64,000 nt of DNA from Escherichia phage U1G. Numbering within the stretch: the stretch's first letter is position 1; the number at the start of each line of letters is the position of its first letter. Of the stretch, positions 1 through 64,000 are shown one piece after another. A model generated the notes under the pieces. That model was given only the letters and a program-made list of their open reading frames with translations, had not been told where the DNA came from and did not search any database. The translations under genes were made by a program, and so were the position numbers. The DNA lies in sequence record NC_070872.1; one strand, written 5' to 3'.

Positions 1-112
1 GGCTGGGGCTACACCCTTACACTCAACCATCCCCCCGGTATGTTGACGGTGTAGCCACTACCCTACCCCACCTTAGTGTGCTCTGCACACTAGCCTTCGG
101 CTTACACGTTAC

Positions 113-127
113 ACATGCTCCGCATGT
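113..127 (+). promoter_or_regulatory. Hairpin acatgc-TCC-gcatgt; candidate N4-type virion-RNAP early promoter
   Basis: 6-bp stem, 3-nt loop (GGA on template strand), followed by tTATGG; same architecture recurs at 949, 1210 and 4980. Confidence 0.4.
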
Positions 128-169
128 TATGGACATGTCGTCCTATCATCAACTATTGGAGCTATCATC

Positions 170-493
170 ATGACTACTACCGCTACTGTACGTATGACCG
201 CAGGAACTTTACTTGGTACTGTTAACTCAGCTGCTACTACTGTTGCAGATACATTCGGTACAGCAACTAAAGCAGTAGGTATGCTTAATTCATATGTAAG
301 TACTATGGCAGAGAAACAAGCCATTCGTACTAAATTAGAAATGCATACCTTTGTTAATAAACTGGCAGAGGAAACAGCTATGACTGAGACTCTGCGTAAG
401 AAAAGTATTGAAGAATTCTGCAAGGATTCAGAGAACGCTCGTATCTATAACGCAGAATATTCCAAAGTAATTGACATCCTGACTAAAGACTAA
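170..493 (+). CDS. hypothetical early protein
   Basis: ORF with GGAG 9 nt upstream of ATG; followed by terminator hairpin. Confidence 0.6.
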   Translation: MTTTATVRMTAGTLLGTVNSAATTVADTFGTATKAVGMLNSYVSTMAEKQAIRTKLEMHTFVNKLAEETAMTETLRKKSIEEFCKDSENARIYNAEYSKVIDILTKD

Positions 494-501
494 GTCACAT
501 A

Positions 502-526
502 GGAGACTCTTCGGAGTCTCCTTTTA
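502..526 (+). terminator. rho-independent terminator
   Basis: ggagactc-TTCG-gagtctcc followed by TTTT. Confidence 0.6.
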
Positions 527-583
527 TAAACATTAGATAGTCAATCAAAAGTAGATAACTATCTACTTTAAGGATAGAAAATT

Positions 584-943
584 ATGACTAAATTTCGTTG
601 TATCAAAGGTTCTGCTGCTGTCCCTGTTGGAACAATTATCGTAGGAGAATTGGAAGGAGAACGTATACGTCTTACCGAAGACTCTACTGTCAGAAATGCT
701 GACAACAATCCTTACTTTGTGGAAGGAGAAATGGTTCCACTAACTGGTTATGTATGGGGATGGGAATCCTGTGAGAGAGAACTAGATAGGGAAGAATTGC
801 TTGAACGCTTTGAAGCTGCTGTAGATGCTGTAAGCAATTACCAATCAGACATACTTAACTATGGTGACTCAGACAAATCATTCGATGAAGTTTACTCAGA
901 GTATAAATCTGCTAAGGCAGAATTGCTTAAACGTTTGTCTTAA
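584..943 (+). CDS. hypothetical early protein
   Basis: ORF; co-directional early array. Confidence 0.6.
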   Translation: MTKFRCIKGSAAVPVGTIIVGELEGERIRLTEDSTVRNADNNPYFVEGEMVPLTGYVWGWESCERELDREELLERFEAAVDAVSNYQSDILNYGDSDKSFDEVYSEYKSAKAELLKRLS

Positions 944-948
944 AAACC

Positions 949-963
949 AGAAGCTCCGCTTCT
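949..963 (+). promoter_or_regulatory. Hairpin agaagc-TCC-gcttct; candidate N4-type virion-RNAP early promoter
   Basis: Template strand reads AGAAGCGGAGCTTCT; preceded by TAAAAACCAG and followed by ATTGG; predicted +1 near 967 (GGAU). Confidence 0.45.
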
Positions 964-996
964 ATTGGATATCATTTAACTATTGGAGATTAAACT

Positions 997-1203
997 ATGT
1001 ATATTCATACTTCCCTGTTTGCAAACAAGAGTAACAATGGTGGATTGCTAGGTAAGATTGATGCTCAGTGGAATCTTTGGTTCTCAGAGATTACTAACGT
1101 AACCGATAGACAGCACTATGTTGCTTGTCATTCATTCCCTGCTAAGCCTACCAAGAAACAAATCCGTAAACTACGTAGAGAGTTTCGCAAAGAAGCTAAT
1201 TAA
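997..1203 (+). CDS. hypothetical early protein
   Basis: ORF with GGAG upstream. Confidence 0.55.
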   Translation: MYIHTSLFANKSNNGGLLGKIDAQWNLWFSEITNVTDRQHYVACHSFPAKPTKKQIRKLRREFRKEAN

Positions 1204-1209
1204 AACCAG

Positions 1210-1224
1210 GGCTGCTCCGCAGCC
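1210..1224 (+). promoter_or_regulatory. Hairpin ggctgc-TCC-gcagcc; candidate N4-type virion-RNAP early promoter
   Basis: Preceded by TAAAACCAG, followed by TTTGGATG; template reads CATCCAAAGGCTGCGGAGCAGCC; predicted +1 near 1228. Confidence 0.45.
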
Positions 1225-1329
1225 TTTGGATGATTTATGCATCCACTAATCATTGAAATCTTAAGTCTTTTCTTGGGTTTAGTCACCGACGAGTTCACCC
1301 GTAAATCACATAAATCTGGAGAGTACAAA

Positions 1330-1713
1330 ATGTCTATTCAAAAATTCACTTTCGGTCAATCTAACGCTGCTACTACTTCTACTGCTAAAACTGATAAGCC
1401 TAAAGCTCAGTTCTGGCTGAACATTGGTTATGTAGCTAATGAAGGCTCTGATGATGAGAAATTCATCTCACTGCCTACTGGTATTCCACTGGATACTCAG
1501 GAACCGCTGCCTACTAATAGCAGCAATGCTGACTTCCGTGCTATGCGTTGTGCACAGAATGACTTGTTGGAACAGTTAATCGAATATGCTCAGAACCTGG
1601 AACCAGGTGAAGAAGGTATCATTAACCTGCAAGTTCAACTTCGTCGTGTGAAAGCAGAGGCTGCTGACATCCCAGCAGACGAGAATAAATATGCTCGTAA
1701 ACTGACTTTCTAA
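1330..1713 (+). CDS. hypothetical early protein (alternative start at 1237)
   Basis: ATG at 1330 has GGAG 7 nt upstream; ATG at 1237 has no SD. Confidence 0.55.
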
Positions 1714-1722
1714 TCAACCACT

Positions 1723-1750
1723 AGACTCCCTTCGGGGAGTCTTTTATTTT
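1723..1750 (+). terminator. rho-independent terminator
   Basis: agactccc-TTCG-gggagtct followed by TTTTATTTTT. Confidence 0.6.
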
Positions 1751-1856
1751 TAACTAGACGATAAGCTATTTCTACTTTTTGAGTATCTTTAGGCGAAGGG
1801 TACTGAAACAGTAACCAGATAGATATAGATTTATATTAGAAGAGGATATGTACTAA

Positions 1857-2156
1857 ATGAGAGCATTTACTGAAGAAGAAGTAAGGAACAAATTCCTGCT
1901 TAATGCTAAAGAAATTGTACGTTACTGGGCAAATACTCCTGATGGTGGTGATACTGCTGAACGCATTGAGGGAGCTATATTCAGCTTACTTAACGTGATT
2001 GATGGTGGTAGTCAATTACCTGCATTTGACCTAGTAGTTAAACCACATCCTGATGACAAAGCTTACTTTGAAGAACTAGGCGAGCCATACTATGAAGATG
2101 GTATGAATATCTGTGATGGTGAATTACATTCTCAATTCATTAACTTTAAGGACTAA
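1857..2156 (+). CDS. hypothetical protein
   Basis: ORF. Confidence 0.55.
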   Translation: MRAFTEEEVRNKFLLNAKEIVRYWANTPDGGDTAERIEGAIFSLLNVIDGGSQLPAFDLVVKPHPDDKAYFEELGEPYYEDGMNICDGELHSQFINFKD

Positions 2157-2158
2157 CT

Positions 2159-2377
2159 ATGCTGGACTTCGTTGCGTTTGTAATACTCTGTTATGTGCTG
2201 TATCGCCTACGTGGTTACATTCTCAATGGAGCCAAGTGGGTAAGAACTAAGCTGGTACTTATCTGTAAGTTACCAGTTGTATTCGTTAAGTGTCTGTTTG
2301 CTTCCATCGTAGCTAAAGAGGTACGTAAGCAACTCTGGGCTAGAGAAGCAGAAGAGTTTGCAAAGAGGAACCAGTGA
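2159..2377 (+). CDS. hypothetical small hydrophobic protein
   Basis: ORF with hydrophobic N-terminal half. Confidence 0.45.
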   Translation: MLDFVAFVILCYVLYRLRGYILNGAKWVRTKLVLICKLPVVFVKCLFASIVAKEVRKQLWAREAEEFAKRNQ

Positions 2378-2570
2378 TATTCACTAACATAGAAGATGCC
2401 ATTGAAGAATGTATCTTTCGTAGATATCACACTGGTGTACAAAAACGACACTATGGTGTTGTACAACTCAATGGCTATCAAATGATTGTAAGAATTGTAC
2501 GTAACAATAAACCTTTTAACTTTATGTGGAGTACCAAACATGCGTAAGTCATTAATCATGGGAACCAAAT

Positions 2571-3044
2571 ATGGACTGGCATGAACTCTTCTCCTACCGT
2601 GAAGGCAAACTCTACTGGAAGGTTAGTAGTGGCAGAGCTAAAAGTGGGGATATTGCTGGAAGTTTCGACACGTACAGTGGATATGTATATGTCCAAGTAA
2701 AATACCGACATCTTAAGGCAGCTACTATAATCTGGGAAATGCACAACGGTAAATTGCCTGACGGTTATATGGTTGACCATATCAATCACATACGAACAGA
2801 TGACCGTTTAGAAAACCTAAGGGCAGTATCTTCCCAAGATAACAATCGTAATAGAAGTAGAGCTTCTAATAATACGTCAGGTGCAACGGGAGTAAGATAT
2901 GAAGCTGGTAAATGGAGAGTTCGTATAAAGATTAATGGTAAGCTAAAGCATTTAGGTAGATTCAACACTTTCGAAGAAGCTGTAGAAGCTAGAGAGTTAG
3001 CTAACAATGAATATGGTTTCCACTCTAATCATGGTAAGGATTAA
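2571..3044 (+). CDS. HNH homing endonuclease with AP2-like DNA-binding domain
   Basis: GKLYWK...DGYMVDHINHIRTDDRLENLR HNH core, then GVRYEAGKWRVRIKINGKLKHLGRFNTFEEA; paralogous to ORFs at 22280 and 29796. Confidence 0.8.
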   Translation: MDWHELFSYREGKLYWKVSSGRAKSGDIAGSFDTYSGYVYVQVKYRHLKAATIIWEMHNGKLPDGYMVDHINHIRTDDRLENLRAVSSQDNNRNRSRASNNTSGATGVRYEAGKWRVRIKINGKLKHLGRFNTFEEAVEARELANNEYGFHSNHGKD

Positions 3045-3238
3045 TATAATGCGTAAATCACTTATTTTAGGTAATAAATCTGACGTACAGAAGATGAAGG
3101 AACGTCTGGCTACTAAGCAACAGACATCTGAACCAGTACGTAAGATTGTTACCTTCAATCATCCTGATGCATACAAATGAACTGGCCTATCTCAATAACC
3201 ATGCTTGCACTGTTAACCTACGGTGCATTAGTAGAATT

Positions 3239-3270
3239 AGGAGTCCTCCAATAGGAGGCTCCTATTTTTT
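3239..3270 (+). terminator. putative rho-independent terminator
   Basis: aggagtcctcc/ggaggctcct imperfect hairpin followed by ATTTTTT. Confidence 0.5.
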
Positions 3271-3313
3271 ATTCTTGAATAGTTAGATATGTATTTAAAT
3301 AGGAGAAATAACC

Positions 3314-3622
3314 TTGAATGAAATAGTATGTATACTTCCTCACCAAGCTAAAGTAGCTGACAGGAATATACGGGTACATTTACCATTCCCATTAAGTAAT
3401 CCATTTGCTCGTAATGAAAGAACCACGGTAGAAGATATAGAGGTAGCTTATGAGGCTTACCTTCGTAATCGTCTTATTAGTGGTGACAAGTTAATTACAG
3501 CAGAGATGGAAAGGATTGCATCCTTTGTAACAGATAGTACAGGTAAACCCGTTGGTTTAATTGGTACTGAATCTGATGTTAACGTTATTCGTAAAATACT
3601 AATGGAGGCATTAAGCCAATGA
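3314..3622 (+). CDS. hypothetical protein (TTG start)
   Basis: ORF; AGGAG 8 nt upstream of TTG. Confidence 0.5.
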   Translation: MNEIVCILPHQAKVADRNIRVHLPFPLSNPFARNERTTVEDIEVAYEAYLRNRLISGDKLITAEMERIASFVTDSTGKPVGLIGTESDVNVIRKILMEALSQ

Positions 3623-3840
3623 TGTACACTAGCGATTATGGTATATGCCCAGTCTGTAAGAAAGGACGTGGAGTTGCCAATCATAAACGTTGTAGTCGTA
3701 TATTGCAGAAGCAACGGAACCAGGAAGAATGGGATAAGTTGTTAAATAATCAGCACAAGGAAGAGAATCAACAGATGGCTGTTAAGGCATCTACTCAGCG
3801 TATTCGTCGTATTAACTATATACAAGGATACCAAAAGTGA
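3619..3840 (+). CDS. hypothetical protein, Cys-rich N-terminus
   Basis: ORF; 4-nt overlap with upstream gene. Confidence 0.5.
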   Translation: MMYTSDYGICPVCKKGRGVANHKRCSRILQKQRNQEEWDKLLNNQHKEENQQMAVKASTQRIRRINYIQGYQK

Positions 3841-4094
3841 TTATTACATTTCCCGTAACTAAATCATTTAACTATATGGGACAAACTATTGAAGTCCCAT
3901 TATGGGTTAAATATGTAGCCTTATTACCTCGTCCTCAGAAGAGTAAGAATGCATCACTAATTGGATTTAGTAGAAAGCCTAAGCTAACTGAAAACTGTAT
4001 TTGGAAGTCTAGTGGCAGACAAGAGGAAATTGGTTTTTGTGACTATGTACCTCAACTAAATACAGTATATCTAACCCTGGAGAAAGTAGAGTGA
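3837..4094 (+). CDS. hypothetical protein
   Basis: ORF; 4-nt overlap coupling. Confidence 0.5.
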   Translation: MIITFPVTKSFNYMGQTIEVPLWVKYVALLPRPQKSKNASLIGFSRKPKLTENCIWKSSGRQEEIGFCDYVPQLNTVYLTLEKVE

Positions 4095-4411
4095 ATAACA
4101 TTGTAGTAGTACATGATTCTACATTTACTGATGTAGATAAGATGATGCGTAATATTGATTATGTATCTCAAACAAGCCAAGCATTCAATGAAGAGTTTAC
4201 TCTGTACTGCAATGCTGAATCTCCACTGGTTCCTATCCTTAAGAAGGCAGGTTTACCATTCTCTACAGAGGACTTCCCGGAAGAACCAGACTATGTAATC
4301 TCATTTATTTATGACTTACATGATGGTTCTGAAACTAGTGAATTAGCTATGAACCAGTGGCGTAGTAAACGTCCTGTGTTCCCTTTTCAGGTACTTAAAC
4401 CAAAGGATTAA
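4091..4411 (+). CDS. hypothetical protein
   Basis: ORF; 4-nt overlap coupling. Confidence 0.5.
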   Translation: MNNIVVVHDSTFTDVDKMMRNIDYVSQTSQAFNEEFTLYCNAESPLVPILKKAGLPFSTEDFPEEPDYVISFIYDLHDGSETSELAMNQWRSKRPVFPFQVLKPKD

Positions 4412-4413
4412 TA

Positions 4414-4596
4414 ATGAGCCAACAATGCAAATGTGGCAAAGGCCATGTATCTCAATGGGATAATAAATGTGGTCATTGCCGAACCAAGAAAGAACAGCGT
4501 GAACATGAGCAAGCTCTTGACTGTGTTTATGAGGTTAAGCCTGAATCACAGGAAGACGCTATTAAATTCTATAAAGAAGTAAGGGGATTAGTGTGA
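4414..4596 (+). CDS. hypothetical Cys-rich (zinc-ribbon-like) protein
   Basis: CKCGKG...CGHC pattern. Confidence 0.45.
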   Translation: MSQQCKCGKGHVSQWDNKCGHCRTKKEQREHEQALDCVYEVKPESQEDAIKFYKEVRGLV

Positions 4597-4973
4597 AAGA
4601 GATCTTTGTATTCGGAAGTAATTTAGCAGGCCGTCATGGTGCTGGTGCAGCGAAAGTTGCATATAAGAAGCACGGTGCTCGTTGGGGCATGGGTGCTGGT
4701 CACTATGGTTGCAGTTATGCAATACCCACCAAAGACCAGAACATTAAAACAATGCCCTTAGAGGCTATTGATATGTTCGTAAAAGTGTTTTTGGGATATG
4801 CAGCAGCACACCCAGAGTGGGACTTTAAAGTAACACGCATTGGTTGTGGGTTAGCTGGATATAAGGATGAGGACATTGCTCCTATGTTTGCTAATGCTAC
4901 AGGCAATGTCATGTTTGACAAAGCCTGGAAGCCCATTCTGGGAGATGACTATATCTACTGGGGAACCTTTTAG
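4593..4973 (+). CDS. hypothetical protein with Gly-rich motif (GTG start)
   Basis: FVFGSNLAGRHGAGAAKVA...GMGAGHYG; AAGGGG upstream of GTG. Confidence 0.5.
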   Translation: MKEIFVFGSNLAGRHGAGAAKVAYKKHGARWGMGAGHYGCSYAIPTKDQNIKTMPLEAIDMFVKVFLGYAAAHPEWDFKVTRIGCGLAGYKDEDIAPMFANATGNVMFDKAWKPILGDDYIYWGTF

Positions 4974-4979
4974 GTAATA

Positions 4980-4994
4980 GCTGCTCCGCAGCTT
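4980..4994 (+). promoter_or_regulatory. Hairpin agctgc-TCC-gcagct; candidate N4-type virion-RNAP early promoter
   Basis: Same stem-TCC-stem plus TTTGG architecture as 949 and 1210; lies just upstream of the RNAP II genes. Confidence 0.4.
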
Positions 4995-5026
4995 TTGGTT
5001 ATTAATCACATTTAGGAGAATAAGCG

Positions 5027-5845
5027 ATGTACTCATCCATTGAACATCAGAAGCAACTCGAAAAACTATTCAATAAAAATCAGCTCTTGCCTCGCATGAG
5101 GAAGGAATTCGAGGACTCCAAAGAAATTGACTTTAAGGCATTCGCTGCCTATTTGGAAATTGATTATAAGCTGCTCATTGATGCAATGGTGCAGATTGCC
5201 CTACATAAACGTGCTGACATCCAAACTATGATTGGCTCTCTTATGAGCCATTCAGATGATGCTCAGTACATTGCTGACTGTCTGTATAAGATGGCAGAGA
5301 ATGACTGCTTCAACTATGACCCTACCATCGACAAGTTCGGTGTTATCTATGAGATTAGTGAAGATGTTCAGATGGAACTAGAAGCATTCCAGTATCCATT
5401 ACCTATCGTAAGTGCTCCTAAGCCTGTTCTGTGTAACCGTGATACAGGTTACTACGAGAGCAGGGGAAGTATCATCCTCAAGAAGAACCATCATGAGATG
5501 GATGTCTGTCTTGATCATATCAACCGCATGAATAATCAACGTCTAAGCATTAACTGGGACGTTGCTAATTATGTAAAAGACTCTCGTCCTAATATGGATA
5601 AACCCAAAGAGGGTGAAACCCGTCAGGACTATGAGAAACGAGTTAAAGCCTTTGAGAAGTACAGCCGTACTGCTAAGGAAGTAATGGAGTTAGTGACCCA
5701 AGAAGGTAATAACTTCTCACTAGCACATCGTTACGATAAGAGGGGCAGAACCTATGCCTGTGGCTACCATATTAACTATGCAGGTACTTCGTGGAATAAG
5801 GCAGTAGTAGAGTTTGCTGATAAGGAGTTAGTAAATGAAGACTAA
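5027..5845 (+). CDS. phage RNA polymerase II small subunit (N4 gp15-like)
   Basis: 272 aa, directly upstream of the T7-like catalytic subunit; size matches the N4 RNAP II p4 subunit as recalled. Confidence 0.55.
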   Translation: MYSSIEHQKQLEKLFNKNQLLPRMRKEFEDSKEIDFKAFAAYLEIDYKLLIDAMVQIALHKRADIQTMIGSLMSHSDDAQYIADCLYKMAENDCFNYDPTIDKFGVIYEISEDVQMELEAFQYPLPIVSAPKPVLCNRDTGYYESRGSIILKKNHHEMDVCLDHINRMNNQRLSINWDVANYVKDSRPNMDKPKEGETRQDYEKRVKAFEKYSRTAKEVMELVTQEGNNFSLAHRYDKRGRTYACGYHINYAGTSWNKAVVEFADKELVNED

Positions 5846-6042
5846 CATTGGGTCATACGAATTATGGGTAAACTTTCAATGTGTTTACTCTGGTTCACTT
5901 GATAAGTGCTTAGCCCTACAAAGACTTTATCTCATAGAATTACCTAAAGCTAAGTGCTGTATATACAAACTGACTGCTGACTTAGTAACTATCTAATAAT
6001 CCACAATGCGAGCCAAGAGGCTCAGATGCTAAGGAATATAAA

Positions 6043-7260
6043 ATGCAACTGTTAACCGCTAAACAATATCTGAAAGTAGACATTGCCAATTCTTATGGCT
6101 TAGATAAAAAGACATGGGATGAGCGTATCTCTTGGTTCGATGAGAACGAAGCTAACCTGCTTAATCTGGTAGATGAAGCTGAAGATTCTGCACTGTTCTT
6201 TGCTGGTGTAAACGCATGGAAAGATATGAAAGCTGGTAAGCCTATTGGTTATGCCGTAGCACTGGATGCTACATCATCAGGCTTACAGTTACTGGCTTGT
6301 CTGACTGGTGACCGTTCTGCTGCTGAATTGTGTAACGTAGTTAATTACATGGGAGAGAATGGTAAGCCATTACGTCGTGATGCTTATACAGTTATCTATC
6401 ACAAGATGCTGGACATCCTTGGTGAAGCATCTCGTATTAAACGTAGTGACACTAAACAGGCAGTTATGACTGCGTTCTATGGTTCAGAAGCTAAGCCTAA
6501 AGAAGTATTCGGTGAAGGTATTCGTCTCAAGACTTTTGAGAATGTAATGGAAACTGTTGCTAGTGGTCCTTGGGCACTTAACAAGTTCTTACTGCAATGT
6601 GGTAACCCGGATGCTAACCGTTACGTATGGATACTGCCTGACAACTACCATGCTGTCATTAAGGTAATGGTTCCTGAAGTTCAGACTGTTAACTTCTTAG
6701 GTAAACCATTCGACATCACTCGTATGGTTCAGGGTACTGAAGAGAAGACTCGTATGCTCTCTGCTAACATCACCCACTCTATTGATGGAATGGTGGTACG
6801 TGAGATGCTACGTCGTTGTAACTTCGATATGAACCAGGTGAACTATATTAAGTCCCTCTGTGAAGGAACTGGTGACTACATGGTAGGTTCTGATGATAAC
6901 TATGAAATGGTTAATACACTGTGGACTAGTTATGAGAAGTCAGGATTCCTGTCTACTCGTATCTTTGATTATCTGGACTCAGAAACAATTGCATTGGTTG
7001 ATACAGATGTAATCATGGCTATGCTCAATACCCTGCCTAAGAAACCATTCCCTGTAATGACTGTACATGACTGCTTCCGTTGTCATCCTAACTACGGTAA
7101 TGACTTACGTCGTCAGTACAATCAGATTCTGTCTGACATTGCTAAGAGTGACCTACTGGGCTTCATCCTGTCTCAGGTACTGGGACAAGAGTTCTCTGCT
7201 GGTAAGCTGGATGACAGCCTCTGGCAAGACATCCTTGAAACAGACTATGCATTAAGTTAG
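6043..7260 (+). CDS. phage RNA polymerase II catalytic subunit, T7-like (N4 gp16-like)
   Basis: LDATSSGLQLLACLTGD (motif A), KQAVMTAFYGS (motif B), VHDCF (motif C). Confidence 0.8.
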   Translation: MQLLTAKQYLKVDIANSYGLDKKTWDERISWFDENEANLLNLVDEAEDSALFFAGVNAWKDMKAGKPIGYAVALDATSSGLQLLACLTGDRSAAELCNVVNYMGENGKPLRRDAYTVIYHKMLDILGEASRIKRSDTKQAVMTAFYGSEAKPKEVFGEGIRLKTFENVMETVASGPWALNKFLLQCGNPDANRYVWILPDNYHAVIKVMVPEVQTVNFLGKPFDITRMVQGTEEKTRMLSANITHSIDGMVVREMLRRCNFDMNQVNYIKSLCEGTGDYMVGSDDNYEMVNTLWTSYEKSGFLSTRIFDYLDSETIALVDTDVIMAMLNTLPKKPFPVMTVHDCFRCHPNYGNDLRRQYNQILSDIAKSDLLGFILSQVLGQEFSAGKLDDSLWQDILETDYALS

Positions 7261-7268
7261 TAAACTAG

Positions 7269-7300
7269 CCTCATTCCTTCGGGAGTGAGGCATATTTTTT
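7269..7300 (+). terminator. rho-independent terminator
   Basis: cctcattcc-TTCG-ggagtgagg followed by TTTTTT. Confidence 0.55.
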
Positions 7301-7317
7301 GCTTGGAGGTAACAACT

Positions 7318-7500
7318 ATGCTAATCCCCTTTGAAGTAATCTTTCAGCTAATACTGATAGTTTTATCTGTACTGGTTCTGTCTACAATAGTTCATGCTCA
7401 CAAGTCTAAGTTTGCTTATTACTACTATGGAGCATACTCACTAGGCTGCTTTGTAATAGCAGGATGGATAGCTTTTGCTATCTACTGTATAAACAACTAA
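7318..7500 (+). CDS. small membrane protein
   Basis: GGAGG upstream of ATG; two hydrophobic helices. Confidence 0.5.
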   Translation: MLIPFEVIFQLILIVLSVLVLSTIVHAHKSKFAYYYYGAYSLGCFVIAGWIAFAIYCINN

Positions 7501-7527
7501 CCCACCACTAGGTGGGTTTATTTTTTC
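7501..7527 (+). terminator. rho-independent terminator
   Basis: cccacc-ACTA-ggtggg followed by TTTATTTTTT. Confidence 0.6.
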
Positions 7528-7574
7528 ACATGTCATGTATACTAATCCTGCTATTTACTTATGAGGAAATTCAT

Positions 7575-8408
7575 ATGCCAACTTTAAAAGTAGGTTTTAA
7601 CAAAACCACCAATGTCGCAACTGTACTGGATGCGAGTGGTTCTATCCCGGGTGATTCAGTAGAAGTAGGTACTTTTGTACATCCAGATGCTACCTACCCG
7701 GATAGCTTAGTTATATTTCACGGTGTTCGTGACCTGCTGTATAAACGTTCTGCCAAAGACCCTAGTAAAGTAGGTTTCTGGCCTAACAACATTGTGGATA
7801 TGCAATCTATCTCTATTGATATGAAAGCTACTCCACGACTGACTGTTGCTACTAAACTGCCTCGTGTAGTCTCCGCTATCGAAGGCGAAGATATTAACTG
7901 GCATGTTGATGTAGCAGGTGGTAAAGCACCTTTTACTTATAAATGGCAATTCAAAGCAGATACCGCTGGTGCAGCATTCACTGATATTGATTCTGGTGAT
8001 AACGCATCTGCTGTTACTGCAACACTGACTCTTAATGACGTAACCGCTGCTTCTGCTGGTACTTATAAAGTGATTGTTACTGATGCTAATGGAACCACTG
8101 TAGAAGATGAGTCGCTGCTGGCTGTAGGTTATTACGAAGCAAGCTCACTGGTGGCTACTCCTGATTCACTGGCTCTGTCTGTTGCTGCTGATACTGCTGC
8201 CGGTAAGACTGTAACCATTACTAACATGCCTGTTGGTTCATCTGCTGGTACTTTGTCTATTAAGACTGCTCCAGATTCTGCCCGTGCTACAGCTACCATT
8301 GCTGGTAACGTACTAACAGTTAAACCTGCAGCTGCTGGTGAAGCTACTTCTGTAGTAGTTACCAACGGTAAGGTCGATGTAACCATCGCTATTACTGTTG
8401 CAGAATAA
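7575..8408 (+). CDS. Ig-like domain protein, probable capsid decoration protein (N4 gp17-like)
   Basis: Ig-like signature APFTYKWQFKADTAG...SAGTYKVIVTDANG; located right after RNAP II as in N4; GAGGAA upstream of ATG 7575 (longest ORF starts 7512). Confidence 0.55.
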   Translation: MPTLKVGFNKTTNVATVLDASGSIPGDSVEVGTFVHPDATYPDSLVIFHGVRDLLYKRSAKDPSKVGFWPNNIVDMQSISIDMKATPRLTVATKLPRVVSAIEGEDINWHVDVAGGKAPFTYKWQFKADTAGAAFTDIDSGDNASAVTATLTLNDVTAASAGTYKVIVTDANGTTVEDESLLAVGYYEASSLVATPDSLALSVAADTAAGKTVTITNMPVGSSAGTLSIKTAPDSARATATIAGNVLTVKPAAAGEATSVVVTNGKVDVTIAITVAE

Positions 8409-8429
8409 GAGTAGCCTTTATTTGGTTAT

Positions 8430-8455
8430 AGCCCTCCTTGTGAGGGCTTTCTTGT
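8430..8455 (+). terminator. putative terminator
   Basis: agccctc-CTTG-tgagggct followed by TTCTTG. Confidence 0.4.
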
Positions 8456-8473
8456 ATTTATAGGAGAGTAAAA

Positions 8474-8788
8474 ATGACGCAAAAATTACGTGTATGGCAC
8501 ATTCCTCAAGTGCCAATGAAGGCATTTCATGTAGAAACAGACAGTCTTCAGGAAGCTGTTAAGATTAAGAATGCATTAGCAGACTATGACCTATTTCAGT
8601 ATGAGAACAATGTCAAAGGCGATTATGCTAATGCTAACGGTATTGAGATGTGGGATGAGTCCCTCACTGACCAAGACCTAGTCGATATGGAACTAGAAGA
8701 CCGTTGGGTTGACTGGTTCTATGAAGATGGTAATGAATACTTCGATGACCCAGAAGAATATCTGGATTGGCTTGCTACGCAATCCTGA
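8474..8788 (+). CDS. hypothetical acidic protein
   Basis: ORF. Confidence 0.55.
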   Translation: MTQKLRVWHIPQVPMKAFHVETDSLQEAVKIKNALADYDLFQYENNVKGDYANANGIEMWDESLTDQDLVDMELEDRWVDWFYEDGNEYFDDPEEYLDWLATQS

Positions 8789-8837
8789 TTGCTTTATTTG
8801 GGTTAATAAAACCCATGACATTCCTTTGATATCTATT

Positions 8838-8867
8838 GACCTCCCTATTGAAGGGAGGTCTTTTTTT
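8838..8867 (+). terminator. rho-independent terminator
   Basis: gacctccct-ATTGA-agggaggtc followed by TTTTTTT. Confidence 0.6.
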
Positions 8868-8892
8868 GACTTAAACATTCTGGAGCCAGGAA

Positions 8893-9081
8893 ATGTATAA
8901 AGAGATTGCATTCTTCTCATTCTTACTGGGTGGTTTGATAGGTGCAGGATTTGTAGCTATTTCGAATACCTACTTTGGTTCTACTCCAAATTCTGTAACA
9001 CAAACCCTCAAGCATGAATGTGAATTGAATATCCCTCGTAATCAAAACTGTGTAATGCAGTTCGTACCGGAGAAGAAATGA
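8893..9081 (+). CDS. small membrane protein
   Basis: ORF; hydrophobic N-terminus. Confidence 0.45.
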   Translation: MYKEIAFFSFLLGGLIGAGFVAISNTYFGSTPNSVTQTLKHECELNIPRNQNCVMQFVPEKK

Positions 9082-9338
9082 ATATTCATAATCTGCATTT
9101 GGTTAAGAAGCTGTATGAAGAGTACAACGATAACCGACAGCAATTAGCTAGTCTGAAGAAGGCTCCTCATATGATAAAAGTAACTTTCTGTGATACAGAT
9201 TTAGGGATACAAGCTCGTGCGAGCATATACCCTAAATTGATAGCATTTTATCAAAAGAAGGTTGATGACTTAGAGAAACGCCTGAAGCATTTAGGGGTGG
9301 ATCTATCTGTACTACCTGAAGAAGAGGAAGAAGAGTGA
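9078..9338 (+). CDS. hypothetical protein
   Basis: ORF; 4-nt overlap. Confidence 0.5.
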   Translation: MNIHNLHLVKKLYEEYNDNRQQLASLKKAPHMIKVTFCDTDLGIQARASIYPKLIAFYQKKVDDLEKRLKHLGVDLSVLPEEEEEE

Positions 9339-9520
9339 AATTAACCCAGTCCCAAATTATTTTCCTTCGCATGGTTCAAGGTGGTTCTGCCACCAACAAC
9401 CGTAATAACAAAACCGCACAGTCTCTTAAGAAACTGAGCTTAATACAGTTTAATGCTGGTCTTGGGTGGTCATTAACCCCTACCGGAGTACTTCAACTCA
9501 ACGAGTTAAAAGGTAACTAA
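9335..9520 (+). CDS. hypothetical protein
   Basis: ORF; 4-nt overlap. Confidence 0.45.
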   Translation: MKLTQSQIIFLRMVQGGSATNNRNNKTAQSLKKLSLIQFNAGLGWSLTPTGVLQLNELKGN

Positions 9521-9847
9521 ATGAAAACTTTAATTGCTGTTGCTGTAGTAGCTTTATCAGTTCTGTCATTCAGTGCTCAAGCATCAAGCCGTGAAACTCT
9601 GTTAGACGCTGCTGCCGACTACAAAGCCAATAATGCAAACTTTGTGAACCAGGGTTACTTCATGGGCATGGTTACTATGGGTGTAGAGTCAGGAAATAAT
9701 TGTGTACCGGAGAATATGAAGTTAGGAGCCATATTTGACAGAGTAGCTTCTATTATCCTGTATGACCGAAAGGTTAATGCAACGAAAAAACCGTCAGATA
9801 TGATTCTGATGGCAATTGATACAGCATACCCATGTATTAAATCTTAA
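9521..9847 (+). CDS. secreted/periplasmic protein with signal peptide
   Basis: N-terminus MKTLIAVAVVALSVLSFSAQASS. Confidence 0.5.
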   Translation: MKTLIAVAVVALSVLSFSAQASSRETLLDAAADYKANNANFVNQGYFMGMVTMGVESGNNCVPENMKLGAIFDRVASIILYDRKVNATKKPSDMILMAIDTAYPCIKS

Positions 9848-9881
9848 TTAGTAATTCCATTAACTTTAGGAGAGTAAGTAA

Positions 9882-10195
9882 ATGGCGAGCATTGACTCAC
9901 TGACCGTATGTAATACACGTCAGGCCCGTAACTTTATTATCCGTGCCCTGCAAGCAGGTAACGTACCGTTCCTGACTTCATCACCAGGCATGGGTAAATC
10001 TGCAATTATTCGTTCTGTTGCAGAAGAATTTGGTATGAAGCTGATAGACCATCGTCTGTCTACTTCTGCCCCAGAAGACTTGTCAGGCCTACCATTCCGT
10101 AATGGTGACCATGCAGAGTTTATTCCTTTCGCTGATTTATTCCCTATTGAAGGGGATGAAATACCAGAAGGGTATAATGGTTGGCTCTTGTTCCT
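9882..10195 (+). CDS. MoxR-like AAA+ ATPase, exon 1
   Basis: Walker A SSPGMGKS; reading ends ...GWLLFL at predicted 5' splice site; frame stops 2 codons later inside the intron. Confidence 0.65.
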
Positions 10196-11077
10196 TAACT
10201 AACGGGGCTTCATGAGAGTAATCTCATGTCGAAAGTTACCTAAACAGGGAACCTCTTCTAATCTGGTTGGCTCAGGTGTATACTTGAGTTTTAATCAATT
10301 GGAGACAATCCTGTGCTAAATAATGAAATTTGGAAAGATGTGCCCGACTTACCGTATGAAGTTTCCAACTTTGGCGTAGTACGCCGAAAAGAAGGAAAGT
10401 ATAAATACAAAAATAGGACACACATAAAACCGTATCTTAATAACAAAGGGTACTACTGCGTGAACCTGTACATGAATAGTAAAGTGTACAAATACCAAGT
10501 TCACCGTCTAGTAGGGTTAGCCTTTGTACCAAACCCTAATAACTATCCTATCGTTAATCATATAGATGGAAACCCTCTTAATAACCACGAGAGTAACCTG
10601 GAATGGTGTACCCAGTCTCACAACATGAAACATGCTTGGGATACTGGACTGCAATCAAACAGGCACGCTAATGCTAGTAATAAGAATCGTGGAGGCTCAT
10701 CCAAATACGTAGGTGTATCCTGGAGTGAGCAAAGACAAAGATGGTGTGCCCATATAAGGGTTAACAAGAAATCTATTGGTTTGGGGCGTTACAAAACAGA
10801 GGAAGAAGCTGCCAAAGCCTATGACTCCTATGTAACTAATAACAATCTTATACAGATTGGATACAGTACCAATTTCATTTAAACGCCAAACGACTATCGA
10901 AAACACGCAGCAATGCGGAAGTGAGTAGAGTAGGGTGCAAGCCAATGGCACTCGAAACGGTAACAGCCCTAGTAATAGGGCTTTGATATAGTCTCCTCTG
11001 CATGGTGACATGCAGCAGTCAGTATTCACTGAGTGTACTGACGGCATTAGTAGTTGCGAACTAATGTGAAGATAATG
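10196..11077 (+). mobile_element. group I intron (td-like, subgroup IA2) carrying an HNH endonuclease ORF
   Basis: 5' region CTAAACAGGGAACCTCT...GACAATCCTGTGCTAAAT and 3' core GAGTAGGGTGCAAG...CTCGAAACGG...GATATAGTCTCCTCTGCATGGTGACATGCAGC closely match the T4 td intron as recalled; ends ...GATAATG (terminal G); splice boundaries +/- a few nt. Confidence 0.7.
10313..10882 (+). CDS. intron-encoded HNH homing endonuclease (GTG start)
   Basis: HRLVGLAFVPNP...VNHIDGNPLNNHESNLEWCTQSHN HNH motif, C-terminal AP2-like YVGVSW...WCAHIRVNKKSIGLGRYKTEEEAAKAY; GGAG 8 nt upstream of GTG. Confidence 0.8.
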   Translation: MLNNEIWKDVPDLPYEVSNFGVVRRKEGKYKYKNRTHIKPYLNNKGYYCVNLYMNSKVYKYQVHRLVGLAFVPNPNNYPIVNHIDGNPLNNHESNLEWCTQSHNMKHAWDTGLQSNRHANASNKNRGGSSKYVGVSWSEQRQRWCAHIRVNKKSIGLGRYKTEEEAAKAYDSYVTNNNLIQIGYSTNFI

Positions 11078-11816
11078 CGATGAGTTCAACTCAGCCAGAA
11101 AAGAAGTAGTAGCTGCTGCATATAAACTCATACTAGACCGTATGACTGGTCAGAAAAAACTTCATCCTAATGTGATGATTATATGTGCTGGTAACAAAGC
11201 TACTGACCGAGCCATTGTTAACCCACTGGGTACTGCAATGCAGTCTCGTGTTGTCCACTTTGAAATGGAACTTAACTTCGACATCTTTGTTGAAGACGTG
11301 ATGATTCCATTTGAATGGGATGAGCGTCTGGTTGCATTCTTACATGCTAACCCGGGTTATCTGCATGACTTCGACCCAGCACATAAGAACAAAACGTTCT
11401 GTTGTCCCCGTACCTGGGACTTTGTTAACAAAGACCTCAAGAACCGTCCTGAAGGTGCTCTACCTGACGAAGATTCTATCTACTACGCAGGGCACGTTAC
11501 TGCTGGTAAGGCTACAGAGTTTGTTCAGTTTACACAGGTGTACAATCGTATGATTACGATTGAGAAGGTAGTCAAAGACCCTCTGGGCTGTGCACTACCG
11601 GAAGATAACAACCTGTGCTGGGCTACCGTTAACCATTTGGCTAATAAAACTACTGAAGAAAACTTCTCTGATGTTCTTCAGTACATTGAACGATTTAAAA
11701 CGTTCACTCATAAGATTCTGTACTTCCGTACAGTAGGCAGAGCATTGCCAGAACTTCAGGCTACCCCTGAATGGCGTAAGGCTGCTTCCAATATCTCTCG
11801 TTACATTCACGGATAA
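11078..11816 (+). CDS. MoxR-like AAA+ ATPase, exon 2
   Basis: Begins in-frame with DEFNSA (Walker B with exon 1: LLFLDEFNSA), then sensor-1-like IICAGN; spliced product ~350 aa. Confidence 0.65.
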
Positions 11817-11823
11817 TCACAAC

Positions 11824-12998
11824 ATGAACCAGATACCTCAGCACACACTTAGTGATGAACAACTCATGCGTGAGTATGACCGTATTCAGGCGCAGGCATT
11901 TCTCGGACGTAGTGCAGCATTTTTTGGTTCATTACTGTGTAGTCTTAAGTTCTCATGGAAACGTGAAGACTGCCCCACTGCATGTACTGATGGAATAGAA
12001 CTCCATTTCAACCCAGACTTCTTTATCTGGATGTGTCCAGATGCAAGAGAAACAGTGCTAATGCACGAACTCTGGCATGTGGCATATCTGCATGGCATCC
12101 GTCGTGGAAGCCGTGACCCAGAGGTCTGGAACCAGGCATGTGACCACTTCATTAATCTTCAGTTAGAAGAAGATGGATATAAGTTCACTGGTATCGACAA
12201 AGGCATTTGCAAAGACCCTCAATACAAAGGGTGGGTCGAAGAAGACATCTACGATGACCTGATGAAGAACCCTCAGAAAAGGCAGAAGCCGTCAGGGGTG
12301 CTGGAGCAGGTCTTGCTGGTGACATGAAATCTCCCACTTCGGGGCAGTCCCAGGGTGCTGTCGTCAACAACGTAGTACGAGCAATGCAGAGCCAGAAAAT
12401 GGCTGGTGGACAGATGCCCGGTAAGGGTGCTGGTCGTATGGAAGAGGTTATTACCCAATTCCTTAAACCAGTGGTTCCATGGCAGGAAGTCCTCATGAAC
12501 TTCTTTACCGACATTGACGATACTCATTATACGTGGGCCAGACCTAACCGTCGTTTTACTGACATCTATCTACCTTCCATGGAAGATGATGAAGGACGCT
12601 TACGACACTTAGCCTACTTTGAAGATGTATCTGGTTCTATTAGTAGTGCAGATTCTCTGCGATTTAACTCAGAGGTTGCCTACGTTAAGAGCCAGTTCAA
12701 TCCTAAGAAGATGTCCCTAATTACCTTCGACGATATTATTCAAGAAGAGATAGACATCACTGAAGAAGATACTTTTGAAGAGATTAAGATTACTGGTCGT
12801 GGTGGTACAAACCTGGAACCAGTACGTGATTGGATTATTAAGAATAAGCCAACCGCTGCAATCATATTCTCTGATATGTATGTTCGTCCTATGGAAGAAT
12901 TACCATTTGATATTCCTATCATCTGGTGTGTTCTGAATAATCCCAATGCTACCGTACCTTTTGGGGAGGTAGTTCATATCCCTAAAGGAATGAAATAA
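11824..12998 (+). CDS. putative metallopeptidase + vWA-domain protein (DUF2201-like MoxR partner); two ORFs in this assembly
   Basis: HELWH (HExxH) in N-part; MIDAS-like DVSGSIS in C-part; the second frame is open from 12258 with a Gly-rich linker; +1 nt at A4 (12277-12280) or G4 (12295-12298) fuses the ORFs. Confidence 0.5.
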
Positions 12999-13504
12999 TG
13001 GTTGTTAATGGTAATTCTCTATACTGTTCATCTCAGTTGCTGGATATCCCAGACCGCAAGATATCAGAGCACGGTGTAAGCTATGGATTGGGTGAAGCTG
13101 GTTACGATATTCGTATCAAACAAGATATTACCTTCTATCGCTTATTTGGGTTGATTCCAATGGTGAAGGTCGTTGATGGAAACAAAGTATCACGCCATCT
13201 CGGTAAATTCACCTTGGCTTCAGCAATTGAGAAGTTCAACATGTCTCCGTCCTGCGTAGCCATCGTTCATGATAAGTCTACATGGGCAAGACGTGCATTA
13301 TCAGTGTTCAATACCGTAATAGAACCAGGATGGAAAGGGTATCTTACCCTCGAACTGGTCTACCATGGTCGTAAGAAATTGCATATCCCGGCTGGTGCTG
13401 GGATAGCTCAAGTATTATTTCATCTGGTTCAGGAACCTGCTAATTACAATGGCAAGTATCAGAACCAGGAAGATAAACCAGTAGCTGCTAGAAGCAGTAA
13501 ATAA
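12998..13504 (+). CDS. dCTP deaminase/dUTPase-superfamily protein
   Basis: KSTWARRAL and IEPGWKGYLTLEL resemble dCTP deaminase motifs. Confidence 0.45.
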   Translation: MVVNGNSLYCSSQLLDIPDRKISEHGVSYGLGEAGYDIRIKQDITFYRLFGLIPMVKVVDGNKVSRHLGKFTLASAIEKFNMSPSCVAIVHDKSTWARRALSVFNTVIEPGWKGYLTLELVYHGRKKLHIPAGAGIAQVLFHLVQEPANYNGKYQNQEDKPVAARSSK

Positions 13505-13513
13505 GGAAAACCC

Positions 13514-13723
13514 ATGTCAGTATTTCAAGTAACTCATGCAACCTCAGAAGTACGCTTAACTATTAATGCTGCAAATGTAATTGCGGTGGAACAGATTCCA
13601 CTGTCTGATTGTGCACGTATTGTATTTGTAAATGATAGTGCTATGGAAACCAAAGAAACCTATCGTTCAGTACGTAATTATCTGAAGAAAGCTCTTGCTC
13701 CTGCAAGTAAAGATGCTGAGTAA
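13514..13723 (+). CDS. hypothetical protein
   Basis: ORF. Confidence 0.5.
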   Translation: MSVFQVTHATSEVRLTINAANVIAVEQIPLSDCARIVFVNDSAMETKETYRSVRNYLKKALAPASKDAE

Positions 13724-13735
13724 GTAGCTGCCTAA

Positions 13736-13761
13736 ATAGCCCAGCATAGTTGGGCTATTTG
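13736..13761 (+). terminator. putative terminator
   Basis: atagccca-loop-tgggctat followed by TTGTG (weak T tract). Confidence 0.35.
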
Positions 13762-14039
13762 TGAAGAAACTAACTCAACCCCACATAGGAACCATCATGG
13801 AATCTTTAGCAGCAATCCTTGTTTTCTTATTCATATTAGCTGTATACCTCATCCCTACTATCATTGCTTTTGCACGAGGCCATGCCTCCAAGTGGGGAAT
13901 TGGTGTGCTCAATATTGTATTAGGCTGGTCTTTAGTCTTCTGGGTAGTAGCACTCATTTGGTCACTGTCCAACAAAGGTCAGAACCAAGTTACAAACGTA
14001 ACTGTTGTTCAAACCAATGGTGGCAGTAAAGCGGAGTAA
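13761..14039 (+). CDS. membrane protein (two TM helices)
   Basis: LAAILVFLFILAVYLIPTIIAF and LNIVLGWSLVFWVVALIW. Confidence 0.55.
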   Translation: MKKLTQPHIGTIMESLAAILVFLFILAVYLIPTIIAFARGHASKWGIGVLNIVLGWSLVFWVVALIWSLSNKGQNQVTNVTVVQTNGGSKAE

Positions 14040-14114
14040 CTAACCTAAGCATCATTGCATAGTGGTGCTTGTGGAAGTTACTTCCAGCTCATTGCTTATC
14101 CATCTCCTAACCCA

Positions 14115-14141
14115 AGCCCACCTAACCCGTGGGCTTTTTTA
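14115..14141 (+). terminator. rho-independent terminator
   Basis: agcccac-loop-gtgggct followed by TTTTTT. Confidence 0.55.
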
Positions 14142-14156
14142 TTTACAGGTACTGTT

Positions 14157-14387
14157 ATGTTTCAAAATAGACGAGGTAAATCAGTCCTACATGATATGGA
14201 CTTTAGTAAGCTGGAAGAAAGGCTAATTGCACACGCAGGCATTCATGACTCAGTAGATGTTACTGTTTCTAAGGTTGAATTAAAGAATCTGGAGAATATG
14301 CTCTCCAAGATGAAACAAACATTAATTCATGGATGGTCAGGTAGGCAGGTATTTGTTGATACTTACATTCCCCGGAACCTCATCTGA
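14157..14387 (+). CDS. hypothetical protein (start after the terminator; longest ORF begins 14055)
   Basis: Terminator sits inside the 5' part of the longest ORF; internal ATG follows it. Confidence 0.4.
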   Translation: MFQNRRGKSVLHDMDFSKLEERLIAHAGIHDSVDVTVSKVELKNLENMLSKMKQTLIHGWSGRQVFVDTYIPRNLI

Positions 14388-14553
14388 AATCTAAGGTAGA
14401 CAGGATCATAGATAAGTTCTGGCTTAACCCATGCGGCGATGATACACAACTTTACCTGGCTCAAATACAAAAGAATCCACGTACTAAGGATGTATTCAAA
14501 GGAAAGAGCACTACTCATCATTACCCCTGGTATAGAAGAGGTAGTAAATACTA

Positions 14554-14997
14554 ATGCGTATCCCATTCCTACGGAAAAGGGAACGAAATCCTATTCTTTA
14601 TAATAAAGGCATAGAGGATGAGTATGAACTCAACCGTAAAGCTCGTTCCTACACAACAAAATTATTCATGGGGTCTAACAACCCTGATAGGTTATTGGAC
14701 TTTGTTTTTGAGCAAGTCTTTATCATATACAGCTTAGCTATGTCTGCTGGTTCACAAGAAGTAAGTGATAAGGCAAGAGATGCTCTCTGTATGCTTCGTA
14801 GGGAGTATGAAGCCCTTATGTATGAAGACTTGTACTCCTTTAAAAAAGAAACCGCTGTAGCGTGCTCTGTGGCCCTTACCGAAGGTATAGCAGTATTACA
14901 GGAACTACCCCGTAGTGAGTTTAAGCTGGTATATGTTCAGGTTAAGAAGATTACAGAAAACCGTAGTGGTATCACCAACTATCTAAGGTCATTCTAA
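14554..14997 (+). CDS. hypothetical protein
   Basis: ORF. Confidence 0.5.
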   Translation: MRIPFLRKRERNPILYNKGIEDEYELNRKARSYTTKLFMGSNNPDRLLDFVFEQVFIIYSLAMSAGSQEVSDKARDALCMLRREYEALMYEDLYSFKKETAVACSVALTEGIAVLQELPRSEFKLVYVQVKKITENRSGITNYLRSF

Positions 14998-15941
14998 TGA
15001 TTAAGGCAACTGTCATTGCAGATTCCGTTCACCCAGAAACAGGAACTCGTATTACTACCTTTGAATTGGTTTATCCCCGATTCATTCACAGTGAGTTTAT
15101 GACCCACCGAGTATTCAACCGTAATGCTTCAAGCAGTCGTGCTATTCCCACAGCTAAGTTCATCGAACAAGTTCGTAATGAACCAGTGATGCCAAGTCAC
15201 TGGGGTAAGAACCAGAAAGGTATGCAAGCAGACGAAGAACTCACTCCCATGGAGATTGAGGATGCTAAGTTTATCTGGGATAACGCTGCATCTGCTGCTG
15301 CTGTGTATGCTGAACAGCTACGACGTGGGCAAGTACATAAGCAAATTGTTAACCGTATTCTGGAACCATTCACGCATATTCGTGTGGTGGTAACTTCAAC
15401 TAGCTGGGCTAACTTCTATGGCTTACGTGACCATGAGGATGCTCAACCGGAAATTCGTTTACTGGCTCAGGCCATGAAGAAGGCTCATGAAGAATCTGTT
15501 CCGCAAAAGCTCAAGAAAGGTGACTGGCATCTGCCTTATATTCGCAGTGTTGATTGTGCTAATGCTTACAATCATTGCAAATATCAACGAATTACTCGTG
15601 ATGAGCCAAGTAATGAAGAAATTTTAGGCTTGCTGCTTAAAGTCTCTGCTGCTCGCTGTGCCCGTGCTTCTTATAACAACTTCGAAGGTAAGCCATCTAC
15701 TATCAGCGATGACCTTGACCTGTTTGCTAAGTTGGTAGAAAAACAACCAATTCATGCTTCACCTACTGAGCATCAGGCTACGCCTATGAACCTTGGTGAA
15801 AAGTACGTGAATAACATGAACCCAGTTACATGGGAACAAGGTGTTACATCCATGGATAAAGAAGGGAATCTGTACTCAGGTAATCTGCTTCACTTTATTC
15901 AATTCCGTAAGTTAATCCCCGGTGAAACTATTACTGAATGA
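14997..15941 (+). CDS. thyX: flavin-dependent thymidylate synthase ThyX-like
   Basis: THRVFNRNASSSR resembles the ThyX RHR-x7-S signature. Confidence 0.5.
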   Translation: MIKATVIADSVHPETGTRITTFELVYPRFIHSEFMTHRVFNRNASSSRAIPTAKFIEQVRNEPVMPSHWGKNQKGMQADEELTPMEIEDAKFIWDNAASAAAVYAEQLRRGQVHKQIVNRILEPFTHIRVVVTSTSWANFYGLRDHEDAQPEIRLLAQAMKKAHEESVPQKLKKGDWHLPYIRSVDCANAYNHCKYQRITRDEPSNEEILGLLLKVSAARCARASYNNFEGKPSTISDDLDLFAKLVEKQPIHASPTEHQATPMNLGEKYVNNMNPVTWEQGVTSMDKEGNLYSGNLLHFIQFRKLIPGETITE

Positions 15942-15954
15942 TACAGTAAACCTA

Positions 15955-15981
15955 AGACCTCCTCCGGGAGGTCTTTTTTGG
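15955..15981 (+). terminator. rho-independent terminator
   Basis: agacctcc-TCCG-ggaggtct followed by TTTTTT. Confidence 0.6.
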
Positions 15982-16008
15982 TTTCAATTAACTCTTTTGG
16001 GAGGGCAT

Positions 16009-16221
16009 ATGCCTGCTAAATACCGTATCAAAGACACACCTGTAATGTGTGAGGGTGAGAAGGGTGACATTGTGTATGCCTGTACCCAGGATGATTTCAA
16101 TGCTGCTCTGATGTTAACCCAGATGACAAATACACTGCATGTATCAGTGACACTGGACCCTACCGGTGACTATCCATGTTTCCCTATTCCTGCCCACAAC
16201 CTGGAGCAAATTCATGATTAA
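16009..16221 (+). CDS. hypothetical protein
   Basis: ATG after GGGAGGG; longest ORF starts upstream, inside the terminator. Confidence 0.45.
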   Translation: MPAKYRIKDTPVMCEGEKGDIVYACTQDDFNAALMLTQMTNTLHVSVTLDPTGDYPCFPIPAHNLEQIHD

Positions 16222-16543
16222 TCCTGAAGTAATTCATAGTAAAACCGGTAAGGCTATTCCACTTAGTGAGATTGCAGTTACGGGTGATATTGCTGCTTGC
16301 CCTGCAAATATTGCTTCTCTATGTATGTGCATTGCTGCGCTGGCAGAGGAACGTAAGTTATGGCTGGAACCAAGTAAAGAAATGATCCAAGCCGGTTTGT
16401 CTGAAGTACAACGTATACTTGATGAATGGGATGATGAAGGTCACATTCAATTAGGGCACGGTAATGATCCAGTTAGTGATGACCAAGCAGCAGACCTGGC
16501 TGTATTCGTACTACAAGCAATGGCGGAGAAACGAAATGGCTAA
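16213..16543 (+). CDS. hypothetical protein
   Basis: ATGA overlap with upstream stop. Confidence 0.45.
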
Positions 16544-16730
16544 CGCTACAGTAAAAAGCAAAAACCAATACTCCATCACTATTGATGGTCTATCTAAAGA
16601 AGATTTACTAATTCTGGCTAGTTTTATGCAAAACAGTCCTTTTGGTTACAATCCTCATGAAGAACCAGAAAAAGAACGGGAATTGCGTAAAGAAATCTTT
16701 GAAGCCTGTAAATCAGCATTAGATTCTTAA
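16536..16730 (+). CDS. hypothetical protein
   Basis: ATGGCTAA overlap with upstream stop. Confidence 0.45.
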   Translation: MANATVKSKNQYSITIDGLSKEDLLILASFMQNSPFGYNPHEEPEKERELRKEIFEACKSALDS

Positions 16731-16773
16731 TAGTCATAACCAAGAAGCAACATTTAATCTGGAGAGTAAATAA

Positions 16774-19341
16774 ATGTTAGTTGCAGATACCAATGAAGTA
16801 GCTACCTCAGCGACACTGGGTGGCAAAGAAACAATTGCCTTTGGCATCTCTGATGACCCGGCATTCTTTCATGTACTAAGTACTTCCTTGTATAACAATC
16901 CTACTTTAGCAGTAGTCCGTGAGACTATCTGTAACAGTTGGGATGCTCATATTGAAGCAGGTAAGACTGATACTCCTATTCGTATTACTATTGATACAGA
17001 CAACTTTATTACCTTCCGTGACTTCGGTAACGGTATCCCTGATGAACTCATTGGCTCCATTTATGGTGTCTATGGTGCATCTACTAAGAAATCCAACAGT
17101 AGTGCTACTGGTGGTTTTGGTCTGGGATGTAAATCCCCATTCGCTTATACGGACAGCTTCCAGGTTACTTCATGGAACCTGGGAAAGATGTCGGTATATA
17201 ACATAGCTAAAGCTGCGATTGAGAATGATGGTAAGCCTGGAATTGTTCCTATTGTTACTAATATTCCTACTGAGGAATCTGGGCTGGAAGTTAAATTCCA
17301 GTTAGGCAAGCATGATGTAAATACCTTTGTACATTACATCACATCAATAGTATTTAACGGTGAGATTAAAGCTGAACTTAGTATCCCTAAACTCGTTAAA
17401 ACGGAAGAAGGTAATAGTATTCAGCAAGGTGACTACACTCTACTGAATACACTGGGCATGTCATTTGAACCTGGTTCCTATGATATGTCCGATAGCTGGT
17501 ATCAAGGCTATATGGGTAACAGTAATCTATTTGTTCGTTACGGTAACGTAATGTACCCAATAGTATCTAGCCCAGCTAGTGAAGAGGCTGTTGGTCTTAT
17601 TCTCAACTTCATGAATATCATTGGTGCTGATAATTTAGTAGTTCAGGCTGCACCAGATACACTAGCTATTGCTCCTAGTCGAGAAACACTGTCTAACCAG
17701 AAGTTAACCGACGATGGTATTACTACTCTATGTGTAGATTTAGTAGACCGTATGGAGAAGGAAATTAAGGCTAAGATTCCTGAAGCTATTAAGCAGGTTG
17801 AGGAATATGCTTCTAAATCCTCTACCCGCTTTTGGGAATATCCACCTTTCCTGCTTGCTGTTACAGACAGAATCGTTCAACGTTATATGTCCTCTAGTTT
17901 GTGGGCTAAGCAACGTAAGCATCACATCAAGCATTGGCGTAATCTATCCAATAAAGCATTATTAGCTCGTCCTGAATATACAGGTCTTAAGAAGCTGTAT
18001 GGTAAGGCTATGCGTGCTCTTAAGGATACTCGCGAAGAAAGTACATACTCCCCATTCCATGAATTAGTATATCGTCATCTACACTTACCTCAGCTTGCTG
18101 CTTTAAAAGCTACTGGTATTAAGTGGTCTGGTTACATAGTGAACCAGGGTAACAGTGTTGACTTGGAGAAGGGTAAACTCGCTGACTACTTTAGGATATT
18201 CCATAACTCTCATCAGAGTATTGGCATATTCACTACCAAGAACGTTGTAGTTACCCGACGTTTATCTGATTGTGCAGACTCTTTCTCATACTTCCCAGAA
18301 TACAACCGAGGTGACCTGGAGCGTACAGCTTTTGTTCACTTAGTTGGTCCTAAGAAGGGTGCAGCAGAAGAAGCTTTAGCTAAGTTCACTGCTATGGGTT
18401 ATCGGGTGATTGACCTTACTCAATATAATGAGTGGGACAAACCAACCAACTACCGCAGAGAGCAGGCTAAGATAGCTGCTGAGAAACGGGCTAAGACAAT
18501 AGCTGCCAATAAAACCAAAGCAGGGGGTAAAACTAATGCTCTGATTTCATTGAATGCAGTTCTTGGTACTACTCCTGTACGTAATAAAAACGGTGATTGG
18601 GAATCTAAGCCGTATATTCAGAAGGAGTTTGCTGACCCAAGTCGTCATGAAAAGTATGGTTTCGTTGAAGTAGAGCATCCTAAGTACTATGTACTGGCTA
18701 ATCAGGTTGGTTCTGGTAGTCCATTAACTGCCAGAATTGGAACCATGTGGAAATGGTATGAGCTATCTGATGAGATGAAAGAAGATACTGTTGTCTGTCG
18801 CAATCAAATCGAAGCTAATAAGGCCAAACGACGAGGTGCTATCCACATTGATGATGTTCGCTTTAATGAGTTGATGTCTGTTATTACCAGTAAGGACTTC
18901 AAGAAATATGTTACTGAACATCGCATCGGTATTCTGGAATACATAGGACTGGATGACAGAGAGTATTGGGAAATCCTTGGCATACTGGGTCTAACGTTCA
19001 AACCATTACAGAATCTGATTTTTAAACCAGAGTATGAATGGGCATACGACTTTCTACGGAATAGACCACATGACAACAAAGAAAAACTTGTTGAAATGGG
19101 TTGCATTAAGTCAGTAGATGACCTAGAGCCATATATAGTGATGACTAATCCACGTAACCATAAGTACTTTGAAATACTTAATGGTTACAAAGAATTATTC
19201 AGCTATAGCTGGGATAAAAATGACATCTTACAGACGCTGGACTTGGGCAGTTTGGTCAAACACCTTAAGAAGAATCCAGAGGATATTCCTGGGTTTAAGT
19301 CCCTCTACCGTAATCGTCTAAATAAACTGAAAGGTAACTAA
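16774..19341 (+). CDS. rIIA: rIIA-like protein (GHKL ATPase domain)
   Basis: N-box NSWDAH, G1 RDFGNGIP, G2 GGFGLGCKS. Confidence 0.65.
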   Translation: MLVADTNEVATSATLGGKETIAFGISDDPAFFHVLSTSLYNNPTLAVVRETICNSWDAHIEAGKTDTPIRITIDTDNFITFRDFGNGIPDELIGSIYGVYGASTKKSNSSATGGFGLGCKSPFAYTDSFQVTSWNLGKMSVYNIAKAAIENDGKPGIVPIVTNIPTEESGLEVKFQLGKHDVNTFVHYITSIVFNGEIKAELSIPKLVKTEEGNSIQQGDYTLLNTLGMSFEPGSYDMSDSWYQGYMGNSNLFVRYGNVMYPIVSSPASEEAVGLILNFMNIIGADNLVVQAAPDTLAIAPSRETLSNQKLTDDGITTLCVDLVDRMEKEIKAKIPEAIKQVEEYASKSSTRFWEYPPFLLAVTDRIVQRYMSSSLWAKQRKHHIKHWRNLSNKALLARPEYTGLKKLYGKAMRALKDTREESTYSPFHELVYRHLHLPQLAALKATGIKWSGYIVNQGNSVDLEKGKLADYFRIFHNSHQSIGIFTTKNVVVTRRLSDCADSFSYFPEYNRGDLERTAFVHLVGPKKGAAEEALAKFTAMGYRVIDLTQYNEWDKPTNYRREQAKIAAEKRAKTIAANKTKAGGKTNALISLNAVLGTTPVRNKNGDWESKPYIQKEFADPSRHEKYGFVEVEHPKYYVLANQVGSGSPLTARIGTMWKWYELSDEMKEDTVVCRNQIEANKAKRRGAIHIDDVRFNELMSVITSKDFKKYVTEHRIGILEYIGLDDREYWEILGILGLTFKPLQNLIFKPEYEWAYDFLRNRPHDNKEKLVEMGCIKSVDDLEPYIVMTNPRNHKYFEILNGYKELFSYSWDKNDILQTLDLGSLVKHLKKNPEDIPGFKSLYRNRLNKLKGN

Positions 19342-19345
19342 TCTG

Positions 19346-21406
19346 ATGAAAATCGAACTGATTTCTATCATCGCACTGGCAGTTGACAGTCGAAACCTAA
19401 CGTTGTGGAAGCCAGATGGCTCCACAATTGTGTATCCTCAGAGCGACCCACGGGTTGCTCGTATTGTATCTGAAGCACAAACCAAAGGCTTGGGAATTAC
19501 CAAAGACCTGATAGAAGTAAACATTGCACCAGAAGTATCACTACGTACTGAGTATCTGGAAGCAGAGAAGAGCACTAATGGATTTGTCCGTTTCTTCAAG
19601 GTCGCTAAAGCTAAACTCAAAGAGTTCTTTCAGGATGGTACAGGTGTTCCACCAGCTCGTATCGTTTCTGATATTAAGCTGGGCAATCCTACTAAGACAT
19701 TAGTATCTAAAGCTATGGATACCTTCCTGGCTATACAGGCTAATGAACCAGAAGTAACAGTAACAGACGGTTGTTATGACAGGCGTGACAATCTGATGTG
19801 GGTTACTGGCTGGGACAAAGACCATAACCATCCTGCACTGGTTCGCTTTATTAACGACGTAATGGGTTGGGGGTATGAACATACCAACACCATGCTCAGA
19901 CAGGAATGGCCTGTTGCAGTTCGTGCAGTATCCGATGATGAAATGGGTGAGTTTGCTAAACAAGCCAAGCACATCAAAGGTGTACATATTGTATTTACCA
20001 GCCGTAAACATACCCCACCGCCTTATATTGAAGTAGCTAAACCTACTAACCAGGATAAGCTGACTGCTGCTTCTGAGAAGCTAGCTGCATTGGGGGCTAT
20101 TAGTACTGATGACGCTAACTTCCACACTGATGTGAAAGAAGATGAAGTGGTTGTTGCTGTTACCAACGATGGGGTTATCCCTGGAGTTGAGAACCTGCAA
20201 CGTCACTTACGTCAGTCTGCCAAGTTGAAAGACTACAAGGGCTTCACTAAGTTCCTTGAGCGTCTGGCTCCGGTTATTAAAGACCGTCTGCACTCAGTAG
20301 AAGACCTGATGAAGTTCATGGAAACTGCTGAATTGCCTATCGCTGATGATGGTTCAATCCTGTTCCTTAAACGCCTTCAGTATAAAGGGAAAGAAGATGG
20401 TAAACGTGTATTCGTTGACTGTCACTCAGGTAACATCAAACAGTGGGTAGGCTGTAAAGTGCAGGTACGGGAAGACCTGGTAGATCCTGACCGTCGTCAG
20501 GACTGTTCTAACGGTCTGCATGTAGCATCCATGAGCTACATTCGTAGCTTCGGTGGTAACGTAACTGTCCTTGGTAAAGTAGCACCAGAAGATGTGTTTG
20601 CTGTTCCTCAGTACAGCACTAATAAAATGCGTGTATCTGCGTATCACATTATTGCTGAACTGCCTGAAGAGGAACGTTGCAACGTTAATAGTGGTATCTA
20701 TTTGTCTAAGACAGAAGTAGGTAAGAAGCTACTTAATGATGCCATAGTTGGGAACCATAGTTCACCTACCACACTTGTTATGGTTGGTGGTCATTATGGT
20801 ACTAACCTCAAATACACTAATCTCACATCTGGTTCTATAGAACAATTCCGTATAGCTGCTAGTAAGGAAGCACTGAACATGGAAGAGTCGCTGAATGAAG
20901 CTGTAGCTGCTGAACCAGTGAAAGCTACTGACCTTAAACCTGTTATTAAGAAGGCTCCTACTGTGAAAGAACAAATCCAGGAACTGGTTAAAGAGTTCCT
21001 AAATGCAACAACCCCAGAAGATAAGTTAGCTGCTGCTGACCTTCTGGTAGAACTGCGTTCCAAAGCTCGTAAGCCTTGGGCTGCATTTGATGTAGGTAGT
21101 GACGTGGTAGCTAAGATTGCTGATGTACGTGCTACCTATACAACTAAGCCTATTGGTAAACCTAAAGCTGTTAAGCAGGATATGACAGTTAAACCTACCC
21201 GTTCTGCTGCTGCCACTAAAGTAGCTCCATCTGGTAAACACGCTGATAATCTGCGTAGCATCCTGAACGATACGTCATATTCTGACTATCAGAAAGGCCA
21301 TGCTCTGCAAGATTATAAGCGTCATGCTAAGAAGTCATTCACTGCAATGGGTCTGACTGAAGAAGAAGCTAAATTAGCTACCAAGCTGGTTAAAGCAGTT
21401 AAGTAA
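19346..21406 (+). CDS. large protein adjacent to rIIA, possibly rIIB-like
   Basis: Position immediately downstream of rIIA only; no motif recognised. Confidence 0.3.
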   Translation: MKIELISIIALAVDSRNLTLWKPDGSTIVYPQSDPRVARIVSEAQTKGLGITKDLIEVNIAPEVSLRTEYLEAEKSTNGFVRFFKVAKAKLKEFFQDGTGVPPARIVSDIKLGNPTKTLVSKAMDTFLAIQANEPEVTVTDGCYDRRDNLMWVTGWDKDHNHPALVRFINDVMGWGYEHTNTMLRQEWPVAVRAVSDDEMGEFAKQAKHIKGVHIVFTSRKHTPPPYIEVAKPTNQDKLTAASEKLAALGAISTDDANFHTDVKEDEVVVAVTNDGVIPGVENLQRHLRQSAKLKDYKGFTKFLERLAPVIKDRLHSVEDLMKFMETAELPIADDGSILFLKRLQYKGKEDGKRVFVDCHSGNIKQWVGCKVQVREDLVDPDRRQDCSNGLHVASMSYIRSFGGNVTVLGKVAPEDVFAVPQYSTNKMRVSAYHIIAELPEEERCNVNSGIYLSKTEVGKKLLNDAIVGNHSSPTTLVMVGGHYGTNLKYTNLTSGSIEQFRIAASKEALNMEESLNEAVAAEPVKATDLKPVIKKAPTVKEQIQELVKEFLNATTPEDKLAAADLLVELRSKARKPWAAFDVGSDVVAKIADVRATYTTKPIGKPKAVKQDMTVKPTRSAAATKVAPSGKHADNLRSILNDTSYSDYQKGHALQDYKRHAKKSFTAMGLTEEEAKLATKLVKAVK

Positions 21407-21468
21407 TAGCCTGTTCAAATGCCCTCGCTTGTAATAAAGTGAGGGTAAATTTGAAGAGGAATTGTACT

Positions 21469-21864
21469 ATGAGTAAAGTATTCAGAAGTAATCGCAAAGC
21501 AACTGATGAAGACATCATTCGTATGAATGCTGTTGGGCTGTCCCTCGCAACTATCGCTAAGACGTTGGGGGTTCACCCCACTACGGTTACTTTGCGATTG
21601 CGTTCTTTAAACATTGAACCAGCCGACACACGTCGGACGTTCATGGAAAACGTATTACGTCCTTTACCAACCCATGTGGCTGATTGGCTATCAGAACAAG
21701 TTGGTCCTGCTTATGAAATTCGTTCATATGTAAGGGACTTGATTCTGGAGGCATATAATAATCGCCACCTTAACCAAGAGAGTGAGCATGACAAGTTCAT
21801 CCGTTTGTACGCTGGCAAATACGGAAGCCTGGTTCCGGAAAGCAGTACCAAATCCGACGAGTAA
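21469..21864 (+). CDS. helix-turn-helix DNA-binding protein
   Basis: HTH-like LSLATIAKTLGVHPTTVTLRL; longest ORF starts 21439. Confidence 0.5.
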   Translation: MSKVFRSNRKATDEDIIRMNAVGLSLATIAKTLGVHPTTVTLRLRSLNIEPADTRRTFMENVLRPLPTHVADWLSEQVGPAYEIRSYVRDLILEAYNNRHLNQESEHDKFIRLYAGKYGSLVPESSTKSDE

Positions 21865-22233
21865 GAATATTAGTACCCAGATTGGTTGTCATCTGGAAGA
21901 AGTAGTAGAGATGCTAGACGAGTTATACGCTAACTCAGAAGATGCTTACGATATTCTTCACAATGCCATTGCAGCATTAACCGAATTGTCTGATTTAATG
22001 AAAAAGATGACAAAGAGGTATATGCACCGAACAGCCATCGTTTAGCTATCCTTGATAGTCTTGCTGACCAGATTGTTACAGCAACCGGCGTCGGTACTTT
22101 CCTTGGGATGAATGTCCCTGGAGCATTGAATGAAGTCAATCGCTCTAACTATTCTAAATTTGAAGATGGAGAACCTGTCTTCAATGAGAACAAGAAAGTC
22201 ATGAAGGGTAAAGACTACACTCCCCGGATTTAA
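21788..22233 (+). CDS. putative MazG-like NTP pyrophosphohydrolase; two frames in this assembly
   Basis: EEVVEMLDEL motif; C-terminal part EVNRSNYSKFEDG in the adjacent frame; +1 nt in A5 (22001-22005) fuses them. Confidence 0.35.
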
Positions 22234-22245
22234 CCTCATTCGTAT

Positions 22246-22268
22246 AGCCCCAGTAGGGGCTTTTCTTC
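22246..22268 (+). terminator. putative terminator
   Basis: agcccc-AGTA-ggggct followed by TTTTCTTC. Confidence 0.5.
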
Positions 22269-22279
22269 TATGGACTATT

Positions 22280-22777
22280 ATGAACTGGAACCAAATATTC
22301 GATTTCGTAGATGGCAAGCTCTACTGGAAAAACTGTACACAGCCTTTTAGAAATGGCACAGAAGCTGGTTGCTTATCTGAGGATGGTTATCTAAGTGTAA
22401 GGCACAATAGAGTACTATATCTAAACCATCACATAATTTTCGAGATGCATAAAGGTAAGATTCCCCCAGGTATGGTGATTGACCATGATGACAGGAACAA
22501 ACTTAATAATTACCCAAGCAATTTAATAGCCAAAACCCAACAAGATAACACCAAAAACCAAACCATGCGTAAAAGCAATATGGCAGGTTGCACAGGTGTT
22601 CGCTTTAGAAGTGAAAGGGGTAAATGGCAAGCCCGAATTACTGTAGATGGTAAGCAAAAACACCTAGGTTATTTTACAACCAAAGAAGATGCTATATCAG
22701 CAAGAGAGGAAGCCAACATAAAGTATGGTTTCCATAAAAACCATGGAAAACCTACTGGAGGCTCCTTTGTTCGCTAA
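22280..22777 (+). CDS. HNH homing endonuclease with AP2-like domain
   Basis: GKLYWK...MVIDHDDRNKLNN, then GVRFRSERGKWQARITVDGKQKHLGYFTTKEDA; paralog of the 2571 ORF. Confidence 0.8.
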   Translation: MNWNQIFDFVDGKLYWKNCTQPFRNGTEAGCLSEDGYLSVRHNRVLYLNHHIIFEMHKGKIPPGMVIDHDDRNKLNNYPSNLIAKTQQDNTKNQTMRKSNMAGCTGVRFRSERGKWQARITVDGKQKHLGYFTTKEDAISAREEANIKYGFHKNHGKPTGGSFVR

Positions 22778-24077
22778 AAGTAATAAAAAACCCCTCAACT
22801 CTGGGCAAGAATTAGTAGCAAAAGCATTTTTTGATTTCTTATTAGACCCTAATTCAACTGAGTTTGGAATTTCAGGACCTGGGGGAACTGGTAAGACATT
22901 CCTGATGTCGCACCTCATTGATGACACTATGCCTGCATACATGGAAACTTGTTCTTTGATGGGAACCAAGCCCCTGTATAACGAAGTTGTCATGACTGCA
23001 ACCACGAACAAAGCTGCTGAAGTACTGGCTCAAGCTACAGGACGTCCAACATCTACCTATCACTCCTTCCAGGGTCTGATTGTTAAGAATGACTTTAAGA
23101 CTGGTGAGGCTAACGTAGTGCCATCTAAATCATTCAACATTAAGAAGAACAAGATTATCTTCGTAGACGAAGCATCCATGATTGATCGTCAGTTACTTAA
23201 GTATGCTCGTGAAGGTACTCACCAGTGCAAACTGGTATTTGTAGGCGATGCTTCTCAGCTACTGCCTGTTAAAGAGAATAAGTCTCCGGTATATGCAGGT
23301 AATATCCCAACACACTATCTGACTGAACAGATGCGTACTGATGCACCGGAACTTAAAGCATTGCACCAGCAATTGCGTGATACGGTGGAAGGTAAGACAG
23401 GCTTCCTGCCAATTAAATGTATCCCTGGTATCATTGACTGGGTACAGGAGGAAGAGATGGAGAAATTGGTTCTCAGTCACTTCACTCAACCTACCAACAG
23501 CCGTATTGTTGCTTACACAAATGACCAGGTTATTAATTACAATAACTACATTCGTGAAGCTAACGGTTATGTAGGTGAGTACTCCATCGGCGAGCAGCTG
23601 GTATCTAACTCTGCTGTTCGCCTGGGTGTGGAAGACCGTTTGTCTATTGAGCAGGACGTAAAACTCATCGACCAGGATAGCAGTACTCGCATGATTAAAG
23701 TTACAGGTGACCTGGAACTGAAAGTTCGTGATAGTACTCTTGACCTCGGTTATGGTGGCATTGTAAGTGAAGTTCCAGTTCCTACTGACCCAGACTACTT
23801 TAACCGTTTGGTTAAGTGGTTAGGTAAAGAAAAGAACTGGGAACCTTACTTCCGTCTTAAAGAAACCATTCCAGACCTACGTGCTACTCATGCATGTACT
23901 GTCCATAAATCTCAAGGCTCTACTTACGACACAATCTTCATTGACGCAAATGACCTCTCAAGCTGTCGCCAACCAGATATGGTTGCCCGTCTGCTTTACG
24001 TCGCTGTGTCTCGTGCTCGTAAGCGTGTAGTGTTCTATGGCAATCTTGCCAGTAAGTACGGTGGCCTAACTTTCTAA
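22725..24077 (+). CDS. SF1 DNA helicase (Dda/RecD-like)
   Basis: Walker A GPGGTGKT, IFVDEASM, VFVGDASQLLPV, VHKSQGSTYDTIFID; 5' end overlaps the upstream HNH ORF, start uncertain (22725 or 22743). Confidence 0.7.
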   Translation: MVSIKTMENLLEAPLFAKSNKKPLNSGQELVAKAFFDFLLDPNSTEFGISGPGGTGKTFLMSHLIDDTMPAYMETCSLMGTKPLYNEVVMTATTNKAAEVLAQATGRPTSTYHSFQGLIVKNDFKTGEANVVPSKSFNIKKNKIIFVDEASMIDRQLLKYAREGTHQCKLVFVGDASQLLPVKENKSPVYAGNIPTHYLTEQMRTDAPELKALHQQLRDTVEGKTGFLPIKCIPGIIDWVQEEEMEKLVLSHFTQPTNSRIVAYTNDQVINYNNYIREANGYVGEYSIGEQLVSNSAVRLGVEDRLSIEQDVKLIDQDSSTRMIKVTGDLELKVRDSTLDLGYGGIVSEVPVPTDPDYFNRLVKWLGKEKNWEPYFRLKETIPDLRATHACTVHKSQGSTYDTIFIDANDLSSCRQPDMVARLLYVAVSRARKRVVFYGNLASKYGGLTF

Positions 24078-24087
24078 GGGAGGATAT

Positions 24088-24618
24088 ATGCCTCAGATTG
24101 GTTCAGCGACTATTGGTCAAGTTGCCAATAGCAGCGAGATAGTCAAGCATCTGTTCTTAGCAGAACTGGTTCGTCTTGATGGTGTGTTAAACGGTATCAT
24201 TGATAAGAATGATCGTATCAATGGTGTAGATGTATCAGCTGGATTCCTTTACCAGGGTGAGTTCTATCAGCGTTCTAACGCTACCAGACCTCCAACCTAC
24301 GGTGAGCGATTAACGCTTAATCCAGAACTGTGGCCTGCAATGGACAAGTATCTGAAAGCCTCCAGTCGTTTGATTATGGAAGTACACCTTGTGAACCAGA
24401 CTGTATATCGTCTGGTTCGTGGCTGTATGTCCTATCAGGATGTACGTGATGCTCTGCCTGAGTGTCTGGTAGCACAAGACCAGACGGGTCAGTACAAAGG
24501 TCTGCCTCGTACTCGTGAAGCAGCTTGGACACTTGCTGGTGATGCTATGGCAATCAAGCAGTATGAGAAGATTCTGCCCTCTATTGAGTATTATGCAGCT
24601 TCCCATCTGATTTTCTAA
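24088..24618 (+). CDS. hypothetical protein
   Basis: ORF. Confidence 0.5.
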   Translation: MPQIGSATIGQVANSSEIVKHLFLAELVRLDGVLNGIIDKNDRINGVDVSAGFLYQGEFYQRSNATRPPTYGERLTLNPELWPAMDKYLKASSRLIMEVHLVNQTVYRLVRGCMSYQDVRDALPECLVAQDQTGQYKGLPRTREAAWTLAGDAMAIKQYEKILPSIEYYAASHLIF

Positions 24619-24627
24619 GGTAAAGCT

Positions 24628-26442
24628 ATGCGTTACATCACCTCTCAGGATACTGGTAAGTATCCTATTGCTATCCTCGGTCATCAAATCCGAAGGGAGG
24701 AGATGATTAAAACCTATCTGCTGCCTTATGACCTAAGTATGGAAGACTTCATCTTTATTGAACTTCATTCTGCCCCCGGCAAGAAAACTCCTGCAAGAGA
24801 GATTAAGGAGTTCATACAGCAGGAACTGCAACAAGTACTGGATGATGCAGAGACTCAATACATTATCTGTACCGATTCTGACTACTTCAAAATACTGACT
24901 AAAGAAGCTAAAGCAGAGGCTAACCTCGGCTATGTTTGTGACTCAGTATGGGGTAAGCAGAAGGTTATCTATGCACCTAGCTACAGACAGGTCTTTTATG
25001 ACCCTCCTGTAGTGAAATCCAAGATTGCTCAGGGTATGGATGCATTACTTAACCACATACGTGGGCAGTATGCTGAACCAGGTCAAGGAATCATTGAGTT
25101 TGAAGCCTATCCGGATACTCCCGAGAAGATTAAAGCCTGGCTAGACCAGTTGCTTGAGATGAATAAGCCATTGGCTATAGACATCGAAGCATTCGGTTTA
25201 AAGCACTATAACGCCGGTATAGGGACAATTACATTCTGTTGGAGTAAAACACAAGGCATAGCCTTTAACGTGGACTACGAGCCGATTCCTGGAGCTACTG
25301 AAGCACCATACGGGCGTATCAACCGTAATGATATTGTTCGAAACCTTCTGCGTGAGTTCTTCATTAAGTACACCCAACGGCAGATGTATCACAACATTAG
25401 CTATGATGTGTACATACTTATCTATCAGTTATTCATGGATAATCTGATTGATACAGAGGGACTACTACATGGCATGGACATCATGCTGCGTAATTGGGAC
25501 TGTACTAAGTTAATCACCTATCTGGCTACTAACAGTTGTGCAGGCAATCATCTTAGTCTAAAAGAGCAGGCTCAGGAGTATGCTGGTAACTATGCTCAGG
25601 ATGATATCAAAGACATACGTCTTATTCCTAATGAGCAACTGTTACGCTACAACCTCATTGATGGTTTGTGTACTTGGTACACATACGAGAAGCACTGGGA
25701 TACTCTCATTGCCGATGACCAACTTGATGTTTACAACAGCATCTTTAAACCAGCCTGTGAAGACATTATTCAGATGCAGTTAACCGGTATGCCCATGAAT
25801 ATGGAAACCGTTAACCAAGTAGCTGAAGAAATGGAAACTGACAGGAACCAGGCTCTGAAAACTATTCGTGAGTCTAACCTCATGAAGAACTTTACCCTGA
25901 TGCTTCGTCAGGAATGGGTAGACGATAAGAATGCTAAGCTTAAGAAGAAGCAGGTAACACTAGCTGATTGTGACATTGAGTTTAATCCTAACTCTGGCCC
26001 ACAACTACAGAAGCTGTTATTTGACTATATCGGCTTACCGGTTCTTGGTCTTACTAAGAGCAAGCAACCTGCTACTGACGGTGACACTATTAAAGCACTG
26101 CGTACACATACGCAGAGTGAAGATGTTAAGGAACTGCTCAATGCACTTATCGACTATAAGCTCGTGGATAAGATTATCACTAGCTTTATACCAGCTTTCA
26201 GGAATGCCCAACCGGGACCAGATGGCTGGCACTACCTGTTCGGTAACCTCAATCTGGGAGGCACAGTCTCCGGTAGGTTATCGGCTTCAGAGCCAAATCT
26301 ACAAACAATTCCATCCGGCTCTAAATATGCCAAGAAGATTAAGAAATGCTTCGAAGCTCCACCTAGTTGTTACTTGCCAAACAGGACCAAGCTGGATACA
26401 TTAATCCAGTCCCTGAAAAATACAATTAGTGGTGCCAAATGA
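24628..26442 (+). CDS. family A DNA polymerase, N-terminal fragment (3'-5' exonuclease plus part of polymerase domain)
   Basis: Exo I AIDIEAFGL; GTVSGRLSASEPNLQTIP and KKCFEAPP just before the break. Confidence 0.75.
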   Translation: MRYITSQDTGKYPIAILGHQIRREEMIKTYLLPYDLSMEDFIFIELHSAPGKKTPAREIKEFIQQELQQVLDDAETQYIICTDSDYFKILTKEAKAEANLGYVCDSVWGKQKVIYAPSYRQVFYDPPVVKSKIAQGMDALLNHIRGQYAEPGQGIIEFEAYPDTPEKIKAWLDQLLEMNKPLAIDIEAFGLKHYNAGIGTITFCWSKTQGIAFNVDYEPIPGATEAPYGRINRNDIVRNLLREFFIKYTQRQMYHNISYDVYILIYQLFMDNLIDTEGLLHGMDIMLRNWDCTKLITYLATNSCAGNHLSLKEQAQEYAGNYAQDDIKDIRLIPNEQLLRYNLIDGLCTWYTYEKHWDTLIADDQLDVYNSIFKPACEDIIQMQLTGMPMNMETVNQVAEEMETDRNQALKTIRESNLMKNFTLMLRQEWVDDKNAKLKKKQVTLADCDIEFNPNSGPQLQKLLFDYIGLPVLGLTKSKQPATDGDTIKALRTHTQSEDVKELLNALIDYKLVDKIITSFIPAFRNAQPGPDGWHYLFGNLNLGGTVSGRLSASEPNLQTIPSGSKYAKKIKKCFEAPPSCYLPNRTKLDTLIQSLKNTISGAK

Positions 26443-27095
26443 TAGGAAAGAAATTTAATAGATTGACTGTAGTCAGGTTCAGTCACAAAGACAAATACTA
26501 TGCAAAGCATTGGGAATGCCTTTGTGACTGTGGGAATACTACTATAGTCAACAATCAAAAATTAAAGAGTGGTCATACAAGAAGTTGTGGATGTTTACAC
26601 AAAGAATGCCTACGTAACTATAAAGATGGTCGTTCTAAGGAACTACTATATAAGGTTTACTACGGCATCCTTGACCGCTGCCATAATGAAAAGTGTTCCA
26701 CTTATTACAAATATGGGGCTAAGGGCATAAGTGTTTGCGATGAGTGGAAAAATTCATACGAAACTTTCCGAGATTGGGCATTATCTTCTGGTTATGCAGC
26801 AGGTCTTAGTATCGACAGGATTGATGCCTATAAAGGATATTCTCCAGACAACTGTAGATGGGCAAATAGAAGTACCCAACAAACTAACAAAAGGGTTTGG
26901 AGTACAACTCCTTACGTTAGCTACAGTAAGTCAAAAAATAAATGGGTAGGTAGAATTACCCATTTGGGTAAGAGAATAGAAATCCGGGTAGATAGAGATC
27001 TAGATACTGTTATGAATGCAGTTATTGCTTATGTATTAGCTAATAACTTGGTTGAACAGGAGAAGGTACTTCGTAATGCAGGACTTATTAAATAA
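26439..27095 (+). CDS. free-standing homing endonuclease-like ORF (Zn-ribbon plus AP2-like domain) inserted in the DNA polymerase gene
   Basis: FNRLTVV...WECLCDCGNTTIV...GHTRSCGC pattern, C-terminal NKWVGRITHLGKRIEIRV; ATGA overlap with the polymerase N-fragment stop; different frame from both polymerase parts. Confidence 0.6.
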   Translation: MIGKKFNRLTVVRFSHKDKYYAKHWECLCDCGNTTIVNNQKLKSGHTRSCGCLHKECLRNYKDGRSKELLYKVYYGILDRCHNEKCSTYYKYGAKGISVCDEWKNSYETFRDWALSSGYAAGLSIDRIDAYKGYSPDNCRWANRSTQQTNKRVWSTTPYVSYSKSKNKWVGRITHLGKRIEIRVDRDLDTVMNAVIAYVLANNLVEQEKVLRNAGLIK

Positions 27096-28047
27096 ATTAG
27101 TTAGCATAAAGGATAGAGTAACCCTGGATGACTATGACGAGTTAATACAATTAGCTAGTAAATATGGCATGCAGGAACAAGTATCTGAATGCTTTGACTA
27201 TGAGGGTGGATGGTTGTTTTGTGGGCTAGACTTTGCGTCCTTAGAGGATCGCATATCAGCCCTAACAACCAAAGACCCTAATAAATTGCGTGTGTATACT
27301 GACGGGTTTGACGGTCATTCACTCAGAGCTAAATTTTATTTCGGTGAACAAATGCCGGATATTGATGACTCTGTAGAAAGCATCAACTCTATACAGAAAA
27401 AATATAAAGCCTTACGTAGCGAATCGAAAGCACCTACTTTCTTACTGACCTACGGCGGAACTTATATGGGCTTAATGAAAAACTGTGGCTTCTCGGAAGA
27501 GAAGGCTAAATTAATTGAGTCCAGATACCACGAAATGTATACGGTTAGTGATGCCTGGGTTCAGGCTAAGCTAGACGAAGCTGCTAAGACTGGTTATGTA
27601 ACTGCTGCATTTGGTTTGAGAGTGCGTACTCCTTTACTGGCTCAGGTTTTACGTGGGACATGTAAGACCCCATATGAAGCAGAAGCTGAAGGCAGGACTG
27701 CTGGTAATGCATTAGGTCAAAGCTGGTGTCTACTGAATAATCGTGCTGGCTCAGAGTTTATGCGTAAAGTCAGAACCAGTGAGTTCAGATTAGATATACG
27801 TCCTTGTATTCACATTCATGATGCCCAATACTTCATGATTCGTGACAACATGGATACCTTGCAGTACACGAACAAGCACTTGGTTGAAGCCGTTAACTGG
27901 CAAGACCATCCTGATATTGCTCATCCAGAAGTTGGTTTGGGTGGGGAACTATCCTTGTTTTACCCAACGTGGGCTAACGAGATTGAAATTCCAAATCACG
28001 CTACCCCAGATGAAGTTCATCAAATAATTCAAAAGGCATTCGCATGA
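27076..28047 (+). CDS. family A DNA polymerase, C-terminal fragment (palm/fingers)
   Basis: Motif A LDFASLEDRISAL, motif B KAPTFLLTYGGTYMG, motif C IHIHDAQYF; AGGAGAAGG upstream of ATG 27076 (longest ORF starts TTG 27052). Confidence 0.7.
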   Translation: MQDLLNKLVSIKDRVTLDDYDELIQLASKYGMQEQVSECFDYEGGWLFCGLDFASLEDRISALTTKDPNKLRVYTDGFDGHSLRAKFYFGEQMPDIDDSVESINSIQKKYKALRSESKAPTFLLTYGGTYMGLMKNCGFSEEKAKLIESRYHEMYTVSDAWVQAKLDEAAKTGYVTAAFGLRVRTPLLAQVLRGTCKTPYEAEAEGRTAGNALGQSWCLLNNRAGSEFMRKVRTSEFRLDIRPCIHIHDAQYFMIRDNMDTLQYTNKHLVEAVNWQDHPDIAHPEVGLGGELSLFYPTWANEIEIPNHATPDEVHQIIQKAFA

Positions 28048-28349
28048 CTAAAAGTACGAAAGAAACCGTTGTCAGAAAATATCATTGGATGGTAGCAGCA
28101 CAGGTAATCTTCCAGCTTCCCAAAGCTGATGATGGCTCTCTGCTTACCATGAACACAATGCTGCTCACTGATGAACCTTACGTGACTTATAAAGATTTGG
28201 CTCGTGCCAATCACTCTCTGAAGATTAGTCTGGACCAGCGTTTTGATACCTCGGTTGACTTGAAAGACATCGTTTATTTGTCTCTTAGCAACCTGGGTCT
28301 GATGTCTGAATCAAAGTTCCAGGCAAACATGATTCCCAAGGGGGAATAA
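28044..28349 (+). CDS. hypothetical protein
   Basis: ORF; 4-nt overlap. Confidence 0.5.
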   Translation: MTKSTKETVVRKYHWMVAAQVIFQLPKADDGSLLTMNTMLLTDEPYVTYKDLARANHSLKISLDQRFDTSVDLKDIVYLSLSNLGLMSESKFQANMIPKGE

Positions 28350-28822
28350 TGACTAAGCTCTCCGGTGGATTGAATAACTGGTATGTAGTACCAGTTAAGA
28401 ACCCTCAACGGAAAGAGCAAGAGCCATACCAAGCAGAGTGTGAGGATATTATCCAGGCACTGGGCATGACCTTCGATGAAGGTTGTGCCTTTAAAGCTCT
28501 ATGGCGAAATGCTGCTGCCCGTATGGGTAATGGTAAACCTGGAAATACTCCAGTGTATGATTGTGAGAAGCTTGTTCATTATGCTAATCGACTACTTGCT
28601 AAAGCTTACTTTGATTCTAAGGATAGCGGTGAAGTAGTTAAGTTGGAAGAATCCAATACGGATTGGGTTTACAGTAATGAAAGACCATCCTTCATGCGTA
28701 AGTGGAAAAAGCTTGAGTATGAGTACAAAAACCATTGTACAACCTACACATGCTTTCCAGGGGAACCACAGCTACTATCTATTAACTGGGCAGATATTTA
28801 TCGTTATAGGATTACCTACTAA
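28349..28822 (+). CDS. hypothetical protein
   Basis: ORF. Confidence 0.5.
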   Translation: MTKLSGGLNNWYVVPVKNPQRKEQEPYQAECEDIIQALGMTFDEGCAFKALWRNAAARMGNGKPGNTPVYDCEKLVHYANRLLAKAYFDSKDSGEVVKLEESNTDWVYSNERPSFMRKWKKLEYEYKNHCTTYTCFPGEPQLLSINWADIYRYRITY

Positions 28823-37325: not shown

Positions 37326-40300
37326 TTAGTTAGTAAGGTTGAGCCAAGGGTTCAGGTTATGGGCACGTAAGCCTTGACCGAAGCCCCAGGAGTAACCGAG
37401 ATTGCCTTGTGCAGCAATACTGAATATGTTGTCCTGAATAGGTAAACCAACATTACCAAACATGGTAGGAGTTGGAGCCAATATAGCCATAGCTGCATGT
37501 ACCGGGTTATTACGAATCATGGATACTGCAATTTTTGCAGAACGAATCTTAAAGTTATAGAACCACATTAAACCAACACTTTCCATATATCCACGGAAGC
37601 GACCAGGTAAACGGTCGTAGTTAATGAACTCTTCCGTTACACGCCCCAGTGCTTCTTCACGAGTCTTACCTTTACGCTGAGTCAAATCATCATAGATGAT
37701 TGCTTTAGCAATAAAGTCAGAGTACTCAACCGTCTTCTGGATACCCTGGAAGAGAGCAGTATCCTTAGTGATAAGAGCATAACGTCCAGCGTTGCGTACA
37801 GACTTAGGTAACTTATCAGCCAGTTTATCCATGTATTCGTGAAGTTTACCTTCGGTAATCAGGATGTCATCACGTCCAATACCTGCATCTGCAATTGAAG
37901 AGAACTCACCCGCTTCTAACAGAGGCCAAATACTCATACGCTTATGGCTATCAGTGATGGACTGAATCTCAGCCTTAAGCTTACGAATCTGGTTCGGGTT
38001 AGTAGCTGCACGTAATTCTGCTTCTGCATCTACCTGACGCAGACGAGATTTCAGGTACTGATTAATCTCAGCAGTCTTCTGTGGAATGCTCTTAGCAATG
38101 TTCTTAACAGGTACACCACGAGCAACCATCTGGTAAAGGTTAGCCAGGAAGTTAACAGCAGGTACAACTACTGACTTAACCACAATCAGAGTCTTAGCTT
38201 CTTTAACTAAGTTCTGAACCAAGTTCTCACCACCCATTACATACTTATAGGCACGGTTACCGAAGACACCCAGCATAGCTTTCTTGAAGGTATCCAGTGT
38301 TTCTGGGGACCAACGAGAATTACCAGACCAGGCATCACCAACAGAAGCTGCACGATAACCTAGTGCATCGTTGAGCATGTCACGACGTACCCACAGCTCA
38401 CCCGGGCCAAACAGACTTTCTGCTTTCTGACGAGTTTCACTGTTCATCAGCTTAAGTGCATCAGCAGTTACTGGGTCCAGTTTAGAACCAAGAAGGTTAA
38501 CGTACTGAGACTTATTAGAGACAGACATCTTAATGTCGTTTTCATACATGCTATGCAGGTTCTCAATCAGCATATCGTTGAAACGCTGGGCCTTAGCTTC
38601 CTCCACCTGACGTCCACGCCATACACCAATTGCACGAGCAAGATGGTTCTCACCTTCAATGTGCTTCAGCATATTAGGGTCAATGGATTGCTCGTAAGCA
38701 ACCACATTACCATTGGCATCATATACAGGCAGCAGTGGTTCATTACCACGTTCACCACGAGCCAGTGCTTTAGTAATACGGTCTACAGAAGGCTTGTCAG
38801 TAATACGACCTGCTACCATGGTTCCCATCGTAAAGCCTGTACCAAGGTCTACACCACCAGCAGTATTGCGAACGTTCTGTAGGATACCCTGTGAGAATGG
38901 AGCCTGTGCCTGTACAGGTGCGAAGTAGTAGCTACGTGCTGGACCACGGTTAGCAGAGCTACCCTGATAAGTACCCAGACGTACATAGGATTTTTCAATC
39001 AAATCAGCAAATTGGCTATCTTCAGCAACAATCAGGTTAACACCTTGTTTAGTCTCACCAGGAATATACCCTTTGTACTGGTTCAGGGTTGCACGAGTAT
39101 CCGACTTGGCTTTAGCCATTTCATCTTTACGCTGACCAACCAGGTAAGAGGTAGCAAAGTCCATGCCTTCAGTTTCTGTTTGAGCCAGTGAAGATAACAT
39201 CTCACGGTCAGTCTTACTCATTGCTTCCAGTGCATACAGAGTAATCAGTTTATCCAGTTGAGCTACGTCTACAGTAGAACGTGCAGACTGGCGTTCTCCC
39301 AGCATACGAGAGATTGCTGTAGCATTACGCAGCAGGTTATTACCAACTGTACCGTTAATCATGTACTGAGCCAGTTGCTTAGATTTACGGCTAATCAAAG
39401 GCCAGTTACGTCCTGCTTGTTTCTGCAAATCTGCTTCCAGTTTATTAACCTCACGGTCAACAATCTTCTGGTCAGTCAGCAAGTCACGGATTTCAGCCAG
39501 AGACATAGTGTCACGCAAAACAGCTAGGTCAGTTTTACCCATTCCAGTATGCATTGCTTTCCACTCATCATTAGTCAGCTTACGGCTGAACTTAGATGCG
39601 ATAGTGGTAGGCAAATGTTCACGGAACTGTTGACGGTCAGCCTGTACCTGTGCACGTACTGCTTTAATCAAATCGTATACAGAAGCATTACTCTTAGTAC
39701 GACCAGTTAGGTCATTAACCAGGTCATGGAAAGGTTGCCATACTTTACCCTGGTTCATTGCAGCCATAACACCTTCAGCTACGATTTCACCATTCTTCTC
39801 TGTAGCAATAGCAGCTATTAGTTGTGCAGCATGAGCAGCACCTTTGACCAGTGGGTTCTTGGTATTAGCTGCAACTTCACGAGCACCTTCCAAAGCACGG
39901 GTAGACAGTACATCAATAGAATCCACCAGATACTGGTTAGCACGGTCAATAGCATTACCACTAGGAGTAGCAACGGAATCATAGAAGGATTGTGCATTAA
40001 GACTCGTCTGCATGATTGTCTGAGCCAGTGCATCCATACCTTCCTGTACGTTAGTGGCTTTAGTATCACCTGCTACGCGAGCATTCAGACTAGCCATTGC
40101 AGCAGTACCAATGTTAGTCAGCATTGCATCAACTGTATTACCAGATTGCTTATCTGCTTTCATAACTGGAATGTCAGCCAGTACTTTGCGTACTTCTTCA
40201 CTTACCATTGCCAGACCAACAAAGGTAGGTAGTAAGGAAGAACGACCCTGTGCATCAAACTCAATATTGTTAGCACCCATGATGGTATCGAACTTCTGTT

Positions 40301-43300
40301 GAGCGTAGTAACGGTCAGCAGGGTTAGTACTATCTGGGTCAGCCATGAACGCTTCAACGGTCAGGTTCTTAGTAACATGCGTGTAGTATTCCTGTGCACG
40401 AGCCAAAGCAGCTGGGTTAATAGCAGCCTCAGTAGCCAGAGCAGCAACAATGTTAGTGAAAAGACGTTGTTCCTGCATATTCATAGTGAAGCCATGAGCC
40501 TGAACATCACGAGTTACTTTAGTTGCATTCACTACTGCATCAGAGAACTTACCTTTACGAATTACTTGCTGTACTGGTTCAGAACCAATGTAGTCAGTAA
40601 TCAGTTTATCGAAGGTTTTGCCCAACTCTTCCAGACGAGTATTGTCACCATATGCTTTGTTATGGAACAAAGTAGTATCTTTGGCTACAGCAGCAGTAGG
40701 AGCTTGTCCACGCATTACTACAGCAGAGTTAAACAATAAGCCGGAGAACATATCATCAGCATTAGCTGGTGCTTTCTTACGACCAAATACCAGACGCTTG
40801 ATTGCTTCATATACAGCCTGAACCATTGTTTTCAGTGCAGTAGTTTTCTTCTGCTTACTAATCAGTTCACGGTTAGTTAAGCCCCATGCCATGTACTCAT
40901 TAAGTGCAGCAGCTTTAGCCATTGCTGGTTCAATGAAGCCATTAGACAAGTGACCATTAATGGTATTAAGTGCATCAGCATATGCCTCACGTACTGCCGG
41001 GGATTCATCCTTAACATCCAGAGCACGGAATTGATTCATCAGGTCTTCAATATTCTGTACTGCTTCATTAGGAGTACCTTCGTAGTGAGCCAGTACAGAT
41101 TCAAAAGTAGAAGCATGTACTAATTCATGAACCAGAGTCTCTAAGGAAGGAGTAACTAAGTAGATGGTCTTATCTTCGAAGTTAGTCCAGCCGTATGCAT
41201 TACCAGCTTCAGCAGCTTCAATATCTTCCGGTGCTGGACGAGTAATGTTCTTCTCAATAGCATAGGCATCCAGTTGAGAAGGTGTACCGTAAACAACCTT
41301 GTAGTCTTTAGCAGCAAGGGATTTCTGTACTTCTTTCAGTACTGCTTGCTGTTCCGGAGACATCTCTTTAGCCAGCTTAGAGATAGCAGTATTAGACAAC
41401 AGACGTACACCAGATTTCAGTACACGACCAACCTGTTCCATTGCTGGTACTTCTTTCACTGGTTCTGCTTTAGCAGCACGTACTGCATCACGACGCTTGT
41501 TTAATTCAGCATCAAACAGTTCGTTCAGCTTAGCTACTTGTTGGTCTACGGTCAGACCTTCCAGAGAGATTTTACCGTTGTTCACATAAGGAGCACCAAC
41601 AGCAGCCATCTGGTCAACAGTAGTCTGTACCTGGTTCATTACTTTGTGGCGAATATCCACACCCAGTGCAATGTTACGCAGGTTACGTTCAATCTGTTCA
41701 GCACCAATACGTAACAAGTCATCAGTAGCACCCTCACGTTGGTCATATTCCAGAGCAGATTTAGCGATAGCCTGTTTGGTTTCATCAGACAGTTTGCTGA
41801 AGTCTACGTTCTTCATGAACTTAGAGAAGGAGTCATAAACATTCTTGATAGGGTTACCCTGCCAGGAAGTGTATACAGCCTCGTTAGCTTTACGACTTGC
41901 ATCAGTGATGTTATTGATACCAATGTTCATACCATCAAAGATTTTCAGAGTATTCTTCGGAGCACCCTTCATAGTAGAAAGGGTCTGCATCATCATGCCA
42001 TCACCAGTACCAATGGTCATAAATGGAATACCTGCAACACCTGCCTGTGAAGGAGCATAGATGCTCATTGGCACACGCATACGGTCATCTAAGTTGGTAG
42101 CCAGTACTTGGTTAGCAACATCAGTATTCTCACTACCAGCAATGTAGAAAGTCTGTGAGCCAGTCTCAATCATTGGAGCCAGTGGAGACAATGATTCCTG
42201 GATTTCATTCAGTTCTTTCTGTGTTAAGAAATCACCCTTCTTCCATGTTGGGTCTTTTTCTTTTTCTGCCAGCTTAGCCTGTACTGCTTGTTGGAACATG
42301 TCTTGCAGAACCAGAGACTGAATCTGGGTAGCCTTCTGCAAGTTCTCAGTAGAGTGCATCAGACCTTCGCCAACAGTATTACGAATACCAGTACGCATTG
42401 GTTCAACGAACAAGTGAAGCATGTTTTCTTGCAGGTTCTTCAGGGCATTCCCAGATACGGTAAACTTCTGAGGGTCTAACTTACCAGTCAGAGCACCTTC
42501 TACCTGTTGAATAGACAGTTGACCTTTACGCATAACTGGAACATTACCAGTCAGTGCTTCCATGGACGTAAGGAAAGTATCCAGCATAGCCTGAGCATCA
42601 GCCTCAGACGCAGCCTCCTTACCAAACATTGCCATAGCTGGGGAAATGCTAGGGTCAGCAGCGCGAGCTTGCAGAACATCACTGAAGCGTTCATAGATGG
42701 TGTCAGTAATTGCACTAACCATCTTGCCAGCAATACCACGAGCACCGGAACCATAGATGGTAATAGTCAGTGGGTTTTTAGCGATACCACGTTTCAGGTC
42801 CAAAGTACCGTCTTCATTCAAGTTAAAGTCTTTAATGAACAGGTCCATTAACTTCTGAAGATGATTCATCTGGTTCATAACCGGAACGTTGTTACGGTAA
42901 GTAGTACGTAACTCATTCAGTGCTTGTTGCAGACCATTAGTAGATGCTTCATACAAGTCAACACTATCATCCTGTGAACGATGTTCGTTCATAGTCTTAC
43001 CGGCTTTACCGAAGAACAGACCACCTTTAGCAGTATTCTTAATCCAGTCTGAAGTAAACCTACCACCAGTCATTAATACCATTGCGTTGATTGGTCCGTT
43101 AGTTACACCATCGGCTTCAACGTACAGTGGGGTATTAAAGTTAGCACGGTCATCACTGTTCAGGTAACGGGCATACTCCATCAGAGCCATGAGAGCTACG
43201 AAGGATTTATCGCCACCAAGAGACGTCTTCAGAATATCTACTGCATTGGCAGGTAAGTGACCAGACTTATCAAACTCAACCATCATATCTACAGCAGGTT

Positions 43301-46300
43301 TCAGATTACCTTCCAGAGCTTTAGTCAGCTTTTCAGACATAGCTTCACGGGACATGTTATGTACCTTGATACCTAATGCCTGAGCCAGACCTAACTGGAA
43401 GTCAGAGAATGTTTGGCTGTTTTCATTACTCAAGTCAATAGTAGAGAAGGTTGGCAGAATTGCTTCACGAACCAGTTTACTGGATTGTGGATTGTTCTTA
43501 CCTAACATCTGCATACGACCTACACGGGTCATGTTGTAACCATAGTGAATAGGCGTATCCAGACCATTCTCCTGTTCCTGTAATTGATTGATTACACCAA
43601 ACAAAGAGTCATATGCCATAGACACTGACAGGTTCTTACCTTCCAGTGATTTAGCAGTATTCACGTTCAGCAGTTCAGGATTAAGAGTACCAGCACCCAT
43701 CAGTTCCAGAATGTTGTCACGACCTAATGCTTCATAGAAGTTAACCATCGGCATGTGTACACGGAACTCGGTAGCCTGTTCTGCTTTAAGAGCAGCTTTC
43801 TGCTCTGGGGTATTCTTAACAGCAGGGTTACGTAACTGAGTTTGAGCCACGGAAGGAATATCATCACCAAAGTACATTTTCTCTTCTGGTTCTACGAGAA
43901 CAGCTTCCTCGATAGCAGTAGGGAACTTGTTAATGGCATCGTTATCGTCCAGCTTCTCAATAGTATATAGACCAATAGTCTTATTGGAGTCTGGGTCAAT
44001 CTCAGACACATCAAGCATAGATTCTTTAACTTCACCCATCTCAATGAGAGAAGACAGAATCTCTGTAGCCATTGCCATTGGAATACCTTTGGTATAACCC
44101 AGTGGTGCATTTGGATTACGGTCCAAACCCCAGTAAGATTCAATCTTTTGAGCCAGTGAGTTAGTAGCTTCAACCAGAGTCTGAGCATTCTCGAATTCAG
44201 CCAGAATACCTTCTGGTAACAGAGATGCTTCTACACCAGTAATAGCAGCTACGTCTTTCATATCTTTAACAGCAGCATTCTGTGTAGCAGTCAGTCGCCA
44301 TTGCAGACCAGCAAGTACAGCAGTTTCTAACAACTGGTCATTAAACTTAAAGGTATCCCCATCTTTCTCTACGATGTTAAGTAACTTACCACCTACCCAA
44401 CGGTTAGCTTCAGTACCTTCTGCAAAACGTTTACCTACGTTCTTATTAGCAAGGAACTTAGCCAGACGGTCAGACAAAGTAGTCTTCAGAGTTTCGCCAA
44501 AATCAAATAAGTCCTGATAACGCTTAATCACATCACTTGTGAGAGCGTTATTTTCTTTTTGAGTGAATGCTTCAAAGCGAGCAGCAGAAGACAGTGCTTT
44601 CTTAACATCAGTCAAAGGGGATTCAGAACCAATGGTTCGAGACTTAGATTCTTCCGGCAGAGTAAATGCCTTAAGGAACTGGTTCGGTGTCTTGTCATTG
44701 TTATAGACAGGGAACACTGTTTCCATTTGAGATAGGGGTTTACCACCAACGGTATAGTCTGCTTTCAGTTGAGCCAGAGATACCTCTATCTTCTCAACGT
44801 TATTGGTATTACGCCCAGACGTATCTACACCTATTTGAATCAGTGCATTGTTTGCTTCTACGAATGATTGAACAGTATTGAATTGTTCAGGAGTCAGCTT
44901 CTGATTATCAAACAGTTGCAATGATACAAACGGTTGTTCACTGCCTTTATAGAAGGTAGAGCGAATAGCACCAGTATCTAATGACATATCACGATAACCA
45001 TCATGACCAAATACGTCCGACAAGCTAATGTGGTCACCATTAGAGCCAACAACAGTACCGTCAGCAAAGAGCCAAGGACTCTCTTTACGATCACCATACT
45101 TATTAAGAGTATCTTGAGAAATAGTATTCTCTTTTACATAAGCATCTCTTTCAGATTCAGTAGACTGTACATCAGTATCCTGTTTTTCAGACTGGTTCTC
45201 AGGCTCTTTTACAGACTGTGGTTTAGACTCTTTAATAGTAGATTCTGTTTTAACAGCTTCACTAACAGAGGGTTTAGTCTGTACAGTAGAGGTAACTGGT
45301 TCCTGTTTCATAACAGGAGTTTCATCAACCTGATTCACTGGTTCATTGGTCTGTTGAGACTGAGTGGCATCAAGACCACCTTGACGGAACTCTTTAACTA
45401 CCTGGGCAGCAGGCTTGTCCAGACGTGAATCCAATGGGGTAACTTTCACATGAGAAACATTAAGCTCCGGGTAAGCCGTAGCAAGTGCATTAGCAATATC
45501 AGCTACGGTCTTGGCCTCCAGTCCTACTTGCTGGGCAAACTTAACAGACTTGGTATCATACGGATTGACACCGAGGCCAGTACGACTACGTACCCATTCA
45601 CGGGAAGGAGTAAGAGCCTGATAATGGACAGACTTATTCTTATCCGCATTCCCAGAAATCAGATGCTCATTCAACGCTCCGACCTTATTCTGCATGTGCT
45701 GGGCGAACTTCATAAAGTCGTCGAGATAAGCGGAAGCCAAATCGAAGTTACCAGAGTTGTACGCAGAACGAATGCGTTTAGCATGTTGCAACGCAGAGTA
45801 CTGACCTTCATTAGAACGAGACTCGTCGGTTTTAATTTGTTTACTAACAATATCTTGAGGACGTAAGCCTAATTCTTCTGCTTTAGCGTCGAATTCACGT
45901 GCACCCTGTAACAAGGCAGCAGCCGATTGCAGGGCAGCACGTTGTCTATTCCCCAGTGTAATCTTACCTTCACTTGCATGTTTCAGAACCATGTTCACTG
46001 AATCTGCATCCAGTACTTCTGGAGACATATCAGCAGCCATAGCAATGTTGTTTGCTTGGGTTTGGTTAGCTTCTTCAGTAGCTTTCAGTTTACCCGCTTC
46101 AGCCTGCTCCTGAATCATGGAATGAATGGCACGGAATGCACGAAGTACCTTCGGTGTATTCTGAACGTTAGCCATCAGGCCAGAGAACTGGTCAACAATA
46201 TTAGCAGCATGAGAACCTTGTTCCAGGTTAGCCAGAGCACCTGGGTCACGGTTAATGAAGCTATCCATAGACATGATATTGTCATACATCTGGATTGCAG

Positions 46301-48080
46301 CTTCCATTTGAACGTTAGGGTCTTCAGCAGTATTAACCAGGTCAGCCATCTTCTGAATAGCTTCAACACGGTTAGTGGAACCAGAAACAGCTTCACGGAT
46401 TGCTGGGTTAGCTTGTTCCAGTTCTACTGGGTCAAACTTCATTGCCTGAGTTAAGTCAGCAGCATACTGGGTAGCAGCAGCTTTCTCTTCAGGGGAAATG
46501 TCCATTGCATCTACTGCTTCCTGTACAGTTTCTTGTGCTTGCTCTGCCTGAGCAGTAGCTTCTTGTGCAGCAGCATTAACCGTAGCATCTGATACAGGAG
46601 ATGCTTGTTCATTACGCTTAGCAACTTCTTCACCACGTTGAACCAGAATGTTAGTAATAGGAGAGGCTACTTTTGCTAGTGCCTTACCAGCCAGAGAAGC
46701 ACCAGCCAGGGTAGTACGTACAGCAGGACCAACGGCAGCACCAGCAGCCTTAACAGTTGCACCAGGAGCTTGAGCAACTCCAGCAGAACCAAAGCCGTAC
46801 AGTGCACCAAGACCTGCTTGTTCACCGACACCTTTAAGCAAATCACGCTTAGCATCTACATTACCTTGAATTGCTTTATTCTGTGCAAACTGACTAGTAC
46901 CAGACTGAATACCTTCTTCTACGGTTTCACGGAGCATGTTAGAGCCAGCACCAGCCAGTGAACCTACCTTAAGTGGGTTAAGTTCAAATTTGGATACCAG
47001 TGGACCAGTAGCAGCAGCAACTGGAGCAGTTAATCCAGCAGCAATGATACCTGTTTCAGATGCAGTCTGACGACGTGCTTCTTCAGGAGATAAGCCATCT
47101 TTAATATGTTGTTGGTATACAGGAGATTTGGCAGCCAGTTCACTAAATGGCATTTCCATAATTTCATTAGCAGTCTGTTGGTATGCACCACCTGCTTCCA
47201 TGCCACCAATTGCAATAGCAGGTGCAGCAACACGACCAGCAGACAATGCAACCTGTGCAGGACGAGAACCTAATTCAGCAGCTAAGGTAATACCTTTAAC
47301 AGCTTTATCTCCACCTACCATTACTTTGCCAAGTGCAGATACACCACGGATAAGAGGACCACCAGTAAACAGAGAACCAACACCTTCACTCAGCCCGTCA
47401 GAAGCAGCCATACCATTATCAAGTGTATTAGCAACAGAATCAAAAGCATCACGACCAATGCGAGACAGAGAGGCAACCAAACTGCTCTCCCCATTTTTAA
47501 TGTCTTCTTCATAGAGTTTCTGGTTCTTTTGTGCAGAAATCTGGTTCTGATTCTGAACAACCTTACGGGTAGCATTCAGTGCATCAGACTGTAGGTTGTG
47601 TACACCTTTGTTCAACCAGTCAAGACCGGAAGCAATGGTTGCCCCGGCATTATCATTGACCAGACCTGTGCCAAGAGCAGCAATACCCCCAAGGGTATTA
47701 GCAACACCAAGACCAACACCAGAAAGAGTATCGCCAAATGCTTCTGCGTTAGTACGTTGTTTAGATAAGTCCTGACGTACAGCATCAGCAGCATTAGCTC
47801 GGCTATTAAGAATCTGTAGACCTTGCTCATTACCATATTTATTAAGAATTTCTAATGGGGAGGCTTGAGTGAAATCTGCCTGAAGTGAACCTGGTTCGAA
47901 TGCACCGATTCCAAGATTACCTACACGACCAGTTTGGAGATTGTAAGCATTCTCTGGGGTTAATTGGAAAGGGCTTTGCCCTTGTGCAGCTTGCTTCTGA
48001 GAGGTTGCAGTAGAGACATCGACTTGCTTAGCATTAGTGATGCTGTCTGCGAAACCTGCCAGACGGTCAAATGTTGACAT
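37326..48080 (-). CDS. virion-encapsidated RNA polymerase (giant vRNAP, N4 gp50-like)
   Basis: ~3584-aa ORF at the promoter-distal end of the late operon; size and position match the N4 vRNAP; ATG 48080 preceded by AGGAAA (longest ORF starts TTG 48098). Confidence 0.75.
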   Translation of the reverse strand: MSTFDRLAGFADSITNAKQVDVSTATSQKQAAQGQSPFQLTPENAYNLQTGRVGNLGIGAFEPGSLQADFTQASPLEILNKYGNEQGLQILNSRANAADAVRQDLSKQRTNAEAFGDTLSGVGLGVANTLGGIAALGTGLVNDNAGATIASGLDWLNKGVHNLQSDALNATRKVVQNQNQISAQKNQKLYEEDIKNGESSLVASLSRIGRDAFDSVANTLDNGMAASDGLSEGVGSLFTGGPLIRGVSALGKVMVGGDKAVKGITLAAELGSRPAQVALSAGRVAAPAIAIGGMEAGGAYQQTANEIMEMPFSELAAKSPVYQQHIKDGLSPEEARRQTASETGIIAAGLTAPVAAATGPLVSKFELNPLKVGSLAGAGSNMLRETVEEGIQSGTSQFAQNKAIQGNVDAKRDLLKGVGEQAGLGALYGFGSAGVAQAPGATVKAAGAAVGPAVRTTLAGASLAGKALAKVASPITNILVQRGEEVAKRNEQASPVSDATVNAAAQEATAQAEQAQETVQEAVDAMDISPEEKAAATQYAADLTQAMKFDPVELEQANPAIREAVSGSTNRVEAIQKMADLVNTAEDPNVQMEAAIQMYDNIMSMDSFINRDPGALANLEQGSHAANIVDQFSGLMANVQNTPKVLRAFRAIHSMIQEQAEAGKLKATEEANQTQANNIAMAADMSPEVLDADSVNMVLKHASEGKITLGNRQRAALQSAAALLQGAREFDAKAEELGLRPQDIVSKQIKTDESRSNEGQYSALQHAKRIRSAYNSGNFDLASAYLDDFMKFAQHMQNKVGALNEHLISGNADKNKSVHYQALTPSREWVRSRTGLGVNPYDTKSVKFAQQVGLEAKTVADIANALATAYPELNVSHVKVTPLDSRLDKPAAQVVKEFRQGGLDATQSQQTNEPVNQVDETPVMKQEPVTSTVQTKPSVSEAVKTESTIKESKPQSVKEPENQSEKQDTDVQSTESERDAYVKENTISQDTLNKYGDRKESPWLFADGTVVGSNGDHISLSDVFGHDGYRDMSLDTGAIRSTFYKGSEQPFVSLQLFDNQKLTPEQFNTVQSFVEANNALIQIGVDTSGRNTNNVEKIEVSLAQLKADYTVGGKPLSQMETVFPVYNNDKTPNQFLKAFTLPEESKSRTIGSESPLTDVKKALSSAARFEAFTQKENNALTSDVIKRYQDLFDFGETLKTTLSDRLAKFLANKNVGKRFAEGTEANRWVGGKLLNIVEKDGDTFKFNDQLLETAVLAGLQWRLTATQNAAVKDMKDVAAITGVEASLLPEGILAEFENAQTLVEATNSLAQKIESYWGLDRNPNAPLGYTKGIPMAMATEILSSLIEMGEVKESMLDVSEIDPDSNKTIGLYTIEKLDDNDAINKFPTAIEEAVLVEPEEKMYFGDDIPSVAQTQLRNPAVKNTPEQKAALKAEQATEFRVHMPMVNFYEALGRDNILELMGAGTLNPELLNVNTAKSLEGKNLSVSMAYDSLFGVINQLQEQENGLDTPIHYGYNMTRVGRMQMLGKNNPQSSKLVREAILPTFSTIDLSNENSQTFSDFQLGLAQALGIKVHNMSREAMSEKLTKALEGNLKPAVDMMVEFDKSGHLPANAVDILKTSLGGDKSFVALMALMEYARYLNSDDRANFNTPLYVEADGVTNGPINAMVLMTGGRFTSDWIKNTAKGGLFFGKAGKTMNEHRSQDDSVDLYEASTNGLQQALNELRTTYRNNVPVMNQMNHLQKLMDLFIKDFNLNEDGTLDLKRGIAKNPLTITIYGSGARGIAGKMVSAITDTIYERFSDVLQARAADPSISPAMAMFGKEAASEADAQAMLDTFLTSMEALTGNVPVMRKGQLSIQQVEGALTGKLDPQKFTVSGNALKNLQENMLHLFVEPMRTGIRNTVGEGLMHSTENLQKATQIQSLVLQDMFQQAVQAKLAEKEKDPTWKKGDFLTQKELNEIQESLSPLAPMIETGSQTFYIAGSENTDVANQVLATNLDDRMRVPMSIYAPSQAGVAGIPFMTIGTGDGMMMQTLSTMKGAPKNTLKIFDGMNIGINNITDASRKANEAVYTSWQGNPIKNVYDSFSKFMKNVDFSKLSDETKQAIAKSALEYDQREGATDDLLRIGAEQIERNLRNIALGVDIRHKVMNQVQTTVDQMAAVGAPYVNNGKISLEGLTVDQQVAKLNELFDAELNKRRDAVRAAKAEPVKEVPAMEQVGRVLKSGVRLLSNTAISKLAKEMSPEQQAVLKEVQKSLAAKDYKVVYGTPSQLDAYAIEKNITRPAPEDIEAAEAGNAYGWTNFEDKTIYLVTPSLETLVHELVHASTFESVLAHYEGTPNEAVQNIEDLMNQFRALDVKDESPAVREAYADALNTINGHLSNGFIEPAMAKAAALNEYMAWGLTNRELISKQKKTTALKTMVQAVYEAIKRLVFGRKKAPANADDMFSGLLFNSAVVMRGQAPTAAVAKDTTLFHNKAYGDNTRLEELGKTFDKLITDYIGSEPVQQVIRKGKFSDAVVNATKVTRDVQAHGFTMNMQEQRLFTNIVAALATEAAINPAALARAQEYYTHVTKNLTVEAFMADPDSTNPADRYYAQQKFDTIMGANNIEFDAQGRSSLLPTFVGLAMVSEEVRKVLADIPVMKADKQSGNTVDAMLTNIGTAAMASLNARVAGDTKATNVQEGMDALAQTIMQTSLNAQSFYDSVATPSGNAIDRANQYLVDSIDVLSTRALEGAREVAANTKNPLVKGAAHAAQLIAAIATEKNGEIVAEGVMAAMNQGKVWQPFHDLVNDLTGRTKSNASVYDLIKAVRAQVQADRQQFREHLPTTIASKFSRKLTNDEWKAMHTGMGKTDLAVLRDTMSLAEIRDLLTDQKIVDREVNKLEADLQKQAGRNWPLISRKSKQLAQYMINGTVGNNLLRNATAISRMLGERQSARSTVDVAQLDKLITLYALEAMSKTDREMLSSLAQTETEGMDFATSYLVGQRKDEMAKAKSDTRATLNQYKGYIPGETKQGVNLIVAEDSQFADLIEKSYVRLGTYQGSSANRGPARSYYFAPVQAQAPFSQGILQNVRNTAGGVDLGTGFTMGTMVAGRITDKPSVDRITKALARGERGNEPLLPVYDANGNVVAYEQSIDPNMLKHIEGENHLARAIGVWRGRQVEEAKAQRFNDMLIENLHSMYENDIKMSVSNKSQYVNLLGSKLDPVTADALKLMNSETRQKAESLFGPGELWVRRDMLNDALGYRAASVGDAWSGNSRWSPETLDTFKKAMLGVFGNRAYKYVMGGENLVQNLVKEAKTLIVVKSVVVPAVNFLANLYQMVARGVPVKNIAKSIPQKTAEINQYLKSRLRQVDAEAELRAATNPNQIRKLKAEIQSITDSHKRMSIWPLLEAGEFSSIADAGIGRDDILITEGKLHEYMDKLADKLPKSVRNAGRYALITKDTALFQGIQKTVEYSDFIAKAIIYDDLTQRKGKTREEALGRVTEEFINYDRLPGRFRGYMESVGLMWFYNFKIRSAKIAVSMIRNNPVHAAMAILAPTPTMFGNVGLPIQDNIFSIAAQGNLGYSWGFGQGLRAHNLNPWLNLTN

Positions 48081-48142
48081 AGCATGTTTCCTGTTCAAAC
48101 TTATATCGTATATAGGAAGCTTACTCTACAGTAAGCCTGTGT

Positions 48143-48165
48143 AAGAAAAAAGCCCCGAAGGGCTT
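48143..48165 (-). terminator. terminator/attenuator hairpin upstream of the vRNAP gene
   Basis: On - strand: gccc-TTCG-gggc followed by TTTTTT. Confidence 0.5.
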
Positions 48166-48174
48166 TTATTAGTA

Positions 48175-50138
48175 TTACCGATTTTGTCTTGGTTGCATAT
48201 ACTCAGGCAAACCTTGTGCCTGACGTAGGTAACGTGCAGCACGTTCTTCATCTTCCTTGGCTCGTGCTCTGTCCACACTAGCCTGTGACCGAAAACCTCT
48301 TGGAGCCAGGTTATCTGGGTCTGCTTGTACTTGGGCTTGTGCAGCTTGTAGCATTGCAGCAGCTTTAGTAACAGCCTCCTGACGAGCAGGTAACAATGCA
48401 GTAAGACCTGTTTGTCCAGTGTTAATCTTGTTCTGGGTATTTGTCAGTGCAGCTACAGCAGCATCATAAGCAGTCTGTGCTGCCTGAATATTCTGCATAG
48501 CTTGAGCACGTCCGAGATTACGTACACTGCCTTCCAGTGGTTCGCCTCGTTGTACACCCTCAATTAACTGATCTACCAGACGGTCATTAAGACGCATACC
48601 ATTACCAGCTTCATTAGTAATGAATGGGTTAACTGCATCAATAGCACGGCTAATGTACCCTTCTGGTACACCGGTCTGTGCACGTTGCATAACAGCAGCA
48701 GCCATAGCTGGTGACATATTTCCACGTTGAGAAATATCAGTTAGTCGGTTAAGTACCCAGTTACGGTCAGCACCCTTAAAGTCACCATCCAGTAGACGAT
48801 TAGCAATCTCACCTACTGGAGTATTATCGGTAACAGTACCCAGGAAATCGGTATTAAGACTACCAGTGTTATCCTGCATAGAACGAGTACCAATCATACC
48901 TTGAGCCAAGGTAGATACTGCCCGATTTCCCTGATTATTCTGAATCAGAGCGAATGGGTCAGCACCTACTTCAGCTTGAGCAATAACAGGTTTAATCTGT
49001 TCCCAAGTCATATCCTTATAAGCACCTGGGGTAGAATTAGGTAAAGCAGCCCAGGTATCTTTAAGGTTACCATTCTTACGAGCCTCAAAAATAGCCTTAC
49101 CAATCTTCTCCTGGTTTTCAGGGGAAAGAGGCTGATTCTTCCAATCTGAGCCAAGAACTTTGGGAGCAAAGTCTTGCAGAGTAGCCTGGTTAATCTGGAA
49201 TGCACCAACAGGGGAAGCACCTTGATTTGTCTTCATGACATCCTGGTGTTTAATTACATCACCTATACTCATTTGAGTAATAGGGGTAGATGTACCAGCA
49301 AACTGATAAGTAACATCATAAGGAGAACCCTGACGAGTACCAGCAGTACCAGGAGCAGATGTAGCACCAACATTATTGCCGTAAACACCAGGGTATGCAC
49401 GAGCAAGCATTTCCTGTAAACGTGCCTGAGCAACTGGAGACAGATTCTTACTATATGCTTCTGCTAACAAACGAGCATCATTAGGGTTCTCAGCACCACG
49501 GGTAATTTGAGACATCACACCCATAGCTGCCTGACTATCAGCATCATTACGTTGAGCCACACCCAAATCAAAACGGTTCTGTGCTTGGTTAATAGCCTGA
49601 CCACCCTGCCCTTGTAGACGACTTAACATATCCAGTTGTTGGTCAGCAGGTAGTGCAGATAACGCTTCTCGCGTCTGACCCAATGCAGCATTAATACGAT
49701 TCTGGTCACCAGACTGATAAGCCTCGGACAATAAACGAATAGCTGGGGATGCATTATCTAATGCAGAGTCAGTATTCTGTAAGCGACCAAAACGATAAGC
49801 ATTATAGTCATTGGTTCCCTGCTGACCTTGTTGAGTCAGAAGAGTACCTGCTCGTTCATCCAGATTCTGGAGAGTACGCTGACTTACCAATGAAGGGTCA
49901 ACCCCTGAAACAATGCACCAGATGCCAAAGCATTACGATACTCAGTAGGGTCTTGATACTGCATAGCATTCATCATGACGGCATTGCCAGCCTCCTGCTT
50001 GGCAGCGTTCTGGAAATTACCCAGTGCATCACTTAAGCCGGAGGTGGCATTACCAATCATGTTGCCAAATGTGCGAATGCTGTCACCAACTCCGGAGAAG
50101 TTAGGTGCATAAACATTACGCCATGTAATTTGAGCCAT
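48175..50138 (-). CDS. internal virion protein (N4 gp51/52-like); two ORFs in this assembly
   Basis: 571-aa ORF has only a TTG start with no SD and 7-nt overlap with the 84-aa ORF; +1 nt in C4 (49902-49905) fuses them (~654 aa). Confidence 0.45.
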
Positions 50139-50150
50139 GATGGTTTCCTA

Positions 50151-50594
50151 TTAACGGGTTAATTTATTAGCTGCAATATAAGCATCAGCTGAGGACTGGT
50201 CACGGTTCTCTGCTGTAGCACGACTACGAGCACGGTCTTCCAATGCAGTGTTATAGGATTTAATCTGATTATTCAGGTTAGTGTTAGTAACACTCTTAGT
50301 AAAGTTCAACTGGTCTTTGGCTAACTTATTAGCCTGGAAACCACTATAGATATTCGCTAATGAACCAAGTGCACCCAGTCCTAACTGGAAGGTAGGTACA
50401 TTCAAGCCCAACTGATTAGCTGAACCAGACATGAAAGAAGCAGGTGTAGATGTACCCAAATTCGTACCCATACCAATAGTTGCACCTGGGTTATAGTTCA
50501 TAGCCGGGGTATTAAAGTTCTGATTGTTATTAGGCATCCAAGACATAGCAGCTGGCTGTGGAGTTGGGTTGCCTGTTAAGAATGACAAATCCAT
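50151..50594 (-). CDS. virion protein (hypothetical)
   Basis: ATG preceded by AGGAGA; late-operon context. Confidence 0.5.
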   Translation of the reverse strand: MDLSFLTGNPTPQPAAMSWMPNNNQNFNTPAMNYNPGATIGMGTNLGTSTPASFMSGSANQLGLNVPTFQLGLGALGSLANIYSGFQANKLAKDQLNFTKSVTNTNLNNQIKSYNTALEDRARSRATAENRDQSSADAYIAANKLTR

Positions 50595-50607
50595 GGGGAT
50601 TCTCCTG

Positions 50608-53262
50608 TTAAACAAGGTCAGTATTAAGAGTCATATCAGAGTAGTTGCCAACCATGTCTAAGGACAAGTCAGCTATATCTGAACCAGTCATGAGAGTACG
50701 TGATAGGAAAGAATCCAACGACTCCATTGACACGAATTGCATAGGGTCAATTACACCCTGTCCAGCAGTACCAAACATTTCTTCATACTGCTTATTGATT
50801 GCCATCATATCAGTATTGTACTGCTGCATTACTTTCTCTGCTTTCTGAATAGTAGCAGCCGTGGATGCATTAATATACTGACTAATACCATTACCAACTG
50901 AACTGGTAAGCTGCATGATGTTTTGGGCATTCATCATTTCACTTGCCAGAGTGGACAAAGATGTACCGGTAGACAGGGCAGTACCAACATTCATAGCTAC
51001 CATTGAAGCAATAGCTGCAATGATAAAGCCTAATTTATCACCGAACAGTGCGGTAGATACTTTAGTAACAATAGATATCAGAACCATTGCAGCAATAGCG
51101 TTCGCTACAGCACCAACAATAATGGCAGCTAATCCAACAAAACCAAGTGATGCACCAACTGCACCATATGCCCCCAGTATACCTGCACCACCAGCACCAG
51201 CTGTAAATACAGAGACAACCACAGCAACCACTACAACAACAATCTTAAATGCTCCTGTCTGATACCACTTCTGCTTAACCTTCTTATATGAGTTCATCAC
51301 TAAGTAGGAACAGGCAGTAGATAGCTGAGTACTTCGAACCAGCGACATGGAACGGTAGATATTAGTGTGCAGTGGGATAATGAATCCACTCTCCTCTGCG
51401 TCACCCATTGCTTCAGCAACATCAATGTTCACTGATTTATTTTTATATACCCTGTTATTGTGGTTTAAGCCTAGTACCCTGAGTTTACGATAGGTGTCAT
51501 TACCATCCTGCCAAAGTAACTCGTACTCCTGCATAGAATAAAATGTAGTAGTAACCTCAAGCTTCTTAGTTGAGCCAGAGTTACTAGCAGTACGTATGTT
51601 CTTACGAGTAAGAGTTATATCTCCTGCATATCTGGCTCGGAGTTGTCCCTGCTTAGCACCAGACCATGCTTGTCCTGAGTGGGTAGTTTCAGATACGTAA
51701 TTCCAACCAATGGTCATGTCATACTTGTAATGCTTATTACTATGTACCCTAAATTCCCTCTTAGGTATTACAGGGTATTCTGGCAGTGGTGAAGGAGTTC
51801 CAATAGTATGCCCTTCAGTCCTGTTCCACCATTCTACGTAAGCATCAACTGCATCGTTTGCTGCCTGATAACCTGCAATTACTGCTTCCAAAGTCGGGTA
51901 AGTTGGGTCAGGTGGGAATGCTTCAGTAGCCATCTGAAAGAAACGGTAGATGTATTCTTTAGCAGTATCCTCTGGAGTATTAAGGGATACACCAAATGTG
52001 CCATAAATGTACTGAATATCACCTATGTCCTTATTCTTCTTAAGCTCTGTGACTACTTTATCAATTTTTCCACCAGTAGCTTTATAAAGAGCTTTCTTAC
52101 AGTGGGGGTAGATTGGGTCATTCTCTACCCATTGTTTATCATTCCTAATTGGAATGAATGGGTAGAATCGGTTATCGGTAGCTTCAGTTTCAAACAGTGA
52201 ATCCAGTGCAACATTACCGGAGTTCTGTTTATAGATAAGCATTTTGGGTGTACCAACAGCAGTCATCTCAGTGTCAGTACGAGTAGTTTGGGATGAGTAC
52301 TTACGAACCTGTGTCTCTGTGGTTGTAGTGATTGTATCTGTACGTGTAACACCACCACCTATATCAACTACATTAGTAGTTACAGAAGTACTGGATTGAA
52401 CCTCACCAAACTTTTTATGAGTCATTACCCTGTCAGATACAACTACAGTCACATCATCAGGTTTCTCAGTGAATCCTCTACGGTAAACTTTAACGTAGGA
52501 GTTCCAGTTATCCACACTTGGTTCAGTAACAGTACTGTCCTCATCCGGTCTGCCATCAGAGTAAACAGAATGAGTATGTATAGTCTTAGTAAGATTGGTT
52601 GTGTTAGCAGTCGTATCACTTGAGATTGTAGTCCATAACAAAGTGGAAGGTAGGTCATCCTCCTTATCATAAACAGTAGTCGGTCCTACTACTGGTGGAT
52701 TAGTAGAAGGGGACTTATAGAATGTGTAATCAGCATAGAGATATAAAGCACCTGGTTCAAAGTTAGCAGGTGTGAATTTAATAGTAGAACCTCCATCTAA
52801 AGAGGTCATAGTAATTTCATTAGTATCTTCATCAATGTCTATGTCGAATCGTTCCATGATTCGACTTGGAGCATTCTCATAAAGATACTGGTCACACCAT
52901 TGCTCAAAGTCAGCAAAGCCTATCTCTGCTGCCTGAACATAGACTGATTCTCCAGCAGGTGGTGTAATTTGCCCTTCTATAACAGTAGGGTCAATCTTAG
53001 CCAGTACACCTAATGAAGAACCAGCCATACCAACTTCTGAATCATAGTGGTTCTTACTCCAGCTGGAGAACAGTCGCATACGAATACCCGGCCCATTCAG
53101 ATAACTATCAGAGATAGTGTCTGCCATAGTGAATCCAGTATTGGAAACAATGTTACCAATGACAACAGTCTTCATATAGTTTGGGCGTTTATGTATATCC
53201 CCTGCCATGTTATAGACAGAGGATGCTACGTATACTTTGGTCTTCCCACTGAATAAACCCAT
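50608..53262 (-). CDS. large virion protein with glycine-zipper transmembrane segments (putative ejection/channel protein)
   Basis: 884 aa; C-terminal hydrophobic run VVVVVAVVVSVFTAGAGGAGILGAYGAVGASLGFVGLAAIIVGAVANAIAAMVL. Confidence 0.45.
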   Translation of the reverse strand: MGLFSGKTKVYVASSVYNMAGDIHKRPNYMKTVVIGNIVSNTGFTMADTISDSYLNGPGIRMRLFSSWSKNHYDSEVGMAGSSLGVLAKIDPTVIEGQITPPAGESVYVQAAEIGFADFEQWCDQYLYENAPSRIMERFDIDIDEDTNEITMTSLDGGSTIKFTPANFEPGALYLYADYTFYKSPSTNPPVVGPTTVYDKEDDLPSTLLWTTISSDTTANTTNLTKTIHTHSVYSDGRPDEDSTVTEPSVDNWNSYVKVYRRGFTEKPDDVTVVVSDRVMTHKKFGEVQSSTSVTTNVVDIGGGVTRTDTITTTTETQVRKYSSQTTRTDTEMTAVGTPKMLIYKQNSGNVALDSLFETEATDNRFYPFIPIRNDKQWVENDPIYPHCKKALYKATGGKIDKVVTELKKNKDIGDIQYIYGTFGVSLNTPEDTAKEYIYRFFQMATEAFPPDPTYPTLEAVIAGYQAANDAVDAYVEWWNRTEGHTIGTPSPLPEYPVIPKREFRVHSNKHYKYDMTIGWNYVSETTHSGQAWSGAKQGQLRARYAGDITLTRKNIRTASNSGSTKKLEVTTTFYSMQEYELLWQDGNDTYRKLRVLGLNHNNRVYKNKSVNIDVAEAMGDAEESGFIIPLHTNIYRSMSLVRSTQLSTACSYLVMNSYKKVKQKWYQTGAFKIVVVVVAVVVSVFTAGAGGAGILGAYGAVGASLGFVGLAAIIVGAVANAIAAMVLISIVTKVSTALFGDKLGFIIAAIASMVAMNVGTALSTGTSLSTLASEMMNAQNIMQLTSSVGNGISQYINASTAATIQKAEKVMQQYNTDMMAINKQYEEMFGTAGQGVIDPMQFVSMESLDSFLSRTLMTGSDIADLSLDMVGNYSDMTLNTDLV

Positions 53263-53263
53263 A

Positions 53264-54106
53264 TTAGTTCAGCCCGTTGTTAGATTTCAGCTTGGTCAGA
53301 ATGGTATCAATACTTGCATTGGTGAAACCATTCGGTGGATTCAAGCCTTCATCAATAGTCTTCTGAGTAATCCATGCATCAGTAAACAGTTTAGATGCCT
53401 TAACTTCTGCATCACGTTGATAAGAAGTAATCTGTTGTGAGTACAACTCTTTCTGTTTACCAACAGAACCAGTAACAGTAGCCCCGTCACTACGGGTATC
53501 CAGTGTCTGTGCACGTTGTGCTTCGGTCTGTTCAGTAAGCAATTTAAGCTGTTGAGGTAACATCTGGTCAGCATTAAACAGTGCAGCACAGTACGTTTCA
53601 GACTCAGTAGCAATCTTCATCTTAGTAAGAGCATACTCACTCTTGGCAGATAGTGCCTGAATCTTAGCCAGTACAAACTGTGCTTTAGACGTTGCCAGTT
53701 GAACACGAGCAGTAACTGCCTGAATCTGTGCCATAGCAGCAGCCCAGTATGCCTGGTCACGACCAAGTAAGAACTGAACAGCATTGCTCATGCAAGATTC
53801 CATCATAGCAATATATGCTTTGGTATATTCACCACCAGTAATACGGTTAGCCTTAAATTCAGCTTTAAGGTGATTGTGTGCAGATTCCATTAATGCATCA
53901 AACGTACCACTACCACCTACTTCACGGGTAGTGAGAGATTCATTGGATATTTTATCAATAGCACCAAAGATAGGGGAAGCATCCCCACCTGGGATATCCC
54001 ATTCAGGACCGGTCATATCAACATCAGGAAGGGTAAAGTCATCACCCTTAGTTAACTCTTCAAGGAGTCGGTTAGCTTCTACCTCAGCAGAACAAGACAT
54101 AATCAT
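53264..54106 (-). CDS. virion structural protein (hypothetical)
   Basis: ORF between capsid and internal-protein genes. Confidence 0.45.
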
Positions 54107-54176
54107 TCCTCTTGGTTCAAAAAGAAACGGCCCACGGAGTTACCCCAGTGAGCCGTGTTGAACTGTAGCTTATACG

Positions 54177-54815
54177 TTAATCGTTCAGGCTACCAGCAGC
54201 AATCTGTGCCTGAGCCAGTTGAGCTAATTCTGCTTCAGTCAACGGAGGCAGTACTTCAATGGAGAACTCTCGTGCTTCTGTTGCACGGATATCCGGTAAG
54301 CCATTCTTACCTTTACGAGTCGTAATATTGATGAACTTACGCTCTTTTAGGAACTCATAGATACAGTACGGAATGTGATAACCATTGTCGGTTACTTCAC
54401 CGAATGGAACAAACTTACGTACAGTACCCATATATTCGTTAGCTACGGTGATAATCTCACCCGGCAGGTCTTTCTTCTTAGGGTCAAGGTTCTGGATACG
54501 TACACGAATCAATCGGGTCTGTTCTGCACGAATCTTCTGACCCAGGGTCATCTTCTTAACACCGGCTTCTTGATTAGCACCCAGCGGATTAACAGCAGCT
54601 TCTACTACTGGTTCATCTTTTACTTGTGCAGCTTCAATCTTCTCACGAAGCTTCTCAACGGAAATGTTGTTAGAGAACTTGATATTCATCAACGTTGCAC
54701 GTTGCTTAAGAACTTCAAGTTCGCTAGGCATTGCAATATCGTTAACGGTATCTTCGTTGCCCTGTACGTTCACTTCTACGTCAGTGGTCGGTTTATCGTT
54801 AATGCTCATGTTCAT
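54177..54815 (-). CDS. virion structural protein (hypothetical)
   Basis: ORF directly downstream of the major capsid gene. Confidence 0.45.
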   Translation of the reverse strand: MNMSINDKPTTDVEVNVQGNEDTVNDIAMPSELEVLKQRATLMNIKFSNNISVEKLREKIEAAQVKDEPVVEAAVNPLGANQEAGVKKMTLGQKIRAEQTRLIRVRIQNLDPKKKDLPGEIITVANEYMGTVRKFVPFGEVTDNGYHIPYCIYEFLKERKFINITTRKGKNGLPDIRATEAREFSIEVLPPLTEAELAQLAQAQIAAGSLND

Positions 54816-54844
54816 ATTTCCTGTGGTTCATTTAGTTTTATTAA

Positions 54845-54866
54845 GAGGGGGACTAATGTCCCCCTT
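54845..54866. terminator. stable hairpin downstream of the major capsid gene
   Basis: GC-rich 9-bp stem with 4-nt loop; T tract on + side, A-rich on - side. Confidence 0.35.
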
Positions 54867-54882
54867 GTTTTATTTCGGACTA

Positions 54883-56085
54883 TTACAGAGGAGCAACAGT
54901 CTTAATCATAGCCAGACGTTCTGGGCGTTTAACCAGGATACCGTAGTACCACTTGATAGAACTGAAGCCAGTTTCACCATACGGGTCATTACGGTCAGCA
55001 GTTTCTTTACCAGGCATCTTAGTCATGATGGTGAACTTAACAGACTTACCATCAGTCTGGAAGCCAATGGTAGAGAAGGAGTCATCACCAACTACCAGCA
55101 TCGGGAATACATCATAGTGTTCCTGACCAGATACCATAGAAGTACGATAACCCGGGTTAGAAGAAACTTGAGCACCAGCACCTGCCCAATGCAGCATCTC
55201 AGGAACCTGGATAATACGGAACTTATCAATGCAACCGATTTCACCATTCATCAGAGTACCGGCATCAGCATAGTGCTGAACTTCGATGAATGCTTTATTA
55301 CCGAACAGGTCTTTCATCGCTTTCAGTTCTGGAACCAGTTCAGAACCAACGTACATTACACGAGTACCACCGAGTACTTTGGTATCGGTAAGTTTAGAAC
55401 CAGTGATGATAGTAGTCTGGGTCGGGGTACGGTTCTCAGTAAGAATCTGGTCAAGACGCATCAGGTTCTTATAAGAAACTACAGACGGGGTAGAACCTTC
55501 ACCAGTGATGGTAGCATCAGAGGTAGCAGCACCTGCATACAGTACAGTACCAGCAGCAGCCAGCAGGTCTTTCTGGAGAACAGCTTCGGTCAACTGTACA
55601 GCACCGTTCATCAGTTCACGAGACAGGTGTTCTTTCAGTTGGTCATCAGAATCAAAGTCCAGAGACTCTTGGGTAAATTCGTAGAAGAAGCCGAACTTAT
55701 GGATAGAACCTTCACGAGCCAGACGAGTGAAACCTACACGGTTAACACGACCACCATTCTCTGTCAGCAGAGGCAGTTTAGAAGTGATGTTACCGACGTC
55801 TTTGGAAGAACCGTACAGGTTACCGTTAACGATGGTAGCACCATTAGCATCAATACCCTGGTCGTTAATGTTCTTATCATCGAGCAGAGGAACGTACTCA
55901 TACACCTTAACAGTCTTACCGTAGTTCTTCGGCATGTTAACGGTGTTAGCCAGAGGCATAAAATACTGGTCTTTACGGGACTGAATAATAGCCTTCTTCA
56001 GCCAGTAATAGGTATTCATCTGGTCGGAACCAGCACCATCAATGCTAGATTTCTGACCGTCAATTGGAGCGTTATAGTTTAACAT
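54883..56085 (-). CDS. major capsid protein
   Basis: 400-aa ORF downstream of the scaffold-like and portal genes; size and position match N4 gp56. Confidence 0.6.
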
Positions 56086-56101
56086 ATCATCTCATTCCTG
56101 T

Positions 56102-57322
56102 TTAAAGACTACCCGGTACTGGGAGTTTAGCGAAATCTTCGTCACTCATAGCGAGTGGGTTTACAATAGGCGTTGCTTTACGTGTAGCAGCCCGATTAAG
56201 GGAAGCTGCTTTAGCTTGCTCGTTGTTAGCCAGAGTCTGCTTAGGTTGTGCTACACGCACTACCGGCTGAACCGCTGGTTTAACTGCTTGTACTGGTTCA
56301 GGCTTAGCTACTTGGTTAAATGCTCCCTGTTGTGCAAGGAGATTGCCAACGTAGTTATAAGCCTGAATAAACGGAGTACCTACCGGAATCTGACCTAACA
56401 TTTGAAGACGATTCACTTCGTTAGCAATGGTGTCATAAATACCATTCTCACGCTGTTCGTGAATCGTATGGAGTAAGCCACGATTCTGATAAAGAGCATC
56501 TTTACTGGCAGCATCCCATGTCGAGCCAATAACACCTAATGTAGCTTGTCCTTCTTGAGTAGACTTTAAGTCGTCAATTTCGGTTGCAAAATCTGCTTCG
56601 GTGTCGGTAACACGGTGATTGCCACCCTGGTAGTTAATTTCCTCATCTGGGTTAAAGTCCAGAGGGTCTGTACCAGAGTCTTTGAGCAACTTCTTAATGG
56701 CCTCAGGATTCTTCTTATCCAGGTCAATCAGGAAAGAAAGTTTGTCCTCATCCATTAAACCGTTGTTCTGTAACATCAGCATTACCTTACGGTATGGCTG
56801 TAGTTCTTGCATTTTGCGAGTATAGTTAGCACCCATCTGCATTAGGCTAATGGCCTCCTCCGGTGAACGGGGAGTAATCATTTTGCCGTTAGCTTTAAAA
56901 GGAGCCATCAACTTCTCGTAACCTTCCTTATAGTTGAAGTCAGCAGGCAGACCTTCAGACTGTTTGCCTTCTTCTTTCTGTTCCTGGCCTGGTTCAGCAG
57001 TAGAAGGTTCAGCTTTAGTAATCGGCTTACCGTTACTATCAACTTCTGTGTCAACAACTTTATCATCAACTTTATCAGAAGTTAAAGAATTTGCTTCATC
57101 TTCTTCAACTGGTTCGGTTTCAGGGGAGGTTTCTTCGGTTGGTAGGTCTTCAACAGCAGAGGTGTCAACTTCTTCATCAGGAGTCTGTACGCCGTTGGTT
57201 TCAGGGTTGTTCTGAGTGGAAGTATCTTCCTCAGCGATAACTGCTGGGGCTTCCATATTCAGAATCTCATCATCCGACATTGCGAGAATGTCGGAAGCTG
57301 TGGTTGCAGCTTCCGTAGTCAT
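56102..57322 (-). CDS. putative scaffolding protein
   Basis: Highly acidic N-terminal region; between portal and capsid genes. Confidence 0.35.
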   Translation of the reverse strand: MTTEAATTASDILAMSDDEILNMEAPAVIAEEDTSTQNNPETNGVQTPDEEVDTSAVEDLPTEETSPETEPVEEDEANSLTSDKVDDKVVDTEVDSNGKPITKAEPSTAEPGQEQKEEGKQSEGLPADFNYKEGYEKLMAPFKANGKMITPRSPEEAISLMQMGANYTRKMQELQPYRKVMLMLQNNGLMDEDKLSFLIDLDKKNPEAIKKLLKDSGTDPLDFNPDEEINYQGGNHRVTDTEADFATEIDDLKSTQEGQATLGVIGSTWDAASKDALYQNRGLLHTIHEQRENGIYDTIANEVNRLQMLGQIPVGTPFIQAYNYVGNLLAQQGAFNQVAKPEPVQAVKPAVQPVVRVAQPKQTLANNEQAKAASLNRAATRKATPIVNPLAMSDEDFAKLPVPGSL

Positions 57323-57341
57323 AGGAAATATCTCCGGTTAA

Positions 57342-57686
57342 TTATTCGTCTTCAGGTTCAGCACGAACTGCGTCGAGTTCTTCTTCTACCTGAAGAATAA
57401 CGTCAGCTTCGTTTTCACCCATACGAATGGCGAGGTCGAGCCAACGACGTAAGTGACCAGCAGCTTGAGCCATGTTAAGTGCATCTGCACGGTTATTTGG
57501 TTCAAGCAGTGGGTCACCAGACTCCTGCACGTAACGTGCACAATCTTCTACACAGAACTGGCGAAGAATTACTTTACGGAACAGTGGATTCTCCAGAAGT
57601 TTACGTACATCTTCTGCGTGTGCAACTGCACCTTTAGCAGCTTCCAGTCGATGTTCCAGTCCAGCGATTGTTGATTCTTTACTCAT
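57342..57686 (-). CDS. hypothetical head-assembly protein
   Basis: ORF. Confidence 0.4.
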   Translation of the reverse strand: MSKESTIAGLEHRLEAAKGAVAHAEDVRKLLENPLFRKVILRQFCVEDCARYVQESGDPLLEPNNRADALNMAQAAGHLRRWLDLAIRMGENEADVILQVEEELDAVRAEPEDE

Positions 57687-57699
57687 GTGAAGGTCTGCC

Positions 57700-59970
57700 T
57701 TACAAGTTCATGCCAAGAGCCGATGCTGGGTCTTGGCTAGGGTCATAGAATTGGGAACTAAGTGAATAAGCTGGGTCTTGTTGTGCAGCTAAGTCACGTT
57801 CTGGTATAGAGTTCCCGTTAGTCAAAGCGTTATATCCAACAGCAGCAGATATGTTGGGGGTAGTTTCACCTTCTTTAGTAGGTGTTGTCAACGCCTTAGT
57901 TATCTGAAGGTTTTGGTTTCCTTGGGATTGTGCTTTTTGTTTTTCCATATCACGAGCATGTTTAGTACCAGATTCCTGTTCCAGATAATCCAGGTCTTTA
58001 AGGTCACCACTAGAAGCAGCTTCTTTAGCTTTAGCATTATTGAGTGCAATCTTACTTTGTAACTCTTCATTCTCAAGCTGTGCTTTCTGAATTGCCAATT
58101 GCTTAAGCTGTTCTTCCATAGGGTCTGGTTGTGGTTGCCAAGTACGTAACTCATGAGCAAGGTCTGGCATACGTTTAAGTTCTGCAATCTTAGCTACAAG
58201 AGATAACGTAATAGACTGGTCAACTGTGTTGCCTAGTGTTTGAACCATGAAGCCCAAATCCTGGGACTTCTGGTTATCAATTTCAGCAGTGTTAATATCA
58301 ACCTCAATATCGAAGTTACCTTTAAGGTCTTCACGGTTAATTTCTACATACTGTTCATTAGTAATACGTACCACTTCCTTCTCAGATAAAAACACAGCAT
58401 TCATTGCACAAATTTTAGTACCAATGTCTGCCATACCCTTAGCTAATCGACGAAGGATTGCCATCTCACGTTTGGATGCTGCATCTAGTACACCACGAAT
58501 ACCAGCAGCTACATCACCGTAAGCTTCCCCAGTTACACCACCTGAGAATGCTTTAACACCAGTTAGTGCTTCTGCTTCCTGGTTTTGCATCTGAGTCATT
58601 ACTATTGCCGATTGAGGTAACTCAGGGAACTTATGTTCCATGATGGCCTGACTAGGATTACCCTGCATTGGGTTGTATTCATAGTCTTGCCCATCATCAT
58701 ATCGACGACGGTTCAGGGTATCTAACATCCCTTTAGGGTAACCACGTTGACCATTTGCACTTCGACCCAACAGGTCAATCATCCCACGCATGGTTGCACC
58801 AAGAATTGCCTGGTTATCCCCCAACAGTTCAGCATCAGCTTCACCGTAGAGTTCACGTTTACGGGGCATATAAGGAACAACTACCAATGGTAACTTGCCG
58901 TCAGGAAATGGGTTCTTCTCCATACGAATAAGAGTAGAACCAATCCAGGTAGCAACAATTGGTTCCAGTGAACCATCATCGTTAATGTCGTAGAATCCCC
59001 AATACTCATAAGCAATTACTTTCTTGCGAAGTGCATCCTTAAACTGGAAGTCACCAGGAGTTTTACTTTCATGGTCTGGGTCAGTCATAGGACTGGAACT
59101 TTCCCAGTCAATCTTATCCAGGTTGTGATAACGGTCTTTGTTCTTCATGAGGTCTGCTTTACATGTCTCAAACGAAATGACTGCATACAAAGCCTTATCC
59201 AAATCACCATTACAGCTTGGATCAATAACTACGTTATTGGGGTTAAGCATTTCAACGGTAGGTCTGTTAACCAGTGCTTTCTCTACTTCTACTTCAGTAA
59301 CCCCCGTCTGGATTGCGTAAGTAGCTTCCCCGGTTTCATTGAAGTAGTTAACAGCTTCTTTAATATCTTCCGGCATCGTCTCGTCATACTCACGAGGATT
59401 CTCTGCCTGAAGCTGCAAAGCCTGTTGAAGAACATCTGCTTGTTCCTGGTTCTCAATTGGATACAACTGGAAAACTGGAGTTTCTGTTTTAATCTTAACA
59501 GTCTTACGCTCCCAGCCAATACGAGCAATACCAGTACCATCATCTACGACACTATGTACGTAATCGTCTACCAGTTTTACTTTATTAAGCTGAGTACGGA
59601 ATTGGTAGTTAAGAACTAATTCATTCTGACGTGCAGCTAATTCATCTTCAAAAGTAACAGGAGTTACTTTAAAGAGTTTATTAGACGAGAGGAATGGTTC
59701 AGACAATGGTGCATAACGCCACTCTGCCTGACGGCGAACCAGTCTAGGTTGAACTTGCGAACGTCCTTTAACTTTGGGTGGTTTAGCCTTACCCTTAACT
59801 TCCATCAAGTCATTCCACTCACGAATCTGAGCCATGATTGCATCGTGAGCAGGTTTAGCTGATTCCAAATCACCTTTCAGTAATTGGATACTTGGTTCTT
59901 TCTTCCAGTCCGTTAACTTCTCTGATTGAGCCGGGTCTGGTAAAGGCTTAAAAGTGTCTTGGTGTTCCAT
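57700..59970 (-). CDS. portal protein
   Basis: 756-aa ORF upstream of scaffold and capsid genes; size and position match N4 gp59. Confidence 0.55.
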
Positions 59971-59972
59971 AG

Positions 59973-60479
59973 TTATTCCTGTTCAAAAAGTTTACGGTCA
60001 GCCTGAATCTGTTTACCCAACTCAATTAGTTGGCTGTCACGGAGTCTAACAGTTGCCCGGAGTTCTTCAACCAAACGTCTGCCTTCTTCAAGACTGCTGT
60101 CGAGTTTGGCTGCATGGCTTGCAAGACTTCTGCACTCAAGGGTTCCGGCTTCGGCTTGACGTTTATATACCGATGCTCGTCTTTCAGACTGTTGCATCCG
60201 GCTGTCATAATCACTGCTAACGCGAGCAAGCTCGCTTGCGTAATTACTCTCAGCCGTCTGCAACCGAGAAGTGAGTAACCCGACTTCATAACTATGGTTT
60301 CTTTGGAGAGCATCGTATTTGTCCTGTAATTTTTGTATTGCCTTTTGGTCTTCAACCTTTTGGTTATCCCACTTCTTTTGAACAGTAGACTGCCCATTGG
60401 AATTACCCCAAAAGTAAATGGTGGCCCCAAGGACCACCACCAGAAGATAAGGCCAACCTTTAGAGATTAGCATCTTCAT
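59973..60479 (-). CDS. i-spanin (Rz-like)
   Basis: N-terminal [18 protein letters not shown] then charged coiled-coil-like domain; overlaps the muramidase 3' end. Confidence 0.5.
60026..60289 (-). CDS. putative o-spanin (Rz1-like), embedded in the i-spanin gene
   Basis: Alternate-frame ORF with hydrophobic signal-like segment ending TAGC followed by Pro-rich tail; lipobox atypical. Confidence 0.3.
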   Translation of the reverse strand: MKSGYSLLGCRRLRVITQASLLALAVIMTAGCNSLKDEHRYINVKPKPEPLSAEVLQAMQPNSTAVLKKADVWLKNSGQLLDSVTAN

Positions 60480-61094
60480 TACATGCCTCCAGTGGCACAT
60501 TGCCTATTCGGTTAGCTACCCAACCATACGTAAAGTCTGGCATGTTTAATGAGGTATAGTGGTTTAGTTGTTTAGCATCAAGCAGCTTAATCATTACCTG
60601 ACATGCTGCAACTTTGCCTCGTTTTTTCTGTAATGCTTTATAAGCATTAACAGTACTTGCACCGACTTTACCATCAACCTGTATTTTAGGGTAGTCTTTG
60701 CCATCACGGGACATTTCATTAAGGGATAACTGCAACCACTTAGCCGGACGGGTTACACCAGTATTAACACCAGCATCTACCAGCTTATGCGTTACAGCAG
60801 GAGATATATCAGCGAAGGCTACGAAGTTAGGCTTAAGTACGTAGTCATCAATGTATATCTCAGCAGCCATCTCCTTAGATAAACCTTTCATAGAACCACC
60901 CCAACCATATTCAGTAGCCAGAACCTCCTTATGAGACTTAGCTACCGATTGGGTAATACCATGATTAGTTTCCCCACCTGGGTCACGAGGATTGTTTACA
61001 TAACCCCTTCCATATAGAACACTGCCCCCAGGATAGCAGCGACAACCCCTCCCACTGCACCACCTTTTGCAGCAAGTTTCTGTTTAGCTTTCAT
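60460..61094 (-). CDS. GH108-type N-acetylmuramidase endolysin (N4 gp61-like) with signal-anchor-like N-terminus; frameshifted in this assembly
   Basis: YVNNPRDPGGETNHGITQ GH108 motif; SD-preceded ATG 61094 encodes MKAKQKLAAKGGAVGGVVAAILGAVFYMEG in another frame; +1 nt in C4 (61004-61007) fuses them. Confidence 0.6.
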
Positions 61095-61476
61095 GAGAAT
61101 TTTCCTTTGGACGGAACCGTATTAATCTGCCTATGATGTTTAAGGCAAACAGTGCGATTGCAATATTGGAACCATGGGGAATATCTTCCAGGATGTGACG
61201 AGGTAATCCTGTCACCATTGGTTGGATGATATCTACAGCAGAAAATAGAATTAAACCAAACGTACTAATTTGAACGGATGCCCACTTCCAGGACTTCTTC
61301 CAGTTAGGTACTAACTCAAACTTTCTTTTAGCCTGCGAACCATGCGAATATCTCCCGTCTTGCAGCAGCCAATACACCAATAATTGCACCTGCTCCAGCC
61401 CATACCCACTTACCGAAAATTCCAGCACCAACAACTTTATGCTTAATGGTGATGAACTCTTCAATAGTAGGCTCAT
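61084..61476 (-). CDS. putative lysis-associated membrane protein (holin candidate)
   Basis: Two predicted TM helices in the C-terminal 80 aa; N-terminal 50 codons overlap the upstream ORF. Confidence 0.3.
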   Translation of the reverse strand: MSLLLKSSSPLSIKLLVLEFSVSGYGLEQVQLLVYWLLQDGRYSHGSQAKRKFELVPNWKKSWKWASVQISTFGLILFSAVDIIQPMVTGLPRHILEDIPHGSNIAIALFALNIIGRLIRFRPKENSHES

Positions 61477-61657
61477 TTTTAGCTAAACTATCCTCCACAT
61501 TTTTCAGTCTATTACCTATGTCATTGATTGAATCCCGCAGTTCTCCTAGAGTTTCCTCCAGTTTCTCACGGTCCTGTCTGTCTCTTGTCTGGTTCTCAAA
61601 CAGAGTCTTCAATCGTTCCTCCAGTCTGACTAGAAGCAGTTCACCCGATTCATTCAT
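61328..61657 (-). CDS. putative membrane protein with N-terminal coiled coil and C-terminal TM (holin/antiholin candidate)
   Basis: C-terminal VVGAGIFGKWVWAGAGAIIGVLAA. Confidence 0.3.
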   Translation of the reverse strand: MNESGELLLVRLEERLKTLFENQTRDRQDREKLEETLGELRDSINDIGNRLKNVEDSLAKNEPTIEEFITIKHKVVGAGIFGKWVWAGAGAIIGVLAAARREIFAWFAG

Positions 61658-61880
61658 AATATTACCGTAGTTGTAAAGTTAAGAACCCCTATGGGGTCGT
61701 ATCATAAGATGACTCTTAGATAATACTTAGTATGCTGAAATACATCCAGACAAAGAGACGAGCAAAACCTGTGCTTTGTAGAAAGGGCATCATTGGATAT
61801 ATTCAATACCCTATGGGGGAGAGTTACCCTAACCATTTTTACAGTTAGAGCAATGGAATCAGCAAACACTAATGGGTTTG

Positions 61881-61909
61881 GTAGTGGGGTACTAAATTTA
61901 CCCCACTAC
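61881..61909. other. 9-bp stem hairpin after the tailspike stop
   Basis: gtagtgggg-loop-ccccactac; no clear U tract. Confidence 0.3.
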
Positions 61910-61915
61910 CTAAAT

Positions 61916-63800
61916 TTACTGCTTCAAGCCATATACAATAATATCTGCACCTAATGTAGTCCACGCTTCGTCACCACGAGAACTTGCGCAGTTAACCGTA
62001 AACCCAGAAGGGGTTTGGTTAGTAACGCTAAATACAGGGGCAATACTCTGCAATGCACCAATACCCCCATTAAAGGTTACGGCTACACGATAATCCAGTA
62101 AGTTAATAGGTAGTGTTACTTCAGTACTACCAGCGGAACCAGTAGAGCGGGTGATAGATATACCCTTACGATAGATGAATTGCCCATTACGCAAACCAGA
62201 TAAAGTGGTGTTATCGGAGAGTGAGTCCACAATATCCCCAGCAACAATACCAATACCAGTTAAATCAGTATTAGTAATGATTCGTACACCACCTTCCTTG
62301 GTTCTTTCTAGTACCCTGGTTCCAGAAGCCAGACTGTATTTACCAGTTAATGTACTACGACAGGTAACGTTAGTAAGGTCAAAATAGTTATTAGAGCTGC
62401 TGGCATCATTAATAAGGTAAGAGAAGTTAACACATCGCACATTACTCATAGTAATTTGAGAATCTGAACCCTTACTTGAAACATCTACAAGATAGGGGTA
62501 TTGGCTGTTTGGTATGGAGGGTAATTACCCGCATGATAATTAGAAATACCTAATGCAACCCTACCATCTATGTAGATAGCAGAACCCGTTCCTGTATTTT
62601 CAGAACCACAATTATGCATACTAATGCTTCGGGTATCTGTAGTAGCGTTATCACCGGAACCACCGCCAAATACATAACTCCAGCGGGTAGTATGGTCGCA
62701 TGCACAATCAATAATTGAACTATAGCCACTAGCTAAGTAGTAACCACGATTAGCATAATCAACATAGCATTCTTTTATGTAGGTACTAGTACCGTCTTGG
62801 ATATAGAACCCGGTATCCGTACAGTTACGAGCAATACACCGGGATATACGTTGAATCCATGAACCTTTATCAAATATACCAAACTTATAACCTTCAAAGA
62901 GGCAATCTGATACGTAACTGTTCTCCGTTATACTAAAATAGATACCGTAGTCAGCATTGACTGTAGTTGTAAAGCGAATACCTGAAATACGAGCATACTT
63001 ACTCTGATTAGTATCTGTTAGTACAACAATAGCAGCATTTACGTTAACATCCACCCCGTAAGCATCTGGCTCAGTTATACCTGTCTTAGCTAAGGTAGTT
63101 AATTCAATAATTGCATTACCACCTTGTCCTTCAATTTCATAGTTATAAAAGCCTAAATTGCGATACAACAAGGGTTTAGTAATAATGTACTTCTTGGATG
63201 GAATCACCAACTTAGTTCGATTCAGTTGACAGTAATCCATTGCTGCTTGAATGGCTTCAGTATCATCAGTAACACCATCCCCCATAGCACCAAATACTTG
63301 CGGGGTAACATAGTGTATATACTTATTAAGTAGTTCCTCTTTCAGGTATGCGTCGGATATAGCAACCCAATTAGCATCCCCAACAGGGGATGATCCAGGA
63401 GCTACAGTAACGGGTAGTGCACCCTGGTAGGTGTATCCAGTACCATTGTAAACGAGTATGTCATTCTTAGTATTTACTATGGAACCGGTGGAGAACGTGC
63501 CAGGTAGGGTAGTATACTCCCCCTGCTTTTCCCAAGTTCCCCCAAATCAACAGTACCTGCTGAATGAACCAGGATTGCTTGTTCATTCAGGCTTACAGCA
63601 GTGGTTCCTACCGGGAGTACGGGCAAAGAGTAAGCACGCTGAGTAGTCTTATCATAAATGACCTTGTATTCCCCTAAGTCTACACCTACAGCAAAGTAAA
63701 CAACCTCATTCTGCTTAACTCCAAAGTGACGGGCTACTGCTTGTTTGTTGGTTAAGATTCCAGTGGAACCTTTACCACCTTGTGAGAACATTTCGTTCAT
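61916..63800 (-). CDS. tailspike/tail fibre with pectate-lyase-like beta-helix; three ORFs in this assembly
   Basis: AAGAGG SD before ATG 63800; GDGVTDDTEAIQAA beta-helix signature; +1 nt in C5 (63519-63543) and in G4 (62495-62498) gives one ~628-aa ORF. Confidence 0.55.
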
Positions 63801-64000
63801 ATAAACCTCTTTGTTTTTCTAAGTAAGCCCCTATTTGGAGGGGCTTGCAGTGGTAGTGACAACACTTTGAGTTAGTACGATAGTAACTAAAGACAAGATT
63901 AACCCTGCTACGATGTGTTTTCATCATTTTATCCCATGGCGATGACATGCACTTGCAGGACATAGTTTGTGTGAATCGTAATGAAGTCCATGATGTCACA

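Follow-up and report, generated by a model that had tools for sequence, protein, structure and literature searches.

The virion RNA polymerase (vRNAP) of bacteriophage N4, gp50, has been characterized structurally and biochemically over decades, and full-length cryo-EM structures of it have now been added. The polymerase is present in N4 virions and is injected into the host, where early transcription is resistant to rifampicin (PMC4496689). Passage into the cell involves the ejection proteins gp51 and gp52, with gp52 and gp51 making up a tunnel across the periplasm and a complex at the outer membrane (PMC13434306); vRNAP exits last, and its loosely connected domains fit a channel of ~30-35 Å (PMC13434306, PMC13492108, PMC4496689). 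The N-terminal domain is flexible and has been associated with lipid binding and genome injection (PMC13434306, PMC13492108, PMC4496689), and it is joined to the polymerase by linker 1, a low-complexity, disordered stretch of 100 aa (residues 907-1006; PMC13434306). At the other end of the protein lies an autoinhibitory C-terminal domain (PMC13434306, PMC13492108), which packs on the polymerase and holds the motif B loop and the plug in an inactive state that is released by binding to the promoter hairpin (PMC13434306, PMC13492108, PMC4496689). The hairpin is read by K114, R119, W129, D901 and R904 (PMC4496689), and the ensuing early transcription yields RNAPII and aids genome entry (PMC13434306, PMC13492108, PMC4496689).

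The vRNAPs of N4-like phages have also been classed as polyvalent proteins, in which an RNAP module is combined with a zincin-like peptidase (Iyer et al., 2017, PMC5512222). The peptidase was predicted for the C-terminal region that bears an HEXXH motif (PMC5512222, Iyer et al.), and ART, lysozyme or PBECR domains are variably fused to the same proteins (PMC5512222).

We analysed a 64,000-nt stretch of the genome of Escherichia phage U1G (NC_070872.1), hereafter the window, with a focus on its vRNAP gene. Compared with N4 gp50 (PDB 9PNR, 9PNQ, 11GP, 2PO4, 3C2P), the U1G protein has the same three-domain architecture, the plug and the C-terminal HEXXH motif, and the two phages also share the gp53-52-51-50 gene order, the terminator hairpin upstream of the polymerase gene and the cognate hairpin promoters. 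U1G vRNAP differs in being 84 aa longer than N4 gp50 and in carrying a folded module of 133 aa in place of part of N4 linker 1. Within the genus Gamaleyavirus, the vRNAPs of G7C, Bp4, PhAPEC5 (gp54), EC1-UPM and PE007 agree with that of U1G in length, position and domain order, the inserted module included. Full-length amino acid identity to PhAPEC5 gp54 is 94.9%, and these Gamaleyavirus genes are 90-94% identical to the U1G gene over the full length at the nucleotide level.

Identity of the gene

The initial annotation had described a single ORF of ~3584 aa as a giant vRNAP gene, and we arrive at the same length and coordinates when translation is taken to begin at an ATG. In the list of ORFs the frame extends to the first in-frame TTG (37326..48098, 3590 aa). 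The ATG at 48080 has AGGAAAC just before it and gives a protein of 3584 aa beginning with MSTFDRLAGF, and it corresponds to the annotated start of both N4 gp50 and PhAPEC5 gp54 (MSTFDRLAGF vs MSVFDRLAGF). The probability that 3590 codons remain free of stops by chance is ~e^-206 by our own arithmetic (44% GC, with ~5.6% of random codons being stops), and the remaining ORFs of at least 100 aa that overlap the frame are all short and on the opposite strand. The gene occupies the minus strand, a detail missing from the initial annotation, and the length of its product falls in the range of the gp50 family (~3,400-3,600 aa).

Database comparisons agree on what this ORF encodes. A PDB sequence search matched the full-length N4 gp50 structures at E = 0 with 5059 bits, and the mini-vRNAP crystal structures 2PO4, 3C2P and 3Q0A were likewise matched at E = 0 by the U1G polymerase domain. 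Four vRNAP-specific Pfam domains (vRNAP_dom_2, vRNAP_plug, N4_RNAP_helical and vRNAP_dom) were detected at 1e-29 to 1e-101, among them the N4-specific plug insertion (vRNAP_plug, 3.5e-29), and PHROG 2206, 'virion RNA polymerase', was spanned end to end (5-3405 of 3406 positions). When the gene was compared by megablast with 50,697 phage records, 86 matched, and in 60 of these the alignment took in 80% or more of the gene. The top matches had 90-95% nucleotide identity; no record in this collection exceeded 95% identity over the gene. Almost all of the matching records are Escherichia or Shigella phages of the genus Gamaleyavirus (G7C, Bp4, PhAPEC5, ECBP1, St11Ph5 and others), and most label the gene 'virion RNA polymerase', a few mis-annotating it as a DNA polymerase. 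Taken together with the catalytic and promoter-contact residues described below, these matches bear out the identity originally proposed, and, as judged from sequence, the ORF almost certainly encodes a gp50-family RNA polymerase of the virion-encapsidated type, belonging to a G7C-like coliphage of the genus Gamaleyavirus, Schitoviridae. The gene is already known, in that closely related alleles have been deposited and correctly annotated; that of U1G adds a further allele to the dozens annotated in G7C-like genomes.

Domain layout and conserved residues

Alignment with N4 gp50 placed the central polymerase domain, of the T7-like single-subunit type, at aa 1118-2205 and allowed the rest of the protein to be divided accordingly (Table 1). 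Identity to N4 amounts to 59.5% over the N-terminal portion (aa 1-990 vs N4 1-1004) and to 69.9% over the polymerase and C-terminal domain (aa 1133-3584), and it varies between ~55 and 84% per 100-aa bin within the C-terminal domain. The catalytic and promoter-contact residues of N4 are retained throughout: those of motifs T/DxxGR (R1522), A (D1657), B (R1764, K1768 and Y1776) and C (D2049), the two catalytic aspartates included, are the same as in N4 and lie in the same local context, and the hairpin-promoter contacts K1213, R1218, W1228, D1999 and R2002 correspond to N4 K114, R119, W129, D901 and R904. With N4 numbering mapped through the alignment, all functional residues checked were thus identical (11 of 11); for the four motifs we take the residue numbering to be that of Kazmierczak et al. 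2002.

The low-complexity linker, including aa 925-975, is by alignment count nearer to the N4 version (~80% identical) than to that of PhAPEC5, a pattern that suggests mosaicism in this part of the gene.

Table 1. Positions of the vRNAP gene, its domains and associated elements in the window
Feature	Position	Strand	Description
Early hairpin promoter candidate	113..127	+	ACATGC-TCC-GCATGT
Further early hairpin promoter candidates	949-963, 1210-1224, 4979-4993	+	GCTCCGC heptamer
RNAPII subunit	5027-5845	+	272 aa; PHROG 2166 'N4-like RNA polymerase', 8.7e-115
RNAPII subunit	6043-7260	+	405 aa; PHROG 2051 'RNA polymerase', 5.3e-175
Bidirectional terminator hairpin	37296..37321	.	11-bp stem, 4 nt past the vRNAP stop
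vRNAP coding sequence	37326..48080	-	3584 aa plus stop codon (37326-37328)
C-terminal domain	37329..41435	-	aa 2216-3584; equivalent to N4 2123-3500
HEXXH motif (HELVH)	41115-41129	-	aa 2318-2322, in the C-terminal domain; conserved with N4
Polymerase (Pol, 'mini-vRNAP') domain	41466..44729	-	aa 1118-2205; Pfam and crystal-structure matches
Inserted globular module, 133 aa	44730..45128	-	aa 985-1117; absent from N4 gp50
Linker 1, low-complexity part	45129..45377	-	aa 902-984; rich in T, S, Q, E, K, P
N-terminal domain	45378..48080	-	aa 1-901; equivalent to N4 gp50 1-906
Box GATATAAGTTTG	48096-48107	-	followed by Shine-Dalgarno AGGAAA (48087-48092)
Second hairpin	48117..48138	-	AGGCUUACU-GUAG-AGUAAGCUU
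Terminator-like hairpin and T-run	48143..48167	-	AAAAGCCC-TTCG-GGGCTTTT; between gp51 homologue and vRNAP
gp51 homologue	48175-50138	-	directly upstream of vRNAP; frameshifted in the window
gp52 homologue	50151-50615	-	upstream of gp51 homologue
gp53 homologue	50608-53262	-	upstream of gp52 homologue

A folded module at the end of linker 1

Relative to N4, the insert closes linker 1 and directly precedes the start of the polymerase domain. Its distribution was surveyed by tblastn with a 156-aa probe across the insert, which matched 47 phage records. The insert is present at 91-98% identity in 27 of these (G7C, Bp4, PhAPEC5, ECBP1, EC1-UPM, pSb-1, St11Ph5 and others) and absent from the other 20 (~40%; PBM-2/3, the UE-series, PhAPEC7, IME11, SP5M and others), where only the last 19-23 residues of the probe match; PBM-3 and PhAPEC7, which we read directly, have ~17 aa where the insert would be. 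Since the phages without it include those nearest to U1G in the remainder of the gene (94.7% identity), presence or absence of the insert does not track overall relatedness.

Beyond these close relatives, 22 homologues of the insert were recovered when 1.84 billion representative proteins were searched exhaustively with HMMER; a word-indexed protein search returned 15 candidates, none of them significant. Several of the homologues are giant proteins of 1300-3700 aa from phages and mobile elements that also carry SLT, SNF2-type helicase, methyltransferase, DdrB-ParB or LPD22/38/39 domains, which makes them polyvalent proteins in the sense of Iyer et al., and one (P0012) is a distant vRNAP in which the module likewise precedes the polymerase domain. 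An alignment of 20 homologues revealed eight invariant residues (S, P, L, G, D-H, R, Q) and six near-invariant ones; the conserved positions are mostly polar (S-P-W-L, D-G, D-H, R, T, Q, N) and are kept down to 22-30% identity. The invariant D, H and R correspond to D1016, H1017 and R1040 of U1G vRNAP (D32, H33 and R56 in the alignment). With this 20-sequence alignment as input, AF2 modelled the insert at a pLDDT of 91.8, compared with 49.9 from the single sequence, which was too poor for use.

The insert is thus a real, conserved and unannotated accessory domain common to polyvalent proteins of mobile elements. As a globular domain that recurs in giant proteins of diverse architecture, it fits a family of polyvalent-protein domains; the proteins concerned would be delivered by virions or by conjugation. 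Searches with the insert against Pfam, including the LPD and PBECR models of polyvalent proteins, NCBIfam and a PDB-sequence profile gave no match, and the structural model could not be paired significantly with any solved structure or known enzyme fold. In PMC5512222 we found no description of this domain and no mention of G7C-type phages.

What the module does may be considered from two sides. It could simply be a passive spacer, an additional 'bead' in linker 1 without activity of its own, and we regard this as a real possibility, though less likely than not: the insert is evidently dispensable, being missing from N4 and from the 20 records mentioned above, the linker around it is disordered and of low complexity in N4, and the model shows no significant resemblance to known enzyme folds. 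A spacer would, however, not readily account for the retention of 14 invariant or near-invariant and mostly polar residues among 20 such distant homologues, nor for the recurrence of the domain in many architectures whose other domains are known effectors; conservation of this kind across varied architectures is typical of a functional module. With some reserve we also put forward that the insert may be an undescribed effector or ligand-binding domain, marked by the S-P-W-L...D-G...D-H...R...Q signature and delivered on the injected polymerase in some G7C-type phages, much as polyvalent proteins of other phages and of conjugative elements deliver theirs; this proposal is a tentative one. Should the module indeed be such an effector, its presence in some phages and absence in near-identical others could point to an accessory role early in infection, for instance in counter-defence or host takeover. 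Among known activities, an RNase of the PBECR or BECR fold was not adopted, as neither PBECR profiles nor a barnase/EndoU/colicin-type fold were matched; a PD-(D/E)XK nuclease was also considered and not adopted. Irrespective of its activity, a domain that is well folded and yet dispensable among close relatives offers a natural plus/minus pair for studies of cargo-domain function on injected polymerases.

The spacer between gp51 and vRNAP

The initial annotation had pointed to a terminator hairpin at 48143-48165 upstream of the gene, from which it suggested attenuated expression relative to the capsid genes. The hairpin is real, with the stem-loop at 48167-48148 and the T-run reaching 48143. 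It begins 8 nt past the stop of the gp51 homologue and reads, as RNA, AAAAGCCC-UUCG-GGGCUUUU with more U's following; the stem has 8 bp with a GCCC/GGGC core, the loop is UUCG, and UUUUUUCUU comes next if the U's of the stem itself are counted. The element thereby has the makeup of a Rho-independent terminator, namely a GC-rich stem-loop with a U-run directly after it on the transcribed strand. A simple terminator scanner called the element in the + orientation only, the minus-strand T-run being partly absorbed into the stem. N4, KP8 (Kaypoctavirus), Moo19 (Moovirus) and JZBo1 all have this hairpin unchanged; a single loop base is changed in PhAPEC5, where the equivalent element is annotated as a terminator by ARNold.

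As for its consequences, the hairpin parts vRNAP from gp51 rather than from the capsid gene. The proposed attenuation against capsid-gene expression is a plausible hypothesis that would fit the low copy number of the N4 polymerase, 4 +/- 1 per virion (PMC13434306).

The spacer contains two further elements. Approximately 10 nt downstream of the terminator lies a second hairpin, the stem of which varies in sequence among genera while the structure is kept: it folds in six of six sequences when these are folded singly (-6.5 to -10.7 kcal/mol). Between this hairpin and the Shine-Dalgarno sequence is a box that includes TATAAG, 15-20 nt ahead of the ATG; in N4, KP8, Moo19 and JZBo1 the box is preceded by an A, giving a 13-nt AGATATAAGTTTG that is invariant. 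The second hairpin and the box could mark an independent promoter, a site of RNA processing or an element that stabilises the 5' end.

These elements raise an alternative to the earlier view of vRNAP as a last cistron attenuated by read-through, namely that transcripts of gp53-gp51 end at the upstream hairpin, which would act as an efficient terminator, and that vRNAP forms a transcription or processing unit of its own, set by the second hairpin and the AGATATAAGTTTG box. The argument for this is that the second hairpin and the 13-nt box are kept in four genera while neighbouring intergenic bases diverge. The promoter side of the proposal fares less well, in that a sigma-70 scan of the gp51-vRNAP spacer called no promoter and no suitably spaced -35 element was seen in the spacer sequence; late promoters of N4 are N4SSB-dependent. 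Neither does GATATAAGTTTG behave as a repeated late-promoter motif, since it occurs as a single exact copy in the window, has fewer near-matches than expected by chance and was not found again ahead of other late genes. RNAalifold, applied to a six-genus intergenic alignment, identified no formally compensatory pairs in the second hairpin, the stems being out of register. On this evidence we consider a transcription or processing unit separate from gp53-gp51 doubtful.

Genomic context and the three-polymerase scheme

Placement of vRNAP at the distal end of the late operon, and the three-polymerase scheme that the initial annotation recognized from a hairpin-promoter early region and a two-subunit RNAPII, both hold for the window. 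vRNAP is the last gene of the leftward block of virion genes, in which the minus-strand order, portal ... major capsid ... gp54-gp53-gp52-gp51-vRNAP, matches that of N4. Genes for both RNAPII subunits were found (Table 1).

Promoters of the N4 type, which lie upstream of early genes, are hairpins with a 5-7 bp stem, a 3-nt loop and a GC-rich heptamer. Candidates were sought with the heptamer GCTYCGC, which is complementary to GCGRAGC on the template strand of the N4 promoter, and four were found at the left end of the window, compared with the three described in N4. The number of heptamers is by itself not above chance (4 vs 5.1 expected), in contrast to their position, strand and flanking symmetry: all four GCTCCGC copies fall on the + strand in the leftmost 5 kb, are intergenic and have a perfect 6-bp stem with a 3-nt loop, followed by TGG. 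With vRNAP, its cognate promoters and both RNAPII subunits in place, the vRNAP gene confirms the window as a Schitoviridae genome of the Gamaleyavirus type with a complete three-polymerase programme. A scan of the window with ARAGORN detected no tRNA.

What is observed directly in U1G is homology to N4 vRNAP, conservation of its key residues, the presence of cognate promoters and a matching gene context; by analogy with N4 the U1G polymerase would be packaged in the virion, ejected and enzymatically active. Late in infection, a few copies would be packed into the capsid. Upon the next infection gp52 and gp51 would first build an envelope-spanning channel, after which vRNAP would be ejected via the tail, passing as a chain of loosely joined domains (N-terminal, linker, polymerase and C-terminal). 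Activity of the polymerase would be suppressed by the C-terminal domain until the T7-like core engages promoter DNA hairpins, short structures that supercoiling is predicted to extrude at the early promoters of the left end. Once active, vRNAP would transcribe the early genes, including those of the two-subunit RNAPII, and probably help to draw the genome in.

One irregularity in this block is the apparent frameshift in the gp51 homologue. Within 49890-49910 the gene has a run of four G's where PhAPEC5 has five, and a sequencing error in this homopolymer is the likelier cause; a genuine frameshift would render the ejection machinery of the phage defective. The frameshift next door, and the fact that large N- and C-terminal parts are dispensable for catalysis (PMC4496689), might be taken to mean that the vRNAP ORF has decayed or lost catalysis and is retained only as a structural ejection protein, a notion we consider extremely improbable given an unbroken frame of 3584 codons, T/DxxGR, A, B, C and promoter-contact residues that all equal those of N4, a polymerase domain with 59-93% identity to its N4 counterpart in bins of 100 aa, and cognate hairpin promoters that are still present.

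The bidirectional terminator hairpin beyond the vRNAP stop sits between convergent gene blocks, facing the rightward genes, and has an equivalent in PhAPEC5 that is annotated as a terminator.

Possible mosaic organization of the vRNAP linker

Comparison of the virion RNA polymerase (vRNAP) gene with that of N4 singled out linker 1, which joins the N-terminal and polymerase domains, and within it a low-complexity stretch followed by a folded module (see table). Counting matches in the printed alignment, we find the low-complexity stretch to be approximately 80% identical to the N4 linker, whereas the linkers of PhAPEC5, PBM-3 and PhAPEC7 are very unlike it, although these coliphages are otherwise much closer to U1G than N4 is. 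This N4-like linker, so different from that of the closer relatives, suggests that recombination or mosaicism has occurred inside the vRNAP linker. N4 lacks the adjoining 133-AA module, and so do 20 of the 47 phage records in the comparison; relatives of the module are found in polyvalent proteins, and SPWL, DG, DH, R and Q make up its invariant signature. Searches with the module gave no Pfam match and no significant fold match.

Of the vRNAP orthologues in GenBank, those of PD205, HK2 and PBM-2/3 are mislabelled 'DNA polymerase' and that of ECBP1 (JX415535) 'gram positive anchor domain protein', while in the pSb-1 record the gene is mis-annotated as three ORFs. The ORF-poor stretch at 35067-36824 corresponds to the region downstream of the vRNAP gene in which PhAPEC5 has an annotated tRNA-Ile, whereas ARAGORN detected no tRNA in the entire window.

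Features located in the U1G window
Feature	Position	Strand	Remarks
Spacer between gp51 homologue and vRNAP gene	48081-48174	minus	terminator hairpin, second hairpin and invariant box
Second hairpin of spacer	48117-48138	minus	structure kept across four genera, sequence not
Box core, 12 nt, GATATAAGTTTG	48096-48107	minus	part of invariant AGATATAAGTTTG box
Folded 133-AA module of linker 1	44730-45128	minus	vRNAP AA 985-1117; insertion relative to N4
Low-complexity linker	45129-45377	minus	vRNAP AA 902-984; ETPV.KQEPVTSTVQTK...EKQD
GC-rich hairpin, 9 bp	54845-54866	minus	AAGGGGGAC-ATTA-GTCCCCCTT; directly after major capsid gene stop
Fourth N4-type hairpin promoter candidate	4979-4993	+	AGCTGC-TCC-GCAGCT
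gp51 homologue (N4 ejection protein)	48175-50138	minus	two ORFs in place of one
gp51 homologue, first ORF	50138-49884	minus	84 AA; PHROG 6126 positions 1-80
gp51 homologue, second ORF	49890-48175	minus	571 AA; PHROG 6126 positions 85-666

An apparent frameshift in the gp51 homologue

The ejection-protein gene upstream of the vRNAP gene is split because a G4 run at the break site (49884-49905, minus strand) is 1 nt short of the G5 of PhAPEC5. This homopolymer deletion most likely reflects an error made in sequencing or assembly; otherwise, the split would be genuine and an essential ejection gene disrupted.

Transcription signals

A step down from capsid gene expression, which the initial annotation had suggested for the hairpin preceding the vRNAP gene, would more likely occur at the GC-rich hairpin following the major capsid gene. 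Three early promoters are described for N4 in the literature, compared with four candidates here, the fourth lying approximately 35 nt 5′ of the small-subunit gene (start 5027) of RNAPII, the two-subunit phage polymerase; RNAPII may thus be served by a dedicated early promoter in this phage.

Follow-up and report, generated by a model that had tools for sequence, protein, structure and literature searches.

Results

Gene organization of the ejection region

The ejection region of Escherichia phage U1G, a G7C-like podovirus related to N4, was examined within a 64,000-nt stretch of its genome record (NC_070872.1), which is referred to here as the window. All genes of this region are encoded on the minus strand in the order gp53, gp52, gp51 and gp50, a layout shared with G7C, where the genes were annotated by comparison with N4. 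At the position of gp51 the deposited sequence carries two open reading frames (ORFs) with products of 84 and 571 aa (Table 1), and RefSeq assigns the label 'virion structural protein' to both of them (YP_010659822 and YP_010659821, respectively). The ORF list gives gp52 as an ORF of 154 aa (50151-50615), preceded upstream by one of 884 aa, and the virion RNA polymerase (vRNAP) downstream of gp51 as an ORF of ~3590 aa (37326-48098), which is typical of N4-like phages. The site equivalent to the putative intrinsic terminator is annotated as a terminator in PhAPEC7. A scan of the region for sigma-70 promoters returned sites no more frequently than expected by chance, and a search of the whole window against Rfam at the gathering threshold gave no match.

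Table 1. Features of the U1G ejection region and positions of single-base losses in the window
Feature	Position	Strand	Remarks
gp52, ortholog of the N4 gp52 outer-membrane ejection protein	50151..50594	minus	147 aa from the ATG at 50594; phrog_2646; 92.5% identity, full coverage
gp51 gene	48175..50138	minus	1964 nt as deposited; inferred true length 1965 nt
84-aa ORF, very probably artefactual, ATG start	49884..50138	minus	gp51 residues 1-79 followed by out-of-frame LTLHW and a stop; YP_010659822.1
571-aa ORF, very probably artefactual, earliest possible start TTG	48175..49890	minus	gp51 residues 84-654; YP_010659821.1
Homopolymer run, very probably short of one base	49902..49905	minus	G4 on the coding strand, C4 on the plus strand; codons Gln78-Gly79-Val80
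Conserved central domain of gp51, predicted lambda lysozyme-like fold	48940..49338	minus	residues 268-400 of the full-length protein
Putative intrinsic terminator	48148..48167	minus	GC-rich hairpin and T-run, aaaagcccttcggggcttttttt; after the gp51 stop, before the vRNAP gene
gp50, giant virion RNA polymerase	37326..48080	minus	97% identity to the VTCCBPA_322 vRNAP, full coverage, single frame
One-base loss	~12299		G5 to G4; gp25 (VWA-like protein)
One-base loss	~32817		G6 to G5; gp44 ATPase
One-base loss	~33300		A6 to A5; gp45 (SSB)
One-base loss	~35370		A7 to A6; small gp47.2-like ORF
One-base loss	~35567		C6 to C5; intergenic
One-base loss	~49906		C5 to C4; gp51
One-base loss	~61004		C5 to C4; gp61 endolysin
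One-base loss	~61326		T5 to T4; gp62 holin

The initial annotation had described the 84-aa and 571-aa ORFs, their overlap of 7 nt (49884-49890) and the restriction of the longer one to a TTG start, all of which are seen in the ORF list and in the sequence. The frame of the 571-aa ORF is -1 relative to that of the 84-aa ORF. As deposited, the coding-strand context of the G4 run is ttt cag ggg ttg acc; when one G is added to the run this becomes ttt cag ggg gtt gac cct tca ttg gta agt, and the junction is translated as ...ALFQGVDPSLVSQRTL.... The earlier proposal that one extra nucleotide in the C4 at 49902-49905 would join the two ORFs was thereby borne out, as the repaired gp51 is a 1965-nt ORF of exactly 654 aa (70.3 kDa), in which the TTG 'start' of the 571-aa ORF is the internal Leu84 codon. 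The tryptic peptide that spans the junction of the repaired protein is NALASGALFQGVDPSLVSQR. Neither the repaired gp51 nor any of ten relatives contains a cysteine, and the lack of cysteines has been noted as a trait of proteins that pass through the periplasm (PMC11445570).

Homology of the two reading frames

Profile searches placed both products on the same family. PHROG 6126, a family of 667 positions described as 'virion structural protein', is covered by the 84-aa product at positions 1-80 (E 3e-47) and by the 571-aa product at positions 85-666 (E 6e-251). Judged by this collinearity of the two pieces on PHROG 6126, the layout of the ORFs is not a chance arrangement. Weaker matches of the 84-aa product were to the N-termini of the long PHROGs 6467, 20377, 17660 and 14527, beginning at profile positions 1-6 (for PHROG 6467, with 521 positions, E 1.4e-6), and no small-protein family was found among its PHROG matches.

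The megablast search of the region returned 72 phage records, all of which represent Gamaleyavirus or other G7C-like relatives of N4 and the best of which reached 95% identity. The homologous stretch is annotated as a single 1965-nt CDS in VTCCBPA_322, G7C, PGN829.1, PW8, PBM-3, UE-M6, Bas96 and PhAPEC7. When gp51 of a relative was used as the tblastn query against the window, residues 1-80 aligned in frame -3 and residues 75-654 in frame -2. The repaired protein shares 98.5% identity over 654 aa with gp51 of VTCCBPA_322, its closest relative, and aligns end to end with those of nine other relatives, at 91-98% identity in eight of them and 85.5% in PD205.

Protein lengths in the databases follow the same pattern. 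The 571-aa sequence belongs to a 90% identity cluster of 411 members, those listed being 651-654 aa long, and the best 120 homologous clusters (65-98% identity) are of 647-662 aa except for three of 629, 578 and 447 aa, which may be truncated entries. Short matches to the 84-aa sequence were limited to the sequence itself and one metagenomic sequence of 126 aa. The gp51-type ejection proteins of Schitoviridae are expected to be single chains of about 520-700 aa; the deposited sequence encodes two pieces instead, and a chain of 654 aa is obtained once the run is repaired.

The run site was aligned across 16 Gamaleyavirus relatives, every one of which has 5 nt at this site where the window has 4, together with an unbroken gp51 of ~654 aa. 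Together with the identity of the repaired product to that of the nearest relative, this result upholds the central claim of the initial annotation that the two ORFs represent one protein. The five nucleotides are GGGGG in 12 relatives, GGGAG in three and GGGTG in one, and in 4 of the 16 the run is consequently broken at the wobble position of Gly79. Since the run is interrupted in these four relatives, it is the reading frame that is conserved and not the run or a slippery sequence. Alignments with VTCCBPA_322 and with G7C both assign the single-base gap to the window. HNH endonuclease insertions, which occur in PGN829.1 and ST4, were considered as an event at the split point and rejected; they are irrelevant to the split because they are located between gp52 and gp51.

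Probable homopolymer errors across the assembly

The Oxford Nanopore MinION SQK-LSK109 chemistry systematically under-calls homopolymers. The U1G genome was sequenced with this chemistry; Guppy was used for basecalling and Canu v1.8 for assembly at 39x coverage, and polishing was not described (PMC10754912). All 86 annotated proteins of VTCCBPA_322 were compared with the window by tblastn as a screen for broken genes, and at least six conserved genes besides gp51 were found to be frame-split or N-terminally cut. Lesions were mapped by parsing the gaps in blastn alignments with VTCCBPA_322, and G7C was used as an independent second reference. Seven of the eight gaps (Table 1) recurred against G7C, the exception being that at ~61326. 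Under strict flank matching to VTCCBPA_322, shortening was observed for 0 of 153 runs of length 4, 3 of 38 runs of length 5, 2 of 9 runs of length 6 and the 1 run of length 7, and no lengthened run was observed. The addition of one base to each of seven runs restored seven genes to full length in a single frame, with identities of 94-100%. Besides the run in gp51, the affected runs in genes are located at 12295-12298, 32817-32821, 33300-33304, 35370-35375, 61004-61007 and 61326-61329.

These losses, of which there are at least eight in runs of 5-7, recur, are one-directional and depend on run length, and they come from an error-prone and unpolished platform, which are the marks of a homopolymer artefact. 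U1G is a viable, plaque-forming phage (PMC10754912), which is incompatible with the joint presence of genuine frameshifts in gp51 and in the genes for SSB, the endolysin and the holin. The evidence points strongly to sequencing error rather than real mutation as the cause. The split of gp51 is very probably an assembly artefact in which the Nanopore-only consensus read G5 as G4; gp51 would look split because one G was dropped from a run of five, and an under-called homopolymer at this site would shift the frame at codon 79/80 and divide one gp51 gene into two apparent ones. The Uz-1 record, and likewise that of Bp4, presents gp51 as three CDSs with small deletions, and this fragmentation is presumed to be artefactual as well.

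Alternative explanations for the split

The alternative that fares best is a real one-base deletion, with a ribosome that terminates at the TAA (49886-49884) re-initiating at the TTG (49890-49888) and a 9-kDa N-terminal piece assembling non-covalently with a 61.5-kDa body. Five bases is a short run for a Nanopore deletion, and the defect is seen in only ~8% of the runs of this length in the window, so that a single site of this kind is not certainly an error; furthermore, the overlap of TTG and stop (ttggtaa) has a geometry compatible with termination-reinitiation. The initial annotation had reported no Shine-Dalgarno sequence before the TTG. This holds only in part, as an AGGGG that would be available for re-initiation lies 11 nt upstream, but this motif coincides with the G-run and could serve at most as a weak Shine-Dalgarno sequence. 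The two-piece arrangement is absent from all 16 relatives and from all of the best 120 homologous clusters. A real cut at residue 79 would also fall within the ordered leg fold of N4 gp51 (residues 52-255; PMC13434306) and would detach a conserved N-terminal segment, the counterpart of which in DEV gp72 includes residues 25-54 that bind the outer-membrane partner (PMC11445570). Finally, the same type of lesion is present in six other conserved genes, and a viable phage could not carry all of these lesions as genuine mutations. We consider a real deletion with re-initiation to be very improbable.

Programmed -1 ribosomal frameshifting, in which tRNA-Gly on GGG slips back on G GGG so that 84-aa and 654-aa products are both made, is less probable again and would be surprising. 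A ribosome would pass from the 84-aa into the 571-aa frame by a -1 shift, and the G4 run would allow perfect re-pairing of the P-site tRNA-Gly. However, the X XXY YYZ heptamer is missing from the sequence G GGG UUG because the A-site UUG cannot re-pair on GUU, and the RNA structure downstream is unremarkable (123 nt, MFE z -1.6, with 17 of 200 shuffles folding equally well). The two-frame layout was found in 0 of the 16 relatives, which keep a single frame throughout and of which four interrupt the run with A or T; programmed sites are conserved, whereas the U1G site is unique to a Nanopore-only assembly. A genuine G4, with the phage coping by recoding or by a two-piece protein, retains only a very slight probability.

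The remaining reading, that a 9-kDa small virion protein and a 61.5-kDa protein are encoded by two genuinely separate genes as the RefSeq labels for both ORFs would imply, is effectively refuted, being contradicted by the PHROG, alignment and PDB 11mn matches: the only PHROG matches of the 84-aa product are to the N-termini of long families of the gp51 type, the homology to relatives switches frame exactly at the G-run, and the C-terminal LTLHW of the 84-aa ORF has a counterpart in no relative aligned.

Identity and predicted role of gp51

A phmmer comparison of the repaired gp51 with PDB 11mn_A (N4 gp51, residues 1-359) gave an E-value of 1e-127 in an alignment that runs continuously from residue 1 to 357 across the junction, and a profile search against the same entry gave 1.7e-162. 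On the strength of this homology, U1G gp51 is an ortholog of the N4 gp51 ejection protein and hence an already known gene. The initial annotation had suggested an ejection or internal virion protein at this locus, and the suggestion is supported by the orthology and by the virion role of the N4 protein (PMC13434306). The G7C gp51 record carries the statement 'similar to 66 kDa virion protein from N4, confirmed presence in G7C virion', and N4 gp51 has been proposed to be an IVP-C homolog (PMC4819975).

In N4, gp50, gp51 and gp52 form a conserved ejection cassette. In full virions gp51 forms a helical hairpin next to the portal wing, and the protein is missing from empty particles. The recombinant fragment gp51(1-359) assembles as a decamer into a hollow channel, and its protomer is ordered over residues 52-255 in a T7 gp15-like leg fold. 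Both gp51 and gp52 insert into lipid bilayers, and in the N4 model gp52 provides the outer-membrane complex and gp51 the periplasmic tunnel, with the vRNAP next (PMC13434306). The same ejection scheme operates in DEV with gp73, gp72 and gp71, where the tunnel protein binds to its outer-membrane partner through an N-terminal helix (residues 25-54; PMC11445570). As the ejection mechanism has been shown in N4 and DEV, we infer from orthology and synteny that U1G gp51 works like N4 gp51. The cysteine-free protein of 654 aa would be packaged around the portal, would be expelled after gp52, would build a tunnel across the periplasm and would be followed by the giant virion RNA polymerase. The AlphaFold2 (AF2) model of full-length gp51 was of low confidence (pLDDT 56, pTM 0.24) and too poor for a fold search.

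Predicted lysozyme-like domain in the central part of gp51

The central segment of gp51 (Table 1) was compared with 1.84 billion cluster representatives and gave 426 matches at E <= 1e-3. In most of these it lies in the middle of a protein of 550-780 aa, and other architectures include a polyvalent protein of 3094 aa. An AF2 model of the domain, built from an alignment of 46 sequences, was confident (pLDDT 88.8, pTM 0.82), and in the full-length model the region upstream of the domain is a low-confidence linker rich in Gly, Ala and Thr. A Foldseek search of the domain model against BFVD returned, at E-values of 7e-6 to 7e-4, a 'Peptidase M15B', two baseplate hub/gp5-like proteins and a SAR endolysin transglycosylase; against the PDB nothing significant was found. 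Profile-to-sequence comparison with lambda R (NC_001416) by hhalign gave modest scores (E 9e-5 to 1.5e-4, probability 52-59%), and with a relaxed alignment hhalign paired gp51 residues 269-398 with lambda R residues 28-156. Since the relatives of lambda R among the matches listed are all at least 85% identical to it, no better profile of the lambda family could be built. The predicted structure suggests that the central domain of gp51 is likely to have a lysozyme-like fold.

Pfam and NCBIfam searches of both ORFs, 20 full-length homologs and 10 unusual domain-bearing proteins returned no meaningful family and no lysozyme model. The catalytic residue of lambda R is Glu19. A counterpart of the catalytic glutamate of the N-terminal helix was not found in the alignment of gp51 with lambda R, which begins at lambda residue 28. 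Candidate acidic residues in gp51 are position 294 (E in 82, D in 37 and Q in 21 of 151 sequences) and the invariant E390.

Within residues ~268-400, gp51 also shows motifs that recall those of lysozymes (YDV..G, G.FQI, SPENQ and W..LP). In the GenBank record of SP5M the gp51 ortholog is called a 'lysozyme containing protein'.

Discussion

Two spurious U1G 'virion structural proteins' are currently held in RefSeq (YP_010659821 and YP_010659822), and at least six further U1G genes, including those for SSB, the endolysin and the holin, are broken in the same way. U1G is a proposed therapeutic phage, and comparative and machine-learning work draws on its annotation; the record therefore needs polishing. 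Because gp51 is an established ejection protein, the biology of the phage is unchanged by this finding, and the value of the split-gene result is one of curation.

The repaired protein could be more than a passive tunnel. It is conceivable, although we hold this only tentatively, that the central module of gp51 is a divergent relative of lambda lysozyme which could cleave, or at least engage, peptidoglycan. As a part of this reading, the same lysozyme-like module might be present in myovirus baseplate hubs and a SAR endolysin, a proposal that we regard as speculative to a similar degree. In a 2026 study of N4, wall-degrading activity was reported to be missing from the ejection proteins. If true, the gp51 module would correspond to the lytic transglycosylase domain of T7 gp16, and a lysozyme-like gp51 would bear on how the N4 ejectosome crosses the peptidoglycan, a step that is open in the model.

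Comparison with known systems

[quoted passage not shown] The U1G version differs in that it has 654 aa, belongs to the Gamaleyavirus lineage, is split as deposited and is known here from its sequence. Among Gamaleyavirus, the gp51 proteins of G7C (YP_004782181.1), VTCCBPA_322, PGN829.1 and the UE phages are 91-98.5% identical to it over 651-654 aa with identical synteny; in contrast to the deposited U1G gene, each of theirs is one unbroken ORF in which the run site has 5 nt. The lambda R lysozyme, a GH104 lytic transglycosylase (PDB 1am7), is comparable with the central domain of gp51 only, and with modest scores.

More distant systems share the place and the role of gp51. In the Pseudomonas phage DEV, gp72 (521 aa) occupies the same place in the gp73-gp72-gp71 operon and has the same role as a periplasmic tunnel, forming a dodecamer around the portal and a nonameric tunnel after ejection (PMC11445570). 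The DEV protein is shorter and very divergent in sequence and, unlike N4 gp51, it showed no bilayer channel activity (PMC13434306). The similarity of T7 gp15 (internal virion protein C) to U1G gp51 was undetectable here at the sequence level, but gp15 fills the same functional slot, being the middle one of the ejection proteins and the builder of the tunnel across the periplasm; the muralytic domain of the T7 system is located on gp16 and not on gp15.

Homopolymer losses across the U1G record

Besides the site in the ejection-protein gene gp51, seven further homopolymer runs in the window are one base short relative to VTCCBPA_322, and six of these seven losses recur when the comparison is made with G7C. 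When the six runs that lie in coding sequence are each lengthened by a single base, full-length genes are recovered. Polishing is needed for the entire U1G record.

Features of the U1G window and of the gp51 region in related phages
Feature	Sequence	Position	Strand	Description
Insert in gp24 gene	window	10200-11078	+	~880 nt
Homing endonuclease in gp24 insert	window	10313-10882		189 aa; NUMOD4 + HNH_3 + AP2
Insert in DNA polymerase gene	window	26368-27138	+	~770 nt
ORF within DNA polymerase insert	window	26439-27095		218 aa, Cys/His-rich
gp25 (VWA-like)	window	12295-12298		one-base loss, gene broken/truncated
gp44 (AAA ATPase)	window	32817-32821		one-base loss, gene broken/truncated
gp45 (SSB)	window	33300-33304		one-base loss, gene broken/truncated
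gp47.2-like ORF, 56 aa	window	35370-35375		one-base loss, ORF broken/truncated
Intergenic run	window	35567-35571		one-base loss
gp61 (endolysin)	window	61004-61007		one-base loss, gene broken/truncated
gp62 (holin)	window	61326-61329		one-base loss, gene broken/truncated
gp51	Escherichia phage vB_EcoS_Uz-1, OP312987.1 (stretch L003)	1613-3572		three 'structural protein' CDSs
gp51	Bp4, KJ135004.2			three 'structural protein' CDSs
HNH homing endonuclease gene	PGN829.1 (stretch L004)	1673-2209		gp52-gp51 spacer
HNH homing endonuclease gene	ST4 (stretch L005)	~1600-2170		gp52-gp51 spacer

Insertions and divergent stretches

The gp24 ATPase gene (window 9882-11816) comprises ORFs of 106 and 224 aa parted by an insert; the halves on either side are mutually in frame, and Rfam identified no intron at this position. 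The DNA polymerase (gp39) is a single 859-aa ORF in VTCCBPA_322, whereas the corresponding window gene (24628-28047) consists of two ORFs (604 and 331 aa), likewise parted by an insert. The ORF carried by this second insert had no match in Pfam, and no group I intron was found there by Rfam at the gathering threshold; the insert is probably a free-standing insertion of the homing-endonuclease type.

Relative to VTCCBPA_322, the window also contains a 29-nt insertion at 76-104 (+), GTGTGCTCTGCACACTAGCCTTCGGCTTA, within the region that forms the terminal repeat in that phage. A short stretch in the N-terminal third of the vRNAP (45170-45300, -) is strongly divergent from VTCCBPA_322, with numerous, mutually compensating indels that leave the ORF intact; it corresponds to a low-complexity linker rich in Thr, Ser, Glu and Lys (…QSVKEPENQSEKQDTDVQSTESE…).

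Comparison of the gp51 region with related phages

The division of gp51 in the Uz-1 and Bp4 annotations arises because of four small deletions, totaling five bases relative to VTCCBPA_322, and this fragmentation is likely another artefact. Separately, the gp52-gp51 intergenic spacer lacks an HNH gene in the window and in most other Gamaleyaviruses, but carries an inserted HNH homing endonuclease gene in PGN829.1 and ST4.

Follow-up and report, generated by a model that had tools for sequence, protein, structure and literature searches.

The window analysed here, a stretch of 64,000 nucleotides from Escherichia phage U1G (NC_070872.1), comes from a Gamaleyavirus (G7C/St11Ph5-like) genome and contains a complete gene encoding a protein of 884 aa, located between the genes of a gp54-like tail tube and a gp52-like ejection protein (Table 1). 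The gene was found exactly at the position given in the earlier note, on the minus strand, which that note had not specified. According to the ORF list and the translation, it has an ATG start and a stop codon at 50608-50610. A single nucleotide separates the start ATG from the TAA that ends the tail-tube gene upstream. The start is sound because family members share a conserved N-terminus, MGLFS.KTK: in 40 homologs M1 and F4 are invariant, and G2 is present in at least 90%. It should be mentioned that a plus-strand ORF of 115 aa (50915..51262) was rejected as an artefact, being a stop-free stretch exactly antisense to the Gly/Ala/Val-rich GCN/GGN/GTN codons; we found no independent support for it.

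The neighbouring genes were identified by their PHROGs and PDB matches. Their order, gp54, gp53, gp52, gp51 and gp50, is the same as in N4 and St11Ph5, with intergenic gaps of 1 nt and 14 nt. When compared with PDB by phmmer, the tail tube matched the Moo19 chain 9d80_C (E=1.8e-148), Gp54 of N4 (9lc0/9yf4/9yft, E=2.4e-123) and also the tail tube gp75 of DEV. The gp52-like product matched the '16.5 kDa protein' 9yf4_OA (E=5.8e-44) and the 'N4 gp52-like protein' of DEV (8vxq); its start is likely the ATG at 50594, which follows an AGGAG. The gp51-like gene is split by a 1-nt deletion, with the frame change at a G-run near position 49,900, as revealed by tblastn and blastn against St11Ph5 gp51. 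The syntenic counterpart of the giant ORF in St11Ph5 is annotated as 'virion RNA polymerase gp50'.

Table 1. Genes and protein segments at the putative tail plug locus of phage U1G (positions in the window; aa, residues of the 884-aa protein).
Feature	Coordinates	Strand	Basis
Tail plug gene, N4 gp53-like (probable), complete	50608..53262	minus	ORF list, translation, PDB/PHROG matches
N-terminal half of the predicted 'hydrophobic knot', aa 29-56 (YMKTVVIGNIVSNTGFTMADTISDSYLN)	53095..53178	minus	homology, 1:1 with N4 29-56
Predicted 'beta-feather', aa 211-334, four very long antiparallel strands	52261..52632	minus	AF2 model
Basic/aromatic collar, aa 660-673 (KKVKQKWYQTGAFK), preceding the hydrophobic region	51244..51285	minus	conservation
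Hydrophobic region, first half, aa 674-720, corresponding to the C-terminal knot half (N4 670-716)	51103..51243	minus	alignment
Hydrophobic region, second half, aa 721-775 (NAIAAMVLISIV..LFGDKLGFIIAAIASMVAMNVGTALSTG)	50938..51102	minus	hydropathy, conservation
Polar C-terminal tail, predicted helical, aa 776-884	50611..50937	minus	conserved end motif ES.D.FLSRTLMTG
gp54-like tail tube gene (structure probably sealed by the plug)	53264..54106	minus	phmmer against PDB, phrog_2050
gp52-like ejection protein gene	50151..50594	minus	phmmer
gp51-like ejection protein gene, two ORFs	48175..50138	minus	phrog_6126
Giant virion RNA polymerase gene (gp50-like), ejection cargo	37326..48098	minus	3590-aa ORF, synteny

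In the phmmer search against PDB the 884-aa protein matched the chain 9yft_FA ('Gp53', E=0), with residues 1-883 of the query aligned to residues 1-883 of the chain, and also 9ze4_M ('N4 gp53-like protein'). A tblastn search with N4 gp53 revealed 55% identity over 890 columns. The match to phrog_2220 covered its full length (positions 1-847 of 850); PHROGs gives no function for this group. The whole protein had no match in Pfam, and separate Pfam searches with the C-terminal 225 aa and the N-terminal 335 aa yielded only ABC2_membrane_2 (E=0.05) and A30L (E=0.09), both far below the cut-off; an NCBIfam search of the 884-aa protein gave nothing meaningful. In related records (St11Ph5 gp53 and most other phage records among the matches listed) the gene is named "hypothetical protein", some GenBank homologs are labelled 'membrane protein' or '4 transmembrane helical domains containing protein', and we found no literature specific to G7C gp53.

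Homologs of the protein were detected by mass spectrometry in the virions of N4 (gp53; PMC13434306), LIT1 (gp74; PMC3715699) and Moo19 (gp70; PMC11654681). These data and the structures 9YFT and 9ZE4 bear out the suggestion of the earlier note that a virion protein of the ejection or gating apparatus is encoded here, and the comparison with N4 gp52/53 that it proposed proved to be the right choice; the protein is the full-length gp53 ortholog. In our judgement, the 884-aa protein is very probably the N4-type tail plug of a Schitoviridae/Gamaleyavirus podophage, orthologous to gp53 and holding a hydrophobic cork in the tube. The annotation could accordingly be changed from "hypothetical protein" to "tail plug protein (N4 gp53-like)".

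The N4 protein gp53 was identified as a single-copy tail plug by cryo-EM (PDB 9YFT; Bellis et al., Nat Commun 2026, PMC13434306). A folded part of about 660 residues lies outside the tube, and residues 29-56 and 670-716 form a 'hydrophobic knot' of six short helices, which corks the tail tube, a gp54 dodecamer, from inside; the tube, sheath and plug show a symmetry mismatch of 12:6:1 (PMC13434306). The gp53 model ends at residue 724 (728 in the U1G protein), and the last ~160 residues are located in the tail lumen, where copies of gp52, the outer-membrane channel former, lie above the plug (PMC13434306). In Pseudomonas phage DEV, a single molecule of the plug gp74 (PDB 9ZE4) likewise closes a tail tube of 12 subunits (12:1) and is held laterally by the receptor-binding fibre gp56-gp55-gp54, which binds LptD (PMC12892993).

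The U1G protein is close to N4 gp53 in its length (884 vs 885 aa), in being alignable with it end to end and in the position of its gene, and it shares with gp53 the N-terminal knot segment, the beta-feather, the basic/aromatic collar, the hydrophobic region (70% identity) and the C-terminal motif. Both knot segments of N4 are present and conserved, as aa 29-56 (71% identity) and aa 674-720 (70%), whereas the exterior segments within aa 57-335 are the most diverged, with 40-43% identity. This difference fits a part of the plug that must match a conserved tube. The sequence match with DEV gp74 is strongest over the C-terminal hydrophobic module; this plug differs in being 740 aa long and, when structurally aligned, about 14% identical, and it is devoid of the feather-shaped beta-sheet present in N4 gp53 (PMC13434306).

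AF2 modelled aa 1-665 with confidence. The beta-feather is predicted with strands at residues 211-234, 241-269, 272-300 and 306-334 (pLDDT about 85-93), and the fold of the globular core is common to the solved plugs and the 884-aa protein, the comparison with N4 gp53 being sequence-based. Residues 666-884 were not placed in the AF2 monomer (pLDDT 31-50; 31-48 for aa 721-775), as would be expected for a segment folding only inside the tube.

The C-terminal module is well conserved. It occupied the C-terminal position in all of the 150 best of 1164 representative clusters and was found in other subfamilies too, including Ithacavirus UTK0001 and Pacinivirus JA-1. In the collar, W666 and F672 are invariant and K663, K665 and Y667 occur in at least 90% of the 40 homologs; the motif recurs as KAKWYQTGIFK in UTK0001 and KLKWYQTGIFK in JA-1. 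Invariant residues of the C-terminal tail are E847, F852, R855, T856 and G860, and its last segment always measures 37-38 residues; UTK0001 carries FFARTL as the equivalent of the end motif.

The hydrophobic region described in the earlier note, about 100 residues rich in Gly, Ala and Val, is real: it is nearly charge-free, extends over aa 666-775 and is TM-like by Kyte-Doolittle hydropathy, and the peptide quoted from it is present verbatim at aa 675-732. Windows of 19 residues with Kyte-Doolittle values of at least 1.6 span aa 666-765, with values up to 2.5 in the first half (aa 674-720) and the maximum of 2.59 in the second half (aa 721-775), which contains a conserved LFGDK loop and is 69% identical to N4. 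The 60 residues of aa 674-733 contain no D, E, K or R and consist of 25% V, 23% A and 17% G; a second charge-free run comprises aa 744-774. With a simplified Hessa scale of approximate values, the insertion energies were near zero or negative for aa 674-696 and 711-733 and about +2 for aa 745-763. The hydropathy of aa 674-696 and 711-733 is fully compatible with insertion in a bilayer, a property necessary but not sufficient for a channel role. No other product of the structural module came near this maximum: the 19-residue maxima were 0.75 for gp51, 1.14 for gp52 and 1.76 for one weak segment of the vRNAP.

This region is kept in the 40 homologs, down to 35% identity, with W666, F672, G694, G697, G703, A713, G717, N721 and G745 invariant and the distance from W666 to G745 nearly constant (78-86 residues). 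The feature has been explained already, since its first half corresponds to the known cork in the N4 tube.

The glycine-zipper character ascribed to the hydrophobic region in the earlier note did not stand. Transmembrane glycine zippers, which Kim et al. are said to have described in PNAS in 2005, reportedly follow the pattern (G,A,S)xxxGxxxG. The plug region is similar to them in having small-residue-rich hydrophobic helices of a kind that can pack very closely; however, it shows no enrichment of the period-4 Gly pattern, and the conserved glycines of aa 674-733 are mostly spaced by 3. In aa 665-780 GxxxG was observed twice vs 1.8 expected from shuffles, which rules out a classical zipper, and within aa 674-733 we counted six cases of GxxG and one of GxxxG. 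Only the broader pattern small-xxx-small-xxx-small was modestly enriched (13 vs 6.9 +/- 2.6, shuffle fraction 0.02).

The following working of the plug can be proposed. One copy would cap the distal end of the dodecameric gp54 tube, with the globular core and the long beta-feather (aa 1-665) sitting outside. Residues 29-56 and 674-720 would fold jointly into a compact, small-residue-rich knot of short helices, which would sit in the mouth of the tube as a cork that retains the DNA and the ejection proteins. The Gly/Ala/Val richness and the GxxG spacing may allow the helices to pack tightly and to be buried inside a protein tunnel, which would explain the resemblance of the sequence to transmembrane helices. 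From the knot, aa 721-775 and the tail would run up the tail lumen beside the luminal gp52 copies; the tail (aa 776-884) is presumably luminal and may represent the proposed 'ripcord'. Contact of the receptor-binding apparatus with the host would displace the plug sideways, its C-terminus would be pulled out, and gp52, then gp51, then the vRNAP and DNA would exit. We infer the ripcord step from a published proposal: the authors of the N4 study suggested lateral displacement of the plug with its re-binding, and a 'ripcord' C-terminus (PMC13434306). Orthology, synteny, conservation and hydropathy are our own observations on the 884-aa protein; the one-copy state, the hydrophobic knot, the position of the C-terminus in the lumen and the retention on empty particles are taken from the N4 and DEV structures and would hold for this phage too, all structural statements on the U1G plug being transferred from the 55%-identical N4 homolog.

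Another reading, which we consider unlikely, keeps the plug role and adds a later one: once released by the receptor, the conserved C-terminal ~210 residues (cork and luminal tail) would come out of the tube before any other polypeptide, insert in the outer membrane or extend as far as the inner one, and there fasten the tail or start the formation of the gp52 pore. The hydrophobic region would then have a membrane phase, which comes near to the idea of the earlier note. In G7C-like phages, apparently devoid of the N4 sheath clamp, engagement of the receptor or LPS by the tailspikes would release a plug held mainly by its cork, and the cork, the second stretch and the FLSRTL tail would insert in the outer membrane as a pilot that positions or nucleates the gp52 pore; this version also seems improbable to us. 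If it were true, the virion's most TM-like sequence would serve as a genuine membrane segment during entry. The functional analogy behind this reading is provided by siphophage tape-measure proteins such as T5 pb2 and lambda gpH, whose TM-like segments are soluble by burial in the tail tube and come out first on ejection; for pb2, membrane insertion and fusogenic activity were reportedly shown by experiment. Tape-measure proteins are multi-copy, span the whole tube and set its length. To our knowledge, they are not homologous to gp53, and we know of no such membrane activity of gp53.

The membrane-pilot reading agrees with the three to four segments above the classical hydropathy threshold, two of them with near-zero or negative insertion energy, with the lysine-rich collar KKVKQK placed before the first segment as at membrane interfaces, and with the plug far exceeding every other protein of the virion module in hydrophobicity, gp51 and gp52 having no segment above the threshold. 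The strong conservation of aa 721-775, beyond the knot, and of the C-terminal motif also speaks for it, as does the position of the C-terminus in the exit path of N4, ahead of gp52 (PMC13434306). The N4 bilayer experiments can be read both ways: they covered gp52 and gp51 and not gp53, and it is for gp52 and gp51 that channel activity was measured (PMC13434306). However, a channel of ~35 Å cannot be lined by one copy, and the N4 virion shows short Gly/Ala-rich helices, not spans of 20 residues (PMC13434306). Moreover, the density of the N4 plug, knot included, does not differ in strength between full and empty particles, for which displacement and re-binding were proposed; according to the authors' own caveat, the empty particles had been emptied in vitro (PMC13434306).

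The role suggested in the earlier note, that of a membrane-inserting component conducting the vRNAP into the cell, is not supported by the data on the N4 plug. It would imply a multi-copy ejection protein stored in the particle and expelled to build a trans-membrane vRNAP conduit, like T7 gp14/15/16, and would suit both the TM-like hydropathy and the location of the gene next to the gp50-gp51-gp52 ejection cassette. We regard it as highly improbable, and it is already contradicted for N4 and DEV: N4 gp53 is an external single-copy cap kept on empty particles, the DEV homolog has the same single-copy stoichiometry (PMC12892993), and experiments assign the trans-envelope channel to gp52, gp51 and the N-terminal domain of gp50 (PMC13434306). 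That the protein has no part in the virion and acts in the inner membrane of infected cells, for instance in lysis or exclusion or as an assembly scaffold, a reading favoured by hydropathy taken alone and by the 'membrane protein'-type names of some GenBank homologs, can hardly be credited and was ruled out by virion proteomics and synteny: homologs occur in purified N4, LIT1 and Moo19 virions and in cryo-EM maps, the gene belongs to a late structural operon with tail tube and ejection genes on either side, and the lysis genes are located elsewhere (gp60-63). The TM-like stretch of the plug should not count as evidence of a membrane protein, and it shows that TM predictions based on hydropathy have to be taken with caution, as they may pick out segments whose burial is in a protein tunnel and not in a bilayer.

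The tail needle of P22 (gp26) and Sf6 closes the tail channel of short-tailed phages and is removed on receptor engagement, as the plug must be. It is a trimeric coiled-coil needle in the gp10 hexamer and has no hydrophobic cork. Neither a sequence nor a fold relation between the needle and the plug was revealed, the needle being absent from the fold-search matches. As an analogy for the tail plug, it was named in the study of DEV (PMC12892993).

In N4, the clamp on the plug is formed by domains D9-D10 of gp65, the sheath/receptor-binding protein (PMC13434306). When N4 gp64 and gp65 were used as tblastn queries, neither the 64-kb window nor positions 30415-72444 of St11Ph5, the right arm of this related genome, contained a match (E<=1e-3), and the same search did match gp53, gp54, gp67 and the N-terminus of gp66. 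Since no gp64/gp65 homolog was found in the window and in this arm, at least the anchoring of the plug and its trigger must differ from those of N4. Two questions of biological interest here are how the plug is held and released in tailspike-bearing N4-like phages and what role the conserved residues 721-884 play. In St11Ph5, the tailspike genes gp63.1 and gp66, whose products are candidate anchors of the plug, stand where N4 has gp64/gp65, and the relatives St11Ph5 and PGN829.1 carry their tailspike genes in the part of the genome that lies outside the U1G window.

The window covers most of the genome of a Gamaleyavirus (G7C-like, Schitoviridae), and Escherichia phage PGN829.1 shares 95.5% identity with it over 20 kb around the gene under study. 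According to the ORF list and its translation, this gene is an ATG-started ORF of 884 aa; the coordinates 50608-53262 reported in the earlier note are exact, the strand is minus, and the peptide quoted there corresponds to aa 675-732. The ATG begins 1 base past the stop of the upstream gene, and the ATG of the next gene, preceded by AGGAG, is located 14 nt past the gp53-like stop. The genes around it make up the canonical late block of N4 (see table).

Late-block genes surrounding the gp53-like gene
Gene product	Coordinates	Strand
gp59, portal	57700..59970	-
gp56, major capsid protein	54883..56085	-
gp54, tail tube	53264..54106	-
gp53-like, gene under study	50608..53262	-
gp52, ejection protein	50151..50594	-
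gp51, ejection protein	48175..50138	-
gp50, 3590-aa virion RNA polymerase (vRNAP)	37326..48098	-

The product is 97% identical to the "hypothetical protein gp53" of phage St11Ph5. A comparison with N4 gp52/53, suggested in the earlier note, revealed that it is the ortholog of N4 gp53 (55% identity) and that a separate gp52 gene is adjacent; the protein is already known, and this is its ortholog from a sister genus. In the PDB sequence search, 9YFT chain FA ("Gp53") matched over the full length (1-883 to 1-883, E=0); chain M of 9ZE4 ("N4 gp53-like protein") matched less strongly, mainly in and around the C-terminal hydrophobic module. No family for the protein was found in Pfam or NCBIfam; its PHROG group, 2220, is labelled "unknown function".

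Bellis et al. (Nat Commun 2026; PMC13434306) modelled residues 9-724 of N4 gp53 in the "tail-gating complex", using an asymmetric map at 3.6 Å. A single gp53 copy plugs the 12-mer gp54 tail tube, its last ~160 residues vanish into the tail lumen, and its core is held by D9-D10 of one copy of gp65, the sheath/receptor-binding protein (PMC13434306). Since one gp65 copy clamps the single plug, tube, sheath and plug stand in a 12:6:1 mismatch. In DEV, tube and plug stand at 12:1: gp74 forms the cap, and a receptor-binding fibre of gp56-gp55-gp54 holds it in place (PMC12892993). Homologs of gp53 were detected by mass spectrometry in virions of LIT1 (PMC3715699) and Moo19 (PMC11654681), and in the Moo19 study the tip of the tube showed a weak plug density that was left unassigned (PMC11654681). 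Together with the N4 and DEV structures, these homologs support the assignment to the virion, specifically to the gating apparatus.

Using an alignment of 40 sequences, we mapped the hydrophobic knot of N4 gp53 inside the tube (residues 29-56 and 670-716) to aa 29-56 and 674-720, and the last modelled residue, 724, to aa 728. The hydrophobic region therefore splits in two: by this mapping, its first ~47 residues would be the tube cork, and aa 721-775 (~55 residues) with the polar tail 776-884 would be the luminal part. Identity to N4 is 70-71% in the two knot segments, 69% in N4 717-775 (~aa 721-779 here), 60% in the last ~110 residues and 40-43% in the exterior segments (aa 57-335), a pattern that would agree with a part fitting a conserved tube.

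In the 40 homologs, whose identity goes down to 35%, W666, F672, G694, G697, G703, A713, G717, N721 and G745 are invariant on the side of the hydrophobic region, as are E847, F852, R855, T856 and G860 in the C-terminal tail; the W666-G745 distance is 78 to 86 residues and the last segment has 37-38 residues. The basic/aromatic collar (aa 660-673) plus hydrophobic module was also revealed in other Schitoviridae lineages, namely Ithacavirus UTK0001 (775 aa) and Pacinivirus JA-1 (702 aa), and the FLSRTL-type C-terminal motif is clear in UTK0001, as FFARTL. Searched exhaustively with HMMER, aa 640-884 by themselves gave 1164 representative clusters at E<=1e-3 (454 at E<=1e-30); among the best 150 of the 1164, the module is C-terminal in the host proteins, most of which are either ~700-760 aa (feather-less, DEV-like) or ~880-910 aa long. 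AF2, run with the 40-sequence alignment, confidently predicted aa 1-665, including the beta-feather, whose four strands at 211-334 are very long; only low-confidence helices (pLDDT 31-50) were obtained for aa 666-884, as would be expected if this segment folds only inside the tube.

The Gly/Ala/Val-rich hydrophobic feature pointed out earlier is real and conserved. Kyte-Doolittle 19-residue windows (KD19) of >=1.6 cover aa 666-765, with a peak of 2.59; no other protein of the window's late structural module comes near this value (maxima of 0.75 in gp51-like and 1.14 in gp52-like). There are no charged residues in aa 674-733 (Val 25%, Ala 23%, Gly 17%), and aa 744-774 form a second charge-free run. 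On a simplified Hessa scale, segments 674-696 and 711-733 score ~0 to -1 kcal/mol and 745-763 ~+2. The "glycine zipper" did not hold up: GxxxG occurs at chance level in aa 665-780 (2 observed vs 1.8 expected). The conserved glycines in aa 674-733 are mostly spaced by three residues, and mild enrichment was seen only for a loose small-xxx-small-xxx-small pattern (13 vs 6.9 +/- 2.6).

The published plug model, transferred by orthology, is very probably the correct reading and the best supported one: the TM-like sequence would be a cork of short, small-residue-rich helices that pack tightly inside a protein tunnel, with the luminal tail coming after it. The 2025-2026 N4 and DEV literature already explains both the gene product and its hydrophobic region. 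It is unlikely that the released C-terminus additionally inserts transiently into a membrane as a pilot. Its hydropathy is membrane-competent, it leads the exit path, residues 721-884 are conserved with no role assigned so far, and the planar-bilayer assays, which recorded channel activity for gp52 and gp51, left out gp53 (PMC13434306); however, N4 empty particles keep the plug, with the authors' own caveat that they were emptied in vitro (PMC13434306). A membrane conduit for the vRNAP, as proposed in the earlier note, conflicts with a plug that is present in one copy, has a large external domain and stays on emptied particles, and also with the channel activity assigned experimentally to gp52 and gp51. 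The N4 trans-envelope channel is attributed to gp52 in the outer membrane, gp51 in the periplasm and possibly the inner membrane, and the gp50 N-terminal domain (PMC13434306). These roles follow the body text; the abstract, which has gp51 form the complex in the outer membrane and gp52 the tunnel through the periplasm, states the opposite of the Results, Discussion and Fig. 8 legend.

The anchor of the plug differs from that of N4. By tblastn, no homologs of N4 gp64 and gp65 were found in the window or in the St11Ph5 right arm (30415-72444), while the same search finds N4 gp53, gp54, gp67 and the first 73 residues of gp66; St11Ph5 gp66 is conserved with N4 gp66 over these 73 aa only. Where N4 has gp64/gp65, St11Ph5 and PGN829.1 carry the tailspike genes gp63.1 and gp66. 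Therefore, the N4 tail-gating clamp is absent in this genus, yet the plug core and feather are retained. A tailspike component may hold the plug, in analogy to the fibre of DEV and to the single side appendage, gp66-like, of Moo19 (PMC11654681).

Several other features of the region should be mentioned. The only other virion-module segment above the hydropathy threshold (KD19 1.76) is located at aa ~3301-3322 of the vRNAP, in the C-terminal domain of this giant polymerase. A plus-strand 115-aa ORF (50915..51262) exactly antisense to the Gly/Ala/Val-rich coding stretch was rejected as a gene and regarded as a compositional artefact (local AT skew +0.22 to +0.25, GC skew -0.14 to -0.26). The gp57-like protein (56102..57322, minus strand) matches PHROG 2120, 'tail length tape measure protein', a label that RefSeq also gives to N4 gp57. 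A tape measure would be unexpected in a phage with a short tail, and so would the position of its gene between those for capsid and portal; the label probably reflects a misannotation passed on between records. For gp52 (minus strand), the mechanical ORF list takes as start codon a TTG at 50615, which overlaps the gp53 stop; the AGGAG-preceded ATG at 50594, giving 147 aa as annotated in St11Ph5, is the likelier start. Finally, the gp51-like gene is interrupted near ~49,900, which leaves ORFs of 84 aa and 571 aa; compared with St11Ph5 gp51, intact at 648 aa, one nucleotide is missing from a G-run (TTTCAGGGGGTT to TTTCAGGGGTT). Either this is an error of sequencing or assembly at a homopolymer, or an essential gene is truly frameshifted.

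Follow-up and report, generated by a model that had tools for sequence, protein, structure and literature searches.

A one-base deficit in the GH108 endolysin gene of a Gamaleyavirus genome, a probable homopolymer error of the sequence record

The endolysin gene and the surrounding lysis cassette

The window, i.e. the whole stretch of 64,000 nt that was analysed, is a Gamaleyavirus genome, with approximately 94–97% identity to the nearest records but an exact match to none of them. Its lysis cassette has the gene order known from phage N4: a gp63-like gene, a gp62-like gene, the endolysin gene, a gp60-like gene with an embedded gp60a-like gene and then the portal gene (Table 1).

When analysing the endolysin gene two reading frames were found. 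The ATG at 61094–61092 on the minus strand comes after an AAGGA Shine-Dalgarno-like sequence and opens an ORF of 32 codons, MKAKQKLAAKGGAVGGVVAAILGAVFYMEGVM, that ends with a TAA at 60998–60996, the coding strand reading AAAGGAAAATTCTC ATG AAA GCT ... TTC TAT ATG GAA GGG GTT ATG TAA. The GH108 frame, which is -1 relative to this ORF, reads GYVNNPRDPGGETNHGITQ... from 61005 and is open to a stop at 60460, with its first ATG at 60891 giving an ORF of 143 aa. The sequence-only reading had described an SD-preceded ATG followed by a stop after 32 codons as well as a GH108-motif frame devoid of an upstream start codon, and both descriptions hold to the base. It had also proposed that one extra nucleotide in the C4 run at 61004–61007 (G4 on the minus strand) would join the two frames. 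Adding one G to this run indeed fuses them into a protein of 211 aa (...FYMEGGYVNN...), as in all relatives, with the junction peptide ...AVFYMEGGYVNNPR..., and the repaired junction is exactly the sequence of PGN829.1, the closest relative, which has G5. In the sequence as given, the deletion separates the E-G from the G-Y of the EGGY motif.

Table 1. Features of the lysis cassette and genes of the window that are restored by adding bases to shortened runs (coordinates are those of the window)
Feature	Coordinates	Strand	Details
Predicted endolysin gene, N4 gp61 ortholog, GH108 N-acetylmuramidase with N-terminal SAR domain	60460..61094	-	635 nt as given; 636 nt / 211 aa in relatives
G4 homopolymer (C4 on +), one base short, within the E-G-G-Y codons	61004..61007	-	PGN829.1: GAA GGG GGT TAT
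Endolysin 5' fragment	60996..61094	-	30 authentic codons (Lys-rich start and SAR segment), then 2 out-of-frame codons and TAA
Putative SAR (signal-arrest-release) segment, residues 11–28	61011..61064	-	GGAVGGVVAAILGAVFYM
Endolysin 3' fragment, -1 frame	60460..61005	-	rest of GH108 domain, PG_binding_3 domain and stop; first ATG 60891
Holin gene, N4 gp62 ortholog, frameshifted	61084..61343	-	repaired product: PHROG 1356 holin, E 4.8e-29
gp63 ortholog (pinholin in N4), 109 aa, intact	61328..61657	-	side-by-side comparison with N4 gp63; PHROG 5211
i-spanin, N4 gp60 ortholog, 168 aa, intact	59973..60479	-	start overlaps endolysin stop; relatives' annotation and comparison with N4 gp60
Embedded o-spanin, gp60a-like, +1 frame of i-spanin	60026..60289	-	lipobox-like ...MTAG/C; mature part 56 residues
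VWA-like gene, G4 run (references G5)	12295..12298	+	167 + 224 aa as given; 391 aa repaired
gp28-like gene			110 aa as given; 132 aa repaired
HNH gene			145 aa as given; 162 aa repaired
Sak4-like gene, G5 run one base short of references	32817..32821	+	133 + 139 aa as given; 250 aa repaired
SSB, A5 run (references A6)	33300..33304	+	N-terminus truncated, 213 aa as given; 265 aa repaired
gp51-like virion protein, C4 run (references C5)	49902..49905	-	truncated, 571 aa as given; 654 aa repaired
Endolysin, G4 run	61004..61007	-	143 aa as given; 211 aa repaired
Tailspike-like gene, break 1 of 2, G4 run (PGN829.1 G5)	62495..62498	-	628 aa repaired
Tailspike-like gene, break 2 of 2, C5 run (PGN829.1 C6)	63519..63523	-	107 + 266 + 177 aa as given

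The holin gene is interrupted in a similar manner. Its run at 61326–61329 is A4 on the minus strand (T4 on the plus strand) compared with A5 in all aligned relatives, and as given the gene encodes MVRRLKESLS followed by a stop, where the relatives read ATG GTT CGC AGG CTA AAA AGA AAG. The repaired holin consists of 86 aa and matches the MVRRLKRK.ELVPNWK... of the relatives. The ORF of 130 aa (61084–61476) that appears in the program-made list of ORFs is a chimera produced by this frameshift. The gp60a of N4 lies within gp60 and as a mature lipoprotein has 56 residues (10.1101/2025.11.12.688109), and the corresponding embedded o-spanin is left unannotated in several of the relatives.

Identity of the repaired protein and its N-terminal anchor

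The repaired protein of 211 aa matches Pfam GH108 (PF05838) at residues 24–113 with 71.9 bits against a cut-off of 21.2 (E 6.5e-20), in agreement with the muramidase family proposed earlier, and PG_binding_3 (PF09374), the usual partner domain, at residues 117–196 (32 bits, cut-off 24.6); it also matches the endolysin group PHROG 315. The EGGY sequence, the conserved catalytic element of the GH108 family (PMC13284979), is present in the repaired endolysin and is followed by DPGGxTxxGIT (...YMEGGYVNNPRDPGGETNHGITQ). Residues 26–211 are 99.5% identical to an annotated N-acetylmuramidase, and this identity together with the Pfam matches places the fusion of the two frames far beyond chance. The ORF of 143 aa starting at 60891, on the other hand, reaches only 19.7 bits against the GH108 cut-off of 21.2 and covers profile positions 44–85 only. 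As the sole active muramidase this ORF was rejected, since it lacks the half with EGGY...DPGGxTxxGIT and scores below the cut-off and so could not act as a muramidase alone. As given, the window encodes no translatable product with a complete GH108 catalytic domain.

A megablast search with the region retrieved 55 phage records, all Gamaleyavirus (Schitoviridae, G7C/N4-like) with E. coli or Shigella as hosts, at 94–99.6% identity, and the relatives carry an annotated 636-nt "N-acetylmuramidase/endolysin" between the holin and an Rz-like spanin. The Gamaleyavirus endolysins (PGN829.1 AXY82587, EC1-UPM YP_009598341, Bp4, G7C and others) share 95–99.5% identity with the repaired protein over residues 26–211, and their genes are 94–99.6% identical on the DNA level with the same CDS boundaries and the same overlaps with the neighbouring holin and spanin genes. 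Their EGGY codons are read in frame throughout, with either G5 or GGAGG, whereas the window has G4. On the basis of these comparisons the locus is identified as the endolysin gene of a Gamaleyavirus of E. coli, an ortholog of N4 gp61 and a member of GH108; the endolysin is thereby an already known one, with no departure from the annotated Gamaleyavirus endolysins.

The N-terminus of the repaired endolysin, MKAKQKLAAK-GGAVGGVVAAILGAVFYM-EGGY, was studied by sequence inspection and Kyte-Doolittle windows together with a comparison to N4 gp61 (YP_950539), which by BLASTP is 69% identical to the repaired endolysin over 183 aa (E 8e-103). N4 gp61 has 208 aa and belongs to an Enquatrovirus, the repaired protein has 211 aa and belongs to a Gamaleyavirus, and the N4 gene is uninterrupted whereas the copy in the window is broken by the 1-nt deficit as given. 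When the N-termini are aligned, N4 gp61 (M)AISKKKVGGVGGVIAAIIAAVFAVEGGYVN and the window endolysin MKAKQKLAAKGGAVGGVVAAILGAVFYMEGGYVN both show a basic, Lys-rich start and a Gly/Ala-rich, weakly hydrophobic stretch of ~18 residues abutting EGGY. In the best window of 17 aa, the segment has a mean hydrophobicity of 2.0 with 47% Gly+Ala, compared with 2.4 and 53% in N4 gp61. The architecture after the anchor is common to both proteins as well, with the DPGGETNHG motif following EGGY and then the PG_binding_3 domain. N4 gp61 has been shown by experiment to be a SAR endolysin (bioRxiv 10.1101/2025.11.12.688109); it complements canonical holin and pinholin backgrounds and causes a slow, holin-independent rounding, and Gly-to-Glu changes in its SAR domain lead to rapid lysis (10.1101/2025.11.12.688109). 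It is also the founding GH108 N-acetylmuramidase, with its activity demonstrated biochemically in work cited in 10.1101/2025.11.12.688109. The SAR-type signal anchor suggested earlier for the N-terminus is thus supported, since the endolysin is orthologous to the experimentally tested N4 gp61 and agrees with its segment in position and composition, and the 69% identity likewise suggests that the repaired protein would have muramidase activity.

TtsA-type GH108 muramidases of Salmonella type 10 secretion systems (PDB 6v3z, 6v40) fall into the same fold family, GH108 with PG_binding_3 (E 7e-27), and have the EGGY catalytic motif in common with the window endolysin. They are however bacterial secretion-associated enzymes and not phage SAR endolysins, and the similarity to them is far below that to N4 gp61 or to the Gamaleyavirus endolysins.

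In N4 lysis, the pinholin is gp63 and a holin is gp62, and the spanins are gp60/gp60a (10.1101/2025.11.12.688109). By homology to this system, the Lys-flanked Gly/Ala-rich SAR segment would tether the 211-aa endolysin in the inner membrane after export by Sec and the enzyme would be kept inactive there. Depolarisation of the membrane by the gp63-type pinholin or the gp62-type holin would then release the endolysin, which could degrade the murein before the gp60/gp60a spanins complete lysis.

Shortened homopolymers along the window

An alignment of the EGGY codons shows GAAGG-GGT in the window (GAAGGGGT) against GAAGGGGGT in PGN829.1 (G5, GAA GGG GGT TAT) and GAAGGAGGT/A in the other relatives (GAA GGA GGT/A TAT). 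Among the megablast matches listed, the aligned stretch is 1 nt longer than the window query in 30 of 30 close relatives, and when tblastn was performed with the repaired protein, residues 26–211 were aligned in one frame across the E-G-G-Y junction in 151 out of 151 phage records containing the gene. Three environmental contigs, one from IMG/VR and two from metagenomes, carry in-frame alleles with G6, G6 and G5. An exact-pattern scan of IMG/VR gave no second copy of the G4 allele, a gap-tolerant pattern for the junction, run on IMG/VR, metagenomes and GTDB genomes, gave no alleles other than in-frame ones, and the G4 allele was not found when complete E. coli genomes and plasmids were searched by megablast. 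Scans of the window with Rfam and for tRNAs gave nothing relevant.

The window was then compared with four complete relatives, of which PGN829.1, EC1-UPM and VTCCBPA_322 (VTCC322) are sound references (n = 3) and the fourth, Bp4 (NC_024142.2), was left out as a reference for its many deletions of its own. Against the three references, all isolated frameshifting indels but one are deletions of 1–2 nt in the window, mostly at homopolymers; the sole exception is a 1-nt insertion relative to EC1-UPM at 3045, which lies on the border of an alignment block. About 15 of the deletions are isolated 1-nt losses at homopolymers, mostly in G/C runs, and the shortened runs comprise those given for the broken genes in Table 1, the holin run and the runs at 14370–14373, 31–36, 15974–15979, 22222–22225, 35370–35375 and 35567–35571, the last five lying at the ends of genes or in what seems to be non-coding DNA. 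A further deletion, at ~30215–30216, changes GG to G and does not concern a long homopolymer; like the one at 14370–14373, it is among the deletions that break or truncate genes.

The extent of shortening depends on the length of the run: one of the 82 G/C 4-mers of PGN829.1 is shortened in the window, six of the 20 5-mers and both of the two 6-mers, and 7-mers of the other references appear as 6-mers. As 14 of the 20 G/C 5-mers are not shortened, the error would be stochastic and not absolute. A few A/T runs of at least 5 are also shortened, and a run-by-run comparison with the references revealed no lengthened homopolymers in the window. The pattern therefore comprises many sites, a single direction and a dependence on run length. 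The possibility that the references and not the window carry the errors was rejected, the three independent references agreeing with each other and having intact ORFs.

Adding one base back per site gives at least 9 genes the full length seen in the references (Table 1), and none of the broken genes requires a nonsense substitution or a larger lesion as explanation. The 10.7-kb vRNAP gene and the portal and capsid genes are intact in the window.

A similar situation was seen in the record of Bp4, from the same genus, in which conserved genes are likewise broken at short G/C runs into neighbouring ORFs, rIIA into 3 parts and the DNA polymerase, primase, gp53 and gp51 genes as well. Compared with the window, single bases are missing from Bp4 at many GGG(G) runs. 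The sites of the breaks differ from those in the window, and the endolysin of Bp4 is intact. This suggests that the deposited Bp4 genome contains the same type of homopolymer artefact.

Some further differences between the window and its relatives were observed. An insert of ~838 bp on the plus strand (26370–27207) divides the family-A DNA polymerase gene into 24628–26442 and ~27208–28047 and contains an ORF (26439–27095, plus strand) for an HNH-endonuclease-like protein of 218 aa that matches PHROG 374 (E 3e-63) and has no match in Pfam. PGN829.1 has the insert as well, whereas EC1-UPM and VTCCBPA_322 lack it. No group I intron model was found at 26370–27207 with Rfam, and the insert may represent either an intron or a genuinely split gene. 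PGN829.1 in turn has an HNH homing-endonuclease gene (44840–45431) between the gp52-like and gp51-like structural genes that is absent at ~50131–50133 of the window, which looks like a presence/absence polymorphism of a mobile endonuclease. The region ~35100–37300 contains ~2 kb with no ORF of at least 100 aa except 36824–37216 and aligns patchily to the relatives with many small indels; ARAGORN found no tRNA anywhere in the window, Bp4 being annotated with two tRNAs in the corresponding region.

Sequencing error, mutation or recoding

The frameshift in the endolysin gene is very probably a homopolymer undercall in the sequence record, i.e. an error of sequencing or assembly that would be absent from the phage DNA. 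We infer this as by far the best explanation because about 15 homopolymer deletions, all in one direction, break at least 9 conserved genes. With the deletion the EGGY motif is removed from any translatable product, and a strictly lytic phage whose genes for endolysin, holin, SSB and structural proteins were all dead could not be propagated.

A real 1-nt deletion, making the endolysin a pseudogene by loss of function in the isolate or contig, is improbable in comparison. Homopolymers are hot spots also for true polymerase slippage, the deletion is present in the sequence as given and nothing within the window alone proves an error; the sequence could for instance come from a defective genome within a mixed population, from a minority variant that the assembler had chosen or from a copy in decay. 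This reading would however call for 10 or more inactivating frameshifts, independent of each other, in conserved genes of a strictly lytic phage, among them those for SSB, holin, endolysin, virion proteins and tailspike, and this without nonsense substitutions or larger lesions, one base being enough to restore every broken gene, and with vRNAP (10.7 kb), portal and capsid genes kept intact. The downstream endolysin frame is still 99.5% identical to PGN829.1, and where mutation would give gains as well as losses, the one-directional and length-dependent bias is the signature of base-calling errors.

Even less credence can be given to a real frameshift that is bypassed by -1 ribosomal frameshifting or transcriptional slippage at the G run, yielding little full-length SAR endolysin and acting as a device for lysis timing. 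The shift needed is indeed -1 and at a G run, with a stop two codons on, and endolysin dosage affects the timing of lysis in N4 (10.1101/2025.11.12.688109). Against this, the frameshift occurs in 0 of 151 phage records and 0 of 3 environmental contigs, most relatives have GGAGG and no homopolymer at the site, and the zero frame AUG GAA GGG GUU AUG UAA contains no slippery heptamer of the type X XXY YYZ; the same explanation would moreover be required for ~10 other genes. A tract of G4 is far below the lengths known to support productive transcriptional slippage. Programmed frameshifting or slippage was thus rejected, the frameshift not being conserved and the slippery heptamer being absent. 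It is accordingly most doubtful that the G4 is real and that the SAR endolysin is made only by low-frequency -1 frameshifting or slippage within the EGGY codons, as a recoding throttle on lysis, or that short alleles represent a heterogeneous, phase-variable population.

A real frameshift would mean that the genome is not viable or else that a lysis gene is recoded in a way without precedent, but the evidence points strongly in the opposite direction, towards an undercall in the record. For annotation, the window as given yields a truncated and catalytically dead "muramidase", a broken holin and split SSB, Sak4-like, virion protein and tailspike genes, which should be flagged as probable homopolymer errors instead of being taken for pseudogenes or new small ORFs; the practical gain is a set of ~15 sites in the window where the gene calls are probably broken by error. 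The underlying biology is already established, namely that of an N4-type SAR endolysin with the catalytic Glu directly after the membrane anchor, together with pinholin, holin and spanins.

Follow-up and report, generated by a model that had tools for sequence, protein, structure and literature searches.

Positions 59973–61657 of the window, the 64,000-nt stretch of Escherichia phage U1G DNA (NC_070872.1) that was analyzed, hold a five-gene lysis cassette on the minus strand, made up of homologs of N4 gp63, gp62, gp61, and gp60, with gp60a embedded in the last of these. The portal gene lies directly downstream and the tailspike gene on the other side, and the open reading frames (ORFs) that a preliminary description had named in this tailspike-portal interval are present in the ORF list at the minus-strand coordinates it gave them. 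The five genes are listed below, with one further ORF and two homopolymer runs.

61328..61657, minus strand: gp63 homolog, 109 aa, C-terminally anchored predicted pinholin; intact in the window
61084..61343, minus strand: gp62 homolog, 86 aa, class-II-like predicted holin with two TMDs, DUF7940
60460..61094, minus strand: gp61 homolog, 211 aa, predicted SAR endolysin; split in the window sequence
59973..60479, minus strand: gp60 homolog, 168 aa, predicted i-spanin, type II
60026..60289, minus strand: gp60a homolog, predicted o-spanin, wholly inside gp60 in the +1 frame
61084..61476, minus strand: 130-aa ORF with two TMDs, interpreted as an artifact of the frameshift
61326..61329, minus strand: A4 run (T4 on the plus strand), A5 in the closest relative; a 1-nt deletion giving rise to the apparently artifactual 130-aa ORF
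61004..61007, minus strand: G4 run (C4 on the plus strand), G5 in relatives; a 1-nt deletion in EGGY

Components of the cassette

The window is a Gamaleyavirus genome (G7C/N4-like Schitoviridae), and its lysis cassette is an ordinary one, already known and holding no new biology. The flagged region shares 97.8% identity with Escherichia phage PGN829.1 (1851 bases of the window aligned with 1853 of the reference) and 94–96% with many Gamaleyaviruses, and its gene order matches the annotations of all seven phages compared (St11Ph5, PGN829.1, N4, G7C, Moo19, Paxi, and Gutmeister). The five products share 57–69% identity with their N4 counterparts (blastp), gp62 and gp61 being compared after one base had been restored in each, and the repaired proteins are full-length and align end to end with those of relatives. 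In the St11Ph5 and G7C annotation, the genes overlap by 16, 11, and 20 nt in the order gp63, gp62, gp61, gp60, which is the usual compact layout of this cassette, and transcription probably proceeds from the minus strand within the late region. A promoter scan of positions 59900–62000 stayed at chance level (4 found vs. 3.5 expected); the same interval contains five terminator-like hairpins, compared to 1.6 in shuffled sequences, four of which lie within coding sequence or span a gene junction.

The gp63 homolog comprises a cytoplasmic N-terminal coiled-coil region, a conserved “LIN” segment (PTIEEFITIKHK), and, at about residues 80–100 of 109, where hydropathy peaks, a TMD rich in Gly and Ala. 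It matches phrog_5211 (2.7e-50) and N4 gp63 (69% identity over 107 aa, E = 1e-54, blastp), with the LIN segment and the TMD nearly identical between the two proteins and PTIEEFITIKHKVVGAG identical in both. Four of the five mutated positions in the N4 LIN segment, which spans residues of about 62–72, are kept (T65, I70, T71, and I72), and S62 is replaced by Asn. A Pfam search with gp63 gave nothing above the cut-off and only coiled-coil noise below the threshold. N4 gp63 was identified as a pinholin, a protein making small lethal holes, because it complemented a defect in S21 but not one in lambda S (bioRxiv 10.1101/2025.11.12.688109). In several database records, including those of PGN829.1 and Bp4, the gp63 pinholin is mislabeled as a “tail length tape-measure protein,” and other records leave gp62 or gp60a unannotated.

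After repair, gp62 matches Pfam DUF7940 (50.6 bits, cut-off 27) and phrog_1356, annotated as “holin” (4.8e-29), and its hydrophobic segments at about residues 21–42 and 55–77 (hydropathy) correspond to two predicted TMDs. The protein is 96.5% identical in amino acid sequence to that of PGN829.1 and 61% identical to N4 gp62 (E = 1e-40), so that homology to N4 gp63 (69%) and gp62 (61%) bears out the two holin-type membrane proteins of the preliminary description. The N4 preprint also raised the idea of a dual start for gp62 (bioRxiv 10.1101/2025.11.12.688109). A candidate long form of 108 aa would begin in the third frame of the window at GTG 61409 or ATG 61403; N4, the Gamaleyaviruses, and Gutmeister keep the corresponding frame open, but Moo19 has a stop within it and Paxi lacks it, so the long form is not universally conserved. 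In N4, gp62 is dispensable, with a viable deletion mutant that lyses about an hour earlier (bioRxiv 10.1101/2025.11.12.688109). Given this dispensability in N4, a gp62 frameshift that was real would be tolerated.

The GH108 muramidase of the preliminary description corresponds to gp61, as seen in both the Pfam match and the homology to N4. The repaired protein scores 71.9 bits against GH108 (cut-off 21.2) and 32.0 bits against PG_binding_3 (cut-off 24.6), falls in a PHROG endolysin family, and shares 69% identity with N4 gp61 (4e-109, blastp). Its best sequence match in the PDB is a chain of 6v3z, deposited as “Sen1395” (E = 7e-27). The N-terminus, MKAKQKLAAKGGAVGGVVAAILGAVF, aligns with the N4 SAR domain and includes a weak, Gly/Ala-rich TMD flanked by Lys. 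The conserved EGGY motif, reportedly catalytic, appears only once the missing G is restored, as the gene is broken at that point in the unrepaired sequence; a literature search for GH108 together with EGGY gave no match.

The gp60 homolog has a TMD at about residues 8–25 (hydropathy) and a putative periplasmic domain, helical and containing one Cys. It matches phrog_6197, “Rz-like spanin” (2.1e-77), and N4 gp60 (58% identity, 2e-61), in agreement with the i-spanin with an N-terminal TMD proposed earlier, and shows a weak, sub-threshold match to Pfam DUF2514. With its start at 60479, which follows the St11Ph5 annotation, gp60 shares 20 nt with the end of gp61; the ORF list instead begins at ATG 60500, seven codons upstream (ORF 59973..60500). 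The embedded alternate-frame ORF is listed as 60026..60430 and contains gp60a, a precursor of 87 aa, or of 95 aa from ATG 60313, with a mature lipoprotein of 56 aa that is Pro-rich in its N-terminal part. Its lipobox is T-A-G-C, with Cys32 in the 87-aa form and Lys2, and the PROSITE PS51257-type core pattern is matched. The embedded o-spanin lipoprotein suggested in the preliminary description is likewise upheld by this core match and by 57% identity to the experimentally validated gp60a of N4 (2e-33, blastp; bioRxiv 10.1101/2025.11.12.688109), so that all the genes of the cassette had been identified correctly. By contrast, the lipobox should not be called atypical. The Thr at position −3 does fall outside the strict [LVI][ASTVI][GAS]C consensus, but TAGC is common to the Gamaleyavirus relatives and Moo19 (Moovirus) and the Cys is kept without exception in the seven further N4-like phages that were compared, making this lipobox typical of the lineage; surveys of o-spanins also document several departures from the consensus (PMC6139136). 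Pfam and PHROG searches with gp60a gave no matches, and its identity comes from its conservation in 153 phage records (tblastn) and from the experiments on N4 gp60a.

Homopolymer deletions and the interruption of gp62 and gp61

In the window sequence, gp62 lacks one A and is frameshifted after codon 6. The unrepaired ATG 61343 in the third frame, which is part of a listed 32-aa ORF (61311..61409), reaches a stop after 10 codons, and no uninterrupted ORF runs from the conserved Met (MVRRL...). The 130-aa ORF combines two unrelated parts: its C-terminal 80 residues are the real gp62 body, and its N-terminal 44 or so are a chance-open +1 frame within gp63. The preliminary description had pointed to an overlap of about 150 nt between its two holin candidates that, unlike the other overlaps, no single inserted base could turn into a fusion. 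The overlap is indeed 149 nt (61328–61476), and the 130-aa ORF does lie in the +1 frame relative to gp63; however, the overlap exists because the window lacks one A of the A5 run at 61326–61329, a homopolymer deletion like those behind the other frameshifts of the window. Fusion had been tried with the wrong pair of frames. Joining gp63 to the 130-aa ORF can be rejected, as their frames differ by +1, a single base cannot connect them, and they are separate genes in relatives. With one A inserted, the reading frame that opens at ATG 61343 (third frame) instead continues into the body of the 130-aa ORF and yields the conserved 86-aa gp62; the real gp62/gp63 overlap is then 16 nt, the length also seen in St11Ph5, G7C, and N4. 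The A4 run overlaps the gp63 stop codon (61328–61330), which is unchanged.

It is worth considering whether the 130-aa ORF could be a real overprinted gene, that is, a second holin whose N-terminus would be read from the gp63 TMD region in another frame. Its 130 codons are open from an ATG start, and all three frames are open over the gp63 TMD-coding segment. This openness, though, follows from the codons of the TMD, which is rich in Gly, Ala, and Trp, and the +1 frame across this segment is also open in relatives, where it stops within about 10 codons past the gp63 stop. In none of PGN829.1, St11Ph5, G7C, and N4 does the +1 frame run on into the gp62 body, it contains internal stops in Moo19 as well, and the relatives annotate a gp62 of 86–87 aa. 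We therefore regard an overprinted gene as extremely improbable.

The second interruption follows the same pattern. The G4 site at 61004–61007 lies where the SAR domain of gp61 meets its catalytic domain, and the gene as sequenced is reduced to a 32-aa ORF (60996..61094) and a C-terminal 143-aa ORF (60460..60891); St11Ph5, N4, and G7C all encode gp61 in a single frame. These two homopolymer deletions are the only indels in the flagged region relative to PGN829.1 and St11Ph5. The two missing bases very probably represent an A5 read as A4 and a G5 read as G4, an error judged from the assembled sequence rather than from reads, with the expected bases taken from relatives (the closest about 95–98% identical) and not from the U1G isolate itself.

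Shortened runs are also found elsewhere in the window. In comparison with PGN829.1, 7 of 71 5-mers (10%), 3 of 12 6-mers (25%), and 1 of 2 7-mers are shortened; for 4-mers the figure is 3/253, and these three include at least one in-frame loss of 3 nt (24785). The window has no clean homopolymer run longer than its PGN829.1 counterpart. There are at least 11 one-base homopolymer shortenings across the window and, with coordinates mapped onto the PGN829.1 annotation, these affect the genes for the tailspike (twice), SSB, a virion structural protein, and the endolysin, as well as intergenic runs, e.g., at 15974 and 35567. Because the rate of shortening climbs with run length and the change is always a deletion, this pattern is a signature of sequencing or assembly, and we interpret the interruption of gp62 as a sequencing artifact rather than a property of the gene.

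Two other explanations of the deletions need to be weighed against this pattern. The A4 allele might be real, making U1G a natural gp62-null variant or giving it an N-terminally altered or extended holin from an upstream start, either ATG 61476 or an internal TTG or GTG of the 130-aa ORF, within the gp63 TMD-coding region. The non-essential nature of N4 gp62 is consistent with such a variant, as is the open 130-aa frame with its in-frame ATG, TTG, and GTG codons. If the allele were real, the timing of lysis would be expected to differ from that of the relatives, by analogy with the N4 gp62 deletion (about 1 h earlier). However, the same shortening recurs at about ten other sites, including the catalytic motif of the endolysin, and simultaneous inactivation of the endolysin, tailspike, and SSB is implausible in a viable phage; the run-length-dependent frequency and the restriction to deletions are again technical in character. 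The gp62 body past the shift is undecayed, retaining 96.5% amino acid identity to relatives, and in no relative examined is the +1 extension joined to gp62. In addition, GGAG lies 8 nt upstream of ATG 61343, but no Shine-Dalgarno sequence is evident ahead of ATG 61476. A real A4 allele is therefore very unlikely.

Programmed recoding at the A or G run, through ribosomal frameshifting or transcriptional slippage, would restore the frame of gp62 (and gp61) in vivo; it is suggested by the location of both shifts in homopolymer runs, the usual substrates for slippage. These runs are, however, only 4 nt long, far below the known transcriptional slippage tracts of about 8–9 nt or more. In 113 of 113 phage records, a single frame carries the gp62 homolog from Met1 to the end of its body, and gp61 is encoded in a single frame in the relatives examined, so there is no conserved recoding signal. 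Identical shortenings in the intergenic runs at 15974 and 35567 argue further against recoding, the probability of which we consider close to negligible.

Overall, we are highly confident that the region is a canonical N4-type lysis cassette and that its split and overlapping genes are oddities produced by homopolymer under-calls. The parts of this cassette have now been assigned experimentally in N4, and its value here is mainly practical. Systematic under-calls split or distort at least gp62, gp61, the tailspike, SSB, and a virion protein, and any “unusual overlap” or “split gene” in the window should first be checked against the homopolymer error model.

Comparison with characterized lysis systems

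The pinholin, holin, SAR, and spanin activities of the window proteins are proposed here from their homology to the proteins of N4, whose gp60–63 were characterized in CCCP assays and complementation experiments (Awuah et al., bioRxiv 10.1101/2025.11.12.688109). These assigned the roles of pinholin to gp63, late holin to gp62, SAR endolysin (a GH108 muramidase) to gp61, i-spanin to gp60, and o-spanin to gp60a (bioRxiv 10.1101/2025.11.12.688109). If the window proteins act in the same way, gp61, a GH108 N-acetylmuramidase, would at first be held at the inner membrane by its N-terminal SAR (signal-anchor-release) domain, and would be released when gp63, a tail-anchored pinholin with a single TMD, depolarizes the inner membrane; gp62, the holin with two TMDs, would trigger late, and the inner-membrane i-spanin gp60 and the o-spanin lipoprotein gp60a may then disrupt the outer membrane.

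The N4 cassette (EF056009) has the same order and orientation and the same location upstream of the portal gene gp59. Its gp63/gp62 and gp61/gp60 overlaps of 16 and 20 nt are those of the window, whereas gp62 and gp61 overlap by 14 nt in N4 compared to 11 nt in the window. N4 gp61 likewise has a SAR-like N-terminus followed by EGGY, and N4 gp60a is likewise fully embedded and yields a 56-aa mature lipoprotein. The two phages belong to different genera, N4 to Enquatrovirus and the window to Gamaleyavirus, and differ in details: N4 has S62 in the LIN segment, an IVGC lipobox, and ATG at both candidate starts of the gp62 long form, where the window has Asn, TAGC, and GTG/ATG. Unlike N4, the window copy carries the two 1-nt homopolymer deletions.

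The closest likeness is to G7C (HQ259105), St11Ph5 (NC_070873), Bp4, and PGN829.1 (NC_070871), with 94–98% DNA identity to the window, the same coordinates and overlaps of gp63, gp62, gp61, gp60.2, and gp60.1, and the same TAGC lipobox; the window differs from them solely by point substitutions and the two missing bases. As phages of the G7C type show no lysis inhibition (bioRxiv 10.1101/2025.11.12.688109), regulatory details may differ in Gamaleyavirus.

The cassette also appears to follow the logic of S21/R21 of phage 21 and Rz/Rz1 of lambda, in which a pinholin leads to release of a SAR endolysin and then to the action of an embedded two-component spanin. Pfam searches found no sequence homology of the cassette to the phage 21 or lambda systems. 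S21 has two TMDs, whereas the gp63 type has a single TMD and is C-terminally anchored, and the GH108 muramidase of the cassette stands in place of the T4-lysozyme-type enzyme of the phage 21 system. Of the N4 proteins, gp63, gp61, and gp60/gp60a complement the corresponding phage 21 and lambda defects, those of Rz/Rz1 amber mutants in the case of gp60/gp60a (bioRxiv 10.1101/2025.11.12.688109).

Cassette layout and relatives

When window positions 59900-61750 were compared by megablast with a phage collection, 93 phage records matched. Escherichia phage PGN829.1 was the top match (97.8% identity, 100% query coverage), followed by Bp4, St11Ph5, pSb-1, ECBP1, UE-M6 and other G7C-like phages at 94-96% identity; against the same phages, 40000-64000 is 93-95% identical. 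Because of these identities and the classification of PGN829.1, St11Ph5 and G7C (Schitoviridae, Enquatrovirinae, Gamaleyavirus), the window is the greater part of a genome from a known N4-like genus, in a new isolate. The virion RNA polymerase ORF (37326..48098, minus strand) is uninterrupted, with 3590 codons from a TTG versus 3450 aa in PGN829.1, and contains ~585 nt (44729-45313) that megablast does not match to PGN829.1, the gap on the PGN829.1 side being ~183 nt; this is a divergent or inserted segment.

Every ORF of the preliminary description was found on the minus strand. Products are named here after their phage N4 homologues (gp63, gp62, gp61, gp60 and gp60a).

Features of the lysis cassette and its surroundings
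61916..63285, minus strand, tailspike gene upstream of the cassette, split
61328..61657, minus strand, gp63 ORF, 109 aa
61084..61476, minus strand, ORF130, 130 aa, proposed earlier as a second holin candidate
60460..60891, minus strand, C-terminal part of the GH108/PG_binding_3 protein, 143 aa
59973..60500, minus strand, i-spanin ORF, 175 aa
60026..60430, minus strand, embedded ORF (o-spanin)
57700..59970, portal gene directly downstream of the cassette

The cassette does lie between tailspike and portal, as first described for a cassette embedded in the structural operon, but this position is the usual one in every N4-like genome examined. In St11Ph5, a well-annotated relative, the cassette consists of gp63 (330 nt), the gp62 'holin' (261 nt), the gp61 N-acetylmuramidase (636 nt), the gp60.2 i-spanin (507 nt) and an embedded gp60.1 o-spanin, with gp62 starting 16 nt ahead of the gp63 stop, and the same arrangement is present in G7C and N4.

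Public annotation of the cassette is inconsistent between records: the pinholin gp63 frequently appears as 'tail length tape-measure protein' or 'tail needle protein', and PGN829.1 lacks an annotated gp62 and o-spanin and has its i-spanin cut to 225 nt. In the 258-nt gap from the tailspike stop to the gp63 start, a short GC hairpin (GACCCCATAGGGGTT, 61684-61698, minus strand) is followed by only moderately T-rich sequence and may be a terminator or attenuator between tailspike and lysis genes; a CCCTATGGGGG element at ~61808-61820 resembles it.

Single-base gaps in gp62 and gp61

The megablast match pairs 1851 window bases with 1853 bases of PGN829.1, and a three-way alignment with relatives contains exactly two gaps, both on the window side. 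The first (GGCT-AAAAGAAAG in the window versus GGCTAAAAAGAAAG, minus strand; plus-strand T-run 61326-61329) lies six codons inside gp62. The conserved gp62 ATG at 61343, with GGAG 8 nt 5' of it, is in the third frame, where it is Met23 of a 32-aa ORF (61311..61409), and its frame as sequenced ends after MVRRLKESLS. Once an A is put back, the frame runs MVRRLKRKFELVPNWKK and on to the stop at 61084, yielding an 86-aa gp62 that is 96.5% identical to that of PGN829.1. It had been noted that a single inserted base cannot fuse the two overlapping holin-candidate ORFs, which share 149 nt. For gp63 and ORF130 this holds, because ORF130 is +1 with respect to gp63, but the frames to be tested were a different pair: inserting one base joins the third-frame start to the body of ORF130.

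The N-terminal extension of ORF130 (44 residues) is a frame that is open by chance. Where gp63 encodes its Gly/Ala/Trp-rich TMD (~61380-61480, minus strand), all three forward frames stay open in the window and its relatives, a composition from which spurious long overlapping ORFs arise easily. In PGN829.1, St11Ph5, G7C and N4, the +1 frame reaches a stop a few codons past the gp63 stop and is never continuous with gp62, and it is extremely improbable that ORF130 is a genuine overprinted gene. By tblastn, gp62 is present in 113 phage records as one in-frame piece each, with the match beginning at residue 1 in all Escherichia, Shigella and Klebsiella relatives listed; programmed recoding as the origin of the frame changes is extremely improbable.

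The gp62 frame is also open for 22 codons 5' of the conserved Met, through the gp63 TMD-coding sequence (61343-61409, minus strand), with GTG/ATG starts (MGMGWSRCNYWCIGCCKTGDIR), which fits the 'long form with alternative starts' (109 aa) that has been discussed for N4. This extension is open in N4, Gamaleyaviruses and Gutmeister, but in Shigella phage Moo19 a stop interrupts it, and Paxi lacks it; therefore, a dual-start antiholin role is not universal.

The second gap (GGAA-GGGGTTATG in the window versus GGAAGGGGGTTATG; plus-strand C-run 61004-61007) falls within the conserved EGGY motif of the endolysin and cuts a 32-aa ORF (MKAKQKLAAKGGAVGGVVAAILGAVFYMEGVM, then a stop) off the remainder. 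Restoring one G gives a 211-aa gp61 colinear with that of St11Ph5.

Homopolymer shortening across the window

The PGN829.1 genome was rebuilt from three fetched stretches and aligned with the whole window. Almost all clean single-base gaps in well-aligned sequence are window deletions within homopolymer runs, the shortened runs starting at 12295, 14370, 15974, 22222, 33300, 35567, 49901, 61004, 61326, 62495 and 63519; the nine one-base shortenings outside the cassette, in runs of 5-7 nt, are all window deletions. Longer runs were shortened more often: 3 of 253 runs of 4 nt in PGN829.1 (of which at least the one at 24785 lost 3 nt in frame and is not an under-call), 7 of 71 runs of 5 nt, 3 of 12 of 6 nt and 1 of 2 of 7 nt, while no clean run is lengthened anywhere in the window relative to PGN829.1. 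Errors that depend on run length and go in one direction only are the classical mark of homopolymer under-calling.

When mapped to the PGN829.1 annotation, the shortenings hit the endolysin, the tailspike (twice), the single-stranded DNA-binding protein and a gp51-like virion structural protein, as well as an HNH endonuclease homologue, small hypothetical genes and two intergenic runs; it is very unlikely that all are real mutations in one viable phage. Given this pattern and the number of genes hit, we infer with high confidence that both cassette frameshifts are sequence errors. A real mutation in gp62, conceivable in that the gene is dispensable in N4, is highly improbable.

The tailspike (61916-63285, minus strand) is broken into 177-aa and 266-aa ORFs by a missing G at 62495-62498, and a second base is missing farther upstream in this gene, at 63519-63523; its PGN829.1 homologue is a single 1887-nt CDS. 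Compared with PGN829.1, the window also lacks 3 nt at each of 24785-24788 and 54598-54604, in short tandem repeats (GAAGAA, CTTCTT); these two deletions keep the frame, unlike the 1-nt events, and may be genuine polymorphisms.

Gene products and comparison with N4

The 109-aa gp63 has no Pfam match above threshold, only coiled-coil noise, but matches phrog_5211 (2.7e-50), and its sole hydrophobic segment is C-terminal (residues ~80-100). Repaired gp62 has two hydrophobic segments and matches Pfam DUF7940 (50.6 bits; cut-off 27) and phrog_1356 'holin' (4.8e-29). Repaired gp61 contains GH108 (71.9 bits) and PG_binding_3 (32 bits) domains behind a Lys-flanked, Gly/Ala-rich weak TMD at its N-terminus, with 6v3z and 6v40 as top PDB sequence matches, and gp60, with an N-terminal TMD, matches phrog_6197 'Rz-like spanin' (2.1e-77). 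The embedded gp60a has no Pfam or PHROG family match, and tblastn located it in 153 phage records from hosts including Escherichia, Erwinia, Achromobacter, Klebsiella, Pseudomonas and Stenotrophomonas.

A PROSITE-type lipobox core match places the gp60a lipobox at Cys32 of the 87-aa form, leaving a mature protein of 56 residues, the same as reported for N4. Its TAGC lipobox, previously called atypical, is indeed off the strict consensus [LVI][ASTVI][GAS]C, but deviations are listed among 528 o-spanins and an AWAC lipobox has been experimentally validated (PMC6139136). When the embedded frame was extracted from relatives, TAGC was also found in St11Ph5, G7C and Moo19, with IVGC in N4, LLGC in Klebsiella phage BaqKoxi, LTAC in Achromobacter phage Axy13 and LAGC in Paxi (whose o-spanin annotation cites a LipoP prediction) and Gutmeister. 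Because TAGC recurs in relatives, and there is little or no variation among those compared in the Cys and the downstream INVKP..EPLS..LQAMQP..ST segment, TAGC is a mild lineage-wide variant rather than something peculiar to this phage.

The homologous N4 cassette has been dissected (Awuah et al., bioRxiv 10.1101/2025.11.12.688109). Plasmid-expressed N4 gp60-63 lyses E. coli in ~25 min; gp63, the main lysis timer and a pinholin anchored by its C-terminus, can replace the S21 pinholin, though not lambda S, in complementation; gp62 is a late-triggering, non-essential two-TMD holin; gp61 complements endolysin defects in both lambda (large-hole holin) and phage 21 (pinholin) backgrounds, behaving as a SAR endolysin; and gp60/gp60a fully complement lambda Rz/Rz1 (10.1101/2025.11.12.688109). 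Identities to N4 are 69% (gp63), 61% (gp62), 69% (gp61), 58% (gp60) and 57% (gp60a), and the gp63 segment PTIEEFITIKHKVVGAG and TMD are essentially identical. By homology, the lysis mechanism is most likely that of N4, and the products would have the activities of their N4 counterparts: the pinholin would depolarise the inner membrane and release the membrane-tethered muramidase, the second holin would serve as a late back-up, and the spanin complex would then remove the outer membrane. Rapid-lysis mutations of N4 cluster in the gp63 'LIN domain' (S62, T65, I70, T71, I72) and the gp61 SAR domain (10.1101/2025.11.12.688109); of these five LIN positions, all except S62, which is Asn here, are conserved. 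Since G7C shows no lysis inhibition (10.1101/2025.11.12.688109), lysis regulation may differ in Gamaleyavirus. Overall, no feature distinguishes the cassette from the G7C, St11Ph5 and Bp4 annotations or from the characterised N4 cassette, and its sole unusual-looking feature, the holin ORF overlap, is an artefact.

Follow-up and report, generated by a model that had tools for sequence, protein, structure and literature searches.

The tailspike gene (RBP2) of Escherichia phage U1G lies on the minus strand at 61916−63800 of the window, which is the whole 64,000-nt stretch of DNA that was analysed; as given, the gene is 1885 nt long and is spread over three reading frames. The ORFs of this region are exact sequence matches to U1G proteins in an exact-sequence look-up; U1G is an N4-like Gamaleyavirus (record MZ394712) with a genome of 73,275 bp (PMC10754912). 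The ORF listing and a three-frame translation place three ORFs on the minus strand, at 63800−63477 (107 aa), 63285−62485 (266 aa), and 62449−61916 (177 aa). The corresponding open frames run from 63800 to 63477, from 63546 to 62485, and from 62524 to 61916, each step being a −1 frame change; frame 2 is open upstream to ~63546 and frame 3 to 62524, so that the frames overlap at both joints. A Shine-Dalgarno motif, AAGAGG, at 63806−63811 stands 5 nt upstream of the ATG at 63800−63798, which is the only real start codon of the locus; no comparable motif is found in front of the ATG of ORF2 (63285) or of ORF3 (62449), both of which are internal Met codons with homologous coding sequence extending upstream.

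The frame 1 segment (63477−63800) is annotated as a 107-aa ‘tail spike protein’ (YP_010659837.1), of which residues 1−94 are the genuine N-terminal anchor and the final 13 residues are out-of-frame. The frame 2 segment (62485−63546) encodes residues ~86−438, comprising the end of the anchor with a Tail_spike_N-like domain followed by a right-handed parallel β-helix; the annotated 266-aa ‘tail fiber protein’ (YP_010659836.1) begins within this segment, at the internal Met at 63285. The frame 3 segment (61916−62524) supplies residues ~426−628, which form the last rungs of the β-helix and an all-β C-terminal domain, and is annotated from the internal Met at 62449 as a 177-aa hypothetical protein (YP_010659835.1).

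Megablast against phage records returns one near-full-length match, from phage PGN829.1, with 98.6% identity over 2.1 kb. The corresponding protein, PGN829.1 gp51 (YP_010659724.1 / AXY82585.1), is encoded by a single 1887-nt CDS and is a 628-aa ‘tail spike protein’; it shares the genomic position and the neighbours of the U1G tailspike and is its orthologue, the gene order after the U1G tailspike (gp52 homologue, muramidase, Rz, portal) matching that of PGN829.1. Base-by-base alignment of the two genes contains two 1-nt gaps in the tailspike, both in homopolymers. At site 1 (63519−63523) the coding strand of U1G has G5 (C5 on the plus strand) whereas PGN829.1 has G6, and at site 2 (62495−62498) U1G has C4 (G4 on the plus strand) whereas PGN829.1 has C5; the true run lengths in U1G would accordingly be G6 and C5, as judged from the orthologue. 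With the base restored site 1 reads ...GKSRGEYTTLPGTF... and site 2 reads ...QTANTPYLVDVSSKG...; one base added per site yields 1887 nt and a 628-aa protein free of in-frame stops, whose joint-spanning stretches are SRGEYTTLPGTF, ANTPYLVDVSSK, and SRGEYTTLPGTFSTGSIVNTK. The repaired protein is identical to PGN829.1 gp51 at 622 of 628 positions (99%), with five of the six differences within the first 44 residues; with so few residues differing, the two-gap repair is not a product of chance. Beyond codon 50 the two genes differ by four substitutions (three synonymous) and the two 1-nt gaps, corresponding to 99.8% nucleotide identity, and a comparison of decay in the downstream frames has just these four substitutions to go on.

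A preliminary description of this DNA had proposed three ORFs in successive frames, with a Shine-Dalgarno motif before the N-terminal one, that would be joined by two missing bases into one tailspike of ~628 aa. The ORF listing and translation bear out the frames and their coordinates, the motif is present, the alignment with gp51 has exactly two 1-nt gaps at the places claimed, and the two insertions give exactly 628 aa; the ‘extra C’ called for at each site is correct if site 1 is read on the plus strand and site 2 on the coding strand. That the receptor-binding protein is truncated as annotated also agrees with GenBank/RefSeq, which lists three separate proteins of 107, 266, and 177 aa, and a single tailspike split by two missing bases is corroborated by the intact 628-aa orthologue in PGN829.1 together with the other intact homologues.

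Those homologues fall into two groups. The 90%-identity cluster of the 266-aa ORF holds seven proteins of 599−628 aa, namely PGN829.1 gp51 and six from independent assemblies; they are 85−94% identical to one another and all read through both joints, and the sequence N-T-P-Y-L-V-D-V-S-S at joint 2 is invariant in eight intact homologues. About 40 more distant homologues, mostly of 590−614 aa, carry the β-helix and the C-terminal domain in one chain and are 53−77% identical in the β-helix and 43−64% identical in the C-terminal part, with various N-terminal modules; the tail fiber protein of the Kuttervirus ECML-4 is a full-length homologue, with 54% identity over residues 1−627. Scans of IMG/VR, JGI metagenomes, and GTDB genomes with patterns allowing either run length detect no second DNA copy of the joints, and megablast of the joints against complete E. 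coli genomes gives no match; the DNA-level polarity at both tailspike sites is therefore taken from a single reference, PGN829.1, while at the protein level the joints are backed by six further assemblies. One member of the cluster, the 628-aa tailspike WP_161985584.1, comes from a 2.76-Mb contig recorded as Enterococcus faecium, a genome that is probably contaminated with coliphage DNA or misassembled.

The domain structure of the repaired protein follows the order given in the preliminary description (N-terminal adaptor, β-helix, C-terminal domain), as seen in Pfam matches, structure comparison, and models. Residues 1 to ~180 align straight across joint 1 with CBA120 TSP1 (4OJ5, E = 5e-63) and with G7C gp63.1 (4QNL; query 1−181 to 4QNL 1−188, E = 4.6e-55), and the matches of the anchor to CBA120 TSP1, TSP3, and TSP4 and to G7C gp63.1 range from E = 5e-63 to 2e-40; PHROG tail spike families match residues 1 to ~190, and Tail_spike_N gives a sub-threshold match at residues 92−150. 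Residues ~165−440 match three Pfam families above their cutoffs, PF12708 (33.5 bits, cutoff 27), PF13229 (29.1, cutoff 25.9), and PF05048 (28.4, cutoff 23.6), and the AlphaFold model of residues 86−438 (pLDDT 84) features regular short strands. The best Foldseek/PDB matches are CBA120 TSP3/TSP1 and the tailspikes of AS12, phiAB6, and Belisarius, Acinetobacter phage depolymerases being among them; the top matches have a probability of 1.00 and E-values down to 5e-10, at 13−19% sequence identity to the PDB matches, and no solved or characterised enzyme is close. The last ~190 residues are modeled as all-β with a pLDDT of 75.

These domain limits bear on the annotation as it stands, in which RefSeq records three CDSs; read literally, the adaptor, β-helix, and C-terminal proteins would be products of separate genes that assemble non-covalently, similar to the split systems of K1-5 or KP34, and split anchor-plus-RBD tailspikes do occur in other phages (PMC10408124). 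Joint 1, however, cuts within a single folded domain rather than between anchor and body, as it lies inside the N-terminal domain that has been solved as one fold in both 4OJ5 and 4QNL, and a natural anchor/body split at this point is ruled out for that reason. ORF2 and ORF3 would also have to be translated from internal Met codons that have no ribosome-binding site and have homologous coding sequence upstream, and all homologues are single chains; the probability of three separate genes is considered to be close to nil.

The flanks of the gene contain further features. A perfect 11-bp hairpin with a 9-nt loop (GGTAGTGGGGT-9 nt-ACCCCACTACC) lies at 61880−61910 on the minus strand, 5 nt past the tailspike stop codon and without a T-tract; it probably marks the end of the transcript or stabilises it, was not called by a simple terminator scan, and lies in a region (61700−64000) where a scan for promoter and terminator consensus sequences gave counts not above those of shuffled controls. 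A similar 8-bp hairpin (AAGCCCCT...AGGGGCTT) is located ~25 nt upstream of the tailspike start, near 63825−63850. The first ~150 nt of the gene are only ~84% identical to those of PGN829.1; this part and ~190 nt upstream of the gene (63648−63994) are 91−95% identical to Phapecoctavirus-type myoviruses (ukendt, ZCKP1, TSP7_1, and UP17), which marks a putative recombination (mosaic) joint at the anchor module, near 63650.

The sequencing platforms of the two phages differ. U1G was sequenced by Oxford Nanopore MinION (SQK-LSK109) with Guppy basecalling and Canu 1.8 assembly at 39x; neither short reads nor polishing are mentioned in the methods, and Illumina is named only for the bacterial host (PMC10754912). 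PGN829.1 was sequenced by Illumina HiSeq 2500 at 100x (PMC6256618) and is therefore considered a reliable reference. In order to compare the two beyond the tailspike, the CDSs of PGN829.1 were translated and searched against the 64-kb U1G window by tblastn, followed by nucleotide alignment. Approximately 15 isolated 1-nt indels are present in cleanly aligned DNA; every one is a shortfall in U1G and none is an expansion (15 contractions vs 0 expansions, two-sided binomial p = 6e-5). Nearly all lie in homopolymers, the run types being C4/C5, G4/G5, C5/C6, C6/C7, T6/T7, and A5/A6. When G/C runs of PGN829.1 with conserved flanks and without substitution are counted, 14 of the 20 runs of five are unchanged in U1G, six are shorter and none is longer, and both of the two runs of six are shorter, such that the contraction rate climbs with run length. 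Nine of the sites are covered by PGN829.1, Bp4, and VTCCBPA_322, and at eight of these U1G is one base short of all three relatives; the exception is 35567, where Bp4 has the run length of U1G, the Bp4 record itself being fragmented. The error rate amounts to ~0.25 per kb, and two shortfalls in one 1.9-kb gene are compatible with it (Poisson P(≥2) = 0.08).

The shortfalls affect coding and non-coding DNA. On the minus strand, a virion structural protein similar to N4 gp51 (48178−50138) is split over two frames at a joint near 49902 (C4 vs C5), while the protein is 654 aa in PGN829.1 and intact in VTCCBPA_322. The endolysin (60463−61094, also on the minus strand) has C4 vs C5 at a joint near 61004; this N-acetylmuramidase, 211 aa in relatives, is cut off in U1G from its N-terminal hydrophobic segment, which is left in a 32-aa ORF (61094−60996), and the annotated endolysin ORF would begin at an internal Met (60891). 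A gp44/Sak4-like ATPase (shortfall at 32821), an HNH gene (12299), and two small genes (14374 and 35373) are each split over two frames; the SSB (33300) and the small gene gp83 (22222) have each lost one end. Intergenic shortfalls relative to PGN829.1, Bp4, and VTCCBPA_322 are found at 37, 15980, 30215, 35567, and 61326. U1G is reported to grow to stocks of 10^13 PFU/ml with a burst of 124 and normal plaques (PMC10754912); a phage in which the endolysin, the SSB, and a structural protein are all defective would not reach this titre and burst, and the shortfalls are therefore ascribed to the assembly rather than to the phage.

The same pattern weighs against reading both tailspike frameshifts as real, in which case the second tailspike would be pseudogenised, only a 107-aa anchor stub would be made, and infection would proceed via RBP1 or another receptor. 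A tailspike belongs to those genes whose loss can be borne on certain hosts, so that a genuine inactivation would be biologically conceivable; G7C-type phages, for instance, can do without functional gp63.1 on some of their hosts. The deposited sequence does read so, natural slippage also tends to strike homopolymers, and the U1G study makes a case for dependence on OmpC (PMC10754912). Real frameshifts would nevertheless require that the tailspike contractions are genuine while about 13 look-alikes are errors; the same class of contraction occurs at those sites, essential genes and intergenic DNA included, and a viable phage could not carry them. Two independent shifts would also have arisen in a gene with just four substitutions beyond residue 50 and no in-frame stop in its repaired 628-aa frame, and the Nanopore platform is known for exactly such errors. 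A pseudogenised tailspike is for these reasons thought to be very unlikely; that the short G/C tracts are real in some or all U1G genomes, where they would act as slippage switches of a phase-variable second tailspike, is given an even smaller probability.

Recoding could in principle lead from the deposited sequence to a full-length tailspike, if the ribosome slipped by −1 on the G-run and then on the C-run, or if RNA polymerase stuttered; slippage by −1 on A-GGG-GG or AC-CCC-U would necessarily give back the wild-type protein exactly. Neither joint has an in-phase X XXY YYZ heptamer, the codons being AGG GGG AGT and ACC CCT ATC, and the runs are merely five G and four C without a long A/T run; transcriptional slippage needs longer runs than four to five to be efficient. 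Two shifts of low efficiency in succession would yield very little of the structural protein, no homologue needs a shift as each has a single open frame through both joints, and identical contractions occur in non-coding DNA. An Rfam scan of the whole window finds no family at threshold, with no sign of a frameshift element or of a group I intron in the interrupted ATPase gene. Recoding is thus regarded as having a practically negligible probability.

The ATPase in question, an AAA ATPase homologous to PGN829.1 gp14 (9882−11816, plus strand), carries an 879-nt insert at 10200−11078 that is absent from PGN829.1; both halves of the ATPase are in the same frame. The insert contains a 189-aa ORF (10313−10882) and matches no Rfam intron model, and the N-terminus of its product (IWKDV...YEVSNFGVVRR) is tentatively reminiscent of NUMOD4/HNH homing endonucleases.

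The three-frame split is thus best explained, with high confidence, as a Nanopore homopolymer artefact of one 628-residue tailspike gene, on account of the window-wide pattern of shortfalls and the Nanopore-only sequencing. U1G resembles other cases of Nanopore homopolymer deletion in its ONT-only assembly, in runs that are always shortened, and in affected sites that are both coding and non-coding; nothing material sets it apart from them. Raw Canu output would be expected to contain more errors than ~0.25 per kb, which hints at a partly corrected consensus. Biologically the underlying gene is ordinary, a modular tailspike of a known kind that is 99% identical to a RefSeq entry.

Two other records show broken genes. 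In phage CR01 (OR061068.1), a sister of U1G that was sequenced in the same study by Nanopore alone, the tailspike is annotated as 481 aa and two small ORFs; relative to the 611-aa tailspike of the Kagunavirus UTEC10 its locus (109−1943 vs 109−1944 in UTEC10) has a 1-nt deletion, one G being missing (GG vs GGG) at locus position 1534. The β-helix of CR01 is ~52% identical to that of U1G, and U1007 served as the isolation host of both. The Bp4 record (NC_024142.2) has rIIA in three pieces, DNA polymerase in two, primase in two, the gp51-like structural protein in three, and gp53 in two; fragmented records seem to be common in Gamaleyavirus.

The U1G case is of value for data quality rather than for new biology. 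At least ten genes of the U1G RefSeq record are broken by homopolymer shortfalls, and the published receptor prediction for U1G used the 107-aa fragment as "the RBP" (PMC10754912); this fragment is part of the virion-anchoring module and not of the receptor-binding part. Learning sets for RBPs and host range, taxonomy, and phage-therapy dossiers should be built on a polished genome or on the 628-aa protein as repaired.

In the real phage the gene most likely encodes a single protein of 628 aa and ~68 kDa, which corresponds to G7C gp63.1 in position and is homologous to it in the anchor. Gamaleyaviruses have two O-antigen-directed RBPs in a branched complex, and the RBP2 anchor is common to Kuttervirus tailspikes (PMC10408124). 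By homology, the N-terminal anchor of the U1G tailspike may dock it onto the gp66-like RBP1 in such a branched receptor-binding complex; RBP1 (the homologue of PGN829.1 gp49) is placed beyond the window end. As for position, the downstream neighbours, which are the side seen in the window, are collinear with PGN829.1 gp52−gp55, and the gene lies upstream of the lysis cassette, in keeping with an RBP2 gene that follows RBP1 and precedes a gp63/holin/endolysin/Rz/portal block. The fold of the body suggests that the β-helix would bind, and probably cleave, a surface polysaccharide such as O-antigen; the isolation host of PGN829.1 is an O8 strain. The C-terminal β domain might serve in trimerisation or binding, which is a guess.

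Among known systems the closest comparison is G7C gp63.1 (4QNL, RBP2), with which the U1G tailspike shares a homologous N-terminal region of ~180 residues and the same place in an N4-like genome. The body of G7C gp63.1 is an SGNH esterase, which deacetylates O-antigen. No SGNH esterase domain is found in the U1G protein, as homology to 4QNL stops after the anchor; in contrast to G7C gp63.1, the body of the U1G tailspike is a pectate-lyase-like right-handed β-helix, and since the bodies differ, chemistry and receptor specificity are considered to differ as well. The presumed role is the same, that of a second O-antigen-directed tailspike (PMC10408124), and absence of the esterase module is expected because seven RBP2 subtypes are known in Gamaleyavirus (PMC10408124). 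The tailspikes TSP1 (4OJ5), TSP3 (5W6F/6NW9), and TSP4 (5W6H) of the Kuttervirus CBA120 share the anchor module of U1G, and their β-helix bodies are the top fold matches; CBA120 belongs to a different phage family, the myoviruses, and has four tailspikes. The β-helix of U1G is 13−16% identical to the solved CBA120 structures, and at such low identity specificity is not transferable from one to the other. The U1G protein is an adaptor-anchored tailspike with a receptor module other than the esterase of G7C.
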